A stretch of DNA of 64,000 bases from the NCBI GenBank assembly GCA_903908285.1, contig CAIVRH010000009.1, positions 7,537 through 71,536 on the forward strand, given 5' to 3'. Within the stretch, counting starts at the first letter, position 1. Every line of letters begins with the position of its first letter. The notes beneath the pieces were generated by a model. It had not been told where the DNA came from, searched no databases, and worked only from the letters and a program-made list of their open reading frames with translations. The DNA comes from an uncultured candidate division Zixibacteria bacterium. GTDB taxonomy: Bacteria; Zixibacteria; MSB-5A5; SM1-73. Shown here one piece after another: positions 1-64,000 of the stretch. Made by a program: the position numbers and the translations under genes.

Positions 1-649
1 TTGCCCCTTTGAAAGAATAAATGTTTTGATTCGGTGTCTCGGGCCAGAGTCTGATACCGCTCATCAGGAATTTATAGAAGGCGGCTAAACCCAAACCGGT
101 GAAAACCGTCTTGGCCCTTCCTCCCCCCTCGTCCCCGGCTTTTATTATCTCGGCGCAGGCTGTCCCCTCGGGAAACTTGAGTTTTCCATGTTCCCGAACC
201 ATCAGATACCGGCGTATGGGTATGACAAAAAGTATTCCCAAGAATCCGCCCATTAGTGATAAGAAGAATATCTCCAGTGCGTTGATGGGATGGTTGAACC
301 CGGGCATGGTCAAATTCCAGATATAGAAGGCCGGAATGGTAAAGATGATGCCTGCTGCCAGTGATTCTCCGGAGGAAGCAATGGTCTGTACGATGTTATT
401 TTCTAAAACGGTTCCCTTTTTTAATAATCCTTTCAATATCGCCATGGACATAACGGCCGCAGGAATAGAGGCGGAAACGGTCATCCCCACCTTCAATCCC
501 AAATAGGCATTGGCTACTCCGAAAACGATTGCCAGAAGAGCTCCCAAAACCACCGCCCGCACCGTCATCTCCGCTACGTTTTCGTGGGGTTTGATATAAG
601 GCTCAAATTTGTTGCCTGGTTGCAAGCTATTGCTGTTTTGGTTATCCAA
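1..649 (-). CDS. OPT family oligopeptide transporter (5' part; runs off the window edge)
   Basis: Not in the ORF track. Manual translation from TTG at 649 (RBS GAGGTGG) gives MDNQ...EMTVRAVVLGALLAIVFGVANAYLGLKVGMTVSASIPAAV...ENNIVQTIASSGES...KLKFPEGTACAEII, which are OPT-family motifs. Confidence 0.9.
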   Translation of the reverse strand, partial: MDNQNSNSLQPGNKFEPYIKPHENVAEMTVRAVVLGALLAIVFGVANAYLGLKVGMTVSASIPAAVMSMAILKGLLKKGTVLENNIVQTIASSGESLAAGIIFTIPAFYIWNLTMPGFNHPINALEIFFLSLMGGFLGILFVIPIRRYLMVREHGKLKFPEGTACAEIIKAGDEGGGRAKTVFTGLGLAAFYKFLMSGIRLWPETPNQNIYSFKGA

Positions 650-905
650 TCTTCCACCTCCTAAATTTAAACTGTATTAACCAATGCTGATGTCCAGAAG
701 GACTTACCCGAGAAAATCGTATGGTTGAAAAGTTCATCAGCAACAACATCTTTTGCTTTACAAACTTTTGACAAAGCTAACGTGTATAATTAAATGTGTC
801 AAGAAAAATCTTGTTTTCCGGTTATCGAATCCTTTAGTTCGTTCATTTTACTACTTGTATTTTTATATAGGCATGATAAATTAACGCTGTAACTTTTATG
901 GATTA

Positions 906-2600
906 ATGTTTAAGGAAATTTCCATCATGACAAAGCTTTTTTCAGTTCTGATTCGGTTGTTTTTGATCGTGTTTTTTCTGCCCAATATCTCCTTTAGCAT
1001 ATCCGCGCCGGAAAATGAGGGAGCGAAAAAGGAACTGAACCCCGAGGCATTTGAGCATTTTGTAAATGGCGATCTGTATGAGCTTTCCCTTGATTTTATG
1101 TCTGCACTAACCGAATACCAAAAAGCGATTTCTCTCCAGCCGGATATTCCGAAAATCAGATATGCTTTGGCTCAGGCTTACTTCATGACCAAGGATGTGG
1201 AATCAGCCAAGAAGGAGGCATTACAGGTCGAACCCAAGGATGTCCGAACCTACCAATTGCTGGGAGAATGCTATCGCATGACCGGGCAGGAAGATAGCGC
1301 TATTTGGGCATATACCTTAGCAGAGGAACAGGACTCCGCCGATATTAACACTTTATGGCGTTTAGCTATGTTATATCAGATGAAAAACGATGCGAACCGG
1401 TCTATCCTTTATTGGAAAAAGGTGGCATCGCTTCAAACTTTCTCCCCGGCGGTCCATCTCCAACTGGCTGCTCTTCTATTTCAAACCGGCAGCTTAGCGG
1501 AAGCGATATCGGAGTATAAAAAAGTGTTGGATTTACAACCGGATAACGCCAAAGCGATTTTAGGCTTGGCGGAAAGCCTGGAAGCCGATAATGCCTTGGC
1601 TGAAGCGATAGAATTATATCGGAGTTACCTGAAGCTGGATCCAGCCAGCAAACCAGCCCGGGGTAAACTGATTGCCCTTTTGTATCAAACCGGAAGGAAA
1701 GACGAAGCCATAAAAGAGGCGGGAACCTTTTCGGATCTTAATCCGGACGACTTAGAAGCGAAAAGGAGACTGGGGGCGCTCTATCTTTCTTCGGGGGATT
1801 TCCAGGGAGCGGAGAGCGTTTTCGTCTCATACTTAGAATCGGATCCGGATGATCCGCAAATTCATTTCTTCCTGGGGAAGATCGCAATGGAGAAAAAGGA
1901 TTTCGAAAAAGCCAAAAAGGAATTCGGGACCACCATTGTTTTAAACGACACCGTGCCGGATGGATGGGTCAATTTGGGCTTGGCATATTTACAGCAGGAC
2001 AGCATCAACCAAGCTATCCGGGTTTACCGGCAAGCGATGGAAAAAGTCAAAAACGAGCCTTATTTCCTGTTTCTTACGGGAAATGCCTATGCTCAGGAAA
2101 ATGAATATGACTCCGCCGCGGTATATTTGAACAAGGCTTCCGATAAAAATCCGCACGATACTCAAATACTTTTTGCCCTCGGTTCCGTTTACGAGAGAAA
2201 AGGTGATTTCGATCAGGCGGTGGCTATTTTCGAGCGACTTTTATTGATCGATTCTACGGACGCCTCGGCTTTGAATTACTTAGGTTATATGTTTGCGGAA
2301 AAGAATATCCGATTGGAAGAGGCGCTATCCATGATCAAAAAAGCGCTGGAATCGGATCCCAACAATGCCGCTTATTTAGACAGCTACGGCTGGGTTCTTT
2401 TCCGGCTGGGGCAGCAACAGGAAGCGGAGGCTCAGATTAAAAAGGCATTGGAATTGATGAGCAACGATCCGATTGTCCATGAGCACCTGGGGGATATATA
2501 CCAAGCTCAGGGCCGGATCGAAGAAGCGAAGACCGAATGGCAAGAAGCTCTAAAACTACAGCCGGAAAACGAAAATCTGAAAATGAAACTGGGACAATAG
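906..2600 (+). CDS. Secreted tetratricopeptide-repeat protein
   Basis: Hydrophobic N-terminal signal, then many 34-aa TPR units (e.g. ALNYLGYMFAE...NAAYLDSYGWVLFRLG). The start could be the ATG at 927. Confidence 0.85.
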   Translation: MFKEISIMTKLFSVLIRLFLIVFFLPNISFSISAPENEGAKKELNPEAFEHFVNGDLYELSLDFMSALTEYQKAISLQPDIPKIRYALAQAYFMTKDVESAKKEALQVEPKDVRTYQLLGECYRMTGQEDSAIWAYTLAEEQDSADINTLWRLAMLYQMKNDANRSILYWKKVASLQTFSPAVHLQLAALLFQTGSLAEAISEYKKVLDLQPDNAKAILGLAESLEADNALAEAIELYRSYLKLDPASKPARGKLIALLYQTGRKDEAIKEAGTFSDLNPDDLEAKRRLGALYLSSGDFQGAESVFVSYLESDPDDPQIHFFLGKIAMEKKDFEKAKKEFGTTIVLNDTVPDGWVNLGLAYLQQDSINQAIRVYRQAMEKVKNEPYFLFLTGNAYAQENEYDSAAVYLNKASDKNPHDTQILFALGSVYERKGDFDQAVAIFERLLLIDSTDASALNYLGYMFAEKNIRLEEALSMIKKALESDPNNAAYLDSYGWVLFRLGQQQEAEAQIKKALELMSNDPIVHEHLGDIYQAQGRIEEAKTEWQEALKLQPENENLKMKLGQ

Positions 2601-2678
2601 AATCTATCCGGCTGATATTGTCTGGCAATATCTTTTCATCGGTTGATTAATTCCACTTTTTTTCATTAAACCTCAGGG

Positions 2679-4442
2679 ATGAGGATATTAATAGCTAACC
2701 ACAATAATTGTTCTTCTCGAATGAGATCTTCTCAAAAAGCCATCGTCTTGATATTAATCCAGCTTCTGTTCTGTAGCCATTGTGCTAAAGAGGGCATGCC
2801 GCCAGGAGGTCCGGTGGACATAACCCCACCTAAGGTGGTGGCAGTTTCCCCTAACCCCGGTTCCACCAATGTCGATTTAAACTCGAAAATCAAAATCGTT
2901 TTCAGCGAAAGAATGTCCGGAGAGCCTACCCAGGAGGCAGTATTCATCTCCCCTTTTCCCCAGGCTCCTTTTGATTATAACTGGAACGGGAAAGTATTAA
3001 CCCTGTCCCCCTCCGAGCCATTGCAGAAAGATAAAACCTACGTGATTACCATTGGCGCCGGCGCCCAGGATTTGCGAAAAAACCGGATGAGCCAATCATA
3101 TACTTTTGCATTTTCTACGGGAAATAGAATAGACTCAGGCAGCATCAGCGGAGAGGTATGGGTAATGCAGCCTGTTGGACTGGGAAAGGATACCGGTATA
3201 AGTATTTGGGCGTATCTGCTTTCCCCCGACCGATCCGCAAGTTATCCCGAAAAAGAAAAACCGGATTATGTCACCCAGCCGGATTCGGCGGGAAAATATG
3301 TTTTTAAGAGCTTAAGCTGGGGAAAGTATCGGCTTTTTGCCGTAAAGGACGTCAACCGGGATATGCTCTGGAGCGGGGAAGATGAAATCATCGGTGTCAC
3401 TGCCGGCGATGTGGAATTAACGGAACAATATCCATCCAGAGCCTTCGTGGATTTTATCCTATACCGGGTGGATCTGAGTCCACCCAGCCTGCTTAACTGC
3501 CGGGCATTTAACCGGAACTCGGTTAAGCTGGAGTTTAGTGAATCTCTCGACGCCAAGACTATATCCGACACCGCCGCTTACCGCATCTTTTCTATCCCCG
3601 ATCAAAAACCGTTGAAGGTGACCGGAGCTTTCTATCAGGATTATGAAACAAAGACCGTCTATCTGTGGACGGAGGAGATGAGCTCGAATGCCACTTATGA
3701 GCTAAAAGCCGCGGACTTAAAGGATTTAGCCGGAAATTTGATGGATACCGCTTACAATACCTGCCGATTCGAAGGATCGGGAATTTCCGATACCATCGGT
3801 TTACAAATCCAAAACATACTGCCCAAGGATGGATCGGTCAATATACCGATTGACACCAAAATCAAATTAGTCTTCAATCAGCCGCCAAAGCCGCAGGCCG
3901 TCGAGGCAAATCTCTCGGTGAACGACTCAACTGGAGTCAGGTTAAAGGGCAAAGGTATCTGGACCACCCCTGCGGTCTACGTCTTCTCCTTGGATTCGAT
4001 TCTTTTCGGAAAAACCAGGTATACGGTCAATCTTTTGGGCAAGGGAATCCGTAATTTATCTGGGTATGCCCAGATGAGGGATTCGATGGTAACTTCCGGT
4101 TTTGTTACCGTGAATCCCGATACTTTTGGAACGGTTTCAGGAAGGGTGGTGATAAATAAACAGACTAAGGCGGGAGAGAATTTGATTTTAACTCTCTGGC
4201 AGCCTAAAGAGAGCGGGTGGTTCTATCAAACTGCCGCAGTCGATTCAAATCTTTTCAGGTTTGAAAGAATACTCCCCGGAAAATACTTCCTCAGCGGATA
4301 CATGGATTTGAACCACAACCAAGTTTTCGATTTAGGCTTAGTGAACCCTTACTCTCCGATGGAGCCATTTGCAGTTTACCCGGATACCATTTATGTGCGC
4401 TCCCGCTGGGAGACGGAGGAGGTGGAGTTAATATTCCACTGA
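2679..4442 (+). CDS. Ig-like (Big_5) domain lipoprotein
   Basis: Lipobox-like C-AKEGMPPGGPVDITPP, then PxxGSxN...I.F(S/N) Ig-like repeats. Architecture is typical of FCB-group Ig-like domain proteins. The true start may be downstream (2721). Confidence 0.7.
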   Translation: MRILIANHNNCSSRMRSSQKAIVLILIQLLFCSHCAKEGMPPGGPVDITPPKVVAVSPNPGSTNVDLNSKIKIVFSERMSGEPTQEAVFISPFPQAPFDYNWNGKVLTLSPSEPLQKDKTYVITIGAGAQDLRKNRMSQSYTFAFSTGNRIDSGSISGEVWVMQPVGLGKDTGISIWAYLLSPDRSASYPEKEKPDYVTQPDSAGKYVFKSLSWGKYRLFAVKDVNRDMLWSGEDEIIGVTAGDVELTEQYPSRAFVDFILYRVDLSPPSLLNCRAFNRNSVKLEFSESLDAKTISDTAAYRIFSIPDQKPLKVTGAFYQDYETKTVYLWTEEMSSNATYELKAADLKDLAGNLMDTAYNTCRFEGSGISDTIGLQIQNILPKDGSVNIPIDTKIKLVFNQPPKPQAVEANLSVNDSTGVRLKGKGIWTTPAVYVFSLDSILFGKTRYTVNLLGKGIRNLSGYAQMRDSMVTSGFVTVNPDTFGTVSGRVVINKQTKAGENLILTLWQPKESGWFYQTAAVDSNLFRFERILPGKYFLSGYMDLNHNQVFDLGLVNPYSPMEPFAVYPDTIYVRSRWETEEVELIFH

Positions 4443-4831
4443 ATGGCTATACAGTTGAAAGTTGTCCCGCGTTCGATCCCTGCATTAATTCCGCTGGCCC
4501 AAACAAAAGAGTTAAACCGCGGGTATAGTAACTGTATTGGAAGTGCACATAAAAAACTTTTTGGCTTGACAAGACGAATATTTGTATTAAATTATAAATG
4601 GCGATTTATGCCAGAATATGATGATAGTTTGTATTTTAAGTTGGGCATCGGTTTGCAACATTTGAAAAGAATCATGCACAGCTTTAAAACCAAAAGGATC
4701 AATATAACATATCCTCATTGCCTACGTTTTTTGTGTCCTCGAATGTAAATTGGATGGCTAGGTGCAATAATATCATAGGGTTATAACATGCCCATAGCCG
4801 TCCGGTAAAATCATCTTAAAGTCAAGCCCTG

Positions 4832-4847
4832 TGGCACACTTTTTGCG
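4832..4847 (+). promoter_or_regulatory. Sigma-54 (-24/-12) promoter
   Basis: TGGCAC-ACTTT-TTGCG, with GG at 4833-34 and GC at 4845-46 (exact N10 spacing), about 200 nt upstream of the ATG at 5048. Confidence 0.7.
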
Positions 4848-5047
4848 ATTAAACTTAGAACGAAACGTGAAAGCAAGTATTGACGAAAACTGACCTTTCA
4901 TTAGAGGGGGTGAGAATCAAAGCAGTATGGTTAACAAGTTGGCAAGGATTTAATATAGGTGAAATTCCAAATCAGATTAACCATGAACGATCGGTTCTAA
5001 CAGATTAGAAAAATAAAAAATAACCATCTTATTAAAGGAGGTAAAAG

Positions 5048-8000
5048 ATGAAAAGGCAAACCTTTTCTCTTTTGATCTTGACAGCCGCAGTCCTGGTATT
5101 AAGCGCCGGGTCCTGGGCTACTTGTCCGGAGGCGCCGAATGATGCCGGATTATGCGACACCTTGAGAATCACCAGTCCGGACGGCGTCCAAACAGGCGCT
5201 GGACCCTGGTTGATCCGGTTCCCCATATTCATCACCCACGATCTTACCACTTGGTTCGATTCCATCGGCGCTATGGTTCTTCCTTTTTGTTATACCAACA
5301 CCAACCCGGCGAAATTTTGCAGTGTCAATACATACTGGAATAGAACCCTATGGACACAATTACAACGTAGCATTTTCCGTGATCTTGGTGTCGGAAATGA
5401 TACTTCCTTCAACTGGATGATGGGTTTGTACAATGCAGGGAATGGAGAAGAGTGGAATAGTGTTATTTTGGATGTTCTAGGCGGAAATTCCGGACACTTC
5501 TTTCTCACTATAGTTCCAACAGGTACCGAAGATAGAAGATTTGAAGGAGGTAATCATGTTCTGATGGCTACCATGACCTTCAAAATACAGGACACTATGC
5601 ATGTCAGTATCGACACATGTTGGTGGTCCCCCAGCTCAAACTTGGCTTTTGCTGTTTCCGATTCCCATCATACATATACATATATCCCCAGAACCAACCT
5701 TCCCACCACTTTCTGGATAGGTCCCCCCCGCCTGCAGGTAACCTCACCTAACGGAGGGGAACAGTGGGCACAGGGCTCTTCGCATAACATCACCTGGCTG
5801 TCGGAGAACTTCACCGGAACGACGGTCAAAATAGAATATTCCACCAATAGCGGTTCATCCTGGAATACGGTAATCGCCAGCACTGCCAACAGCGGCACTT
5901 ATGCCTGGACCGTTCCCGGCACTCCTTCGGCTTTGTGTTTGGTCAGGATAACCAACACGGGAGGCGCAACTCCAACCGACGTAAGCGATGCCGTCTTCGA
6001 GATAAACGCACCACCGTCCCCGGACTTCAGCATCGCCGCCACACCCGACACCCAAACCATAGTGGCGGGAGATTCCACCACCTACAGCGTGAACCTGGGT
6101 TCGGTCAACGGCTTTAGCAATCCGGTTACTTTAAGCATGAGCGTTATCGGAGCCTCTACTGGCATAACGTCAAATTTCACCAGTAATCCGGTGACTCCAC
6201 CGGGCGCATCCACCATGAAAGTGCATACCACCACCTCGACCGCGGTGGCTACTTACAAGTTGGAAGTTACCGGCACCTACAGTTCAATAGTACATAAAGA
6301 TACGGTCAACCTGAAAGTGACTCCAGTGCCGGATTTCACCATTAGGGCGGAACCGGGTACACGAGAAGTGGTGGCGGGAGACTCAGCCAAGTACAATGTG
6401 ATCTTAAAATACCTAAATGGCTTTAACAAATCTTGTGATCTGACTGCTACCGGTCTACCCACAGGTGCTACGGCCGTCTTTCGTCCCACTCCGCTTGTTC
6501 CTCCCGACACTTTATCGATTATGACCGTATACACCACCGCAGGCGTAACCCCGGCGGGAACCTCTGATATAACCATCACTGCCACCAGCGCAGCTAAGGT
6601 TGCTAAGCAGGTTCATGTGTCCCTGGTCGTGCATGTGCCCGACTTCACCCTCGATGCCACTCCCGAAACCTTAACGGTCAGGCAGAGTGAACAGGGAAAT
6701 TATAACATCGCTTTGGTTTCGCTTTATGGCTTCAGCTCCCCTTGTTCGCTGACAGTATCCGGTCTTCCGGCTAACGTCTCGGCAGTATACACTCCCGGAA
6801 CAGTTACACCGACGGGCTCGTCCACCCTTGCTGTTTCAGTCGATTTGGCTGCCGTCCCCGACAAATATCCGCTAATCATTACCGGTACTAAAATGGGGAG
6901 TAAAGGCACAGTATTGGCACACAGTGATACGGTATTATTGAACTTAACCAGCCAGAAGGATTTCGATCTGGCGGTCATCCCCGATACCCTTCATATCGCC
7001 CTGGGAGAAAAAGGCAGCTACAAAGTGAGGCTCATTCCCATCAGTGGATACGATTTACCATGTTCTCTGACTGTTTCAGGCTTTACCTCGGGAATAACCG
7101 GCAGCTTTGCCAAACCTCTGCTTACCCCGGAAGATAGCACTACCCTGGATATTTCGGTCTCTTGCAGCGTTACGCCTTCATCAATCCCCCATACCCTGAC
7201 TATAACTGCCACTGAAAGTGGAGGAACGCTTAAACATAGCAAGGATGTCGAACTTATCGTAGATATGGGCACTTGGAGCTTTGCCTTCGCAACTCAACCG
7301 GATACTCAGAAAGCAGTTGTTGGAGATTCTGCTGTTTACCAGGTGCTGATACGACGCCAACCCTGTTTCCTTGAGGCTTGCACATTATCTATCGTAAACG
7401 GCCTGCCAGCAGGAGCTAGCTACTACTTTAATCCCACCATTATACCGGGCAGCGACAGCACGTCACATCTGGTAGTATCAAGCGGTATCGCCGCATCGGG
7501 AGTATACCACTTGATCGTAAAAGGCAAGGCGCTGGTCAAACCGGATATCAGGGACACCCTCATTTTTGTGGTCCAAGACTTCAGCGTCTCGTCCAGTCAA
7601 GATACAGCCATAGTAACCAAAGGGCAATCTGCCGGAATCAGCATAACCGTCAACTCCCTATTGGGGTTTGCGGAACAATGTACTTTGATGGTATCCGTAT
7701 CAGTAAAATCAAACCCGCCAAATTGCGTACTTGACAAGGTCACCCTTATTCCCACGGACAACGCTTTCCTGAACATCTACACCGCCACGGAGACGGATAC
7801 CGGCTGGTATGACATCACCATAACCGCCCGCAGGATGACCCCAGGAAAAGCTTTTGTTCTGGAACACTCACACCACATAGCATTGAAGGTCAATGAAAGT
7901 AGCGACGTGAATGACGGACAGGATAATCCCAATATCCCCGGCACCTTTACCCTGTTCCAGAATCAGCCCAATCCGTTCAACCCGATTACCCAGATCAGTT

Positions 8001-8218
8001 ACTACCTGCCCAAAGCATGTCAGGTAAAACTAACCGTCTACAACGTTCTGGGACAAGCGGTAAAAGTACTGTATGACGGTTATCAGGATGCCGGCATGCA
8101 GAATGTAACCTGGGACGGAAAGAGCGCCAATGGCAATGAATTGAGCAGCGGCATTTACTTCTATCGCCTGAAAGCGGGTGATTTTAACCAGACCAAGAAG
8201 ATGTCGCTTATGAAGTAA
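5048..8218 (+). CDS. Secreted multi-Ig-domain surface protein: putative cohesin-like N-domain, SPNGGE Ig domain, six Ig-like repeats and a T9SS/FlgD-like C-terminal domain
   Basis: RBS AAGGAGG and a signal peptide. Six ~100-aa repeats start PDFSIAATP, PDFTIRAEP, PDFTLDATP, KDFDLAVIP, WSFAFATQP and QDFSVSSSQ. C-terminus QNQPNPFNP...SGIYFYRL...TKKMSLMK. Confidence 0.75.
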   Translation: MKRQTFSLLILTAAVLVLSAGSWATCPEAPNDAGLCDTLRITSPDGVQTGAGPWLIRFPIFITHDLTTWFDSIGAMVLPFCYTNTNPAKFCSVNTYWNRTLWTQLQRSIFRDLGVGNDTSFNWMMGLYNAGNGEEWNSVILDVLGGNSGHFFLTIVPTGTEDRRFEGGNHVLMATMTFKIQDTMHVSIDTCWWSPSSNLAFAVSDSHHTYTYIPRTNLPTTFWIGPPRLQVTSPNGGEQWAQGSSHNITWLSENFTGTTVKIEYSTNSGSSWNTVIASTANSGTYAWTVPGTPSALCLVRITNTGGATPTDVSDAVFEINAPPSPDFSIAATPDTQTIVAGDSTTYSVNLGSVNGFSNPVTLSMSVIGASTGITSNFTSNPVTPPGASTMKVHTTTSTAVATYKLEVTGTYSSIVHKDTVNLKVTPVPDFTIRAEPGTREVVAGDSAKYNVILKYLNGFNKSCDLTATGLPTGATAVFRPTPLVPPDTLSIMTVYTTAGVTPAGTSDITITATSAAKVAKQVHVSLVVHVPDFTLDATPETLTVRQSEQGNYNIALVSLYGFSSPCSLTVSGLPANVSAVYTPGTVTPTGSSTLAVSVDLAAVPDKYPLIITGTKMGSKGTVLAHSDTVLLNLTSQKDFDLAVIPDTLHIALGEKGSYKVRLIPISGYDLPCSLTVSGFTSGITGSFAKPLLTPEDSTTLDISVSCSVTPSSIPHTLTITATESGGTLKHSKDVELIVDMGTWSFAFATQPDTQKAVVGDSAVYQVLIRRQPCFLEACTLSIVNGLPAGASYYFNPTIIPGSDSTSHLVVSSGIAASGVYHLIVKGKALVKPDIRDTLIFVVQDFSVSSSQDTAIVTKGQSAGISITVNSLLGFAEQCTLMVSVSVKSNPPNCVLDKVTLIPTDNAFLNIYTATETDTGWYDITITARRMTPGKAFVLEHSHHIALKVNESSDVNDGQDNPNIPGTFTLFQNQPNPFNPITQISYYLPKACQVKLTVYNVLGQAVKVLYDGYQDAGMQNVTWDGKSANGNELSSGIYFYRLKAGDFNQTKKMSLMK

Positions 8219-8243
8219 AACCTATCTATCGCATTGCGAAAAT

Positions 8244-8282
8244 AAAACCCTCCGGTTCTTAAGTGAGCCGGAGGGTTTTTTT
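8244..8282 (+). terminator. Rho-independent terminator (likely bidirectional)
   Basis: AAAACCCTCCGG...CCGGAGGGTTTTTTT hairpin between convergent genes. Confidence 0.8.
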
Positions 8283-8315
8283 AGTATTAAATCTTAACGG
8301 TAGCGATCTTTAAAA

Positions 8316-9914
8316 TCAATGCATCAAGACCATCTTTTTGGTATAAGACTGATCTGCGGTTTTCAGTTGATAGAAATACACCCCGCTTGCCGCTTCCGCA
8401 CCGGAATCATCTCTGCCATCCCAGCCGACCTGATACTCACCCGGAACCTTTTCCTCATCTACCAATGTTCTCACCAGCTGTCCCAGAACGTTATAAATAT
8501 TTAGAGTGGTGTGGATGGGAACTTTGAACTTTGAACCTTGAACTTTGAACTTTATTGTGGTGGTAGGGTTAAAGGGATTGGGATAATTCTGGAAAAGCTC
8601 AAAGGAAGAAGGTCTGGTAACCGCCTCTTCCTCATCACTTACCTCGCTCCAACCCCAATCGGTTATCTTGGCGAAGATGTCATTATCGACATCATTGCGA
8701 TCATCAGTCCAGGTATAACATATTTTATTATCGGTCATGGTCACCGCCACTTCTGTCTGCCAGTTAACAGCATAGGCCGGATCAGAGATAAAGTAGTTGG
8801 TTCCCTCCGGTTCCAGTGAATCTATGCAAAAATTATATCTCTGGGCATAGATATCCGAATTGAGAAGCCGCCCATCATTCCAGGCGATTACGAAATCACC
8901 CGCTTCATTCATGCTAACGCTCGGCCAGACTTGCGAGGCGCCGCCTTCATCATTGTCCACCCTGAAATTGCTTGGATCCAAAGTAAGAGATAATGAATCG
9001 TATCTCTCCGCATAGATATCCTGGTTGCCATTTCTTTCATCGTCCCAAGCTATCACGAAGTATCCCTTGCCGTTCATGGCAATATCCGGATACCGTTTGT
9101 TGCCGTCTGTATTATCACCTATCAGGAAGTTAGCACCCCAGGTTGTGCCATCGTAATAATAGTATTGAGCAAAAATGTCATAATTGACACCCCGCTGATC
9201 ATCCCAGGTTATGACGAAATTCCCGGAATCGTCCATGGCAATGGCAGGTGAGGACTGGCTGGTACCGATGGGTTGATCGTTCACCGTTAGAACTTCACCG
9301 ATGGTGTCACCATTCGGCTTATACATCTGGGCATAGACGGCGAATTCTTCCGCGACGCTTTCATCCCTCCAGGTGATGACGAAACTACCAGTATGATAAT
9401 TCATAACCACATCCGGGGCATACTGCCCACCTTCGGTCGTGTCGTTATCTACTCTGAAGTTTACACCGATGGTGCTTCCGCTGGAGTTAAACCTCTGGGC
9501 ATAGATATCGCTGTTACCGTTTCTGCCATCTTCCCAAACCACGATGAAATTGCCGGATGCATCCATGGAGGCTGAAGGATAATTTTGGAAAGTAGTTCCC
9601 GTATCGGTATTCACCTTGAAATTGGTACCCTGGGGTATACCGGAAAGATTGTATAACTGGGCATAAACATCAAAGTTATCCCTCCCGCTTCGCTCGTCTG
9701 CCCAAACGATGACAAAATGGCCAGTTCTGTCTGTGGCTGTAGCCGGAGTAATCTGTCTTAGTCCTTCCGTAGTATCGGTGCTCACCATAATATCATCGGC
9801 TCGTGCCTCCTGCTGGCCAAGAAAACCCGGCAAAGTGACTTTCCCGGGCAGCGAGAACAGGATCAAAACCGCCAAACAGAAAAACAACCCCTTAGAAATG
9901 GAGTGCACTTGCAC
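8316..9914 (-). CDS. Secreted 7-repeat beta-propeller protein with T9SS/FlgD-like C-terminal domain
   Basis: Signal peptide. Seven ~52-aa repeats of the form P.iamd..G.FvI.W.D.R....DIYAQRY. C-terminus QNYPNPFNP...SGVYFYQL...TKKMVLMH. Confidence 0.8.
   Translation of the reverse strand: MQVHSISKGLFFCLAVLILFSLPGKVTLPGFLGQQEARADDIMVSTDTTEGLRQITPATATDRTGHFVIVWADERSGRDNFDVYAQLYNLSGIPQGTNFKVNTDTGTTFQNYPSASMDASGNFIVVWEDGRNGNSDIYAQRFNSSGSTIGVNFRVDNDTTEGGQYAPDVVMNYHTGSFVITWRDESVAEEFAVYAQMYKPNGDTIGEVLTVNDQPIGTSQSSPAIAMDDSGNFVITWDDQRGVNYDIFAQYYYYDGTTWGANFLIGDNTDGNKRYPDIAMNGKGYFVIAWDDERNGNQDIYAERYDSLSLTLDPSNFRVDNDEGGASQVWPSVSMNEAGDFVIAWNDGRLLNSDIYAQRYNFCIDSLEPEGTNYFISDPAYAVNWQTEVAVTMTDNKICYTWTDDRNDVDNDIFAKITDWGWSEVSDEEEAVTRPSSFELFQNYPNPFNPTTTIKFKVQGSKFKVPIHTTLNIYNVLGQLVRTLVDEEKVPGEYQVGWDGRDDSGAEAASGVYFYQLKTADQSYTKKMVLMH
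8520..8553. repeat. Heptamer tandem repeat (AACTTTG, ~5 copies) inside a coding sequence
   Basis: aactttg aactttg aaccttg aactttg aacttt; encodes KFKVQGSKFKV in the C-terminal domain of the 8316-9914 gene. Confidence 0.9.
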
Positions 9915-10092
9915 CTCCTTTGGTTAATGGTTATTTGGTGAATATTTTATTCCCCTGAATGTCCGTCCGGATAACAAATGTAGAAGATTACTTTATTTTA
10001 GTCCCGGTTTTAAAATAAAAAATATACAGTGAAAACATCCCATCTATTCCCGTGATCTAATAATCTAAAAAACATGTCATTCCTCAAAACCA

Positions 10093-10120
10093 ATAATATT
10101 CGGAAAACAAGCTGTGTCAA
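10093..10120 (-). promoter_or_regulatory. Sigma-70-type promoter for the 9914 gene
   Basis: Minus strand TTGACA-N16-TATTAT. Confidence 0.5.
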
Positions 10121-10189
10121 GGGAATTTTTACGTTTGTGGCAACTTGAACTCAACCGATGGGGAATTAAATTATGTTGATTACCATCAT

Positions 10190-10219
10190 AAAAAAGCCCC
10201 CATAAACATCAGGGGGCTT
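10190..10219 (-). terminator. Rho-independent terminator
   Basis: Minus strand AAGCCCCC-loop-GGGGGCTTTTTT, just after the stop at 10241. Confidence 0.7.
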
Positions 10220-10240
10220 GGTTTATTAGGGCAATCAACA

Positions 10241-13200
10241 CTAACAGGATGGCGCAGGACCGCTTTTGAAAAGGTAATTAAGCAGATAGATCACATCTCC
10301 TATATCCACCCTCCCGCTGCATTCAACATCTCCCGCTTCCAGGGGATCGGGAGCCGGACCGGATTTGTACAGATAGTTTATCAAGAAAACCACATCCCCG
10401 ATATCTATTTTCATATCTCCGGTCACATCCCCGCGAATGAAGGGCGGTGTGGATCGGTTCAGACCGAACCAGTCCATTATTCTTCTCATCAGAGTATAAT
10501 TGTTGTTGGGTGAAGTTCCCGAAGACGGAACACCTTCGAACGGGAAAGCCAGGAAGACCACCTGGTAAGTGGACGCACCCGAATCGGGATAACGCAAGGC
10601 ACAGTAGTTAGTCGCGTTTTCCGCACCTTCCATTTTATCGATCAAAATCCCCTCTCGGAGAACAATCGAATTTTTGCTGGTTACTGAGAAAATACCGGTT
10701 GCACCTGTTCCCGGAACAATGTAATCGGAATAGTTGGAAAAAGGCGGATTCAAGCCGAAAGCCATTCCGTCCGATACGGTGTCCCCGCTTATCCCGGCTA
10801 CGGACGTCTCGCCTGCATCATCCGTATGACCAGCCACATGCAGATAGTCGATAATAAAGGTATTCGGATTATTATCCAGAAGCAGGTCCTGGCTGGAAAG
10901 GAAAAGTTTACCTCCGTTATCCAAGTAAGTGGTTAGCCGGCTTTGATCGGTGGCAGTCAGGGTTTTGGGAGCGGAGGTGGTTCCAAAATCCGGGCCGGTA
11001 TTCCAGACCACTGCTTGATAAAACGCCAAAAGGGAATCGGTTGGTGTTCCTTGGGTAGCATAGGTCCAAACATCATAGGATAGTCCGGTTGAATCCAGAG
11101 CATTCATAAAATAGGATTCATATGCCATTCCCCCGTCATCGTCCACAAACAATATCGGTTTTTGTCCCAAGTTTATCTGGAAGGTGTCTTGAGTCGAATA
11201 GGAACCGGCGGCTTGAATTTGGAGAATAAACGAAGCGGTATGCCCCACCGGGCAAGTGCCGGAAATATCAAACTGGTAAGGAATCAAGGTTGATCCGGAA
11301 TTCCCGGCCGGAAGATCCGGATAAGTGGATGTTCCTGAGGTAATGGTTACATAAGGATCGGAACACAAAAGCACGGCTTGCACCTGCATGGCATTACTGC
11401 TGCCCGTATTTTTCAAGGTTACCGCTACACTGCAGGTTTCCCCCGGATCGGGTTTCCCGTTCCCATTCCCCCCGATGTCGTCGATGGTATTCGACAGGTA
11501 AATCAAATTCGGAGCATGAGCCGTGATGTTGGGACCATCATAACCCCAGCTTTTAGCAGGGGAGGTTATATTCAGATGGAAGGGAATGTTGGCTCCATCC
11601 TGTATTTGAGTGGACACCGAGAAAACGTATTTGCCCGAACTCGCCATGGTGTCTCCTGCCGGTATGTCACCAAAAGTCTTTAGACTGTCGATCACAGACA
11701 CCATCGGATTAGTGGTACTTAAAGCAGCTCCTATTCCATAAGCGGTTGAATCCCCTAAATTTTCCAGCACCACCGAAAGCTCTATGGTTTCGCCAAAGTC
11801 AACCAGCCCATTGTTATTACCCAGGCTAGAACCCAAGCTATCGTCATCTATCTTGTAACTATGCAGTGTAACATAAGCGCCAATTACTGGTTTGGGATGG
11901 GTGACGGCATCTATATCACATCCTGGGTTTTGTTCAGTAGAGCTTCCATTGTTATCATCAATTATCTTAATATATCTGATACTATCCGTAGATTGGGAGG
12001 CGATATCAAAGGAAGTTGTGCCGAATCCGCTCCCGATCAAATGCCAGGTTCCCCCATAAGGGAGATCACACCAGTACACGTTATACCCGTCATTATTGCC
12101 TACCTCAGTCACGGTAAAATCATTTCCATCCAGATCATATATCTTGGTTCTTTCTCCCATATCCAACACTATATTACCACCCTTACCTAAGGATGCAAAG
12201 AGATCATCGGGCAAACCAAGAGCTGCTGATGCATTAGTAGTATTGTTATTATAATCACTCGGACCAGCGAAGAAACAGGTAACCACGTGCACAGCGGTAA
12301 GTATGTTGGAAGTTTTTAAAGCCACGTTCAGAATAGTGGGAGAGCTTCCGCTGACCGTAACACCGGATATGGTCGAATCTTGGTATCCATTAGCGGAGTA
12401 TTTCATCGTATAGGTTCCGGGCAGAAGGTTCTTCTGATAATCTCCGATGGTTTTCTCCGAAAAAACCGGCTGGCCGAACTGAGTACATCTGACCATACCT
12501 TCCAAGGGTTGGCCAGTACCAGCATCAGTGATTATTCCCCTTACCCCGTTGAAGGTTCTTTCCATCATCGCCAATATAGCGGGTCTGTTCAGATTACAGT
12601 CACTCGTAATATTGGAATTGCCTGTCTCTATGGTAGCATCTATGTCTCCTCTGGAACCATAGCTCCAGTCATTGCAATCACCGTAAGTCTGATACCAGTC
12701 ATAACCTTCTATCAGGGTATAACCGGTGGCAGCAGCATAAGGCGCTGAAATATTAACTATAAAAGCGCTGTCCGGAACCGGGAAGGGCCGGTAATTCCAT
12801 ACATAGTTCACATAGTATGAAGTGGTATGAAAGGACAACGAAATTGAAAAGTTATGTTCCAAACCGTGAAGTCGGATGGCTCTGGTTTCGGGCTCGGCAA
12901 AACCGTAAGCATCCCCCCCTTCTGCGTTCCACATGTATCCATAATCCCGGTTGAGATCCACGCCATCGGCGTTACCTCTGGTTCCGGCGGTTCTTCCATC
13001 CGGGTTCATCATGGGGATGATCCAGGTTTCCAGATCGTTTACCAGGTGGGTAACCTGGGTAATGGTGCCGTAATTATCGGTGAGATATTGCAGCATATTA
13101 AGCCCGATCTCAAAACCCATAAATTCATTTCCATGGTGATTACCGATGATCCGAAACTCGGGCTCATTCTCTTCCTGCGAAGGATTATCGCTCACCTTGG

Positions 13201-13621
13201 CTCCTAAAATCATCCTACCTTGGACAGTATAACCCAGTGTATCCAGAATCACGATATTGGGATGATCCACCGCTGCAAGCTCCATTTCATCAATACATTG
13301 TTGATAACTGTGGAATGCCAAATCCCAATTGGGTCCGTAAAGGGCAACGTTCCGTTCTTCCGGTGTCCAGTATTGCACCGAAACATTGTAACCCTTGGCG
13401 ATTAATTCACTCAGCTGCTGGGAGTTGACCACCACGTCCACCCATCCGGGTCCCGCATTCGCCACATCCAAACCCCTCTCCCCTAACAACCTGCCCCTCT
13501 CCTCCATTGAAATGACTGACACCCGGGCATAAATCTCTTCAAAAGCCAGCGCTCTTGATATTTGCCATAGGAAAACGGAAACTAACACAGCAGCAAAAAT
13601 CAAAGCTGTCTTGAATCTCAT
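10241..13621 (-). CDS. Secreted M14 zinc carboxypeptidase with accessory beta domains and C-terminal dockerin
   Basis: Signal peptide. Zn ligands GNHHGNE (HxxE) and SFHT, NPDG...GNADGVDLNRDY, catalytic TIETG. Carboxypeptidase-regulatory-like domain. Terminal duplicated GDVTGDMKIDIGD / GDVECSGRVDIGD repeats. Confidence 0.85.
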   Translation of the reverse strand: MRFKTALIFAAVLVSVFLWQISRALAFEEIYARVSVISMEERGRLLGERGLDVANAGPGWVDVVVNSQQLSELIAKGYNVSVQYWTPEERNVALYGPNWDLAFHSYQQCIDEMELAAVDHPNIVILDTLGYTVQGRMILGAKVSDNPSQEENEPEFRIIGNHHGNEFMGFEIGLNMLQYLTDNYGTITQVTHLVNDLETWIIPMMNPDGRTAGTRGNADGVDLNRDYGYMWNAEGGDAYGFAEPETRAIRLHGLEHNFSISLSFHTTSYYVNYVWNYRPFPVPDSAFIVNISAPYAAATGYTLIEGYDWYQTYGDCNDWSYGSRGDIDATIETGNSNITSDCNLNRPAILAMMERTFNGVRGIITDAGTGQPLEGMVRCTQFGQPVFSEKTIGDYQKNLLPGTYTMKYSANGYQDSTISGVTVSGSSPTILNVALKTSNILTAVHVVTCFFAGPSDYNNNTTNASAALGLPDDLFASLGKGGNIVLDMGERTKIYDLDGNDFTVTEVGNNDGYNVYWCDLPYGGTWHLIGSGFGTTSFDIASQSTDSIRYIKIIDDNNGSSTEQNPGCDIDAVTHPKPVIGAYVTLHSYKIDDDSLGSSLGNNNGLVDFGETIELSVVLENLGDSTAYGIGAALSTTNPMVSVIDSLKTFGDIPAGDTMASSGKYVFSVSTQIQDGANIPFHLNITSPAKSWGYDGPNITAHAPNLIYLSNTIDDIGGNGNGKPDPGETCSVAVTLKNTGSSNAMQVQAVLLCSDPYVTITSGTSTYPDLPAGNSGSTLIPYQFDISGTCPVGHTASFILQIQAAGSYSTQDTFQINLGQKPILFVDDDGGMAYESYFMNALDSTGLSYDVWTYATQGTPTDSLLAFYQAVVWNTGPDFGTTSAPKTLTATDQSRLTTYLDNGGKLFLSSQDLLLDNNPNTFIIDYLHVAGHTDDAGETSVAGISGDTVSDGMAFGLNPPFSNYSDYIVPGTGATGIFSVTSKNSIVLREGILIDKMEGAENATNYCALRYPDSGASTYQVVFLAFPFEGVPSSGTSPNNNYTLMRRIMDWFGLNRSTPPFIRGDVTGDMKIDIGDVVFLINYLYKSGPAPDPLEAGDVECSGRVDIGDVIYLLNYLFKSGPAPSC

Positions 13622-13730
13622 CGAAACTCTCCTTTCAAGTTTGACGAAGCATCAGAAGGCTTATATAATCGATTATCGTCAGTTTCAAGCCATACTTGCA
13701 TTTACAGCCCGTTTAATACCCTCTATCGAT

Positions 13731-13758
13731 ATAATACGCAAAAAGCCGGTTTTGTCAA
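13731..13758 (-). promoter_or_regulatory. Sigma-70-type promoter for the M14 gene
   Basis: Minus strand TTGACA-N16-TATTAT. Confidence 0.5.
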
Positions 13759-13883
13759 TGAGATTTTGGTAAGACTGGCTTATAAACTGCATAAAACCCA
13801 AAAAGTTATTGCAAAATAGAACTTCTCATTTATATTATTATTGTCCTAAATTCAGAAAAACCTTCGGGCGATGGGAGGTTATA

Positions 13884-15683
13884 ATGAGTAAGCTCGCAAT
13901 AATCATTGTTCTTTTGTTTTGTCCTATTTATGCTTTAGCTGATACGCATTATGCCTCCAAGATAGGCTCAGACACGTATCCTTACAGCTCCTGGGGAACA
14001 GCGGCACGTGTTATACAAAATGGCATAAATGCTTCTTCTTATGGGGACACCGTCAGAGTGGGATCGGGATCCTATTGGGAAAATCTCAGCTTGATACCCG
14101 GCATAGTCCTAATAGGAGCAGGCATGGATTCATGTACTCTTAATCCCTTTGGCGTTTCAGAGGGACAAACTATGATGAGAGGAGCTGATAGCTCCATCAT
14201 AGAAGGATTTCATCTTTTGGGTCGGTATCCAACTTATAATTGCTACGGAATTTTGTCGGACAATGATAACAGCATGGCTTTGAAGGCGATAAGAAATAAT
14301 AAAATAACAGATTTCTGGGGAGGGATAACGTTAGCTGGAACAGTAAATACTGAAATATCAAACAATATATTCTTGGACAACTATTCAGGCATCTACCCAA
14401 TTTTTGGGGCAAGAGGTGTGATTACTAACAACACATTTACCAACCATTCCAATGCGATAGCTATGTGGGCTTCTGCGGGTCCCACCATTAGAAAGAATGT
14501 AATAATTAATACAACAGACAAGGCAATATACGGAGATTTCACTGATTCCATGTTCTTTGAGAACAATTTGGTAGTGGTAGGTAAATATTATGGTATTGCC
14601 CTGGATAGTTATGGCGGGTTCAAAAAAGCTCCAATAAGGAATAATACATTGATAGGTGATACTACCGGTATTGGTGGTGGATATTTTCCACAGGTAATAG
14701 GAATTGAAGATTTCAGCAATGAGATCAAAAATAACATAATATCTAAAGGCTACTATGGGATTGCGACTTCAAGCTATCATGGTCACAGCAGTAATCCACA
14801 GGTTTCTTATAACGATTTATGGAATAATACAACAAACTACTGCACAGCCAATGGAAGTAGTATCGACACCTCGTTAGGAGGTAATATCTATCTGGACCCG
14901 ATGTTTGTGGGAGTTGATGATTATCATCTTCAGTATGCCTCACCTTGCATTGATGCCGGTGATCCCAATATCAAAGACCCGGATTCCACCAGATCAGATA
15001 TAGGCTTTTACGGAGGAACATATGGGGAAACTTATTCCTATATAGACTATCCTCCGAAACCACCCGACAGCTTATCTGCTGTCTCAGAATCAACCATAAT
15101 TATCCTCACTTGGAAACCCAACACCGAATCCGATCTATCTTATTATTTAGTCTATAAAGATACCATAGTTGGATTCATCCCTGATACTTTCAATATTGTC
15201 GGGAATATCTCTAAGGATAGCTCGATCTTCAAAGATTATGATTTTGTTTTAGGGAAGACTTATTACTATCGAGTTTCTGTGTGGGACTTGACCGGACATC
15301 AAAGCGAGTATTCCGATCAACTTGAGGTTCAGGCAACCTCGGTAGACCAGTACACAGAGAATGGTCCACCTTTACCAAAGATATTCGAGCTTAAGCAAAA
15401 TAGCCCTAACCCTTTCAATCCAAGCACCACCATAGTCTATTATCTTCCGGATGTAGGTTATCAGCCGGCTGAAGTGGAGATATTCATTTATAACATTTTA
15501 GGCCAGAAGGTAAGAACCCTAGTAAAGGAACGAAAATATCCGGGTAAGCATCAGGTGACCTGGGACGGAAAGGACGAAGAAGGGAATGATCTGGCAAGCG
15601 GGATATATTTCTACCGGCTCACCTTCAGCGGGACAGACCTGTATCCGCTGGTGAAGCCAAAGAAGATGGTGTTGATCAGGTAA
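13884..15683 (+). CDS. Secreted right-handed beta-helix (NosD/DUF1565-like) protein with FN3 and T9SS/FlgD-like C-terminal domain, paralog 1
   Basis: Start reassigned from 13809 to the ATG at 13884 (RBS GGGAGG, followed by signal peptide MSKLAIIIVLLFCPIYALA). Repeated I.NN.I beta-helix turns, FN3 (LTWKPNTESDLSYYLVY), C-terminus PNPFNP...SGIYFYRL...KKMVLIR. Confidence 0.8.
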   Translation: MSKLAIIIVLLFCPIYALADTHYASKIGSDTYPYSSWGTAARVIQNGINASSYGDTVRVGSGSYWENLSLIPGIVLIGAGMDSCTLNPFGVSEGQTMMRGADSSIIEGFHLLGRYPTYNCYGILSDNDNSMALKAIRNNKITDFWGGITLAGTVNTEISNNIFLDNYSGIYPIFGARGVITNNTFTNHSNAIAMWASAGPTIRKNVIINTTDKAIYGDFTDSMFFENNLVVVGKYYGIALDSYGGFKKAPIRNNTLIGDTTGIGGGYFPQVIGIEDFSNEIKNNIISKGYYGIATSSYHGHSSNPQVSYNDLWNNTTNYCTANGSSIDTSLGGNIYLDPMFVGVDDYHLQYASPCIDAGDPNIKDPDSTRSDIGFYGGTYGETYSYIDYPPKPPDSLSAVSESTIIILTWKPNTESDLSYYLVYKDTIVGFIPDTFNIVGNISKDSSIFKDYDFVLGKTYYYRVSVWDLTGHQSEYSDQLEVQATSVDQYTENGPPLPKIFELKQNSPNPFNPSTTIVYYLPDVGYQPAEVEIFIYNILGQKVRTLVKERKYPGKHQVTWDGKDEEGNDLASGIYFYRLTFSGTDLYPLVKPKKMVLIR

Positions 15684-15705
15684 GTGGAAAGGGAGAATTA
15701 AGCTG

Positions 15706-15733
15706 TTGACACAAAGTGATTGCCAGTTAAATT
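15706..15733 (+). promoter_or_regulatory. Sigma-70-type promoter
   Basis: TTGACA-N16-TAAATT upstream of 15781. Confidence 0.5.
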
Positions 15734-15780
15734 GGTAGTGTAGAGGAAAAAAGATTAATTGAAAGTTTGGGGAGGTTTAT

Positions 15781-17547
15781 ATGAGAAGACTGGCTATAAC
15801 CATCGTTCTTCTGCTTCTTCAGTCATACGCTTTTGCAGATACGCATTATGTCTCCAAGACAGGCTCAGACACATATCCTTATACTTCCTGGGGATCCGCG
15901 GCGGATTCCATTCAAAAGGGGATTAATGCTTCTTCTTCCGGTGACACGATCAAAGTAGGAGAAGGGACTTACAGAGAGACTATCACGATGATTCCGGGAA
16001 TAACTTTGCTGGGAAGCGGCATGGACGTTTGTACCATTTATCCGGCAAACCGGAGTGTAAGAGACATAGTTTATGGTGCGGATAGCGCCATCATCGAAGG
16101 TTTTTATGTAAAGGGTTGGCAACCAGGTAAAATGGAATACTGTGTTGGGATTAGATGTAATATTGATTCTAAGATGAAAAGAGTAACTAACAATAAGATT
16201 ACAAACTGTGATTTTGGTATTACTATGGGTACAACTAATACGACAGTTGTAAATAATCTATTAACCGACAATGACGAGGCTATAGCTCCGGATCTTATGT
16301 GCACCGGCTCGATTATTAGCAATACTTTAACACGTAATAGCAGCGGTATATATTTCTTGAGCAGCGCAACTCTTAAAATAATCAAGAACATAGTAAGTGA
16401 CGTGGGAGCATTTGAAGGAATTGCCGGCAGTTTTTTTGATTCAGTTTTTATAGAGAATAATTTGGTTATAGGCGGGCCAGAGGATTATGCCATTGATTTG
16501 AGTAAATTTACCTTTAGTTTTGTTAATGCTCCTGTAAGGAATAATACTGTTTCTGGAAACTCTTGGCATTCTGTAATCTCAGTAACCTTTACCAACGAAA
16601 TCAAGAATAACATGTTTATGAATGGACTTTCCGCTCTGGAAGCCTATCGTTACAGTAGTTACAGTTGCAGTCCACAGGTTTCATACAACAATATGTGGAA
16701 TAACTTAGAAAGTTTTAAAACTGTAAACGGGGCAACCATAGATACCTCTTTGGGCGGGAATATCTATTTGGACCCGATGTTTGTGGGAGGAGATGATTAT
16801 TATCTGCAATATGGCTCTCCTTGCATTAATGCCGGTGATCCCAATATCAAAGACCCGGATTCCTCCAGATCGGATATGGGCTGTTATGGCGGAGCTTATG
16901 GAGACACATACACATATTTAGATTACCCACCAAAACCACCTGATAGTTTATCTGCTGTATCAGAATCAACTATAATCATCCTCAACTGGAAACCGAACAC
17001 CGAATCCGATCTATCTTATTATTTGGTCTATAAAGATACCATAGCCGGGTTTATTCCCGATCCTTCCAAGATTGTCGCTAATATCTCCAAGGATAGCTCT
17101 ATTTTTATTGATTACGATTTCGTTTTGGGAAAAACCTATTACTATCGAGTTTCTGCGTGGGATTTAACCGGGTATCAAAGTGAATATTCGGATGAACTGG
17201 AAGTTAAAGCAACTTCAGTGGATGAATATATAGAACAAGAAAACCATCCCCCGATGTATCAGTTGTCTCAAAACTATCCCAATCCTTTCAATTCGGAGAC
17301 TGTGATCTGGTACTTTCTACCGGATGTGGGCTATCAACCGGCAGAGGTTGAGATTACCATCTATAACCTTTTAGGAAATAGAGTAAAATCCCTGGTGAAT
17401 GGAAGGGAATATCCGGGGGAACATAAAGCTCGATGGGATGCAAAGGACGATTCAGATAATGAGGTGGCATCAGGCATATACTTTTATCGTTTGAAGGTAA
17501 GCGGCTTGGAATTAGTCAAGGCAAAGAAGATGGTGCTGCTAAAATGA
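15781..17547 (+). CDS. Secreted beta-helix, FN3 and T9SS/FlgD-like C-terminal domain protein, paralog 2
   Basis: RBS GGGAGG. Same architecture as 13884-15683, with near-identical N-cap (ADTHY.SK.GSDTYPY.SWG) and C-terminal half (IDTSLGGNIYLDPMFVG...). Confidence 0.8.
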   Translation: MRRLAITIVLLLLQSYAFADTHYVSKTGSDTYPYTSWGSAADSIQKGINASSSGDTIKVGEGTYRETITMIPGITLLGSGMDVCTIYPANRSVRDIVYGADSAIIEGFYVKGWQPGKMEYCVGIRCNIDSKMKRVTNNKITNCDFGITMGTTNTTVVNNLLTDNDEAIAPDLMCTGSIISNTLTRNSSGIYFLSSATLKIIKNIVSDVGAFEGIAGSFFDSVFIENNLVIGGPEDYAIDLSKFTFSFVNAPVRNNTVSGNSWHSVISVTFTNEIKNNMFMNGLSALEAYRYSSYSCSPQVSYNNMWNNLESFKTVNGATIDTSLGGNIYLDPMFVGGDDYYLQYGSPCINAGDPNIKDPDSSRSDMGCYGGAYGDTYTYLDYPPKPPDSLSAVSESTIIILNWKPNTESDLSYYLVYKDTIAGFIPDPSKIVANISKDSSIFIDYDFVLGKTYYYRVSAWDLTGYQSEYSDELEVKATSVDEYIEQENHPPMYQLSQNYPNPFNSETVIWYFLPDVGYQPAEVEITIYNLLGNRVKSLVNGREYPGEHKARWDAKDDSDNEVASGIYFYRLKVSGLELVKAKKMVLLK

Positions 17548-17711
17548 AGTGAAATGAAGAATGCTTTATAACGAATGACGGATAACTAATAAAATCATGA
17601 ACCGGGAATAAAAGAAGAAAAAAGGTTCTTATGTGGAATAATAGACCTTAAACATTACTTTTAGAAACGAATCTTTCTATGACAGATAACCTAAGAGAGG
17701 AGGGGTATAAA

Positions 17712-20700
17712 ATGAAAGCGAATTGGATTTACATAATATTGTCTTTTTTGATTGGTTGTTCAACTTTCTCGATCTGCCAAGGAGCGGATAGATTTTATTA
17801 TGGTGTTTATAATGGCGATCCTCAAACTGAATTTGGATGCATAAAAGATAGTTTGAGGTGTAATATTACTGTTTCTAATGATGTCGATTCAAATAATATC
17901 AATTACTGGGTGACTCATTCACTAAGAGCCATAGTATCAAATTCATCCGATGGAAACTCGCCATTCACATGGTCGGATAGCAGCCATTACACCTTGTGGG
18001 AAAAAGAGAGATATCCGACTTCATATTACCAATTGCAATACAATGGGGGAACGCTGGTTTCGGATCCGAATGCCCATGCCGGCCAAGCCATGAAATTTAG
18101 CAATATTACCACGCCCCAAACTATTCAATGGGGTCCGTCTTATTATCAAGAACCAACATATGAGAGTGGAAGAACTATTGATTATACGGTTGAGTTTCGC
18201 TTGAAGCTTTCTCGTCTCTTTTCTCCCCCGGATCCCCCCGCAGAAAAGAGTGGTAATCCCCCGGTGCCGGTTTGCTCTTTAATAGTAAAGAATATAATTA
18301 CAGGTTCTATCTTGAAAGCTAAAACCATAAACAGAAGCGATTTTCCTCCGAGCGATTACCAAATATTTAAAATAGAAAATTATAACGTGCCTGATACCAA
18401 TAGGATTGATTTTCAAATTTACATGTTCGGAACACCTGCCGTGGCGAAGTTCTATGTTGACTATGTTAAAACTTACAATCGACCTGGAGAAAGGTTAATG
18501 ACCGGTGCGTTTGATCAGGAAATAATAAATTATGTAAGCCAGGGTTGGGTAGGTTCAAGACTTTCAAATGGGGATACGGTGGTTTATCGCTGGTATCTGA
18601 AGGACGAACCTTACTCCATAGACTGTTTTGAACCAAGCAGACATATTGATAGTTTACTTCGGAGGCAAAGCATAGAAAGGGTTGGTTTCCAGACATTCAA
18701 CCAGTGGGGAACTGATCTGGAGCATGAATACTTCTTGAGGCAAAATCCGAAGGAATATAGTATCGACATTTACCCCACGCGTTGGTATGGTCCGGATTCA
18801 TCGGGGGGCAGATTTCAAATTGGGGTAGATACCTTGATCATGTACCTGAATCACTCGAAACAAGCGGCAATAAACAACGGAAAGGATTTATGGGTTACTG
18901 TTCAAGGGCACTTTTATGGAGATAAAGTCAATAGTCCCATTGACTGCCATTATGATGCATTCCATGCGGATACCAGCATAGTTCCTGTATCAGATACAGG
19001 CTGGTATTGCTACCATCTAAACAGACCACCAACCGACAAGGAGGTGAGGCTCCAAACTTTCTTGGCTCTGTGCTATGGAGCTAATTCAATTCTTACCTAT
19101 ATGTATGATTCGTGGATGTCAGTTAACCCCTCCACTGGAACCCTTCAATTGAGGTTAGGTTTATATAACAATATGAAGGGACGCCCCACTGATAGATGGT
19201 ATGAAATTAAAGACTTTACAGGAACCCGGATGGAGAAGCTGGGTCCAATAATTAATAATCTAACCTGGCAGGGTGCATGCTCAAATCAAGAGGTTGGCTC
19301 TTTTATTTTACGTAGCCAACCAAACTACATCGACAGCATTGTTGGAATAAGACATCCTGATTCCACCTATGTGCAGGTGGGGTTCTTTGATCACTTAGAT
19401 ACATCCTACTTCATGTTAGTTAATCGAAAATGTTTAGTAGGAGAGGATGAAACTTTAAAGGTTTATTTCGACATGCCTAATGGACCTTATCTGCTCAGAG
19501 ATATGTACACCAACCAACCATCATATACCTTTTATGCTAATTGTCCTTCTATCATCAGCTTAAAACCCGGTGAAGGAAGACTCTTCCGGATAGAAACTTA
19601 TCCTTTCAGTACCCATGTTAAAAAAGTTCCTCAGCCGTATTCTATTATTCAAAGCGCTATAAATGACGCACAAAATAATGATACAATTCTAGTGGCTCCA
19701 GGGACATATGAAGAGAGAATAAACTTTAATGGGAAACATATTACTGTGGCAAGCTATTATATATTAATGGATGAACAACAATATAAAAACTATACGCGTA
19801 TTGATGCGCACCCAGGTATTAATCCTCCGGATTGTGCCAGTGTGGTTACTTTTTCGTCGGGTGAAGATTCAAATTCTGTATTAGAAGGATTCATGTTAAA
19901 AAATGGGAAGGGCTCTATATCGCGATTTAAATCAGAAGATAGATATGGGGGCGGTATTTACTGCGAGGGGTCATCACCCACCATAAGGAACAATATTATT
20001 CAGGGAAACCAGGCTGATGCGGGGCGATATTCAAGAGGTGGCGGAATATATTGCACCGGCTGTAATCCGGGTCCAATTATTAGTTCTAATCTGATCATAG
20101 GCAACAATTCAATTTATGGTGGAGGTATATGTTGCAATACATCATCTGCCAAAATAGTAGACAACCTGATAATAGAGAATACTGCTTCATCTTTTGAAAA
20201 AGATACCTCTCTGGATGACGGTGGCTATGGCGGGGGGATTGAATGCGATAATAGATCCATGACCACCATTGTAAATAATACCTTGGATGGCAATGATGCA
20301 TACATATATGGGGGTGGAATAGATATCAACGGTCATTCGCATGTTTTATTATACAATAATATAGTTTCAAATACAGATCGAGGAGATGGCATCTATGTCC
20401 ATACCTCGACTGATACTGCACTCATTTCATATAATGACTTTTGGAATAACTTTGAAGATGATATTGATGGAGTCGTAGCTTCTGGAATAGGTAATACCAA
20501 CTGGGGCAATAACCGAAACGGTACTCCTTGTGATTCATTTTACAATATCTTCTGTGATCCTGATTTTGTTAATTACTATCATTTGGATAGTTCCTCTGCC
20601 TGTGTGAATGCCGGTGATAACAACGCACCGGACTTGCCTTTATTTGATTATTACGGGAATCCAAGGATAGTCGATTTTGTGGACATCGGAGCTAGTGAAT

Positions 20701-21074
20701 ATCAAGGAGGAGGTTCCGGTAATAAGAATGCCAAAATCGCTGGCAATACAAATTCAAATAATCCACCTCTTCCCAAAGTTATTCCTAAGGAGTTTGCACT
20801 TTCGCAAAGCTATCCCAATCCATTTAATCCAACAGCTGTAATCGAATTCACGATTGGCAGCGACCACCCGTCCAGCCATATTACTCTAAAAATCTACAAC
20901 ATCGCAGGGCAGTTGGTTAAAACTTTGTTGGATGAAGAGAAGACTCCCGGCACCTTTACAGTAACCTGGGATGGGAAAAACAATTCGAGTGACGAAGTCG
21001 CTTCGGGAATATACTTCTATGAGTTGAAATCCAACAATCTCAGGGAATCTAAGAGGATGGTACTAATAAAGTAA
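17712..21074 (+). CDS. Large secreted protein: putative glycoside-hydrolase-like TIM-barrel region, GGGIYC beta-helix and T9SS/FlgD-like C-terminal domain
   Basis: Start reassigned to the ATG at 17712 (RBS GAGGAGG, signal peptide MKANWIYIILSF...). Motifs RWYLKDEP, SIDIYP, LWVTVQ and RPPTDKEVRLQTFLALCYGA, then Pmp-like GGGIYC repeats. C-terminus YPNPFNP...SGIYFYEL...KRMVLIK. Confidence 0.65.
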   Translation: MKANWIYIILSFLIGCSTFSICQGADRFYYGVYNGDPQTEFGCIKDSLRCNITVSNDVDSNNINYWVTHSLRAIVSNSSDGNSPFTWSDSSHYTLWEKERYPTSYYQLQYNGGTLVSDPNAHAGQAMKFSNITTPQTIQWGPSYYQEPTYESGRTIDYTVEFRLKLSRLFSPPDPPAEKSGNPPVPVCSLIVKNIITGSILKAKTINRSDFPPSDYQIFKIENYNVPDTNRIDFQIYMFGTPAVAKFYVDYVKTYNRPGERLMTGAFDQEIINYVSQGWVGSRLSNGDTVVYRWYLKDEPYSIDCFEPSRHIDSLLRRQSIERVGFQTFNQWGTDLEHEYFLRQNPKEYSIDIYPTRWYGPDSSGGRFQIGVDTLIMYLNHSKQAAINNGKDLWVTVQGHFYGDKVNSPIDCHYDAFHADTSIVPVSDTGWYCYHLNRPPTDKEVRLQTFLALCYGANSILTYMYDSWMSVNPSTGTLQLRLGLYNNMKGRPTDRWYEIKDFTGTRMEKLGPIINNLTWQGACSNQEVGSFILRSQPNYIDSIVGIRHPDSTYVQVGFFDHLDTSYFMLVNRKCLVGEDETLKVYFDMPNGPYLLRDMYTNQPSYTFYANCPSIISLKPGEGRLFRIETYPFSTHVKKVPQPYSIIQSAINDAQNNDTILVAPGTYEERINFNGKHITVASYYILMDEQQYKNYTRIDAHPGINPPDCASVVTFSSGEDSNSVLEGFMLKNGKGSISRFKSEDRYGGGIYCEGSSPTIRNNIIQGNQADAGRYSRGGGIYCTGCNPGPIISSNLIIGNNSIYGGGICCNTSSAKIVDNLIIENTASSFEKDTSLDDGGYGGGIECDNRSMTTIVNNTLDGNDAYIYGGGIDINGHSHVLLYNNIVSNTDRGDGIYVHTSTDTALISYNDFWNNFEDDIDGVVASGIGNTNWGNNRNGTPCDSFYNIFCDPDFVNYYHLDSSSACVNAGDNNAPDLPLFDYYGNPRIVDFVDIGASEYQGGGSGNKNAKIAGNTNSNNPPLPKVIPKEFALSQSYPNPFNPTAVIEFTIGSDHPSSHITLKIYNIAGQLVKTLLDEEKTPGTFTVTWDGKNNSSDEVASGIYFYELKSNNLRESKRMVLIK

Positions 21075-21112
21075 ACAGATTTTATGTTTTATCTAGGTTT
21101 GTCGAATATGTG

Positions 21113-21140
21113 TTGACATGCCCATGGTTTGTGTTAGATT
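21113..21140 (+). promoter_or_regulatory. Sigma-70-type promoter
   Basis: TTGACA-N16-TAGATT upstream of 21167. Confidence 0.5.
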
Positions 21141-21166
21141 ACCTCTGATTTTCAGGGGAGTTCAAC

Positions 21167-21526
21167 ATGTCCAGCACAATCTTAATGTTATTTGCCATAG
21201 TTTTGAATGTCTGCGGTCATCTCTTTCTTAAAGCGGGGATGAACAAGATCGGAGCGATATCGATCAACCAGCTGGTGGGGAATTTTACCGTAATTTTCAC
21301 CACCCCTTTCGTAATCCTCGGGCTTTTATCCTACGTTTCCAGCGTCGCTATGTACATGGTGGTTTTATCCAAAGTGAACGTTTCCTATGCCTATCCCCTG
21401 ATGATGGGTTTGGGTTATGTGCTGATAGTTCTTTTCTCCTGGCAGATTTTTGCCGAGCCGTTTTCATTTTTTAAGTGGATCGGGATTGTTTTGATATTAG
21501 CGGGTGTATTCCTGCTTGGAAAGTAA
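21167..21526 (+). CDS. SMR/EamA (ArnE/ArnF-like) small membrane transporter
   Basis: 119 aa with four hydrophobic helices, LLKAGMNKIG...LSKVNVSYAYPLM pattern; RBS AGGGGAG. Confidence 0.8.
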   Translation: MSSTILMLFAIVLNVCGHLFLKAGMNKIGAISINQLVGNFTVIFTTPFVILGLLSYVSSVAMYMVVLSKVNVSYAYPLMMGLGYVLIVLFSWQIFAEPFSFFKWIGIVLILAGVFLLGK

Positions 21527-21739
21527 GACTTCCTCGGAACAACATTCCCAGTCGCTTTTCTTAAATTTTCAAATTCGGGAATATTTCAAACAAAATTCAA
21601 TAAATCGCTTGCCAAAATACGTTTTTATATTAAATTCAGACTGCCCATTAAAATCCAAGGGGCAAATGCAGGTGTTAGGTTATAGGTTAAAGATCAATTA
21701 GAAGCAGTAATCATAAATTCGAAAAAAGGAGAATAATTT

Positions 21740-21934
21740 ATGCCGCGAAAATTAACCACATTCGCCGAGAAGGTGGCATCGGAAAAGCAGATCATGTATT
21801 GCCCCAAATGCGGCGGAGCCATGGAGCCATTGCTTTACATCGATTGCGAAGAAACCGGTAAAGGTTTTTGGAAATTCAAAGAGAGGCATGTAAAGGTTTG
21901 CAAATGCAATCATGACCAGTACTACAACAAGTAA
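21740..21934 (+). CDS. Small putative zinc-ribbon protein
   Basis: Strong RBS AAAGGAG, CPKC and CKC cysteine pairs, followed by its own terminator. Confidence 0.7.
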   Translation: MPRKLTTFAEKVASEKQIMYCPKCGGAMEPLLYIDCEETGKGFWKFKERHVKVCKCNHDQYYNK

Positions 21935-21978
21935 AACGACTCTTCAATCAAGCCTCTCGCTGAAAAGAACGAAATCAT

Positions 21979-22007
21979 ATCCCCCGCTACCAACGGGGGA
22001 TTTTTTT
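21979..22007 (+). terminator. Rho-independent terminator
   Basis: ATCCCCCG-CTACCAA-CGGGGGAT followed by a T run. Confidence 0.8.
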
Positions 22008-22204
22008 ATGCCTTAAAATCCTTTTCTTGCCATCGATTACCTATCTGGGAGACCACCCTGTCGTTATATGCGACTTTGTGAAAAAAATCACGAATTCTCT
22101 TGCTTTTAAAAAAAGTTTTCGTAAATTAATAAGATATTGTGGTTGGTTATACTTTCGGAATATAAATCTTCTTTATTTTTCTTACAATTCAGGAGCAGGT
22201 AGCT

Positions 22205-22408
22205 ATGCCAAAAATTGAAGTGGATGAAGGGAGATGCAAGGCTTGTGAGCTGTGTATCGTGGCATGTCCCCATAAGGTGATCGGGCTGGCAAAGCACTTT
22301 AGTCCTTCGGGATTCCATCCTGCCTGTATGGCTAATGCAGAAGCTTGCACCGGATGCATGCTCTGTGCCTTTGTCTGTCCCGATGTGGCTATTGAAGTGT
22401 ATAAATAG
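22205..22408 (+). CDS. 2[4Fe-4S] ferredoxin, delta subunit of 2-oxoacid:ferredoxin oxidoreductase
   Basis: CKACELCIVACP and CTGCMLCAFVCP motifs; first gene of the oxidoreductase operon. Confidence 0.9.
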   Translation: MPKIEVDEGRCKACELCIVACPHKVIGLAKHFSPSGFHPACMANAEACTGCMLCAFVCPDVAIEVYK

Positions 22409-22529
22409 TATAGTATTGAGTAACGAGTTTTGAGTACTGAGTTAAGATCTGAATCCAAAATCGCACCTTGGTGGACGAACTCAATTTTCGTTACGCATGT
22501 CGCAAAACTGATTTCAAGGAGTGAGTGAT

Positions 22530-23591
22530 ATGGGTGAAAAAAAATTGATGAAAGGTAATGAGGCATTAGCCGAAGGTGCGGTTCGGGCCGGATGCCGGTT
22601 TTTCTCCGGTTATCCGATTACTCCTCAGAACGAGGTGCCCGAATACATGTCTTGGAGAATGCCGGAGGTGGGAGGAACGTTCATTCAGGCAGAAAGCGAA
22701 GTAGCAGCAATAAACATGCTATATGGTGCTTCCGCTTGTGGGACCAGAGTCATGACCTCCTCTTCCGGACCGGGGATTAGCCTTAAACAGGAGGGAATAT
22801 CTTATACCGCCAGCGCCCAGCTTCCCATATTCTATGCCAATGTGGTGCGGGGAGGTCCGGGACTGGGCAACATCGCACCCTCCCAGGGGGATTATTTTCA
22901 GGCAACCCGGGGCGGGGGACACGGGGACTACCGGGTGTTCGTCATGGCGCCCAATTCGGTCAGCGAGATGGGAAATTTCCCCCGGATTTGTTATGAAGTT
23001 GCGGAGAAATATCGCATGGTCACCATGATATTGGCGGATGGACTCCTGGGACAAATGATGGAGCCGATCGAATTCGATTTTGAACCGATAGATCCCTCCA
23101 AACTACCTCCAAAGGATTATGCTTTAGGTATACAGGAAGGAAGATCTCGTCGGGTGGTTAGATCCTATGATTTAAAACCTGGTTTCATGGAGAAGCATAC
23201 CTGGAAGCTTATGGAGATATATAATCAGGTCGAAGAAAAAGAGACAAGATATGAAACCATCATGGCCGAGGATGCCGATTTACTGGTGGTAGCATATGGG
23301 ACTTGTTCTCGAATATCCAGGGCAGCACTGGCTTTGGGAAGAAAAGAGAATCTGAAGATCGGTTTACTCCGGCCCATTACCGTCTGGCCTTTTCCCTCAA
23401 AAATCCTGCACGATCTGGCATCGAGAATCAAAAAGATTTTGGTGGTGGAGATGAGCACCGGCCAGATGATCGAAGACGTAAAACTGGCAATAGAAGGAAG
23501 TGCCCAGGTCTTCTTTCACGGCCGACCTTCTGGCGGTATACCCACTGAATTTGAGGTGCTGGATGTGATCAAGAAAATCTATGGAAAATAA
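22530..23591 (+). CDS. vorB: 2-oxoacid:ferredoxin oxidoreductase alpha subunit (VorB-like, branched-chain 2-oxoacid type)
   Basis: MKGNEALAEGA...GYPITPQNE...QAESEVAA...TSSSGPGISLKQE. ATG at 22530 follows RBS AAGGAG. Confidence 0.85.
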   Translation: MGEKKLMKGNEALAEGAVRAGCRFFSGYPITPQNEVPEYMSWRMPEVGGTFIQAESEVAAINMLYGASACGTRVMTSSSGPGISLKQEGISYTASAQLPIFYANVVRGGPGLGNIAPSQGDYFQATRGGGHGDYRVFVMAPNSVSEMGNFPRICYEVAEKYRMVTMILADGLLGQMMEPIEFDFEPIDPSKLPPKDYALGIQEGRSRRVVRSYDLKPGFMEKHTWKLMEIYNQVEEKETRYETIMAEDADLLVVAYGTCSRISRAALALGRKENLKIGLLRPITVWPFPSKILHDLASRIKKILVVEMSTGQMIEDVKLAIEGSAQVFFHGRPSGGIPTEFEVLDVIKKIYGK

Positions 23592-23640
23592 CTTATAAAG
23601 GTAAGGAATCGTAAACTCAACCCTTTAAATAGACAAAATT

Positions 23641-24390
23641 ATGGAAAAGAAAGTTTTTGCAAGAACCAAGGGATTGACCGAAACGCCTATGCGCTATTGT
23701 CCGGGATGCGGACACGGGGTAATCCACCGGTTAGTTGGGGAGACTTTGGAGGAGTTGGATATCAGGGAAAGAACCATCGGGATTGCTCCGGTAGGTTGTT
23801 CCGTTTTCGCTGACGAGTATTTCAACTGCGATATGATCCAACCCGCGCACGGAAGAGGACCGGCAGTCGCCACCGGTATGAAAAGAGTGAGACCCGATTG
23901 CATAATCTTCAGCTACCAGGGAGATGGGGATTTAGCCTCCATCGGTATGGCTGAGACCATTCATTCCGCAGCTCGGGGTGAGAACATAACCATCATCTTT
24001 GTTAACAATGCCATTTATGGAATGACCGGTGGACAGATGGCGCCTACTACTTTACCCGGCATGCGATCCACCACCTCACCTTTTGGAAGAGACCCCAAGG
24101 TGGCGGGAAATCCCATACGGGTATGCGAGCTTTTATCGTCCCTTAAAGGTCCCGTTTACTTAGAACGGGTGGCGGTCAATACCCCGGGCAATGTGGTAAA
24201 AGCTAAAAAAGCCATAAAGAAGGCTTTTCAGGTCCAAGTGGACGGTTTGGGTTTCTCTTTGGTGGAGATAATATCCCAGTGTCCTACGGACTGGGCAATG
24301 ACACCGCTTCAGTCGATCGGGCGGGTAAAAGATGAGATGATCCCCTATTATCCTTTGGGAGTGTTCAAATCACTCGAAGAAAAGAAATAA
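23641..24390 (+). CDS. 2-oxoacid:ferredoxin oxidoreductase beta subunit (TPP-binding)
   Basis: YCPGCGHG, HGRGPAVATG and the TPP motif GDGDLASIG...NN.IYGMTGGQ. Confidence 0.9.
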   Translation: MEKKVFARTKGLTETPMRYCPGCGHGVIHRLVGETLEELDIRERTIGIAPVGCSVFADEYFNCDMIQPAHGRGPAVATGMKRVRPDCIIFSYQGDGDLASIGMAETIHSAARGENITIIFVNNAIYGMTGGQMAPTTLPGMRSTTSPFGRDPKVAGNPIRVCELLSSLKGPVYLERVAVNTPGNVVKAKKAIKKAFQVQVDGLGFSLVEIISQCPTDWAMTPLQSIGRVKDEMIPYYPLGVFKSLEEKK

Positions 24391-24507
24391 ATTCCCCAAG
24401 AGAATAGGGTCACATGAACCAGATAATATTTAAGCGCCGGACTGTCGGCTGATCTTAAGTTCGGACGAAGGACCAGAACCGGCGGACGATTTAAATATGG
24501 AGGCAGC

Positions 24508-25038
24508 ATGTATCAAGGTGTGATAATGTCGGGATTTGGAGGACAGGGAATAATTTCAACCGGTGTCCTTTTGGCATATTCCGGTATGGTGGATGGCAAG
24601 CATGTCACTTTCTTCCCGGCTTACGGGGCGGAGATGCGCGGAGGAACGGCCAATTGCTCGGTAGTGGTGTCAACCGACGAGGTAGCTTCGCCGGTGGTTT
24701 CTACGCCCGATTCCATCATCGTGATGAACGAGCCTTCTCTGCTCAAATTCGAGCCAACTTTGAAGCCGCAGGGATTGCTTCTTATAAACAGCTCATTGGT
24801 TTCCAGCAAACCCAAAAGAAACGATATAAATATAATAACCATTGATGCCAACAAGATTGCAGAAGAGATCGGAACGGTCAAATGCGCCAATATGGTGATG
24901 CTGGGAGCTCTGATCAATCGTACCAAAGCGGTCTCATTGGAAAGTGTGGTCAAAACCTTGTCGAAGGTATATCCCCGAGCTAAAAAAGAGATGCTTGAGA
25001 TAAATGAAAATGCTTTAAAAAGGGGCGGAACCTTTTAG
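24508..25038 (+). CDS. 2-oxoacid:ferredoxin oxidoreductase gamma subunit
   Basis: GFGGQG, YGAEMRGGTANC and ANMVMLGA motifs. Confidence 0.9.
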   Translation: MYQGVIMSGFGGQGIISTGVLLAYSGMVDGKHVTFFPAYGAEMRGGTANCSVVVSTDEVASPVVSTPDSIIVMNEPSLLKFEPTLKPQGLLLINSSLVSSKPKRNDINIITIDANKIAEEIGTVKCANMVMLGALINRTKAVSLESVVKTLSKVYPRAKKEMLEINENALKRGGTF

Positions 25039-25085
25039 AAATTCCTCTTTTATCTATAAAAAGATTAACTCTTTGAATAATAATT

Positions 25086-25116
25086 GGGCGTTTGCATTTT
25101 GACGAAACGCCCTTTT
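25086..25116 (+). terminator. Rho-independent terminator
   Basis: GGGCGTTT...AAACGCCC-TTTT after the oxidoreductase operon. Confidence 0.65.
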
Positions 25117-25209
25117 GATTTTCCCCATATGCTCTCCGTTGTCCTCGTACTCTGATCCCGAAAAGTAAGCTTTGAATCGAGTTATTACCTACTAACTTAA
25201 AACGGTGTC

Positions 25210-25237
25210 TTGACATTAGGGTAATTTCAATTATAAT
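25210..25237 (+). promoter_or_regulatory. Sigma-70-type promoter
   Basis: Perfect TTGACA and TATAAT hexamers with a 16-nt spacer. Confidence 0.7.
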
Positions 25238-25275
25238 AAACCCCTTGGAATTTATCTGAGAGGCAGAGGTTTAAT

Positions 25276-26877
25276 TTGAAAATTTTCAAGAGAAAACTCA
25301 TTTTTGTTCTTCTTTATGCTGCATTGGCATTTGGGTTGATCTACACCATGACCGCAGGAGGATTGGGCATAAGCGCCGATTCCGAAAGTTATCTGGTCGC
25401 AGCCAACCGTTTCACTCAACACCGGTGGGGGGAGTCCGTTAATCCCTATTGGCCGCCGCTTTATCCTCTCAACATCGCAGCCATTAAGGCAATGGGGCTG
25501 TCCGGACTGCTGGGAGCTGCCAGAATCGTCTCAGTTTTTTCTTTTATAATTTCGATTGTAACCGTTTATCTATTAGGTTTACAACTCGGAGGAAAGCGCA
25601 CCGCTCACCTCAGTGCGATCTCCTGTTTGGTGCTAAGCTCGATGGTTTATCTGTATTGCTTCTGTTGGTCGGAAACCCTCTACATTATGCTTTCTCTTTT
25701 ATTTCTATTTACTTTGACTCTCTTTTTAAAAAATACGGGAGAAAACGTTACCAAATACCTGATTTTAAGCGGGATCTTTTCCGGTTTGGGAACTATTACC
25801 CGATTCATCGGTTTTTCTCTGATCGGCGCAGGTATCGTAAGCATAATATTCTTAAGCCACTATCACCCCCCTGCCAAAAAAATAAAGAAAACTTTAGTTT
25901 TCGTTGGGACCGCCGTCATACCTGTTTTTCTATATTACCTGATCTGTTTTCATTACTACGGATTAACCGGCAAAAAGCAGTTTCCCTCTTCATTTACCTT
26001 TATCCACCAGTTGATTCAGCTCCCAGTTACCGTCTATCACGATTGGTTGACTTTTGATTTGAAGTTTTGGAATTATGTCTTCTTTTTTAAAATGGGACAT
26101 TACTTTTTCTGGTTGGGAATATCAGTCTTATTGTTTCTGGTTTGGTTTATGATTTTGTTCTTCAGAGATGCTTTTCGGTTAAAGCACTCAAGCGAGTTTG
26201 AACTCAAATCCAAGACCGGTGTATTTATATATGTGGTTTTCTATATTGCTTTCATCCTTATCGTGAGCTCAACCATAGATATTGATCCCATCGGTTCCCG
26301 ATTTATCGTTCCCGTATATCCATTCTTTCTGCTTTTGGTTTTTTCGATGGTCCCACCAGTTTCCAAAATATCGGTCCATGGGAAACCGAAGTCTTGTTTT
26401 CTGGGTATGGCCATTCTATGCTTGGCGGTATTCTGGAGTATTCAGCTGTTGTCGATTATAAGTATCCACCAGGGGATAAACACCGGCTCTTTTCTGGCTA
26501 TGGAACATCCAGGAAATTTAAATAGGGGAAGCATGGAGTATCTGAAACAAAACCTGGATTCCAACGATTATATCCTATCCAATGTTTATCGCAAACTGAC
26601 ATTCATTTGGCCCCGGCAGGAACCTTATTTCCAAACGAATGAAGAAACATGGGAAGAATCCCTAAATTCTTTAGTCTACGAAGCTTCCCAACGCACAGTA
26701 TATGTTCTAATCTGCACCGGGGATTATACCCCCCAGGGGATAACGGTTGCAGATGTGGATCAGGCAGACAATAGGATCGGTTTATTTGCCTGGAAAAAGA
26801 TTTTCGGAAATGACTACCTGTATAAAACCAAGCATATGGCATGGCAGCCGCCCCCGGAATCGCAAGAAATAAAATGA
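25276..26877 (+). CDS. GT-C fold membrane glycosyltransferase (GT39/ArnT/PMT-like)
   Basis: Multiple TM helices; first-loop ADSESY motif, YWPPLYP, WSETLY and RFIG...G patterns. Confidence 0.7.
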   Translation: MKIFKRKLIFVLLYAALAFGLIYTMTAGGLGISADSESYLVAANRFTQHRWGESVNPYWPPLYPLNIAAIKAMGLSGLLGAARIVSVFSFIISIVTVYLLGLQLGGKRTAHLSAISCLVLSSMVYLYCFCWSETLYIMLSLLFLFTLTLFLKNTGENVTKYLILSGIFSGLGTITRFIGFSLIGAGIVSIIFLSHYHPPAKKIKKTLVFVGTAVIPVFLYYLICFHYYGLTGKKQFPSSFTFIHQLIQLPVTVYHDWLTFDLKFWNYVFFFKMGHYFFWLGISVLLFLVWFMILFFRDAFRLKHSSEFELKSKTGVFIYVVFYIAFILIVSSTIDIDPIGSRFIVPVYPFFLLLVFSMVPPVSKISVHGKPKSCFLGMAILCLAVFWSIQLLSIISIHQGINTGSFLAMEHPGNLNRGSMEYLKQNLDSNDYILSNVYRKLTFIWPRQEPYFQTNEETWEESLNSLVYEASQRTVYVLICTGDYTPQGITVADVDQADNRIGLFAWKKIFGNDYLYKTKHMAWQPPPESQEIK

Positions 26878-26966
26878 ACCCAGCTAGCGAATTTCCACCC
26901 CGGAATCTAGAAAATCAAATTCCCCAGATCAAGTTACGATTGAAGGTGGAGTTGAAAATAATAAAA

Positions 26967-27049
26967 TGCCGAAGGTGGGATTTGAACCCACATGCCCGAT
27001 GGGCACTGCGCCCTGAACACAGCGTGTCTGCCAGTTCCACCACTTCGGC
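26967..27049 (-). tRNA. tRNA-Leu(CAG)
   Basis: GCCGAAG...CTTCGGC-A acceptor stem, anticodon arm CTGTG-TTCAGGG-CGCAG, long variable arm, GGTTCAAATCC T-loop. CCA is not encoded. Confidence 0.95.
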
Positions 27050-27143
27050 TCAAGCAATAATATACGCTTCTGGTTATTTGTCGGCAAGCAATATTTTAAA
27101 TTTCTCTTGCAGGATGCACTCACCCTTAATATATTCGAAAAGT

Positions 27144-27614
27144 ATGCAGAAAGATAAGGAACAAATTCGGATAGTCGCTACCAACCGAAAAGCGCACCAT
27201 CTTTACCATATTGTAGAAACTTACGAAGCCGGTATGGCGCTGGTTGGAACAGAAGTCAAATCCTTGAGAGAGGGTAAAGCCAATCTTAAGGATAGTTATG
27301 CTATCGTGGATAAAGGCGAGCTGGTTCTCTACCAGATGCATATCAGTCCTTATGATGCAGCTAACCGGTTCAACCACGACCCGACCCGCAAAAGAAAGCT
27401 GCTGATGCATGGAGCGGAAATTAAAAGGCTGTTGGGTAAAACTGTGGAAAAAGGATTTACTCTGGTTCCTTTAAAAGTATACTTTAAGGGAAAAGTCGCT
27501 AAGGTGGAGCTGGCACTGGCAATCGGGAAAAAACTGTTTGACAGAAGAGAGGATATCAAAGACCGGGAAGTTCAAAGAGAGATGCGTCGGGCACTCAAGG
27601 AGCGCCAACATTAG
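27144..27614 (+). CDS. smpB: SsrA-binding protein
   Basis: NRKA.H.Y.I.ETYEAG..L.GTEVKSLR, RKRKLLMH and LVPLKVYFK. The real start is the ATG at 27144; the track ORF from 26841 is an upstream extension across the tRNA. Confidence 0.95.
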   Translation: MQKDKEQIRIVATNRKAHHLYHIVETYEAGMALVGTEVKSLREGKANLKDSYAIVDKGELVLYQMHISPYDAANRFNHDPTRKRKLLMHGAEIKRLLGKTVEKGFTLVPLKVYFKGKVAKVELALAIGKKLFDRREDIKDREVQREMRRALKERQH

Positions 27615-27764
27615 TAGAGAGGAGATGTTTCTTTTTTTAGCGGAATTGAAGCAACGGTCGGTCAAATCCGGTATAATATCAGACAGAATTTTCATCTTCG
27701 CTACAGCAAGATTTGTTGCTCCCCAACTTCTGTTTTAAACTCTACGTATACCCCCTTATCTTGG

Positions 27765-28967
27765 GTGAATGAGATACCCCAAACCGTGCGATACATCATG
27801 AAATGCCATTTTCTTTTGCCAAGAATCATAATTCCTTTCGGGTATGGTCTGTGTATATATATTATATCGACTTCCTTTGCTTATGCACTGGATGAATTCA
27901 ATATTTTAAATCTGGCAGCTTCCGAAAAGGTTAACGGCGTTCTGCTTGAAATTCTTGTGACCCAACCCCTTCAATACGATATAGTTGCCGATCAGAATCA
28001 AACGGTAAACATCAACTTTTTTGAAGGGAAATTAGATACTGCCTTTTTCAATGCCCAGAAGGTTCCCGATTTAATGACTTGGATCAAGGCTTATCAATTT
28101 AAAAATTCTGCCCAGCTTTCCTTTAGGATCAGAAGACCTTTTGTCAGTTTTACTCATCTCTTAATAGACCATCCCCCCCGAATTCAGGTATCCTTACTTC
28201 AAGAAATCATGCCCGGGGATTCAGTTGAATCCGCTTCAGTCGATTCGTTGCCGGATAAAAAAGGGATGATGAATGATCCGATTGATCTGATTGTCATCGA
28301 TCCGGGTCATGGCGGCGAAGATTCCGGAGCAGTGGGTAAAAACGGATTATTGGAAAAGGAAATCACTCTGGATATTGCTAATAGGTTAAGCCAGCTGTTG
28401 AAAAAGGACAGGGAATTCGAAGTTATTCTGACCCGGGATAAAGACGTGCTGATTCCCTTAGAGGAGAGGGCAGAAATCGCCAATCAGAAACAGGCGGATA
28501 TTTTCATCAGTATCCATGCCAATTCTTCCAAGAAAAGGAGCGCCCGGGGCTGTGAAACCTATTTTCTGTCGGCTGCCAAAAACGATGAAGCCCGGGCAGC
28601 AGCAGCACTGGAAAACTCGTCGATAAGATTTGAGCGAGTGGAGAATCAGAGCTGGAATCCGGAAGATCTTGAGTTTATGCTTATGGATCTGGTACAGAGT
28701 GAATTTCTACTGGAATCCTCCGACTTGGCTGGTATGATTCAGAACAGACTGAAGAATGAACTATCTGTTCCCGGTCGGGGGATAAACCAGGCAGGGTTCG
28801 TGGTGTTGAGTAAAGCATATATGCCGGCGGTTTTGGTCGAGACCGCCTTTATCTCCAATCAAAAAGAGGAAGCTTTGTTAATGCAAAGCTCTTTTCTACA
28901 AAAAACCGCTTTAGCAATATTCGGCAGCATAAAGGAATTCAAAACGAAATATGAATCGAACAAGTAA
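27765..28967 (+). CDS. N-acetylmuramoyl-L-alanine amidase (Amidase_3, AmiC-like)
   Basis: IDPGHGGED, EKEITL, SIHANS and LVETAFISN zinc/catalytic motifs. Start uncertain. Confidence 0.9.
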   Translation: MNEIPQTVRYIMKCHFLLPRIIIPFGYGLCIYIISTSFAYALDEFNILNLAASEKVNGVLLEILVTQPLQYDIVADQNQTVNINFFEGKLDTAFFNAQKVPDLMTWIKAYQFKNSAQLSFRIRRPFVSFTHLLIDHPPRIQVSLLQEIMPGDSVESASVDSLPDKKGMMNDPIDLIVIDPGHGGEDSGAVGKNGLLEKEITLDIANRLSQLLKKDREFEVILTRDKDVLIPLEERAEIANQKQADIFISIHANSSKKRSARGCETYFLSAAKNDEARAAAALENSSIRFERVENQSWNPEDLEFMLMDLVQSEFLLESSDLAGMIQNRLKNELSVPGRGINQAGFVVLSKAYMPAVLVETAFISNQKEEALLMQSSFLQKTALAIFGSIKEFKTKYESNK

Positions 28968-29063
28968 TAATCAACCATTTGACCCTATTAAAACCGGGAA
29001 ACCCCAATCCCTTTCCTCTATTACACAATGTGGAGAGAGGGCTAAGAAGGGGAGGTTATAATC

Positions 29064-29906
29064 ATGATCTCCTTGCCGGAGAAAAAGCTTAACCCTGCAG
29101 GAAATTCGAATCCTGTTGGCATTTTTGATTCGGGGGTAGGCGGATTGACTGTGGCCAAGAAAATCTTCGAGCTTCTCCCCTACGAGAACGTGGTCTATTT
29201 TGGCGATACTGCCAGATATCCTTATGGCCCCAGGTCCCAAAAGATCATCCGGAAGTTCTCTTCCCAAGATACCAATTTCCTCCTCAGCCGGAGGGTCAAA
29301 TTCATTGTAATAGCCTGCAATACTGCTTCCGCCCTGGCATTGGAGAAATTGAAGAGAACCTACCACACACCCATGATCGGTGTAGTCGAGCCGGGTGCAT
29401 CGGCGGCCGTAAAAGCCACCCGAAATGGTAAAATCGGGGTGATCGGAACCTTGGGAACTATTCATTCCCATGCTTACCCCAAAGCCATCCGCCGATTGGA
29501 CCCTCGATTGGAAGTCTACTCCCTTCCCTGTCCGTTGTTCGTTGCGTTAGCCGAAGAGGGTTATATGGACCAGGAGGTCACCCGCCTTATCGCTTCCGAA
29601 TATCTTCATCCTTTGATCCGCAATGGCATAGATACCCTGGTTTTGGGCTGTACTCATTATCCCTTGTTAAAGAAGGTTATTTCCAGAACCATGGGGAGTA
29701 AAGTGAGGTTAATAGATTCCGCTGAGGAAACCGCTAAAGAGGTTAGAAAATTTTTAGAAAAGCACCGTCTTCTAAGGAAGATCAGAAAGAAACCCGTAAG
29801 AAGGTTCTATGTTTCCGATATCCCGGATAGATTTATAGAGGTCGGAGAAAGATTCTTGAAAGGGAAGATTGGGAAAGTGAAAAGGATCGATATAGATAGA
29901 TATTAA
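29064..29906 (+). CDS. murI: Glutamate racemase
   Basis: GIFDSGVGGLTV, IACNTAS and LGCTHYP. Confidence 0.97.
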   Translation: MISLPEKKLNPAGNSNPVGIFDSGVGGLTVAKKIFELLPYENVVYFGDTARYPYGPRSQKIIRKFSSQDTNFLLSRRVKFIVIACNTASALALEKLKRTYHTPMIGVVEPGASAAVKATRNGKIGVIGTLGTIHSHAYPKAIRRLDPRLEVYSLPCPLFVALAEEGYMDQEVTRLIASEYLHPLIRNGIDTLVLGCTHYPLLKKVISRTMGSKVRLIDSAEETAKEVRKFLEKHRLLRKIRKKPVRRFYVSDIPDRFIEVGERFLKGKIGKVKRIDIDRY

Positions 29907-29941
29907 GTGACGATAAACGGATCAAACGGACGGAGCGAATA

Positions 29942-30550
29942 TTGCAAACTACGAGAATTGTTTTAGCCACCAACAATAAGGATAAAATCCGCGAGATCAA
30001 AAAGATTCTTAATAGACTACCGGCAGAAATTCTGACCCTGAAGGATTTTCCTGGCTTTCCGCAGGTAGAGGAGACCGGAATAACCCTGGAGGAGAATGCC
30101 ATTTTAAAAGCCAAAACCATATGCCGATTTACTCATTTGCCCTCTTTGGCGGATGACTCCGGGCTGGAAGTGGATGCTTTACTAGGTGCTCCCGGGGTAC
30201 GTTCCTCTCGATTTGCCGGTGACCATTGCAGCTACCAGGATAATAACAGAAAATTGCTGAAGTTAATGAAAGATATTCCCCCTGAAGAAAGAAAGGCAAG
30301 ATTTATTTGTGTAGTCGCTTTAGCAAAAGGGACTGATAATATTATTACCGTTCGGGGTGAATTGAGAGGAGTAATTGCTTTATATGGGAAGGGGACAAAC
30401 GGATTTGGTTACGACCCGGTTTTCTATGTGCCTGAAATGAACAAAACCCTAGCCCAGCTTACCCTGAATGAAAAGAATGAAATCAGCCACCGGGCTTTGG
30501 CCTTTAACCAAGCCAGAGAGCTGATCCTAAAGGGATTTCCGGATGATTGA
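29942..30550 (+). CDS. rdgB: Non-canonical purine NTP pyrophosphatase (dITP/XTP)
   Basis: LATNN.DK, EETG.TLEENA..KA, ADDSGLEV, GFGYDP and SHR. Confidence 0.95.
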   Translation: MQTTRIVLATNNKDKIREIKKILNRLPAEILTLKDFPGFPQVEETGITLEENAILKAKTICRFTHLPSLADDSGLEVDALLGAPGVRSSRFAGDHCSYQDNNRKLLKLMKDIPPEERKARFICVVALAKGTDNIITVRGELRGVIALYGKGTNGFGYDPVFYVPEMNKTLAQLTLNEKNEISHRALAFNQARELILKGFPDD

Positions 30551-31280
30551 TACCGTAACATTTGATCTATGGAACACCCTGATTTCCAATAGGCCGCCGG
30601 ATCATTACCGGTATAAACAAATAAGGGTGGAAAGAATAATCCAAGTGCTCAAGCGGAACGGATTGACTGTTCGGCTGGACGATTTAAGCTTAGCTTATGA
30701 TGAGGGATTCGAGAAATGCAAAGAAACCTGGAAAAACAATCGGGATCTCTCCACCCCGGAACAACTGGGAATAATGATGGAACTACTGCCACATGAAAAG
30801 CCGAAATCCATTTCTCCGGCATTGATGCAAGAATTGGTTGAGGTTTTTACCTCTCCCCTTTTGGATGACCCGCCTCCATTAATTGACGGTGCCAAGGAGG
30901 TAGTCACTCATATCCAAGAGGAAAAATACAAGACAGGATTGATATGCAATACCGGAAGAACTCCGGGAAGCACCATCCGGCTTTTTTTGGAACGATCGGG
31001 AATGCTCAACTGCTTTGACATTACCACCTTCTCTAATGAACTCCGGATCAGAAAACCGGATCCTCGGATTTTCCTCCATACCTTGAACCAGATCAAGAGC
31101 CTTCCCATGAATTCCGTACACGTGGGAGATATGTTGGAACTTGATGTTTTGGGGGCGAAAAATGCAGGAATGATCTCGGTACATTATGCTCCAGTTCTCA
31201 TTCCCCAAAAAGAGATTATACCGGATTTCACGATTAGCCATTTATCCGGACTTGGGGATATTTTGAAGAATTTAAAATAG
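30543..31280 (+). CDS. HAD-superfamily hydrolase (subfamily IA)
   Basis: TFDLWNTL motif I, ICNT, KPDPRIF and HVGD...DV.GA. Confidence 0.85.
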   Translation: MIDTVTFDLWNTLISNRPPDHYRYKQIRVERIIQVLKRNGLTVRLDDLSLAYDEGFEKCKETWKNNRDLSTPEQLGIMMELLPHEKPKSISPALMQELVEVFTSPLLDDPPPLIDGAKEVVTHIQEEKYKTGLICNTGRTPGSTIRLFLERSGMLNCFDITTFSNELRIRKPDPRIFLHTLNQIKSLPMNSVHVGDMLELDVLGAKNAGMISVHYAPVLIPQKEIIPDFTISHLSGLGDILKNLK

Positions 31281-31455
31281 ATCAATTGATATGAACAATT
31301 ATCTTTCGCATTCGTATAAAGTTTGATTAGGAATTTATCATCCGGCAAGAAGTGAAGGTATGCCAAAGAGTTGACGACAAATAGATATGAATGATGGCTT
31401 TATAAATCAAGTTAAAACCAGAATAGATCATAACTAACAGAGAGGTGGTCAAGAT

Positions 31456-32514
31456 ATGAGTAAAAAGATCGGTATCCTAACCGGGGGAGGGGATTGTCCC
31501 GGTTTGAATGCGGTGATTCGAGCGGTGGTGAGAAAATCCATCCGGTTGGATTACCAGGTAATTGGTTTGCTTCAGGGATGGCGAGGATTAATGGATTATG
31601 GCCTGACCGAAGAGCTGAACTTAGACAAGGTTTCGGGGATCATACATCGGGGGGGAACGATCCTTAAGACCTCTCGTACCAATCCATTCAAAGAAAAAGA
31701 TGGGGTAAAGAGAATTTTGGAAAAAAAGAAATCTCTAGGGCTTTCTGCTGTCATAGCCGTGGGAGGCGAAGATACGCTCTCGGTTGCTTCCCGACTCTAC
31801 CAGGAGGAAGGTATGGAGGTGGTGGGTGTTCCCAAGACCATCGATAATGATATCTGGGGAACCGACTACACCTTCGGTTTTGATACCGCCATCAATATAG
31901 CGATGGAGGCGATAGACCGGGTTCACACCACAGCCGAGTCCCACAATAGAGTCATCGTGGTAGAAGTGATGGGGCGACACACCGGGTGGATCGCCATAGA
32001 GGCGGGAATAGCGGGAGGGGCCGATTTCATATTGATTCCGGAAAAACCGGTAGATTTGGACAAAGTCTGTGATGCCATTTGCAAAAGGCATGCCCGTGGG
32101 CGCACTTTCAGCGTGGTGGTGGTAGCCGAAGGGGCAAAGATTGCTGCACAAGAGGATGACAAAGTGGAGGAGGTTATGGTAGTGCAAGACGAGAAACTGG
32201 ATGCCTTTGGTCATGTAAGGCTAGGAGGCATTGGAAAGGTGCTAGCTACGGAGATCGAGAAACGCACCGGATATGAAACTCGCTTTGTCATTTTGGGCTA
32301 CATTCAGAGAGGCGGAACCCCTACCGCTTTCGACCGGATGTTAGGAAGCAGGTTTGGCGTCGCTGCCGTGGATTTGGTAAACCGCGGGGAATTCGGGAAA
32401 ATGGTCAGTCTTCAGGGTAATGAAATCGTGACCGTAGATTTGCAGGAAGTACTCTCAAAAACAAAACGAATCGATGATGACCTATATGCGATGGCCGAAG
32501 TTTTTTTTGGATAG
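31456..32514 (+). CDS. pfkA: 6-phosphofructokinase, PfkA family group III type, with PPi-type signature
   Basis: TGGGDCPGLNA, GGEDT, PKTIDND and EVMGR..GW. Confidence 0.92.
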   Translation: MSKKIGILTGGGDCPGLNAVIRAVVRKSIRLDYQVIGLLQGWRGLMDYGLTEELNLDKVSGIIHRGGTILKTSRTNPFKEKDGVKRILEKKKSLGLSAVIAVGGEDTLSVASRLYQEEGMEVVGVPKTIDNDIWGTDYTFGFDTAINIAMEAIDRVHTTAESHNRVIVVEVMGRHTGWIAIEAGIAGGADFILIPEKPVDLDKVCDAICKRHARGRTFSVVVVAEGAKIAAQEDDKVEEVMVVQDEKLDAFGHVRLGGIGKVLATEIEKRTGYETRFVILGYIQRGGTPTAFDRMLGSRFGVAAVDLVNRGEFGKMVSLQGNEIVTVDLQEVLSKTKRIDDDLYAMAEVFFG

Positions 32515-32625
32515 ATCCATCTTTTGCTATTCCGGCGAAGCATTATTGTTTATCAAAGATTGGATTCTTTAAACCAATTCAAAACAGGGAAGTTTCGATA
32601 ATCGTCCCAAGGTTAATTAAATACC

Positions 32626-33282
32626 ATGAAGAAAATATTATTAATAAATTTCCTATTACTGCTGGTTTTCCTTCCCACTTTTGGTATGGCCAAGGATTTA
32701 AGCTCCGTCCAAATGGTAGGAATCCGGATGGGATTCTGGAATGCGGTTAAAGCTGATAAAGTCCACAGTACTCCGGATTTGGAGATCAGCAACAAGATTA
32801 CTGCGCCCTATGCCGAGGTTTTCATCGCTCCTGGTTTAAAAAAGGGTTTTACTTTGGAATTCTCATTCGGAAGCTGTTATCGCGGAGAAACCCGATATCA
32901 TGATTCTTACGGATACTACTGGAAATCCGTAACCGTATATCCGGTTTCGGGTGGACTTAAATTCTATCCTCTCTCCTCCGTTAAAAACTCCAAGTGTCAG
33001 CCCTACTTGCACCTGGGAGTTGCATTCATCACCGGGGTAGAAAATATACGTCTGGGGGAATATTACGGATCTTCGATTCTGCTGCAGGAAGGTACCAATA
33101 CCTATACCACCCTGGGATGGCTGGCGGGAGCAGGAATGGATTTTATACTTAGCAGACATCTGGTAATCGGTGCGGATTTTAAATACCGGGGAGTGAATTT
33201 TAACGATGAAGTAGGCGGCTTGAAAAACTTCAATGGTCCTCAAGCAACATTAGGAATCTCATATATCGTAAAAGGGATTTGA
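32626..33282 (+). CDS. Outer-membrane beta-barrel protein (OmpW/OmpA-like 8-stranded)
   Basis: Signal peptide and alternating amphipathic strands (PYLHLGV, GWLAGAGMDF, LGISY). Confidence 0.7.
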   Translation: MKKILLINFLLLLVFLPTFGMAKDLSSVQMVGIRMGFWNAVKADKVHSTPDLEISNKITAPYAEVFIAPGLKKGFTLEFSFGSCYRGETRYHDSYGYYWKSVTVYPVSGGLKFYPLSSVKNSKCQPYLHLGVAFITGVENIRLGEYYGSSILLQEGTNTYTTLGWLAGAGMDFILSRHLVIGADFKYRGVNFNDEVGGLKNFNGPQATLGISYIVKGI

Positions 33283-33459
33283 GCTTCTGCTGGAGTGAAC
33301 ACCGGAACCATACGGATGTCAAAAAAACAGACTCGGACAATCGAATTATCCGGTGGAGCTTTTCAACATATCTATTGCCATACGGAAGGGTTAATCTTAT
33401 ATTCTTGTGCCGTTAAGTTATTTTCGAGACAGAAAATAAATGCGAAATTATACTTTTAA

Positions 33460-34488
<1,029 letters not shown>

Positions 34489-34553
34489 GGTTAGCATGAG
34501 TTACGTAAGGACTTAATATTCCCCAAGTTAAGTCTCTTTTATTCATCAGAATA

Positions 34554-35708
34554 ATGGAAATACAGGTGAATTGTATGAAAATGATAAAGATTCCTTTATT
34601 TAAAACTGTGCTCATTCTGCAATTCATTCTCTTCTGTCATTTGATAGCAGAATCTAAGACCCCGCAAATCGTTTTGGAGAATGGATTTTATTATGTGATT
34701 CAGCCAAATGATGAAAGAGTTGTTATTATACCAGAACAAGAACCATGGGCGTATAACAAAGCCAAGATATCACCGGATGGAAAGCATGTTTTCTATACAA
34801 CCGCTAATGGTCTAGGATTTGAAAGTGCGGGTAGAGACTTGTTTTTCTGCAACACAAATGGAACGGAGAGAACCTTTATTCATAAGTTCGAGCACTATGT
34901 AGATAATTGGATATGGTTAATCAACAACAACAAAAACTATCTTGTTGTTCATTCTTTGGAAGGGGGGAAGGCTTTGGTCTTGGATATTAGTCAAAAGAAG
35001 TTACTGCTGAGCTTCGGTGCAGATAGTGTTGAAGAAACCGAAGATTTGGAATGCTGTAAAGTATTTGGTAGTAAAGTTGAAAAAATAAGGGGAGGAGAGC
35101 TTTGCGCTGACGAGCTTGCTTCTATTACCGACAAGGACATACCTATGCCTGAAGTTTTCGTCAACTGGATGGGTGATCAGGTATATTTATCTACCGAGGA
35201 GGATCCGATTTTTAGCTCAGACGATGTGCTGAAGTGTTTTGAACCTATTTATGATTTGCTCGCTACTCAAGAGAAATCTTCATATAGGGAAGTCCACCAT
35301 AGACTTTCTGATCATTCAGCATCTTTCGTTGAAGAACCCATCTTGCTGGTAAAAGATAAAATCGTATTCTCAATAGCAAACATGCATGGTGAATTTGATC
35401 TAGGGAGAAGAAGGATAGAGGATTTAAATATCGGGGGTGACTTATCGATCAATGTTTTCTGCTCCCCTAAAGGTAAGTATATGGTGTTTCTGAAAACAGA
35501 ACCCAACAGAATCAAAAAACTGATAATTCTCAATAAAACGAAAGGTGCATCTTGGGAAGAGGTACTTACGAAGGAATTCTCGTTAGATGCGGATATCTCT
35601 AAAGTTGAATGGTCCAAGCAAAACGAGACAAAGATTTACTATTCACTGAAAAAAGGAGCTATATTAGAAGACAGTTGCTCGATTGATTTAACAAAAAACG
35701 AGAGATAA
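34554..35708 (+). CDS. Hypothetical secreted protein (weak TolB/PD40-like ISPDGK motif)
   Basis: Open 384-aa frame with a signal-peptide-like N-terminus; sits between gap and pgk. Confidence 0.65.
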   Translation: MEIQVNCMKMIKIPLFKTVLILQFILFCHLIAESKTPQIVLENGFYYVIQPNDERVVIIPEQEPWAYNKAKISPDGKHVFYTTANGLGFESAGRDLFFCNTNGTERTFIHKFEHYVDNWIWLINNNKNYLVVHSLEGGKALVLDISQKKLLLSFGADSVEETEDLECCKVFGSKVEKIRGGELCADELASITDKDIPMPEVFVNWMGDQVYLSTEEDPIFSSDDVLKCFEPIYDLLATQEKSSYREVHHRLSDHSASFVEEPILLVKDKIVFSIANMHGEFDLGRRRIEDLNIGGDLSINVFCSPKGKYMVFLKTEPNRIKKLIILNKTKGASWEEVLTKEFSLDADISKVEWSKQNETKIYYSLKKGAILEDSCSIDLTKNER

Positions 35709-35743
35709 TAGAATGGTAAGATATATTCAATGGAGGGGAGATT

Positions 35744-36937
35744 ATGGAAAAACTAACAATTGACGATCTTCAATTAAAAGACAAAAGAGTCTTAGTTCGG
35801 GTGGATTTCAACGTTCCCCTGGATAAAAAATGTGAAGTTACCGACGACCGACGTATTGTTGAATCGCTCCCCACTATCAATAAAATTCTGCAGGATGGCG
35901 GAAAGCTGATTTTAATGTCGCATTTGGGCAGACCCAAAGGAAGGACACAAGAATTAAGCCTATTACCCGTGGCAAAAAGATTGGAAAAGTTATTGGGAAA
36001 ACCGGTTAAATTCGTGAATGACTGCATCGGTCCGGAGGTGGAAAAAGCGGTTTCCGGGCTCAAATCGGGAGAATGTCTGCTTTTAGAGAACTTGAGGTTC
36101 TATCCAGAAGAGGAGAAGAACAATCCTGAGTTTGCCAAGAAACTTGCCGGCTTAGGGGATATTTATATTAACGATGCTTTCGGCACTGCCCACCGGGCTC
36201 ATGCTTCCACCGAAGGAGTTACCAAATACATCCAACAGTGTGCAGCCGGTTATCTCATGCAAAAGGAGCTGAAATATCTGGACATGGCATTGTCCCATCC
36301 CAAGAGACCCTTTGTAGCCATATTGGGTGGAGCCAAGATCTCCGGTAAGATTGACGTGATAGAAAATCTGATGAACAAAGTCGATGCGCTTTTGATCGGA
36401 GGCGGGATGTCTTTTACCTTTTTTAAGAGCATGGGAAAAGAGATCGGTAAATCCCTTCTCGAGCCTGACAAAATCGACATGGCTAAGGAAATCTTAAAAC
36501 AAGCAAAAGAGAAGAAGGTAAATTTAGTTTTACCGGTGGATGTTGTGGTTGCGGCTGGAGCCACAGATGACGCCGCTACCAAGATCGTCGGGATAGACAA
36601 CATTCCACCCGATATGCAAGGCTTGGACATAGGTCCTAAAACCTTAGACATCTTCTCAGCAGAATTGAAGAAAGCAAAAACTGTAGTATGGAACGGACCT
36701 ATGGGTGTTTTTGAAGTAAAGAAGTTCGCTACCGGTACTATTAGAGTTGCAGAGATACTTGCTGGCATTACTCAAAACGGAGCCACTACCATTGTGGGAG
36801 GTGGAGACTCAGCTGCTGCCGTAACCCAAGCAGGATTAGAAGACAAGCTTACACATATTTCGACCGGGGGTGGGGCTTCTTTGGAATTCTTAGAGGGTAA
36901 GGTTCTGCCTGGGGTGGCGGCATTAACGGATAAGTAA
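35744..36937 (+). CDS. pgk: Phosphoglycerate kinase
   Basis: [41 protein letters not shown] and STGGGASLE. Confidence 0.98.
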
Positions 36938-37039
36938 GTTCGGTTTCTACACAAATTAAAACATAACTAGTGTTTTAGCGGTAGTCAATGGACTACTGTA
37001 TCCAGCGGACGATGCTTATCAGCAGACATAGGACAGTAT

Positions 37040-37795
37040 ATGCGAATACCAATCATTGCCGGTAACTGGAAGATGAATAAAACAGAAGAGGAGGCACTCC
37101 AGCTCGTCTCTGATTTAAAACAGAGATTAGGAGAAGTAACAGGAGTTAAAGTAATAGTTTGCCCTCCCTTCACTGCTCTCTTTTCCGTCAATAAAGCTCT
37201 TGAAAATTCCTCCATTCTATTAGGTGCTCAAAATATGCACTGGGAGGAAAAAGGAGCCTTTACCGGTGAAGTCTCCCCTACTATGCTATTGACAGTCGGC
37301 TGTAAATTCGTTATAATAGGTCATTCGGAGAGGAGGAGCTATTTTTACGAGACGGATCACTCCGTAAATTTAAAAGTAAAATCAGCTCTGAAATTTTCCC
37401 TCTCCCCTATCATCTGCGTGGGTGAAAAGTTAGAGGAAAGAGACGCAAATAAAACCAAAGAAGTTATCGAAATTCAGCTTAAAGGGGCGTATAAGGAATT
37501 AAGCGATCAGCAGGCGGAGAAGACGGTAATAGCTTATGAGCCGGTATGGGCAATCGGAACCGGTAAAAACGCTACACCGCAGCAAGCAAACGAGGTTCAT
37601 GTTTTCATTAGGAAGTTCCTTTCGGATGAATATGGTGAAGAAATCTCTGAAAAGATTAATATTTTATATGGAGGATCGGTTAATCCAAAGAACTCAAGAG
37701 AATTGCTTGCCATGTCGGATATCGACGGGGCATTGGTGGGAGGAGCTAGTTTGGACGCAGTATCCTTTGAAGGCATTGTAAAAAGTGCCATTTAG
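37040..37795 (+). CDS. tpiA: Triosephosphate isomerase
   Basis: AGNWKMN, IGHSERR, AYEPVWAIGTG and LVGGASL. Confidence 0.98.
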   Translation: MRIPIIAGNWKMNKTEEEALQLVSDLKQRLGEVTGVKVIVCPPFTALFSVNKALENSSILLGAQNMHWEEKGAFTGEVSPTMLLTVGCKFVIIGHSERRSYFYETDHSVNLKVKSALKFSLSPIICVGEKLEERDANKTKEVIEIQLKGAYKELSDQQAEKTVIAYEPVWAIGTGKNATPQQANEVHVFIRKFLSDEYGEEISEKINILYGGSVNPKNSRELLAMSDIDGALVGGASLDAVSFEGIVKSAI

Positions 37796-37869
37796 CATTC
37801 AAACGGTTTAGGAAAACAGTTAATAGTAATTCGAGAATAAAGAATCATTTTCTGTTATAGGAGGTCCAT

Positions 37870-38256
37870 TTGATAGTTTTATTAACCATGCTGCATGTGA
37901 TCATCTGCGTTGCTTTAATCATGGTGGTCCTAATGCAATCGGCTAAAGGAGAGGGTTTAGCTGGAGCTTTTGGTGGCTCAGGAATAACCGGAGCAGTTTT
38001 TGGCGGGAGAGGAGCGGCGACATTTTTATCCAAGGCCACCACTTTTTTGGCTATTGCCTTCTTTGTGAGTTGCTTATTGCTCAGCTTCCTTTCTCCATCT
38101 ACCGGAGTAAGCAGCAGTGATAGGAGCGGAATTCAAAAAGAGGCAGAAAAACGAGCGACAGAAGGAACGCCGGCCACCAGCGTACCCAACACTACCCCGC
38201 AACAACAACCGTCATCCCAACCGACTCAAAACCCACCCGCAGGCGGAGGGAAATAA
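37870..38256 (+). CDS. secG: Preprotein translocase subunit SecG
   Basis: VLMQSAKGEGLAGAFGG...FLSKAT. Canonical position after tpiA; TTG start with RBS GGAGG. Confidence 0.93.
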   Translation: MIVLLTMLHVIICVALIMVVLMQSAKGEGLAGAFGGSGITGAVFGGRGAATFLSKATTFLAIAFFVSCLLLSFLSPSTGVSSSDRSGIQKEAEKRATEGTPATSVPNTTPQQQPSSQPTQNPPAGGGK

Positions 38257-38361
38257 TCCTGAGGTGAGATGAAGAGTTCTGAGGTTTAAAGGTCCAATAC
38301 TGATATCCGAAAATTTGTTTGAATTTAACTCAATCCTCATTTCTCGTTCCTCTTGACTCTT

Positions 38362-38443
38362 GCGGAAGTGGTGGAACTGGCAGACACACCATCTTGAGGG
38401 GGTGGCGGCGCGAGCCGTGCGGGTTCAAATCCCGCCTTCCGCA
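38362..38443 (+). tRNA. tRNA-Leu(GAG)
   Basis: GCGGAAG...CTTCCGC-A, anticodon arm CCATC-TTGAGGG-GGTGG, long variable arm. CCA is not encoded. Canonical secG-leuU arrangement. Confidence 0.95.
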
Positions 38444-38742
38444 TTATTTTATATAATTACCTATCTCTGTTTTTCAAAACTTCCATTACCGATTTTCTGA
38501 TTTCCACCTCGGGAATTCCATTATCCAATTATCCATTCTCCGGTTAATTCTTTATTCGATTTTGATGGCGAATTCTCAAAATTTTCTTGCTTAAAATAGA
38601 TAAGAGCTTATATTGTTAATAAGGAATGAATGGTTAAAATATGAAGTAATGGTTGATGTAACCCGCATAAGTAATTGTCCATTAATATGTTTCATGTACT
38701 ACAATTGAATATTCCAAGGTTTATAAACAGATGGAGGTAAGA

Positions 38743-48567: not shown

Positions 48568-49857
48568 CTAACTGCTTAAGGGCAATCTGATTTGTACCAT
48601 AGTCCCTTTTCCCAACTTGCTTTCCACCTGGATATCTCCTTGATGTGCCTCCACAATTTTTTTGACCGTGGCCAAACCTAAACCGGTACCCCTTTCTTTG
48701 GTGGTAAAGAAGGGGGTGAATAATTTCTCTTTGGCGGTTTGGCTCATCCCGGTACCGGTATCCGATATCCTCAACCTTAACATTTTTATTTCGGTTTTGT
48801 TGGAATCAAGAACACCGGCTTCTCCATTCAACTCTATCCTGATCTCGCCGCCATGAGGCATGGCTTGGACCGAATTGTGTAAGAGGTTTAATAACACCTG
48901 ACGAAATTGCTCCGGATCCACCCGGCAGTAAAGATCGTTTTGGGAATAGCTCTTCTTTATCCGAACATTGCTTTTATTCCGGGTGGCATCCATTTCAAAG
49001 AAATTAATCGCCTCTTCAATGAAATTGACCAGGTTGGTTATTTTAGGATTAAGCCTAATAGGTTTAGTGTGATCCAACAAACCGAGAACGATTCGATCCA
49101 AAGCCTCCACCCCCTCAATGATTTTTTTGACTAATCTTTTGCGCGGATCCCCGTCCACCAAGTCCCGATCAAGAAGATCTGCAAATCCCCGAATACCTCC
49201 TAAAGGATTTTTTACCTCATGAGCCACCACCGCTGCCATCTCACCTAAGGTGGCTAAGGTCTTCATCCTCAGCATCTCCTCTTCCATTTGCTTTGATCTG
49301 GTCAAATCGAAGAATATTTCTACTGCCCCCAAAATCTCCCCCTCTTGATCCTTGAGCAGCGATGTGGAAAAACTGACAGGTATATTCTTGCCGGTTTGCG
49401 ACTGAATTTCCTTCTCCCCCTTTGCACAGGATTCGGATTCCGACCGGCTCCGTTCATAACATTCAAGGACAAAGGGAAGGGTTAGCTTTTCATCTGCTCC
49501 TTTGCCCATTACCTCCCCATATAGTTTTCCGATAGCCATCTCTGCCCGGTGTCCTAAAATCTCCTCCGCCTTCCGATTAAAAAGGGTTACCTTACCTCCC
49601 AGGTCTATAGCTAGAACCCCGGAGGTTAAACTTTCCAATATATTGGTAAGATACCGGGAAACCTTCTCTTTTTCAACCAGACTCTCCTTTAAGTTTATAT
49701 TGGTCTCCTCCATTTTGCGGTTAAGATCTCCGAATCTATCTTCTAACTCCTGATAAGCAGAGCGTAATTCCTGGGTAACTTGATTAAACGTGGAAAAAGA
49801 TGCAGTCAATTTCTCTATTTCTTCCTCCGAAATATTCCGGCGTGGCTTTTCTTCCAT
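48568..49857 (-). CDS. PAS sensor histidine kinase (FleS/FlrB-like)
   Basis: N-terminal coiled coil, PAS (ILESLTSGVLAID..G.VTLFNR.AE), H-box VAHEVKNPL and GTGLGL. No TM helix. Confidence 0.88.
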   Translation of the reverse strand: MEEKPRRNISEEEIEKLTASFSTFNQVTQELRSAYQELEDRFGDLNRKMEETNINLKESLVEKEKVSRYLTNILESLTSGVLAIDLGGKVTLFNRKAEEILGHRAEMAIGKLYGEVMGKGADEKLTLPFVLECYERSRSESESCAKGEKEIQSQTGKNIPVSFSTSLLKDQEGEILGAVEIFFDLTRSKQMEEEMLRMKTLATLGEMAAVVAHEVKNPLGGIRGFADLLDRDLVDGDPRKRLVKKIIEGVEALDRIVLGLLDHTKPIRLNPKITNLVNFIEEAINFFEMDATRNKSNVRIKKSYSQNDLYCRVDPEQFRQVLLNLLHNSVQAMPHGGEIRIELNGEAGVLDSNKTEIKMLRLRISDTGTGMSQTAKEKLFTPFFTTKERGTGLGLATVKKIVEAHQGDIQVESKLGKGTMVQIRLPLSS

Positions 49858-50040
49858 CTTTATCCCTCTTTCCCAAGAAATTTATATGCATTCTCTTGAC
49901 TTAGTTAATTTAATCTGCCCGCTGCCTGATGGCAACATATTTTTGTCTGCCGGATGGATAAAAATAGATTTGCACAATTTGCGGAATCTGGTCAAATATG
50001 ATGAAAATTCTATCGATTAGGATTGCGCCCGTTCTCATAT

Positions 50041-50070
50041 GAAGCTCCCCACCGCAAGCAGCGGGGAATT
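50041..50070. repeat. REP-like GC-rich palindrome
   Basis: TCCCC-ACCGC-AA-GCAGC-GGGGA imperfect hairpin; single copy in the window. Confidence 0.4.
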
Positions 50071-50118
50071 TAACCCTTAGAGCTTAAAAAAAGAAGAGAA
50101 CCTATCCAGAGGATTTCG

Positions 50119-50445
50119 TTATCCCGGATTATCTGCCGTTAGGATTTTCTGTATTTTATCTTCGATTATCATGATTTGCTTAGTCTTTTCAACAATTTGC
50201 GAGAGTAGAATTTTAACACCCGCCAGATCTTGCAAATTGGGATCTTTTCCGCTGGTTATTTCGGTTGCCGAAATCCTATCGGTTAACCGAGCAATATTCC
50301 GGGCAACTACCTGTTTTTGTTCAAGAAGGGTGAGGATATCAACCGGTGATCCTTCATTCTCTAATTCCGACAAAATAGTTCTGGATAGTATTAAAACCTG
50401 GTCATAATCATTCAATATGTTATTGTATTCTTCCAAAAGGCTCAT
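50119..50445 (-). CDS. Small all-helical protein (FliT/FlgN-like)
   Basis: 108 aa, heptad-rich (LLEQKQVVARNI). The family call is tentative. Confidence 0.55.
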   Translation of the reverse strand: MSLLEEYNNILNDYDQVLILSRTILSELENEGSPVDILTLLEQKQVVARNIARLTDRISATEITSGKDPNLQDLAGVKILLSQIVEKTKQIMIIEDKIQKILTADNPG

Positions 50446-50492
50446 GACTTTGCTTTTTAGTTAAAAATAGAGGGAAAGGCAATCTAAAGAAT

Positions 50493-50963
50493 TTACTCGG
50501 AGAGACCGGTTATATTATGGGAGTCTGTAACTCTATGCAGTTTGGCTTCCAATTCAGTAATCCGATTCCTAAGTTTTCCTATTTCGGTTCTTAGCTTATG
50601 TTCCTGAAAAGCGTTTTCAATTGAAGATTTTAAGTCGTTCAATTTAAAAGGCTTTATAACATAATCACAAGCTCCGTAACGCAGCGCCTCAATGGAGCTT
50701 TCAATAGTCGGATATCCGGTCATGATGATGGCTATGGCATCGGGAGCGGTTTTCTTTATTTGTTTTAAGGCTTCGATTCCATCCATTCCCGACATCTTAA
50801 GATCCAGTAAAATCACGTCTGCTGTTTGGATGCTCATCATTTGAACTGCTTTTTCACCGGAATCTGCTAAGATCACCTCGTAACCCTGGGTACTCAAAAA
50901 CTCCAAAAGCAACTCCCGCACAAAGAGCTCATCATCTACCACTAAGATTTTTTCGGAAGACAT
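50493..50963 (-). CDS. Single-domain response regulator with C-terminal coiled coil
   Basis: VVDDE, LLDLKM, MTGY and KPF motifs, then a short coiled-coil tail. Confidence 0.9.
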   Translation of the reverse strand: MSSEKILVVDDELFVRELLLEFLSTQGYEVILADSGEKAVQMMSIQTADVILLDLKMSGMDGIEALKQIKKTAPDAIAIIMTGYPTIESSIEALRYGACDYVIKPFKLNDLKSSIENAFQEHKLRTEIGKLRNRITELEAKLHRVTDSHNITGLSE

Positions 50964-51308
50964 AATTGGTACCTGGTCCGGTCAGTCAAAGATACGTTCA
51001 GGCGCGACAAGCTTAGATTACAAGGTAGCTTACTTTTTACCACAATATAGATGCTGATTATTGTTGTTTCTATATTCCAGAAAACTCATTTAAAGAAAAA
51101 AGGCGTCGAAAGACTGTCAGGTTTTGTCGGTAGTCCATATATATCCGATTTCTAAATTAGCCGGTTTATCTTATCGATCACACCCTACTTATTAATTATC
51201 GTTACTTAGCTGGAAAATCTTGAGTTTTACTGCTCGTAGGTTATGTTCCGAAGTCAAAATATTAATTATTTGTTCAGATTCGACACTATTTTCGTCCGTA
51301 ATTAATCC

Positions 51309-53129
51309 TTATATCTGCTTAATTCTTCTTTTTCCTCTTATTCTTGAATGTGATCCTTTGCGTTTGCCCTTGGATTTATTTTCCCTCCTGTTTTTGCTTC
51401 TGACAAGCTTGCCGATCTCCCTTCTCAATATCTCCTCGATACTTTTTTGAGTTTCATCCGGTTCCAACAAAGCCAGTTTCAATACTTCTTCAATTCGCTC
51501 CACGAAGATGAATTTGGTTTCATTCCTGATCTTATCCGGCAGATCCAGCAGATTCTTCTCGTTCCCCTTGGGAAATATCACGATGCGAATTCCCACCCGA
51601 TGAGCTGCGGATGCTTTCTCTCTTACTCCCGCCACCGGTATTAATCTCCCTCGCAAAGAGACCTCCCCGGACATAGCCAGGTCATTTCGTATGGGCTTGT
51701 TACTCATCACTGAAGCTATGACTAAAGAGACAGTGATACCGGCAGAAGGTCCGTCCTTGGGAATGGCACCGGATGGAAAATGAATGTGGATATCATTACT
51801 GGTGAAATCATCATAGTTTATTCCCAATATTTCCGCTTTTGAGCGAACATAACTATGAGCCGCCTGAATCGACTCTTTCATCACCTCCCCCAACTGCCCC
51901 GTAGAAATCACCTGTCCATTCCCTTTCATCTTTAAGGCTTCAATCAACATCAGGTCTCCGCCGGCTTCGGTCCAAGCCAATCCAATAGCTACCCCAATCT
52001 CCGGCTTTTTAGGAATTATATCGGGTATGTAAACCGGATTACCTAAATATTCCTCCAGGTTATCCACCGTAACCACGAACGGAGAAAAAACCTGGGAGGT
52101 TTTGGCGCGAGCGCAACGCCGACAGATATTCTCCATCTCCCTCTGCAGGCTTCTGATCCCCGCTTCCACCGTGTATTGCCGAATTACTTTTTTTAAGGCT
52201 CCATCCGTAAATCGAAGGTCCTGATCGGTCAAGCCATGCCTTTTCAACAACATGGGCAGGATGAATTTCTTGGCGATCTCCAACTTTTCTTCCTCAATAA
52301 AACCGGAGAATTCGATGATTTCCACAAAGTCTTGCAGCGATGCTGGTATCTCATCTGCAACCAGAGCGGTGGTCACGAAAATTGTATCCGAAAGATCATA
52401 GGGCAATCCTAAATAGTGATCAAAGAAATTTGAATTCCTCTCCGGTTCCAAAGCTTCAGTCAGAGCAGTGGCCGGATCGCCTTTCAGGCTCTCGGTCGCC
52501 ATCTTGTCGATATTCTCTATCATGATTAAAGGATTAGGACACCCTGCCTCTTTAATGGCATTTATAATTTTCCCGGGAAATGCCTCGGTGAAGGTGGAAC
52601 GTGTCCCCTTGATTTCAGCTTCGTCTCTCACTCCCGACACGCTAACCCTCACAAATTTCCGGTCCAATGCTTTGGCTAGGGCAATACCCAGGGAGGTCTT
52701 ACCCGTGCCGGCGGGACCTGCAAAACACAGGACTATCCCCTTCAAGTCTTTTTTTAGCTTTCTAACACTGAAAAGCTGGAGGATATTTTCCTTAACCTTT
52801 TCCTGCCCAAAAAATTCCTCTTTTAAGATTCCCTCCAATTTGCTTATATCCACCTCCCCGCAGCTTTCTTTTTTCCAGGGAAGCGACAAAAACCAGTCTA
52901 TATGGGTTGTCACCATGCCATATTCCGCTGAGGCGGTGGAGATCAATCTTAACCTTTCCGCTTCCAGAAATGCTTGCTTTTTCACATAGGGAGGGAGAGA
53001 TGCCGCTTTAATCTTTTCTTTTAACCCAACCACTTCTTTTTCCTGAAGCCCTGCTTCTCCCCATTCCACCTGGTTTATTTTCGACTCTTTACGGTAATTT
53101 TGATTCTTCGCTTTTCGGTTCAAGTTCAC
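51309..53129 (-). CDS. Lon-family (S16) protease lacking the N-terminal domain, with degenerate AAA+ module
   Basis: Walker A GPAGTGKT, RDEAEI, DHYL and PKDGPSAG (Ser), G..EK (Lys). Walker B reads IENID. Confidence 0.88.
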   Translation of the reverse strand: MNLNRKAKNQNYRKESKINQVEWGEAGLQEKEVVGLKEKIKAASLPPYVKKQAFLEAERLRLISTASAEYGMVTTHIDWFLSLPWKKESCGEVDISKLEGILKEEFFGQEKVKENILQLFSVRKLKKDLKGIVLCFAGPAGTGKTSLGIALAKALDRKFVRVSVSGVRDEAEIKGTRSTFTEAFPGKIINAIKEAGCPNPLIMIENIDKMATESLKGDPATALTEALEPERNSNFFDHYLGLPYDLSDTIFVTTALVADEIPASLQDFVEIIEFSGFIEEEKLEIAKKFILPMLLKRHGLTDQDLRFTDGALKKVIRQYTVEAGIRSLQREMENICRRCARAKTSQVFSPFVVTVDNLEEYLGNPVYIPDIIPKKPEIGVAIGLAWTEAGGDLMLIEALKMKGNGQVISTGQLGEVMKESIQAAHSYVRSKAEILGINYDDFTSNDIHIHFPSGAIPKDGPSAGITVSLVIASVMSNKPIRNDLAMSGEVSLRGRLIPVAGVREKASAAHRVGIRIVIFPKGNEKNLLDLPDKIRNETKFIFVERIEEVLKLALLEPDETQKSIEEILRREIGKLVRSKNRRENKSKGKRKGSHSRIRGKRRIKQI

Positions 53130-53306
53130 CCCTCAAAGATAAGGTATGTTGGTAATGGCTGTGTTATATTGATTTCGGCATTCAAGCTTTCGATAATTAA
53201 TCTTATACCCAATATTCTATTGCATCACTGAAGACTTTGTAAACCATTTATGGTTAATAGCGATAAAGAAAGCATAAGGATCCTCATGTTCCCTTGGGTT
53301 GGGGAA

Positions 53307-55004
53307 TCACATTCTTTCCGGAGCTTCTATCCCCAACAGTGAAAGTCCGTTTTTAAGGGTACTTTGAATAGCTTTAACAAGAAACATGCGGGCATCAGTT
53401 AAACCAGCTTCTTCAGTGATGATTCTGTGCTGTTGGTAGAAACGATTGAAGTTTGCGCATAGATCGATTAAAAAAGTACAGATATACGAAGGCTCATAGT
53501 TCTCTGCGGCAAACTTGATCATCCGGGGGAAACTCTCCAACAATTTGATAAGGGTGATTTCCTCATCGGTGCTAATAACTCTATAGTCAACTTCCTTACC
53601 TATAGGTTTTTCATATTTCCTCATCAAACTGCACAATCGAGCATGGGTATATTGCACGTAAGGAGCGGACTCGCCATCGAAGGAGAGAGCCTGGTCCCAG
53701 TCAAAGTCGATATCTTTGTTCCGGCGGGTAGATAAGTCGGCAAAGATCACCGCTCCTATTCCCACTTCCTTTGCTACCTCTTCCTTATTTTCCAATTCCG
53801 GATTTTTCTCCTCTATGATTCTCCGGGAAAGCTCAATGGATTTGTTCAAAACGTCTTCCAAAAGGATTATGTTCCCTTTCCGGGTGGACATCATCTCCTG
53901 TTTGAACTTGATCCAACCAAAATCGACATGAACACAATCATATGCCCATTGGTATCCCATCAACTCCAACACCTTGAACAGTTGTTGGAAGTGAAGTTTC
54001 TGGGCTGTTCCTACGACGTAAAGTGATTTGTAAAAATGATAGGTATTGTAACGGTAAATAGCTGCGGCGATATCCCTGGTTGCATATAGGGTGGCCTCAT
54101 CCTTTTTCCTCAAAAGACAAGGAGGCATCCCAAACCTCTCCAGATTGACAACCAAAGCGTCTTGGCTTATTTCCGCCAATCCTTTACCTTTGATCTCCTG
54201 AATGGTTGGTTCCATTTGATCATTATAGAAGCTCTCCCCGGCAATAGCATCGAATTCTATTCCCAGGATCCGGTATACCCGGTTGAATTCCTCCAAACTG
54301 TAGGATCTGAATTTCTCCCATAACGCTTTCGCCTCACGATCTCCGTCTTCCAGTTTTTTGAACCATAAACGTGCTTCTTCCTCCAGCTTGGGATCTTTTT
54401 CCTCCTCCCGGTGGAATCTGACATAGAGATCGTAGAGAGTAGCGATGGGGTCTTTAATCAACTCATTTTCATCCCCCCACATCTTATAAGCCAGAATTAC
54501 CTTACCAAATTGAGTCCCCCAATCTCCCAGATGATTGATGCGAACCGTTTTGAATCCAAGCTTTGTGAAAATATGATACAGGCTGTTACCAATCACTGTG
54601 GTTCTCAAGTGTCCGATTCCAAAGGGTTTAGCGATGTTGGGTGAAGAAAAATCAATCAGGATGGTTTTGTCATTACCCGTGTTATCTGACCCATAATTCT
54701 CTCCCTGTTCGAAAATCAAAGAGAGCACAGATTCAGCTAATCGAGTTTTGCTTACTTTAAAATTCAAATAAGGACCGATGGAATAGATCTCCTGAATCAA
54801 TTCCGTAGGCTTAAATCGGGAAGCAAGATCAGTGGCAATCTGGTTTGGGGCTTTTTTCAATTTTTTGCTTAAAACGAAACAGGGGAAAGCATAATCCCCT
54901 AATTTCTCGTCTGGGGGAACCTCTACTGAATCTCTGATCTCTTGTTCCGGGATATCAACCATCGCGGATATCATTTTTATTATGTCATCTACAAATATAT
55001 TCAT
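53307..55004 (-). CDS. argS: Arginine--tRNA ligase
   Basis: FSSPNIAKPFGIGHLR (HIGH), NHLGDWGTQFG, MSTRKG and G..APYVQY.HAR. Confidence 0.97.
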   Translation of the reverse strand: MNIFVDDIIKMISAMVDIPEQEIRDSVEVPPDEKLGDYAFPCFVLSKKLKKAPNQIATDLASRFKPTELIQEIYSIGPYLNFKVSKTRLAESVLSLIFEQGENYGSDNTGNDKTILIDFSSPNIAKPFGIGHLRTTVIGNSLYHIFTKLGFKTVRINHLGDWGTQFGKVILAYKMWGDENELIKDPIATLYDLYVRFHREEEKDPKLEEEARLWFKKLEDGDREAKALWEKFRSYSLEEFNRVYRILGIEFDAIAGESFYNDQMEPTIQEIKGKGLAEISQDALVVNLERFGMPPCLLRKKDEATLYATRDIAAAIYRYNTYHFYKSLYVVGTAQKLHFQQLFKVLELMGYQWAYDCVHVDFGWIKFKQEMMSTRKGNIILLEDVLNKSIELSRRIIEEKNPELENKEEVAKEVGIGAVIFADLSTRRNKDIDFDWDQALSFDGESAPYVQYTHARLCSLMRKYEKPIGKEVDYRVISTDEEITLIKLLESFPRMIKFAAENYEPSYICTFLIDLCANFNRFYQQHRIITEEAGLTDARMFLVKAIQSTLKNGLSLLGIEAPERM

Positions 55005-55177
55005 AGGGATTTTAAGTTACAAAGAAACCAGAAAATTTGCAACTTAAAATTTGATGTGATTAGAGACAGAACATTCTGAAGGAAACATCTTAAGTTTTAC
55101 TTGAATATAGTAATTCATTAATACAATATTTCTAATGTATTATATGGCAACATATTAGGAGTTCATTGATTTTATAC

Positions 55178-55205
55178 TTGACTTATTTTAGGGGATAAGT
55201 AAATT
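55178..55205 (+). promoter_or_regulatory. Sigma-70-type promoter
   Basis: TTGACT-N16-TAAATT upstream of 55269. Confidence 0.5.
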
Positions 55206-55268
55206 ATAATTATTAATATCTTGAATTGATTCAAATCTTCAAAACCTTCTATCGGAAAGGAGGGGATC

Positions 55269-56942
55269 ATGAATCCCAAAAAAATCTTTGTGGTTATGAT
55301 GGCTTTGGTGCTTGCTATATTTGTTATTTCCTTAGCCTCAGCTTTTGCCCAGGTTGACACTGCCTGGGTAAGAAGATACAAGAGAGGCGATTATGCTTCC
55401 GCTATAGCTGTAGATAGTTCTGGTAATGTCTATGTGACGGGAGCAGGTGCGGGCTATGCGACCATAAAGTATCATCCTAATGGAGATAGCGCTTGGGCGA
55501 GAAGCTACAATGGAGGTGATGACGCTTACAGTATAGCCGTAGATGCTTCTGGTAATGTCTATGTGACGGGATTAGGTAATGGATGGGATTATGCCACCAT
55601 AAAGTATCTTCCCAATGGAGACACTGCCTGGGTGAGAAGATACGAGGGATCAGCTCATTCCTACGATGCAGCTTATGCCATAGCAGTTGATGGTTTTGGC
55701 AATGTTTATGTGACAGGGGAAAGTGACGATAGTGTGACAGATGCTGACTATGCCACCATAAAATATTATTCCAATGGAGATACTGTCTGGGTGAGAAGAT
55801 ACGATGGGCGAGGAGGTGGTCGGGATTTGGCAATTGATATAGCGGTAGATAGGTCGGGCAATGTCTATGTGACTGGAAGGAGTTTGACATTTGGTGACTG
55901 CGCTACGATAAAGTATTATCCTAATGGAGACACTGCCTGGGTGAGAAGATATAATGAATCTGGAAATACTTATGAAAGTGGCTGGGCCATAACTGTGGAT
56001 AGTTCTGGTTATGTCTATGTCACTGGGGGAGGTGACAGCAGTGGGACGTTTGACTATCTCACTATAAAATATTATCCCAATGGAGATATTGCTTGGGTGA
56101 GAACATACAACGGACCGGGAAACGGGATTGATGATGCTAGTGCCATAGCTGTAGATCGTTCTGGTAATGTCTATGTGACTGGATATAGTGAAGGTGTTGG
56201 AACGTTTGAAGACTATGCCACCATTAAGTATTATTCCGATGGGGGTACTGCCTGGGTAACAAGATACAATGGACCTGGAGACTCTTCCGATTGGGCTAAT
56301 GCAATAACCTTAGATGGTTCTGGTAATGTTTATGTGACAGGCGAAAGTTGGGACACGACAAGCTCTGATTATGCTACTATAAGGTATGATTCATTAGGAA
56401 ATGAGATTTGGGTAAAAAGATACAATGGATCGCGAAATGAGGATGATTATGCCATCGCTATAGCAGTAGATGATTCTACCAATGTGTATGTAACGGGATC
56501 AAGTGGGTTTGACTGGGACTATGTAACCATAAAGTATATTCAGCCAAGCATCAATGTTATTTCACCAAACGGGGGAGAGATTTGGAGCGGTGGTTACCAG
56601 TACTATATTAGATGGTCTTCTGGGAAGTTTGTTGGAGACATTAAAATAGATTACTCTATTAACAGCGGAGCGAGTTTTGATTCTCTAATTTGTTCGAATT
56701 GTCCAAACACTGGCCAATTTCTCTGGACAATACCCTGCAACGTGTCTTCTAACTACTGTCGGGTTCGAGTGTGTGATGCAGCAGACTGTGTTCCAGCAGA
56801 CACAAGCAATGCTGATTTCACCATCACTTACTGTGTTCCCGTATTAACCAACTACGGAATCATTGTTTTGCTCATCCTTATGGTAAGCTCAACCATTTGG
56901 ATTATGAGAAGAAAGAAGTTAATCTCACAGAGAAACATATAG
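55269..56942 (+). CDS. Surface protein: eight SBBP beta-propeller repeats, SPNGGE Ig domain and IPTL-CTERM-like anchor
   Basis: RBS AAGGAGG and signal peptide. Eight W.R.Y....AIAVD.SGNVYVTG...YATIKY repeats. C-terminus VPVLTNYG-TM-RRKK. Confidence 0.85.
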   Translation: MNPKKIFVVMMALVLAIFVISLASAFAQVDTAWVRRYKRGDYASAIAVDSSGNVYVTGAGAGYATIKYHPNGDSAWARSYNGGDDAYSIAVDASGNVYVTGLGNGWDYATIKYLPNGDTAWVRRYEGSAHSYDAAYAIAVDGFGNVYVTGESDDSVTDADYATIKYYSNGDTVWVRRYDGRGGGRDLAIDIAVDRSGNVYVTGRSLTFGDCATIKYYPNGDTAWVRRYNESGNTYESGWAITVDSSGYVYVTGGGDSSGTFDYLTIKYYPNGDIAWVRTYNGPGNGIDDASAIAVDRSGNVYVTGYSEGVGTFEDYATIKYYSDGGTAWVTRYNGPGDSSDWANAITLDGSGNVYVTGESWDTTSSDYATIRYDSLGNEIWVKRYNGSRNEDDYAIAIAVDDSTNVYVTGSSGFDWDYVTIKYIQPSINVISPNGGEIWSGGYQYYIRWSSGKFVGDIKIDYSINSGASFDSLICSNCPNTGQFLWTIPCNVSSNYCRVRVCDAADCVPADTSNADFTITYCVPVLTNYGIIVLLILMVSSTIWIMRRKKLISQRNI

Positions 56943-57020
56943 ACACTGGTTGGTTGATGTAGTCAAAAACACAACCTTCGATTTCATGTAAACTTAATTG
57001 TTCACCACCTACTCTTTTTG

Positions 57021-57068
57021 AAGGCGGGTGATTCATATGAATGCATACTCATTCTCACCCGCCTTTTC
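57021..57068 (+). terminator. Rho-independent terminator
   Basis: AAGGCGGGTGA...TCACCCGCCTTTT. Confidence 0.65.
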
Positions 57069-57240
57069 ATTTCCCCATGAGAACATGTTTGAGCGTTCGT
57101 TGGAAACATGAGCCAGAAACAGAGATATAAACAAAAACATATCCACATAAATACCCTGTGTCTTTCGACTTAGATAGGCAGTTTAGATCATTTCGCCAAT
57201 CTATTGTGATGTCATGACTTATAAATTCCTAATCTTTTTC

Positions 57241-57269
57241 TTGACTTTTCCTTAGTCGGATGCTAAATT
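57241..57269 (+). promoter_or_regulatory. Sigma-70-type promoter with extended -10
   Basis: TTGACT-N17-TAAATT, with TG just upstream of the -10. Confidence 0.5.
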
Positions 57270-57543
57270 AAGTATGTCCAAGTAGACATCAATCTTGCAA
57301 TTGCTAAAACATTAAAAAACCAATAAAAGGACAAGGATGTCCAAACACTTGATGCTGTCATTATGAGTTTGGCGATTTTTAAAATATTATATTAATAACC
57401 GTCTTTGCCTTGGTCGATTTGGATACCGACTAATTAGAAGAAAATGGAACACACCGTTATCTTAAAAAAGAAAGGGAACTTTTCCTGCTAATTTAATGTA
57501 GTTAACTTATATATAAACCATTCTATCCAGGAACAGCGGTTTC

Positions 57544-57843
57544 ATGTGCATAGAGATTGACAAAACGGCTCGCAAGATCATTTTCAAATTCCGGGCAGGC
57601 TCAGCCAAGAAAGTTTGTCTGGCTGGTGATTTTAATAAATGGAATGAAGAATCACATCCGATGGAGAAAATTGGAGATTTTTGGCATCTGACTCTTCAAT
57701 TGCTCCCGGGTGAATATAGATTCAAATACTTAATTGATGGTTTCTGGCATAATGATCTTGAAGCTCATAAATATGCCCCCAATGCATGGGGCAGTGACGA
57801 TTCGGTAGTGGTGGTTCCCGAGCCGACTTCAGGAGTAACGTAG
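57544..57843 (+). CDS. Stand-alone CBM48 / AMPK-beta-like glycogen-binding domain protein
   Basis: AKKVCLAGDFNKW...L.LLPGEYRFKYLIDG.W..D motif. Confidence 0.85.
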   Translation: MCIEIDKTARKIIFKFRAGSAKKVCLAGDFNKWNEESHPMEKIGDFWHLTLQLLPGEYRFKYLIDGFWHNDLEAHKYAPNAWGSDDSVVVVPEPTSGVT

Positions 57844-58039
57844 TAGAATGGAATTGATCATATAGTTTCCTCAGCAAATTCCTGTTAGTTATCTTAATTC
57901 CTGTCGATTCCACGTTTTATTATCTATTAACTGCAGCAGGCATTTCTCTATCCGCCTTTATTCCAAGTTTATATTTGACAAAAAGTATTGTAAACAATAT
58001 ATTTTGGAAGCAACAGAAAACAATGAGGTCAAAACCAAT

Positions 58040-58846
58040 ATGCCTTTTTTAGATAACATTAATATCGGACAATATATCCCAGCCAATTCGATAATTCATC
58101 GGTTGGACCCCAGAACCAAGCTTACTATAACTTTGGGAATCATGATCTTAGCAGTGGCAACCACCGATTTGAGGATCTACCTGGGGATAGTGGTGTTTTT
58201 ACTAGCCTTGGCAGCAATTTCGAAAATCCCTCTCCCTTATTACTATCGCAACTTAAAATCATTCTTTTGGCTGTTTTTGCTCACTTTTCTTCTGCATATT
58301 CTCTTTGCACCTAAAGAATCAACTACTTATATAAATTGGTGTTTTGTAAGAATTAATCAACAGGGAATACTGAACGGTATTGTCTATAGCATCAGACTTG
58401 CTATCTTTGTCTTTTCTGCAGCATTTCTGAGCCTAACCACTCAGGCAGTAGAACTAACCGATGCAGTCTTTAAATCTTTCTCCCCTCTGAAGAGGATTAA
58501 ATTTCCAGTGGAGGAAATCTCTTTGATCACCATGATATCATTGAGATTTATTCCTCTGCTTCTGGAGGAAGCCATCACTTTGAAAAAAGCGCAAATTTCC
58601 CGGGGCGCTACATTTGAAGGCGGCTTGATCAAAAGAACTAGGAGGACACTACCTCTTCTGGTGCCGCTATTTATCTCATCTTTCCGAAAAGCGGATGAGC
58701 TGGCATTGGCTTTGGACGCCCGGGGATTCAGAAGCGGGCAAAAACGTACCTCTTTCCAAAAACTGGTATTCAAAGCACCGGATTATCTCTTTTTATCTTT
58801 GATTTTGATGGTGATAGGATTATCTTATTGGATCAAGATGGTTTAG
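58040..58846 (+). CDS. ecfT: Energy-coupling factor transporter T component
   Basis: IGQYIP..S.IHRLDPRTK, SLRFIP, AQISRG and ALDARG motifs. ATG at 58040 preferred over TTG at 58004. Confidence 0.9.
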   Translation: MPFLDNINIGQYIPANSIIHRLDPRTKLTITLGIMILAVATTDLRIYLGIVVFLLALAAISKIPLPYYYRNLKSFFWLFLLTFLLHILFAPKESTTYINWCFVRINQQGILNGIVYSIRLAIFVFSAAFLSLTTQAVELTDAVFKSFSPLKRIKFPVEEISLITMISLRFIPLLLEEAITLKKAQISRGATFEGGLIKRTRRTLPLLVPLFISSFRKADELALALDARGFRSGQKRTSFQKLVFKAPDYLFLSLILMVIGLSYWIKMV

Positions 58847-58855
58847 AATAGCCGA

Positions 58856-59587
58856 ATGCTTAGAAACATAAAACTCGAAATCGAATATGATGGAACTGAT
58901 TTTTATGGCTGGCAGATTCAGCCAAATTTACGCACGGTTCAGGGTGAAATCGAAAACGGTCTTAACGCCATACTGAAACGGAAAGTGAGCCTAATAGGAG
59001 CCGGCAGAACCGATGTCGGAGTTCACGCTTTAGGACAGGTGGCAAATTTCAAGACGGAAAGCGAGCTTGAGTTGGAAGAAATTCAAAAAGCACTAAACGG
59101 ATTTCTCCCTGATGATATTGCCATAAAGAAAACCGAAGAAGTGGATCTGGATTTCAATTCCAGATACAGCGCAAGAAGTAGAACGTACCACTATAGGGTA
59201 GGTTTAAGCAAAACTGCACTTTTTAGAAGATTTGTATGGGAGGTTTCATACTCACTGAATTTGGAAACACTTTTCCGGGCTACTAATGAAATCCAGGGAG
59301 AACATGATTTTACCTCTTTCTGTGTGGCGGAATCCATTAAGGAAAATAACTTGTGCAAAATGAAGCAGGTTTTCTGGGAAAGATCGGGAAATGAGTTGAT
59401 ATTCAAAATCGAAGCAGATAGATTTCTTCATAACATGGTAAGAAGTTTGGTTGGAACTTTAATCGAAGTAGCCCGAGGTTATTTTTCGGTTTCTGATTTT
59501 ATCGAAATAGTGGCAGCGAAAGACAGGAAAAAGGCTGGTCCCACAGCACCAGCGCGAGGGCTTTATTTAGTGGAGGTAAAGTATTAA
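58856..59587 (+). CDS. truA: tRNA pseudouridine(38-40) synthase
   Basis: IEYDGT.F.GWQ.Q, AGRTDVGVHA and FLHNMVR..VG. Confidence 0.97.
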   Translation: MLRNIKLEIEYDGTDFYGWQIQPNLRTVQGEIENGLNAILKRKVSLIGAGRTDVGVHALGQVANFKTESELELEEIQKALNGFLPDDIAIKKTEEVDLDFNSRYSARSRTYHYRVGLSKTALFRRFVWEVSYSLNLETLFRATNEIQGEHDFTSFCVAESIKENNLCKMKQVFWERSGNELIFKIEADRFLHNMVRSLVGTLIEVARGYFSVSDFIEIVAAKDRKKAGPTAPARGLYLVEVKY

Positions 59588-59685
59588 ACTCCGGAGTGCA
59601 AAGCTGTTAGCTTGGCTTAACCGCTTGTATCTGATAAAGTGGACCTGAAGGTTTAAACTCCAATAACAAAACGGGAGGTTGGAAA

Positions 59686-60336
59686 ATGAAATTCTTCATC
59701 GATACGGCTAACTTGGACGAGATCAGAGAAGCTGCCAGCATCGGGATTTTGGATGGAGTTACTACCAATCCAACCCTTCTGGCTAAAGAAAAAGGTAAGG
59801 GAGATTTTAGGACCATTCTAAAGAAAATTTGTGAGTTAGTGGACGGTCCGGTAAGTGCTGAAGTGATAGCCATGGATGCGGAAGGTATGGTTAAGGAAGC
59901 AGAGGATCTGGCCAAACTGCATAAGAACATCGTGATAAAAATCCCTATGTGCAAAGAGGGTTTGAAAGCTATCCGAATGCTCGATGCTAAAGGAATTCAG
60001 ACCAACTGCACCTTGATCTTCTCCCCTATCCAGGCTCTTTTGGCTGCCAAAGCCGGAGCCTCCTTTGTCAGTCCCTTTGTGGGAAGATTGGACGATGCCA
60101 GCCATGTGGGAATGGATCTGATAGAAGACATCGCCACAATTTTCGAAAACTATGATATCTGTACCGAAATCATTGTTGCCAGCGTACGAAACCCTCTGCA
60201 TGTAGTTGAAGCGGCATTGATAGGAGCGGATATAGCTACTATTCCTTTCAAAGTGATCGAGCAGTTAACCAAACATCCCTTGACCGATATCGGTATAAAG
60301 AATTTCTTGGAAGATTGGAAAAAAGTGGACAAGTAA
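59686..60336 (+). CDS. tal: Transaldolase (short TalC/Fsa-family type)
   Basis: GVTTNP, VIKIP (Schiff-base Lys), NCTLIFS and SPFVGR. SAEV (Glu) and SPF (Phe) favour transaldolase over fructose-6-phosphate aldolase. Confidence 0.9.
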
Positions 60337-60458
60337 GAGTTTAGAGCTTAAATTCCAAGCGATCATTAGACTTCTGATTTGAGTATAAGGAATTAAAACA
60401 TCCGGCTAGGCACTGGAAACCTAAAGAGAATCCGAATGATCGGTGGGAAAGGTTAATA

Positions 60459-61751
60459 ATGATTGAAAGATATACCACCTCCAATATGAAGTTTTTATGG
60501 TCTGATCAGAATCGGTTCCAGAAATGGTTGGATATCGAGATACTGGCCTGTGAGGCTATGGCACATCTGGGAATGATTCCCCAGACTGCAGTAAAAAGAA
60601 TCAGACAGAAAGCCGAGTTCGATGTCAAGAGAATCGCCCGGATCGAAGAAAAGACCAAACATGATGTGATCGCATTCCTCACCAACGTGGCTGAAAAGGT
60701 AGGACCTGACTCCAAATATATCCACTTCGGCATGACCTCTTCCGACATCCTGGATACTTCCCTCTCTTTGCTGATGAGGGAAGCGGGAGAAGTGATTCTG
60801 GATGATTTGGAGAAATCAAAGCGATTGATTAAGAAAAGGGCTTATCAATATGAATATACTCCGATTATCGGCAGAACCCATGGGGTTCATGCTGAACCCA
60901 TAACTTTAGGCTTCAAGTTCGCCCTCTGGTACACAGAGATTCAAAGAGACATACATCGTTTGGAGAAAGCAATTGAAATCATATCTGTGGGCAAGATCTC
61001 TGGTGCAGTAGGCTCTTTCTCCAATCTTAGTCCCAAAGTGGAGGAATACGTATGCAAGAAACTCCGCTTAAAACCGGCTCCCATTTCCAGCCAGATAATC
61101 CAGAGAGATAGGCATGCGGAATTCATGACCGCTTTAGCCATCATCGCCGGCACTATCGAAAAATTCGCCACCGAGATTAGAAGCCTGCAGAGAACCGAGA
61201 TTTTGGAGCTGGAGGAAGGTTTCAGCAAAGGACAAAAAGGCTCATCCGCCATGCCTCACAAAAGAAACCCGATCACCTGTGAAAGACTTTGCGGTTTGGC
61301 CCGATTGGTTCGGACTAATTCCCTTGCAGCTTTGGAAAACATTGCTCTGTGGCACGAAAGGGATATCTCTCATTCTTCGGTGGAAAGGGTTATTATACCG
61401 GACTCCACCATTATAGTTGACTATATGTTGATCCAATTTAACCGCATCCTGGAAAATCTCATAGTTTATCCTGAGAACATGATGAAGAATCTGAATAAAA
61501 CCGGGGGGATGATCTTTTCCGGACGTTTACTTCTAGAGCTTTCCCAGAAGACTGCCTCCAAAGAAGAAGCTTACCGGATTGTCCAGGATAACGCCATGAG
61601 AGCTTGGACCGAGAACAAAAACTTCAAGGAACTGATCTCCAACGACAGGCGAATCAGAAAATATCTGAATGCCAAGGACATCGAAGAATGCTTCAGCCTG
61701 GATTATTATCTAAGAAACCTAAATTACGTATTTAAAAGAGTTTTTGAATGA
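60459..61751 (+). CDS. purB: Adenylosuccinate lyase
   Basis: KHDVIAF, HFGMTSSD, GRTHGVHAEP and GSSAMPHKRNP. Confidence 0.97.
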   Translation: MIERYTTSNMKFLWSDQNRFQKWLDIEILACEAMAHLGMIPQTAVKRIRQKAEFDVKRIARIEEKTKHDVIAFLTNVAEKVGPDSKYIHFGMTSSDILDTSLSLLMREAGEVILDDLEKSKRLIKKRAYQYEYTPIIGRTHGVHAEPITLGFKFALWYTEIQRDIHRLEKAIEIISVGKISGAVGSFSNLSPKVEEYVCKKLRLKPAPISSQIIQRDRHAEFMTALAIIAGTIEKFATEIRSLQRTEILELEEGFSKGQKGSSAMPHKRNPITCERLCGLARLVRTNSLAALENIALWHERDISHSSVERVIIPDSTIIVDYMLIQFNRILENLIVYPENMMKNLNKTGGMIFSGRLLLELSQKTASKEEAYRIVQDNAMRAWTENKNFKELISNDRRIRKYLNAKDIEECFSLDYYLRNLNYVFKRVFE

Positions 61752-62392
61752 GTCAAGAAAGTTATGTCTTTCTTTTCCCGTTATTCGGAATATCATTAGT
61801 CTTGCTAATATTCGGAATCTATCATCCGTTTCTGATTATATTATTCTTGTCTTTGCTTTTTTTCTTGTTTTCATTGTTTATAATCTATTTCTTTAGAGAC
61901 CCGGAGCGGATCGCTCCTTCGGGTGATGATTTAATCCTCTCCGCTGCCGATGGCAAGGTGATAACCATAAAACCCGTGGATGATTTTGTGTATATCGGCA
62001 AGGAGGGAACTATGATCAGCATATTCATGTCGGTCCTGGATGTTCATGTCAACCGGATCCCAATTTCTGGTTCGGTGGGCTATATTAAATATCATAAAGG
62101 CAAATTCCTACCTGCTTTTCAGGATAAGGCTTCCCTGGAAAACGAACAGATGGAGATAGGTTTAGAAACCGACTTTGGTCGCATCATTTTGAAACAAATA
62201 GCGGGTATCATAGCCCGTCGGATTGTATGTAAAGTAAAAGCGGGAGACTTAGTAAAAACGGGCCAGCGTTTCGGGATGATCAAGTTCGGTTCCCGGATAG
62301 ACATTTTTCTGCCCAAGAATGCGGAGATCAAAGTAAAACTGAATCAGAAGGTTAAAGCAGGAGAAACCATATTAGGGGTGTTTAAAAAGTGA
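61748..62392 (+). CDS. psd: Phosphatidylserine decarboxylase proenzyme (short type)
   Basis: FFRDPER, SAADGKV, SIFMSVLDVHVNR and FGMIKFGSR (G|S autocleavage site). Confidence 0.93.
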   Translation: MSQESYVFLFPLFGISLVLLIFGIYHPFLIILFLSLLFFLFSLFIIYFFRDPERIAPSGDDLILSAADGKVITIKPVDDFVYIGKEGTMISIFMSVLDVHVNRIPISGSVGYIKYHKGKFLPAFQDKASLENEQMEIGLETDFGRIILKQIAGIIARRIVCKVKAGDLVKTGQRFGMIKFGSRIDIFLPKNAEIKVKLNQKVKAGETILGVFKK

Positions 62393-63108
62393 AGAATATC
62401 AAGGGTATCTTCCCCGGTGTATTCACCGTAGGTAATATGTTTTGCGGCTTTGCCTCTATTCTCTCCAGTTTTGACGGGGAGACCGATTTTGCCATCTGGA
62501 TGATTATTCTGGCGGGTTTTTTCGATGCCTTGGACGGTAAAATCGCCCGTTTCTCCGGATCCGCCTCCAAATTCGGAGTGGAGCTGGATTCATTTGCGGA
62601 TTTAATATCGTTCGGAATCGCACCTGCCATGTTATTCTATAATCTGGGAATTTACCCCTCCGGGAAATGGGGTTGGATACCCGGTTTTGTCTTTGTGATG
62701 TGCGGAGCTTTCCGGTTGGCCCGTTTTAATATTCAGCAGACCAAACTGGGTGAAAAACTGCCATATATGGGTTTACCCATACCTACCGCAGCCATAACTT
62801 TAGTCAGTTATGCCCTGTTCTGCAGCGAAGTTTGGGGTACCTTACGATTCCCCAAAGCCTTGATCACAATGATCATTGCTTTCTCCGGGCTGATGGTAAG
62901 CGGAATAGAATATGAAACCCTGCCAAAATTCACCTTGGGTAACCGGATGAATAAACTCAAACTCGTTTATCTTCTCGTGTTTTTGATAGTCCTGATCATT
63001 AATCCGCGACTGGCATTGTTTCCCTTTGGCTTGATATATATCCTGTCAGGAGTGGTCAAGAGTGGTTTCGAATTGTTTCATACGGGGAAGCAGGAGACCA
63101 TAACATGA
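62389..63108 (+). CDS. pssA: CDP-diacylglycerol--serine O-phosphatidyltransferase
   Basis: D.LDG..AR......FGVELDSFAD..SFG.AP and RLARFN. Confidence 0.93.
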   Translation: MKNIKGIFPGVFTVGNMFCGFASILSSFDGETDFAIWMIILAGFFDALDGKIARFSGSASKFGVELDSFADLISFGIAPAMLFYNLGIYPSGKWGWIPGFVFVMCGAFRLARFNIQQTKLGEKLPYMGLPIPTAAITLVSYALFCSEVWGTLRFPKALITMIIAFSGLMVSGIEYETLPKFTLGNRMNKLKLVYLLVFLIVLIINPRLALFPFGLIYILSGVVKSGFELFHTGKQETIT

Positions 63109-63227
63109 TCTTGGAGTTTAAAGCTTCAGCTTTACTTCCGGTTTATACTCAAAGAGCCTGAAATATTATGTAGTAAAGCAAACCAGAATGTTGATATTCC
63201 GGAAATTTAAAAAGGAGCACAAAATAT

Positions 63228-63491
63228 ATGAGCCAAGAAAACAGCGTGGGCAGAGCTGTAGTTTATGTCAAGCTCAAGGATGGGGTTTTAGATCCTCAGG
63301 GTTCTACCATTAAAAGAGCCTTGGAGGATATGGGATATCAGGGAATTAAGGATATCCATTTCGGAAAGATGTTTGAGATAACTTTTCAGAAGGATGTAAA
63401 AAGTAAACCCGAGGATCTGATTGATGAGATATGTCGTAAGCTTCTCACCAATCCGGTAATAGAGAAATATAACTTCGAGATATTAAAATGA
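63228..63491 (+). CDS. purS: Phosphoribosylformylglycinamidine synthase subunit PurS
   Basis: LK.GVLDPQG, GK.FE and LLTNPVIE.Y. Confidence 0.95.
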
Positions 63492-64000
63492 AATTCGGCG
63501 TAGTGGTCTTTCCCGGCTCGAATTGTGATTATGATGCCTATATGGTGGCTAAAAGCGTGGTCCGCCAGGAAGTGGAATTCCTCTGGCATCAAGACACTTC
63601 CCTTCACAATTGTGATTGTATCATTCTCCCCGGCGGTTTTTCTTATGGAGATTATCTTAGAACCGGTGCTATTGCTCGCTTCTCACCTATCATGAAAAAG
63701 GTAATAGAATTTGCCAAGGATGGGGGAATGGTGGCAGGAATCTGTAATGGTTTTCAGATACTTTTGGAGTCGGGTTTGCTTCCTGGCGCCATGCTAAGGA
63801 ACACCTCCCTGCGTTTCATCTGCAAATTCGTCCAACTCAAAGTAGAAAATAAAGATACGCCATTTACCAATATGTGTAACCAGGGGCAAGTTCTAAGAAT
63901 ACCCATCGCTCATACTGATGGAAACTACTTCATACCGGAAGAGGGTTTAAAACAGCTTCTGGAAAACGACCAGATAGTTTTTCGTTATTGTGATGAAAGA
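63488..64000 (+). CDS. purQ: Phosphoribosylformylglycinamidine synthase subunit PurQ (partial, runs off the window edge)
   Basis: Manual translation: [14 protein letters not shown]...[13 protein letters not shown]...[18 protein letters not shown] overlap with purS. Confidence 0.95.

What the first reader, a model, noticed from the sequence alone, without database searches (positions are those of the whole stretch)
51309..53129. Lon-like protease with a dead-looking AAA+ motor but intact Ser-Lys dyad
Seen, compared with canonical LonA: there is no N-terminal substrate domain. Walker A is intact (GPAGTGKT). Walker B hhDE is changed to MIEN (52512-52517, catalytic Glu to Asn). Sensor-1 T(A/S)N becomes TAL, the Arg finger LLDRME becomes LQDFVE (52326-52328), and the pore loop RTYIG becomes STFTE. 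Sensor-2 (GIR), catalytic Ser (PKDGPSAG) and Lys (GVREK) are retained. Several coordinated losses in an intact ORF suggest selection for a nucleotide-binding, non-hydrolysing protease. It could be an ATP-gated peptidase or a modulatory subunit of mixed Lon hexamers, and it sits directly upstream of the signalling cluster.
Basis: partly seen in the sequence, partly recalled or inferred. Interest (0 to 1): 0.75.

Follow-up and report, generated by a model that had tools for sequence, protein, structure and literature searches.

The report
Lon protease with disabled ATP motor
This Zixibacteria gene encodes a Lon-type protease whose cutting site is perfectly kept but whose ATP-burning residues have been replaced in every ortholog and held that way by selection, so it looks like a natural, LonA-derived counterpart of the rare ATP-independent LonC proteases.

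Summary
ORF 51309-53129 (-) encodes a 606-aa LonA-type protein with no N-terminal domain. Walker A (GPAGTGKT) and the Ser462/Lys505 dyad are intact. Walker B is DE->EN, sensor-1 is N->L, the Arg finger is R->F, and pore loop 1 is altered.

It is not a decaying gene. All 61 orthologs (>=70% identity, Zixibacteria) have Walker B D->E, lack the catalytic Glu (Q/P/N/G/H) and lack the Arg finger (L/F/H). Walker A and the dyad are invariant. dN/dS is about 0.03-0.12. The AAA+ core is relaxed relative to the protease domain (divergence ratio 1.7, against 0.36-0.49 in two canonical LonA control groups).

Most orthologs keep the N domain (821 aa). It has been lost or shortened repeatedly at the same locus, so its absence is a lineage trait. 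The gene always sits upstream of a response regulator, small ORF, PAS kinase and sigma-54 activator.

The best reading is a nucleotide-binding but hydrolysis-incompetent, ATP-independent Ser-Lys protease. It is functionally like LonC but derived from LonA. No biochemistry exists, the mixed-hexamer idea is untested, and whether a canonical Lon co-occurs could not be resolved. I rate it a new variant of a known kind, of moderate to high interest.

The parts
51309..53129 (-). Complete ORF, 606 aa: LonA-type protease without an N domain and with degenerate ATPase catalytic residues. GTG start at 53129; possible TTG start at 53123.
   Evidence: AF2 model pLDDT 85.8 and TM 0.92 to Y. pestis LonA 6on2_D
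52752..53129 (-). Residues 1-126: tail of the long helix plus the three-helix bundle (NTD3H) that precedes the AAA+ module. Homology to the 821-aa orthologs starts at their residue 226.
52695..52718 (-). Walker A GPAGTGKT (residues 138-145). G138, G143, K144 and T145 are invariant in 61/61 orthologs.
52572..52607 (-). Pore loop 1 GTRSTFTEAFPG (residues 175-186). The aromatic residue is kept (Y57/F3/H1). The canonical RRTYVG is replaced by a new clade-conserved RSTYTE.
52512..52529 (-). Walker B LIMIEN (residues 201-206). D->E at 205 in 61/61 orthologs. The catalytic Glu at 206 is replaced (Q47/P5/N4/G4/H1; Asn here).
52362..52364 (-). Sensor-1 position (residue 256), Leu instead of Asn. It varies among orthologs (L29/N19/S12/Q1).
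52326..52334 (-). Arg-finger segment Q266-D-F268. Both canonical arginines (LRDRME) are lost. Position 268 is L58/F2/H1 in orthologs, against R in 238/238 canonical LonA.
52152..52154 (-). Sensor-2 Arg326 (EAGIR), kept as a basic residue in orthologs (R33/K27/N1). The neighbouring lid Arg (TREAG) is replaced by Val321.
51465..52073 (-). S16 protease domain (residues 353-555). Catalytic Ser462 (51744-51746) is preceded by Pro (A-type centre) and Lys505 (51615-51617) follows. Both are invariant, and this is the most conserved part of the protein.
51312..51461 (-). Clade-specific C-terminal extension: a conserved helix (IEEILRREIGKLV) followed by a polybasic, predicted-disordered tail (median 16 K/R in 46 aa among orthologs).
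53130..53306 (-). 177-nt spacer between argS and the gene. It occupies the place where orthologs encode the 225-residue N-terminal region. It holds no remnant of that region and contains a sigma-70-like match TTTACA-18-TAGAAT (53243-53214).
50493..50963 (-). Single-domain response regulator (receiver plus short coiled coil). It is the conserved downstream neighbour in all ortholog loci.
50119..50445 (-). Conserved 108-aa helical ORF of no known family, between the response regulator and the kinase.
47087..49857 (-). PAS histidine kinase (48568-49857) and NtrC-type sigma-54 activator (47087-48484), conserved in synteny with the protease gene.
51195..51224 (-). Conserved intergenic block CTCAAGA-N17-CGATAAT upstream of the response-regulator gene. 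CGATAA is invariant in 8 ortholog loci. It is possibly that operon's own promoter.

Best explanation
The gene encodes a LonA-derived 'pseudo-ATPase' protease. It keeps the LonA fold (three-helix bundle, AAA+ alpha/beta and lid subdomains, S16 protease domain) and a fully intact A-type Ser462-Lys505 catalytic centre. It also keeps an intact P-loop and a basic sensor-2, so it probably still binds a nucleotide, or at least phosphate.

The residues that carry out and coordinate ATP hydrolysis are replaced. These are the Walker B Asp-Glu, sensor-1 Asn, the trans-acting Arg finger and its neighbouring Arg, and the lid Arg. The protein therefore most likely cannot run the ATP-driven hand-over-hand unfolding cycle.

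The likely mode of action is a ring-shaped chambered peptidase that degrades unfolded, disordered or adaptor-delivered substrates without burning ATP. Nucleotide would act at most as an assembly or allosteric ligand, as reported for LonC and as seen with canonical Lon and non-hydrolysable analogues.

Its strictly conserved position next to a response regulator, small ORF, PAS kinase and sigma-54 activator suggests a regulatory role in that signalling pathway. In this lineage the substrate-binding N domain, which is the least constrained part in orthologs, has been deleted.

Shown here by computation: sequence states, their conservation, purifying selection, relative relaxation of the AAA+ core, predicted fold, synteny and recurrent N-domain loss. 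Inferred: loss of hydrolysis, retained nucleotide binding, ATP-independent proteolysis and the link to the signalling genes.
For: - All substitutions are confirmed against solved LonA sequences and at codon level.
- In 61 orthologs: Walker A G/G/K/T 61/61; Walker B D->E 61/61; catalytic Glu absent 61/61; Arg finger absent 61/61; Pro-Ser462 and Lys505 61/61; sensor-2 R/K 60/61. The same positions are invariant and canonical in 238 LonA from Gemmatimonadaceae and Nitrospirota.
- Purifying selection: window versus L005 dN/dS is 0.055 overall, 0.10 in AAA alpha/beta and 0.017 in the protease domain. Other pairs give AAA 0.06-0.12 and protease 0.03-0.05.
- Constraint has shifted. The divergence ratio AAA alpha/beta: protease is 1.69 in the clade, against 0.49 and 0.36 in the canonical controls.
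- Of 68 AAA alpha/beta positions invariant in canonical LonA, 19 are lost and 7 are switched. Of 76 such positions in the protease domain, 4 are lost and 8 are switched, mostly conservatively. No compensating new Arg appears in the AAA module.
- The AF2 model is confident (pLDDT 85.8, pTM 0.75) and superposes on LonA chains with target-normalised TM up to 0.92.
- The Lon -> RR -> small ORF -> HK -> sigma-54 EBP synteny holds in every ortholog locus with downstream sequence, including one where the upstream gene differs.
- There is a precedent for an ATPase-dead, ATP-independent Lon protease: LonC (PMC3391209, PMC13069640, PMC9569914).
- The roles of Arg484, sensor II Arg541, and pore-loop Tyr397 and Trp431 in LonA are described in PMC8503904.
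Against: - There are no biochemical data for any member.
- Walker B keeps an acidic residue (Glu205, invariant), and pore loop 1 keeps a conserved aromatic residue within a newly conserved motif. Some nucleotide-dependent pore movement, or very slow hydrolysis, therefore cannot be excluded.
- LonC, the analogy, turned out to bind only phosphate in structures (PMC13069640), so 'nucleotide-binding' may be too strong.
- The conserved block in the 345-nt gap before the response-regulator gene looks like a separate promoter. The link to the signalling genes therefore rests on adjacency only.
- No RNA data were found.
- I could not determine whether the same genomes also have a canonical LonA.
Confidence: 0.62

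Rival explanations
1. It is a modulatory subunit. The protein co-assembles with a canonical LonA into mixed hexamers, where hydrolysis-dead protomers tune the motor, as inactive subunits do in some hetero-oligomeric AAA+ rings.
For: The Walker A motif, the LonA-type ring-forming domains and the predicted fold are all kept. The protease-domain surface is highly conserved. Hetero-oligomeric AAA+ proteases exist (m-AAA AFG3L2/SPG7, PMC5835776, listed).
Against: - No canonical LonA gene is present in the 64-kb window or next to any ortholog.
- No canonical LonA attributable to Zixibacteria was found. The closest canonical sequences were Nitrospirota, Gemmatimonadaceae and Chloroflexota.
- Loss of the trans-acting Arg finger would poison the neighbouring active site in a mixed ring.
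- Recurrent N-domain loss and a clade-specific C-terminal tail point to an independent particle.
- LonA hetero-hexamers are not documented, to my knowledge.
Confidence: 0.12
2. It is still an ATP-dependent protease that uses non-canonical catalytic chemistry. Glu205 would serve as both metal ligand and base, and sensor-2 Arg/Lys would substitute for the Arg finger.
For: Glu205 is invariant (61/61). Sensor-2 stays basic (60/61). The pore-loop-1 aromatic residue and the DPE base loop are largely kept. The AAA module is still under purifying selection (omega about 0.06-0.12).
Against: - Four to six independent catalytic or coordinating residues are lost together: E206, N256, R266, R268, R321 and the pore-loop-2 aromatic.
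- Position 206 is freely variable, including Pro and Gly. The most frequent state, Gln, is the classic hydrolysis-dead trap substitution.
- No new conserved Arg appears in the AAA module.
- The AAA core is 3.4- to 4.7-fold less constrained relative to the protease domain than in canonical LonA.
Confidence: 0.1
3. It is a decaying pseudogene or relic of lon, an N-terminally truncated copy on its way out.
For: The N domain is deleted and several catalytic motifs are mutated in this copy.
Against: - The 606-codon ORF is intact.
- dN/dS is 0.055 overall and 0.017 in the protease domain.
- The same substitutions are fixed across 61 ortholog clusters and 13 GTDB species.
- N-less forms have persisted and diversified (23 clusters, 574-636 aa).
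Confidence: 0.01
4. It is a phage-defence Lon-like protein of the BrxL/BREX type, or another defence-associated AAA+/Lon fusion.
For: There is a weak PADLOC hit to BrxL (49.8 bits) confined to the protease domain, and a weak DolB hit to the P-loop region.
Against: - The full-length match is to TIGR00763 LonA (630 bits), against 35.9 bits for BrxL TIGR02653.
- The neighbours are argS and two-component/sigma-54 genes, not BREX genes.
- The chromosomal synteny is stable across species.
Confidence: 0.01

Closest known systems
Canonical LonA (endopeptidase La; TIGR00763; MEROPS S16.001), e.g. E. coli, B. subtilis, M. taiwanensis LonA
   Same: - The same domain order and fold from the three-helix bundle onward. 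Best PDB sequence hit is 3m6a at E 9e-153, and model TM is up to 0.92.
- An A-type protease centre with Pro before the catalytic Ser, and 42 residues between Ser and Lys.
- 60 residues between the Walker A Lys and the Walker B acidic residue.
- It passes the curated TIGR00763 cut-off.
- Most orthologs have the LonA N domain.
   Different: - Walker B DE->E[QNPGH], Arg finger R->L/F, the second Arg of LRDRME lost, sensor-1 variable, lid Arg->Val, and the pore-loop-2 aromatic ->Leu.
- The AAA core is no longer the most conserved part.
- There is a clade-specific polybasic C-terminal extension.
- In this copy the whole N domain is deleted.
LonC (MtaLonC / TTC1975; MEROPS S16.007)
   Same: It is a Lon-family protease whose ATPase-centre residues have been replaced. 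It has no ATPase activity and degrades unfolded proteins ATP-independently. It keeps a P-loop that binds nucleotide or phosphate and has no LonA N domain (PMC3391209, PMC13069640, PMC9569914). This is the closest functional analogue.
   Different: - LonC has LonB-like domains, with Asp rather than Pro before the catalytic Ser and a helical-hairpin insertion in the AAA module.
- Its Walker A is degenerate (GPPSLGKHE).
- It is known from a few thermophiles (8 MEROPS members).
- Sequence similarity to the query is marginal and limited to the protease domain (E about 4e-4).
- The loss of ATPase function here is therefore an independent, LonA-derived event.
Engineered LonA variants: Walker-B Glu->Gln trap mutants and N-terminally truncated constructs (e.g. 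Y. pestis 6on2, B. subtilis 3m6a, MtaLonA 4ypl)
   Same: The natural protein combines the same two changes that experimenters introduce: a hydrolysis-dead Walker B (Gln is the commonest state in orthologs) and a start near LonA residue 225-250. These constructs are the top structural and sequence matches.
   Different: The laboratory mutants keep the Arg finger, sensor-1 and pore loops and are derived from working motors. Here the changes are multiple, ancient and fixed by selection.
LonB / LonBA / BrxL
   Same: They share the S16 protease fold and a P-loop AAA module.
   Different: - There is no membrane-anchor insertion. The Walker A-B spacing is 60 residues, not 82 as in LonBA (PMC9569914).
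- The protease centre is A-type.
- Scores are far below the cut-offs: LonB TIGR00764 107.8 against 516.6, and BrxL 35.9 against 628.

Membership tests
LonA (endopeptidase La) | A single chain with an AAA+ module followed by an S16 protease domain, and a score above the curated family cut-off | tested here: met
   Pfam AAA + Lon_lid + Lon_C. TIGR00763 scores 630.5 bits against a cut-off of 608.05.
LonA (endopeptidase La) | A-type protease centre: Pro precedes the catalytic Ser, and Ser and Lys are separated by 42 residues (PMC9569914) | tested here: met
   PKDGP-S462 and K505, with 42 residues between them. This is invariant in 61 orthologs.
LonA (endopeptidase La) | A-type AAA module with 60 residues between the Walker A Lys and the Walker B Asp and no inserted domain (PMC9569914) | tested here: met
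   K144 and E205 have 60 residues between them. The alignment to 3m6a is contiguous.
LonA (endopeptidase La) | Extended N-terminal region (beta-rich N domain plus helical HI(CC) region) | tested here: not met
   There is no PF02190 and the alignment starts at LonA residue about 225. Only the NTD3H part remains. The feature is met in 33 of 61 orthologs.
LonA (endopeptidase La) | Catalytic ATPase residues: Walker B Asp-Glu, sensor-1 Asn, Arg finger, sensor-2 Arg (EcLonA D423/E424, N473, R484, R542; PMC9569914) | tested here: not met
   The residues are E205/N206, L256, F268 and R326, so only sensor-2 is kept.
LonA (endopeptidase La) | ATP-hydrolysis-dependent degradation of folded proteins | not testable with these tools
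   This requires enzymology.
LonC (ATP-independent Lon-like protease) | B-type protease centre (Asp before the catalytic Ser) and LonB-like AAA module with a helical-hairpin extension (PMC9569914, PMC13069640) | tested here: not met
   Pro461 precedes Ser462. No insertion is present. The PDB match to MtaLonC has E about 4e-4 and covers the protease domain only.
LonC (ATP-independent Lon-like protease) | Essential ATPase-centre residues replaced while the P-loop Lys is kept | tested here: met
LonC (ATP-independent Lon-like protease) | No ATPase activity, with ATP-independent proteolysis of unfolded substrates | not testable with these tools
   This is inferred only, from the sequence states.
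LonB / LonBA | Membrane-anchoring insertion in the AAA module (LonB), or 82-residue Walker A-B spacing with a short unrelated N fragment (LonBA) | tested here: not met
   The spacing is 60 residues. TIGR00764 scores 107.8 against a cut-off of 516.6, and TIGR02902 scores 90.6 against 723.3.
BrxL (BREX Lon-like) | A full-length BrxL profile match and a BREX gene neighbourhood | tested here: not met
   TIGR02653 scores 35.9 bits against a cut-off of 628. PADLOC BrxL scores 49.8 bits on the protease domain only. The neighbours are argS and two-component genes.

The most novel reading that the evidence does not exclude
Zixibacteria and related FCB-group phyla have evolved a whole radiation of LonA-derived pseudo-ATPase proteases, all annotated as ordinary 'endopeptidase La'. 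The clade found here would be a dedicated, energy-independent regulatory protease wired to a phosphorelay. The adjacent single-domain response regulator would act as a phosphorylation-dependent adaptor or as a substrate (as RssB and CpdR do for ClpXP), controlling a sigma-54 activator. In some of these genomes such degenerate forms might be the only Lon present.
Probability: 0.15. Interest if true: 0.8.

Novelty: new variant of a known kind. Interest (0 to 1): 0.6.

Why it matters
Lon is the textbook single-chain ATP-dependent protease. The only described natural ATPase-dead Lon, LonC, comes from the LonB side of the family and is known from a handful of thermophiles. This is an independent and much more populous case inside LonA itself.

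Selection has fixed the same kind of change that experimenters use to kill the motor (Walker B Glu->Gln, loss of the Arg finger), while keeping the P-loop, the pore-loop aromatic residue and the protease perfectly. It then repeatedly discarded the substrate-binding N domain.

That gives a natural series for several questions:
- What does a Lon chamber do without its motor?
- What does nucleotide binding alone contribute?
- How are substrates selected? The conserved two-component/sigma-54 neighbourhood supplies candidate partners.

There is also an annotation point. All these proteins pass the TIGR00763 equivalog threshold and are named ATP-dependent endopeptidase La, so the class is invisible in current annotation.

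Tried and rejected
1. Looking for a canonical LonA in the same genomes.
- Two of the three large protein searches went to the canonical sequences closest to the query. P0156 turned out to be Gemmatimonadaceae and P0114 Nitrospirota/Thermodesulfovibrionales.
- Contig look-ups of P0114, P0118 and P0099 and cluster-name look-ups gave no genome overlap and no canonical LonA labelled Zixibacteria.
- Co-occurrence stays unresolved. The two sets were reused as controls for domain-wise conservation.

2. N-domain remnant.
- tblastn of the ortholog N region against the window spacer and against L001 found nothing.
- The 151-aa ORF that fills the gap in L001 is unrelated to the N domain.

3. Sigma-54 promoter search (TGGCAC-N5-TTGCW, up to 2 mismatches): 23 hits against 22.3 expected, and none in the relevant intergenic regions.

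4. Rfam on the whole window found only two tRNAs.

5. RNA-seq evidence: no runs were listed.

6. Defence-system reading: rejected.

7. The 108-aa neighbour has no Pfam, NCBIfam, PADLOC or PDB match. It contains no His, so it is not an Hpt protein.

8. The genome-contig scan is pattern-based. Its failure to return a canonical Zixibacteria LonA, or a second paralog in the 13 clade genomes, is not evidence of absence.

9. The tree is a BLOSUM-distance neighbour-joining tree without support values. It is used only for grouping.
Full report
WHAT IS IN THE SEQUENCE

The ORF at 51309..53129 on the minus strand is intact and encodes 606 aa from a GTG start. A TTG two codons downstream (53123), preceded by GAGGGG, is an equally plausible start. 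Pfam finds an AAA domain (134-271), the Lon lid (296-343) and the S16 Lon_C protease domain (353-555), but no LON N-terminal domain. The NCBIfam LonA equivalog TIGR00763 scores 630.5 bits, above its cut-off of 608.05, and aligns only to model positions 234-795.

The best solved-structure sequence match is the N-terminally truncated B. subtilis LonA construct 3m6a (E 9e-153), followed by full-length LonA proteins aligned from about residue 225 onward.
- Walker A GPAGTGKT is intact.
- Pore loop 1 changes from GHRRTYVG to GTRSTFTE.
- Walker B changes from LLDEIDK to MIENIDK.
- Sensor-1 changes from TAN to TAL.
- The Arg finger changes from LRDRME to LQDFVE.
- Sensor-2 EAGIR, PKDGPSAG and GVREK are kept.

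Upstream there are only 177 nt before argS (53307-55004), with no trace of an N domain by tblastn. Independent unitigs from a freshwater-sediment run cover the junction at 100% identity.

IS IT MORE THAN CHANCE OR DECAY?

The 120 best homologs are nearly all from Zixibacteria MAGs. Tabulating the motif columns shows the substitutions are shared. I defined the orthologous group as the 61 sequences at >=70% identity, and compared it with 238 canonical LonA sequences from Gemmatimonadaceae and Nitrospirota (retrieved). One search gives these counts:
- Walker A G138/G143/K144/T145: 61/61 in orthologs and 238/238 in canonical LonA.
- Walker B first acidic residue: Glu in 61/61 orthologs, Asp in 238/238 canonical.
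- Catalytic Glu: replaced in 61/61 orthologs (Q47, P5, N4, G4, H1).
- Sensor-1: L29/N19/S12/Q1 in orthologs, Asn in 238/238 canonical.
- Arg finger: L58/F2/H1 in orthologs, Arg in 238/238 canonical.
- The preceding Arg of LRDRME: lost in 60/61 orthologs.
- Lid Arg of TREAG: replaced by Val or Ile.
- Sensor-2: kept basic (R33/K27).
- Pro-Ser462 and Lys505: 61/61.

Among the 149 50%-identity representatives closest to the query in an exhaustive HMMER scan, 135 are canonical at Walker B, sensor-1 and the Arg finger.

Nei-Gojobori estimates give dN/dS = 0.055 for the window gene against its closest relative (L005, 90% identity). By domain this is 0.10 in the AAA alpha/beta subdomain and 0.017 in the protease domain. 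In eleven longer orthologs, the pairs with unsaturated dS give AAA about 0.06-0.12 and protease about 0.03-0.05. This is strong purifying selection, so the pseudogene alternative is excluded.

A SHIFT OF CONSTRAINT

In canonical LonA the AAA alpha/beta subdomain is the most conserved part. At comparable overall divergence, the ratio of AAA to protease-domain divergence is 0.49 in Gemmatimonadaceae and 0.36 in Nitrospirota. In the clade it is 1.69.

Of 68 AAA alpha/beta positions that are invariant in the 238 canonical sequences, the clade keeps 42, switches 7 to a new conserved residue and loses 19. Of 76 such positions in the protease domain, 64 are kept, 8 are conservatively switched and 4 are lost. 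No new conserved arginine appears in the AAA module.

Pore loop 1 is not degraded but re-fixed as RSTYTEAFPG, with the aromatic residue kept (Y57/F3/H1). The pore-loop-2 aromatic residue (Trp431 in MtaLonA, PMC8503904) is an invariant Leu. The picture is of a module that has lost the constraints of a hydrolysis cycle but is still needed, plausibly for P-loop ligand binding, ring assembly and lining the axial channel.

FOLD

An AlphaFold2 model built on a 53-sequence alignment is confident (mean pLDDT 85.8, pTM 0.75). Only the linker at 558-563 and the last 18 residues fall below pLDDT 50. The model superposes on LonA chains with target-normalised TM-scores up to 0.92 (Y. pestis 6on2_D, rmsd 2.8 A; E. 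coli 6u5z; MtaLonA 4ypl). Residues 2-42 form one long helix, which is the tail of the LonA coiled-coil helix, followed by the three-helix bundle.

THE N DOMAIN IS A LINEAGE CHARACTER

The ortholog in L003 is 821 aa with PF02190 and sits in the same argS-lon-RR locus. The window protein aligns to its residues 226-806 at 81% identity without gaps.

Among the 61 orthologs, 33 are >=800 aa, 5 are 700-799 aa and 23 are <640 aa. Contig-internal examples of all three states occur at the same locus: 821 aa (L003), 712 aa (L099) and 578 aa (L100). In the distance tree the window, P0001 and P0002 group next to an 827-aa protein (P0004). The 574-636-aa forms make a separate group, so there were at least two full losses plus a partial one. 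In long orthologs the N region evolves 3-6 times faster (omega about 0.15-0.6) than the rest. Loss of the motor and erosion of the substrate-recognition domain go together.

CONTEXT

Every ortholog locus with downstream sequence has the same order: Lon-like gene, single-domain response regulator, a roughly 108-aa ORF of no known family, a PAS histidine kinase and an NtrC-type sigma-54 activator. This holds even in the closed genome CP070839.1, where the upstream gene is a TPR protein rather than argS.

The other degenerate or canonical Lon loci do not have this neighbourhood. The 180-470-nt gap before the response-regulator gene contains a conserved block, CTCAAGA-N17-CGATAAT, with CGATAA invariant in 8 loci. 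It may be a separate promoter, so the association rests on conserved adjacency, not shown co-transcription. No sigma-54 promoter match beyond chance was found. The window comes from a freshwater-sediment organism.

A clade-specific C-terminal extension is conserved. It consists of a helix (IEEILRREIGKMVK) plus a polybasic tail with a median of 16 K/R in 46 residues.

MECHANISM

In LonA the Arg finger of the neighbouring protomer and sensor II position the gamma-phosphate for hydrolysis, and the pore-loop Tyr and Trp grip the substrate in a spiral staircase (PMC8503904). EcLonA numbering for the consensus elements is in PMC9569914.

With the catalytic Glu, the Arg finger and (here) sensor-1 gone, ATP hydrolysis and the hand-over-hand cycle are very unlikely. 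With the P-loop and a basic sensor-2 invariant, binding of nucleotide or phosphate is likely. From my own knowledge of the Lon literature, not from a tool result here, nucleotide binding without hydrolysis suffices to activate peptide and unstructured-protein cleavage by canonical Lon. LonC shows that a Lon chamber without ATPase activity works as an ATP-independent protease of unfolded proteins and as a chaperone. [quoted passage not shown]

I therefore favour an ATP-independent, possibly ligand-gated, chambered protease acting on disordered or delivered substrates, probably within the adjacent signalling pathway (confidence about 0.6).

The rivals, in order of remaining plausibility:
- A modulatory subunit of mixed hexamers (about 0.12). 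This is untested because co-occurrence with a canonical LonA could not be established.
- A non-canonical but working ATPase (about 0.10).
- A pseudogene (about 0.01). Refuted.
- A defence-system protein (about 0.01). Refuted.

COMPARISON WITH THE KNOWN

By domain order, A-type protease centre, Walker A-B spacing and profile score, the protein belongs to the LonA lineage. It fails two defining LonA features: the N-terminal region (in this copy) and the catalytic ATPase residues.

It works like LonC but is not a LonC. LonC has B-type domains, Asp before the catalytic Ser and a helical-hairpin insertion, and it matches the query only marginally.

Literature searches found no description of a LonA-type clade with replaced ATPase-centre residues, and nothing on Zixibacteria Lon. 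A 2022 survey of the family recognises A, B, C and BA types, with LonC as the only ATPase-dead group (8 MEROPS members).

All the degenerate forms tested pass the TIGR00763 cut-off and are named endopeptidase La in public records. I rate it a new variant of a known kind.

WIDER OBSERVATION

The genome-collection scan and the motif tables show several other degenerate LonA clades in Zixibacteria, Eisenbacteria, Calditrichota and other FCB-group MAGs:
- GxxGTGKA with Walker B Glu-Asp, sensor-1 Arg/Lys, Arg finger kept and sensor-2 Leu.
- Walker B Glu-Asp with sensor-1 Asp, no Arg finger and no pore-loop aromatic residue.
- Eisenbacteria with Asp-Gly.

The clade studied here is one branch of a larger, unannotated radiation.

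LIMITS

- There is no biochemistry and no expression data.
- The tree is a distance tree without support values.
- dS is saturated for many pairs.
- The genome scan is pattern-based.
- Whether these genomes have a canonical LonA remains open.

Noticed in passing
loci L020-L065 (e.g. L037 CP070674.1 6001-7731; L049 CP070766.1; L050/L051/L058/L065 Eisenbacteria); proteins P0062-P0110, P0115 and P0120: There are several further clades of LonA-type proteins with different combinations of degenerate ATPase motifs in Zixibacteria, Eisenbacteria, Calditrichota and other FCB-group MAGs. Examples are Walker A GxxGTGKA with Walker B Glu-Asp and sensor-2 Leu; Glu-Asp with no Arg finger and no pore-loop aromatic residue; and Asp-Gly. 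None sits next to the RR/HK/sigma-54 cluster.
   Followed up: partly
L003 8001-10466; L099 4001-6139; L100 6001-7737; L001 7231-7686: The same argS-lon locus holds three length states of the gene: 821, 712 and 574-606 aa. In L001 and L007 an unrelated 151-aa ORF occupies the place of the lost N domain. In L092 a 169-aa ORF sits between argS and a full-length gene.
   Followed up: partly
window 51195-51224 (-): A conserved block CTCAAGA-N17-CGATAAT lies in the long spacer between the Lon-like gene and the response-regulator gene. CGATAA is invariant in 8 ortholog loci. It may be the promoter of the signalling operon.
   Followed up: partly
window 50119-50445 (-): A 108-aa predicted helical ORF is conserved in synteny (33-56% identity) between the response regulator and the PAS kinase. 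It has no Pfam, NCBIfam, PADLOC or PDB match and contains no histidine, so it is not an Hpt protein.
   Followed up: partly
window 51312-51461 (-): The Lon-like protein has a clade-specific C-terminal extension: a conserved helix followed by a Lys/Arg-rich disordered tail. It could bind nucleic acid, polyphosphate or membrane.
   Followed up: partly
window 51309-53129; P0007, P0099, P0107: All degenerate Lon paralogs tested exceed the TIGR00763 'equivalog' cut-off and are named ATP-dependent endopeptidase La in public records. Automated annotation hides the loss of ATPase residues.
   Followed up: yes
window 41154-46392 (-): A second signalling set lies directly downstream: a GAF histidine kinase (44953-46392), a receiver-GAF hybrid kinase (42802-44886) and a second sigma-54 activator (41154-42617). 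It is also present in ortholog loci L003 and L006.
   Followed up: no
window 5048-21074, 38731-40884 and 55269-56942: The window holds a cluster of very large secreted proteins with T9SS C-terminal sorting domains and FlgD-Ig domains. It also holds an M14 carboxypeptidase and a C25 (gingipain-like) peptidase that both carry dockerin domains, two NosD/beta-helix proteins, and an SBBP beta-propeller repeat protein.
   Followed up: no
window 26967-27049 (-) and 38362-38443 (+): There are two tRNA genes of 82-83 nt (long-variable-arm size). These were the only Rfam matches in the window.
   Followed up: no
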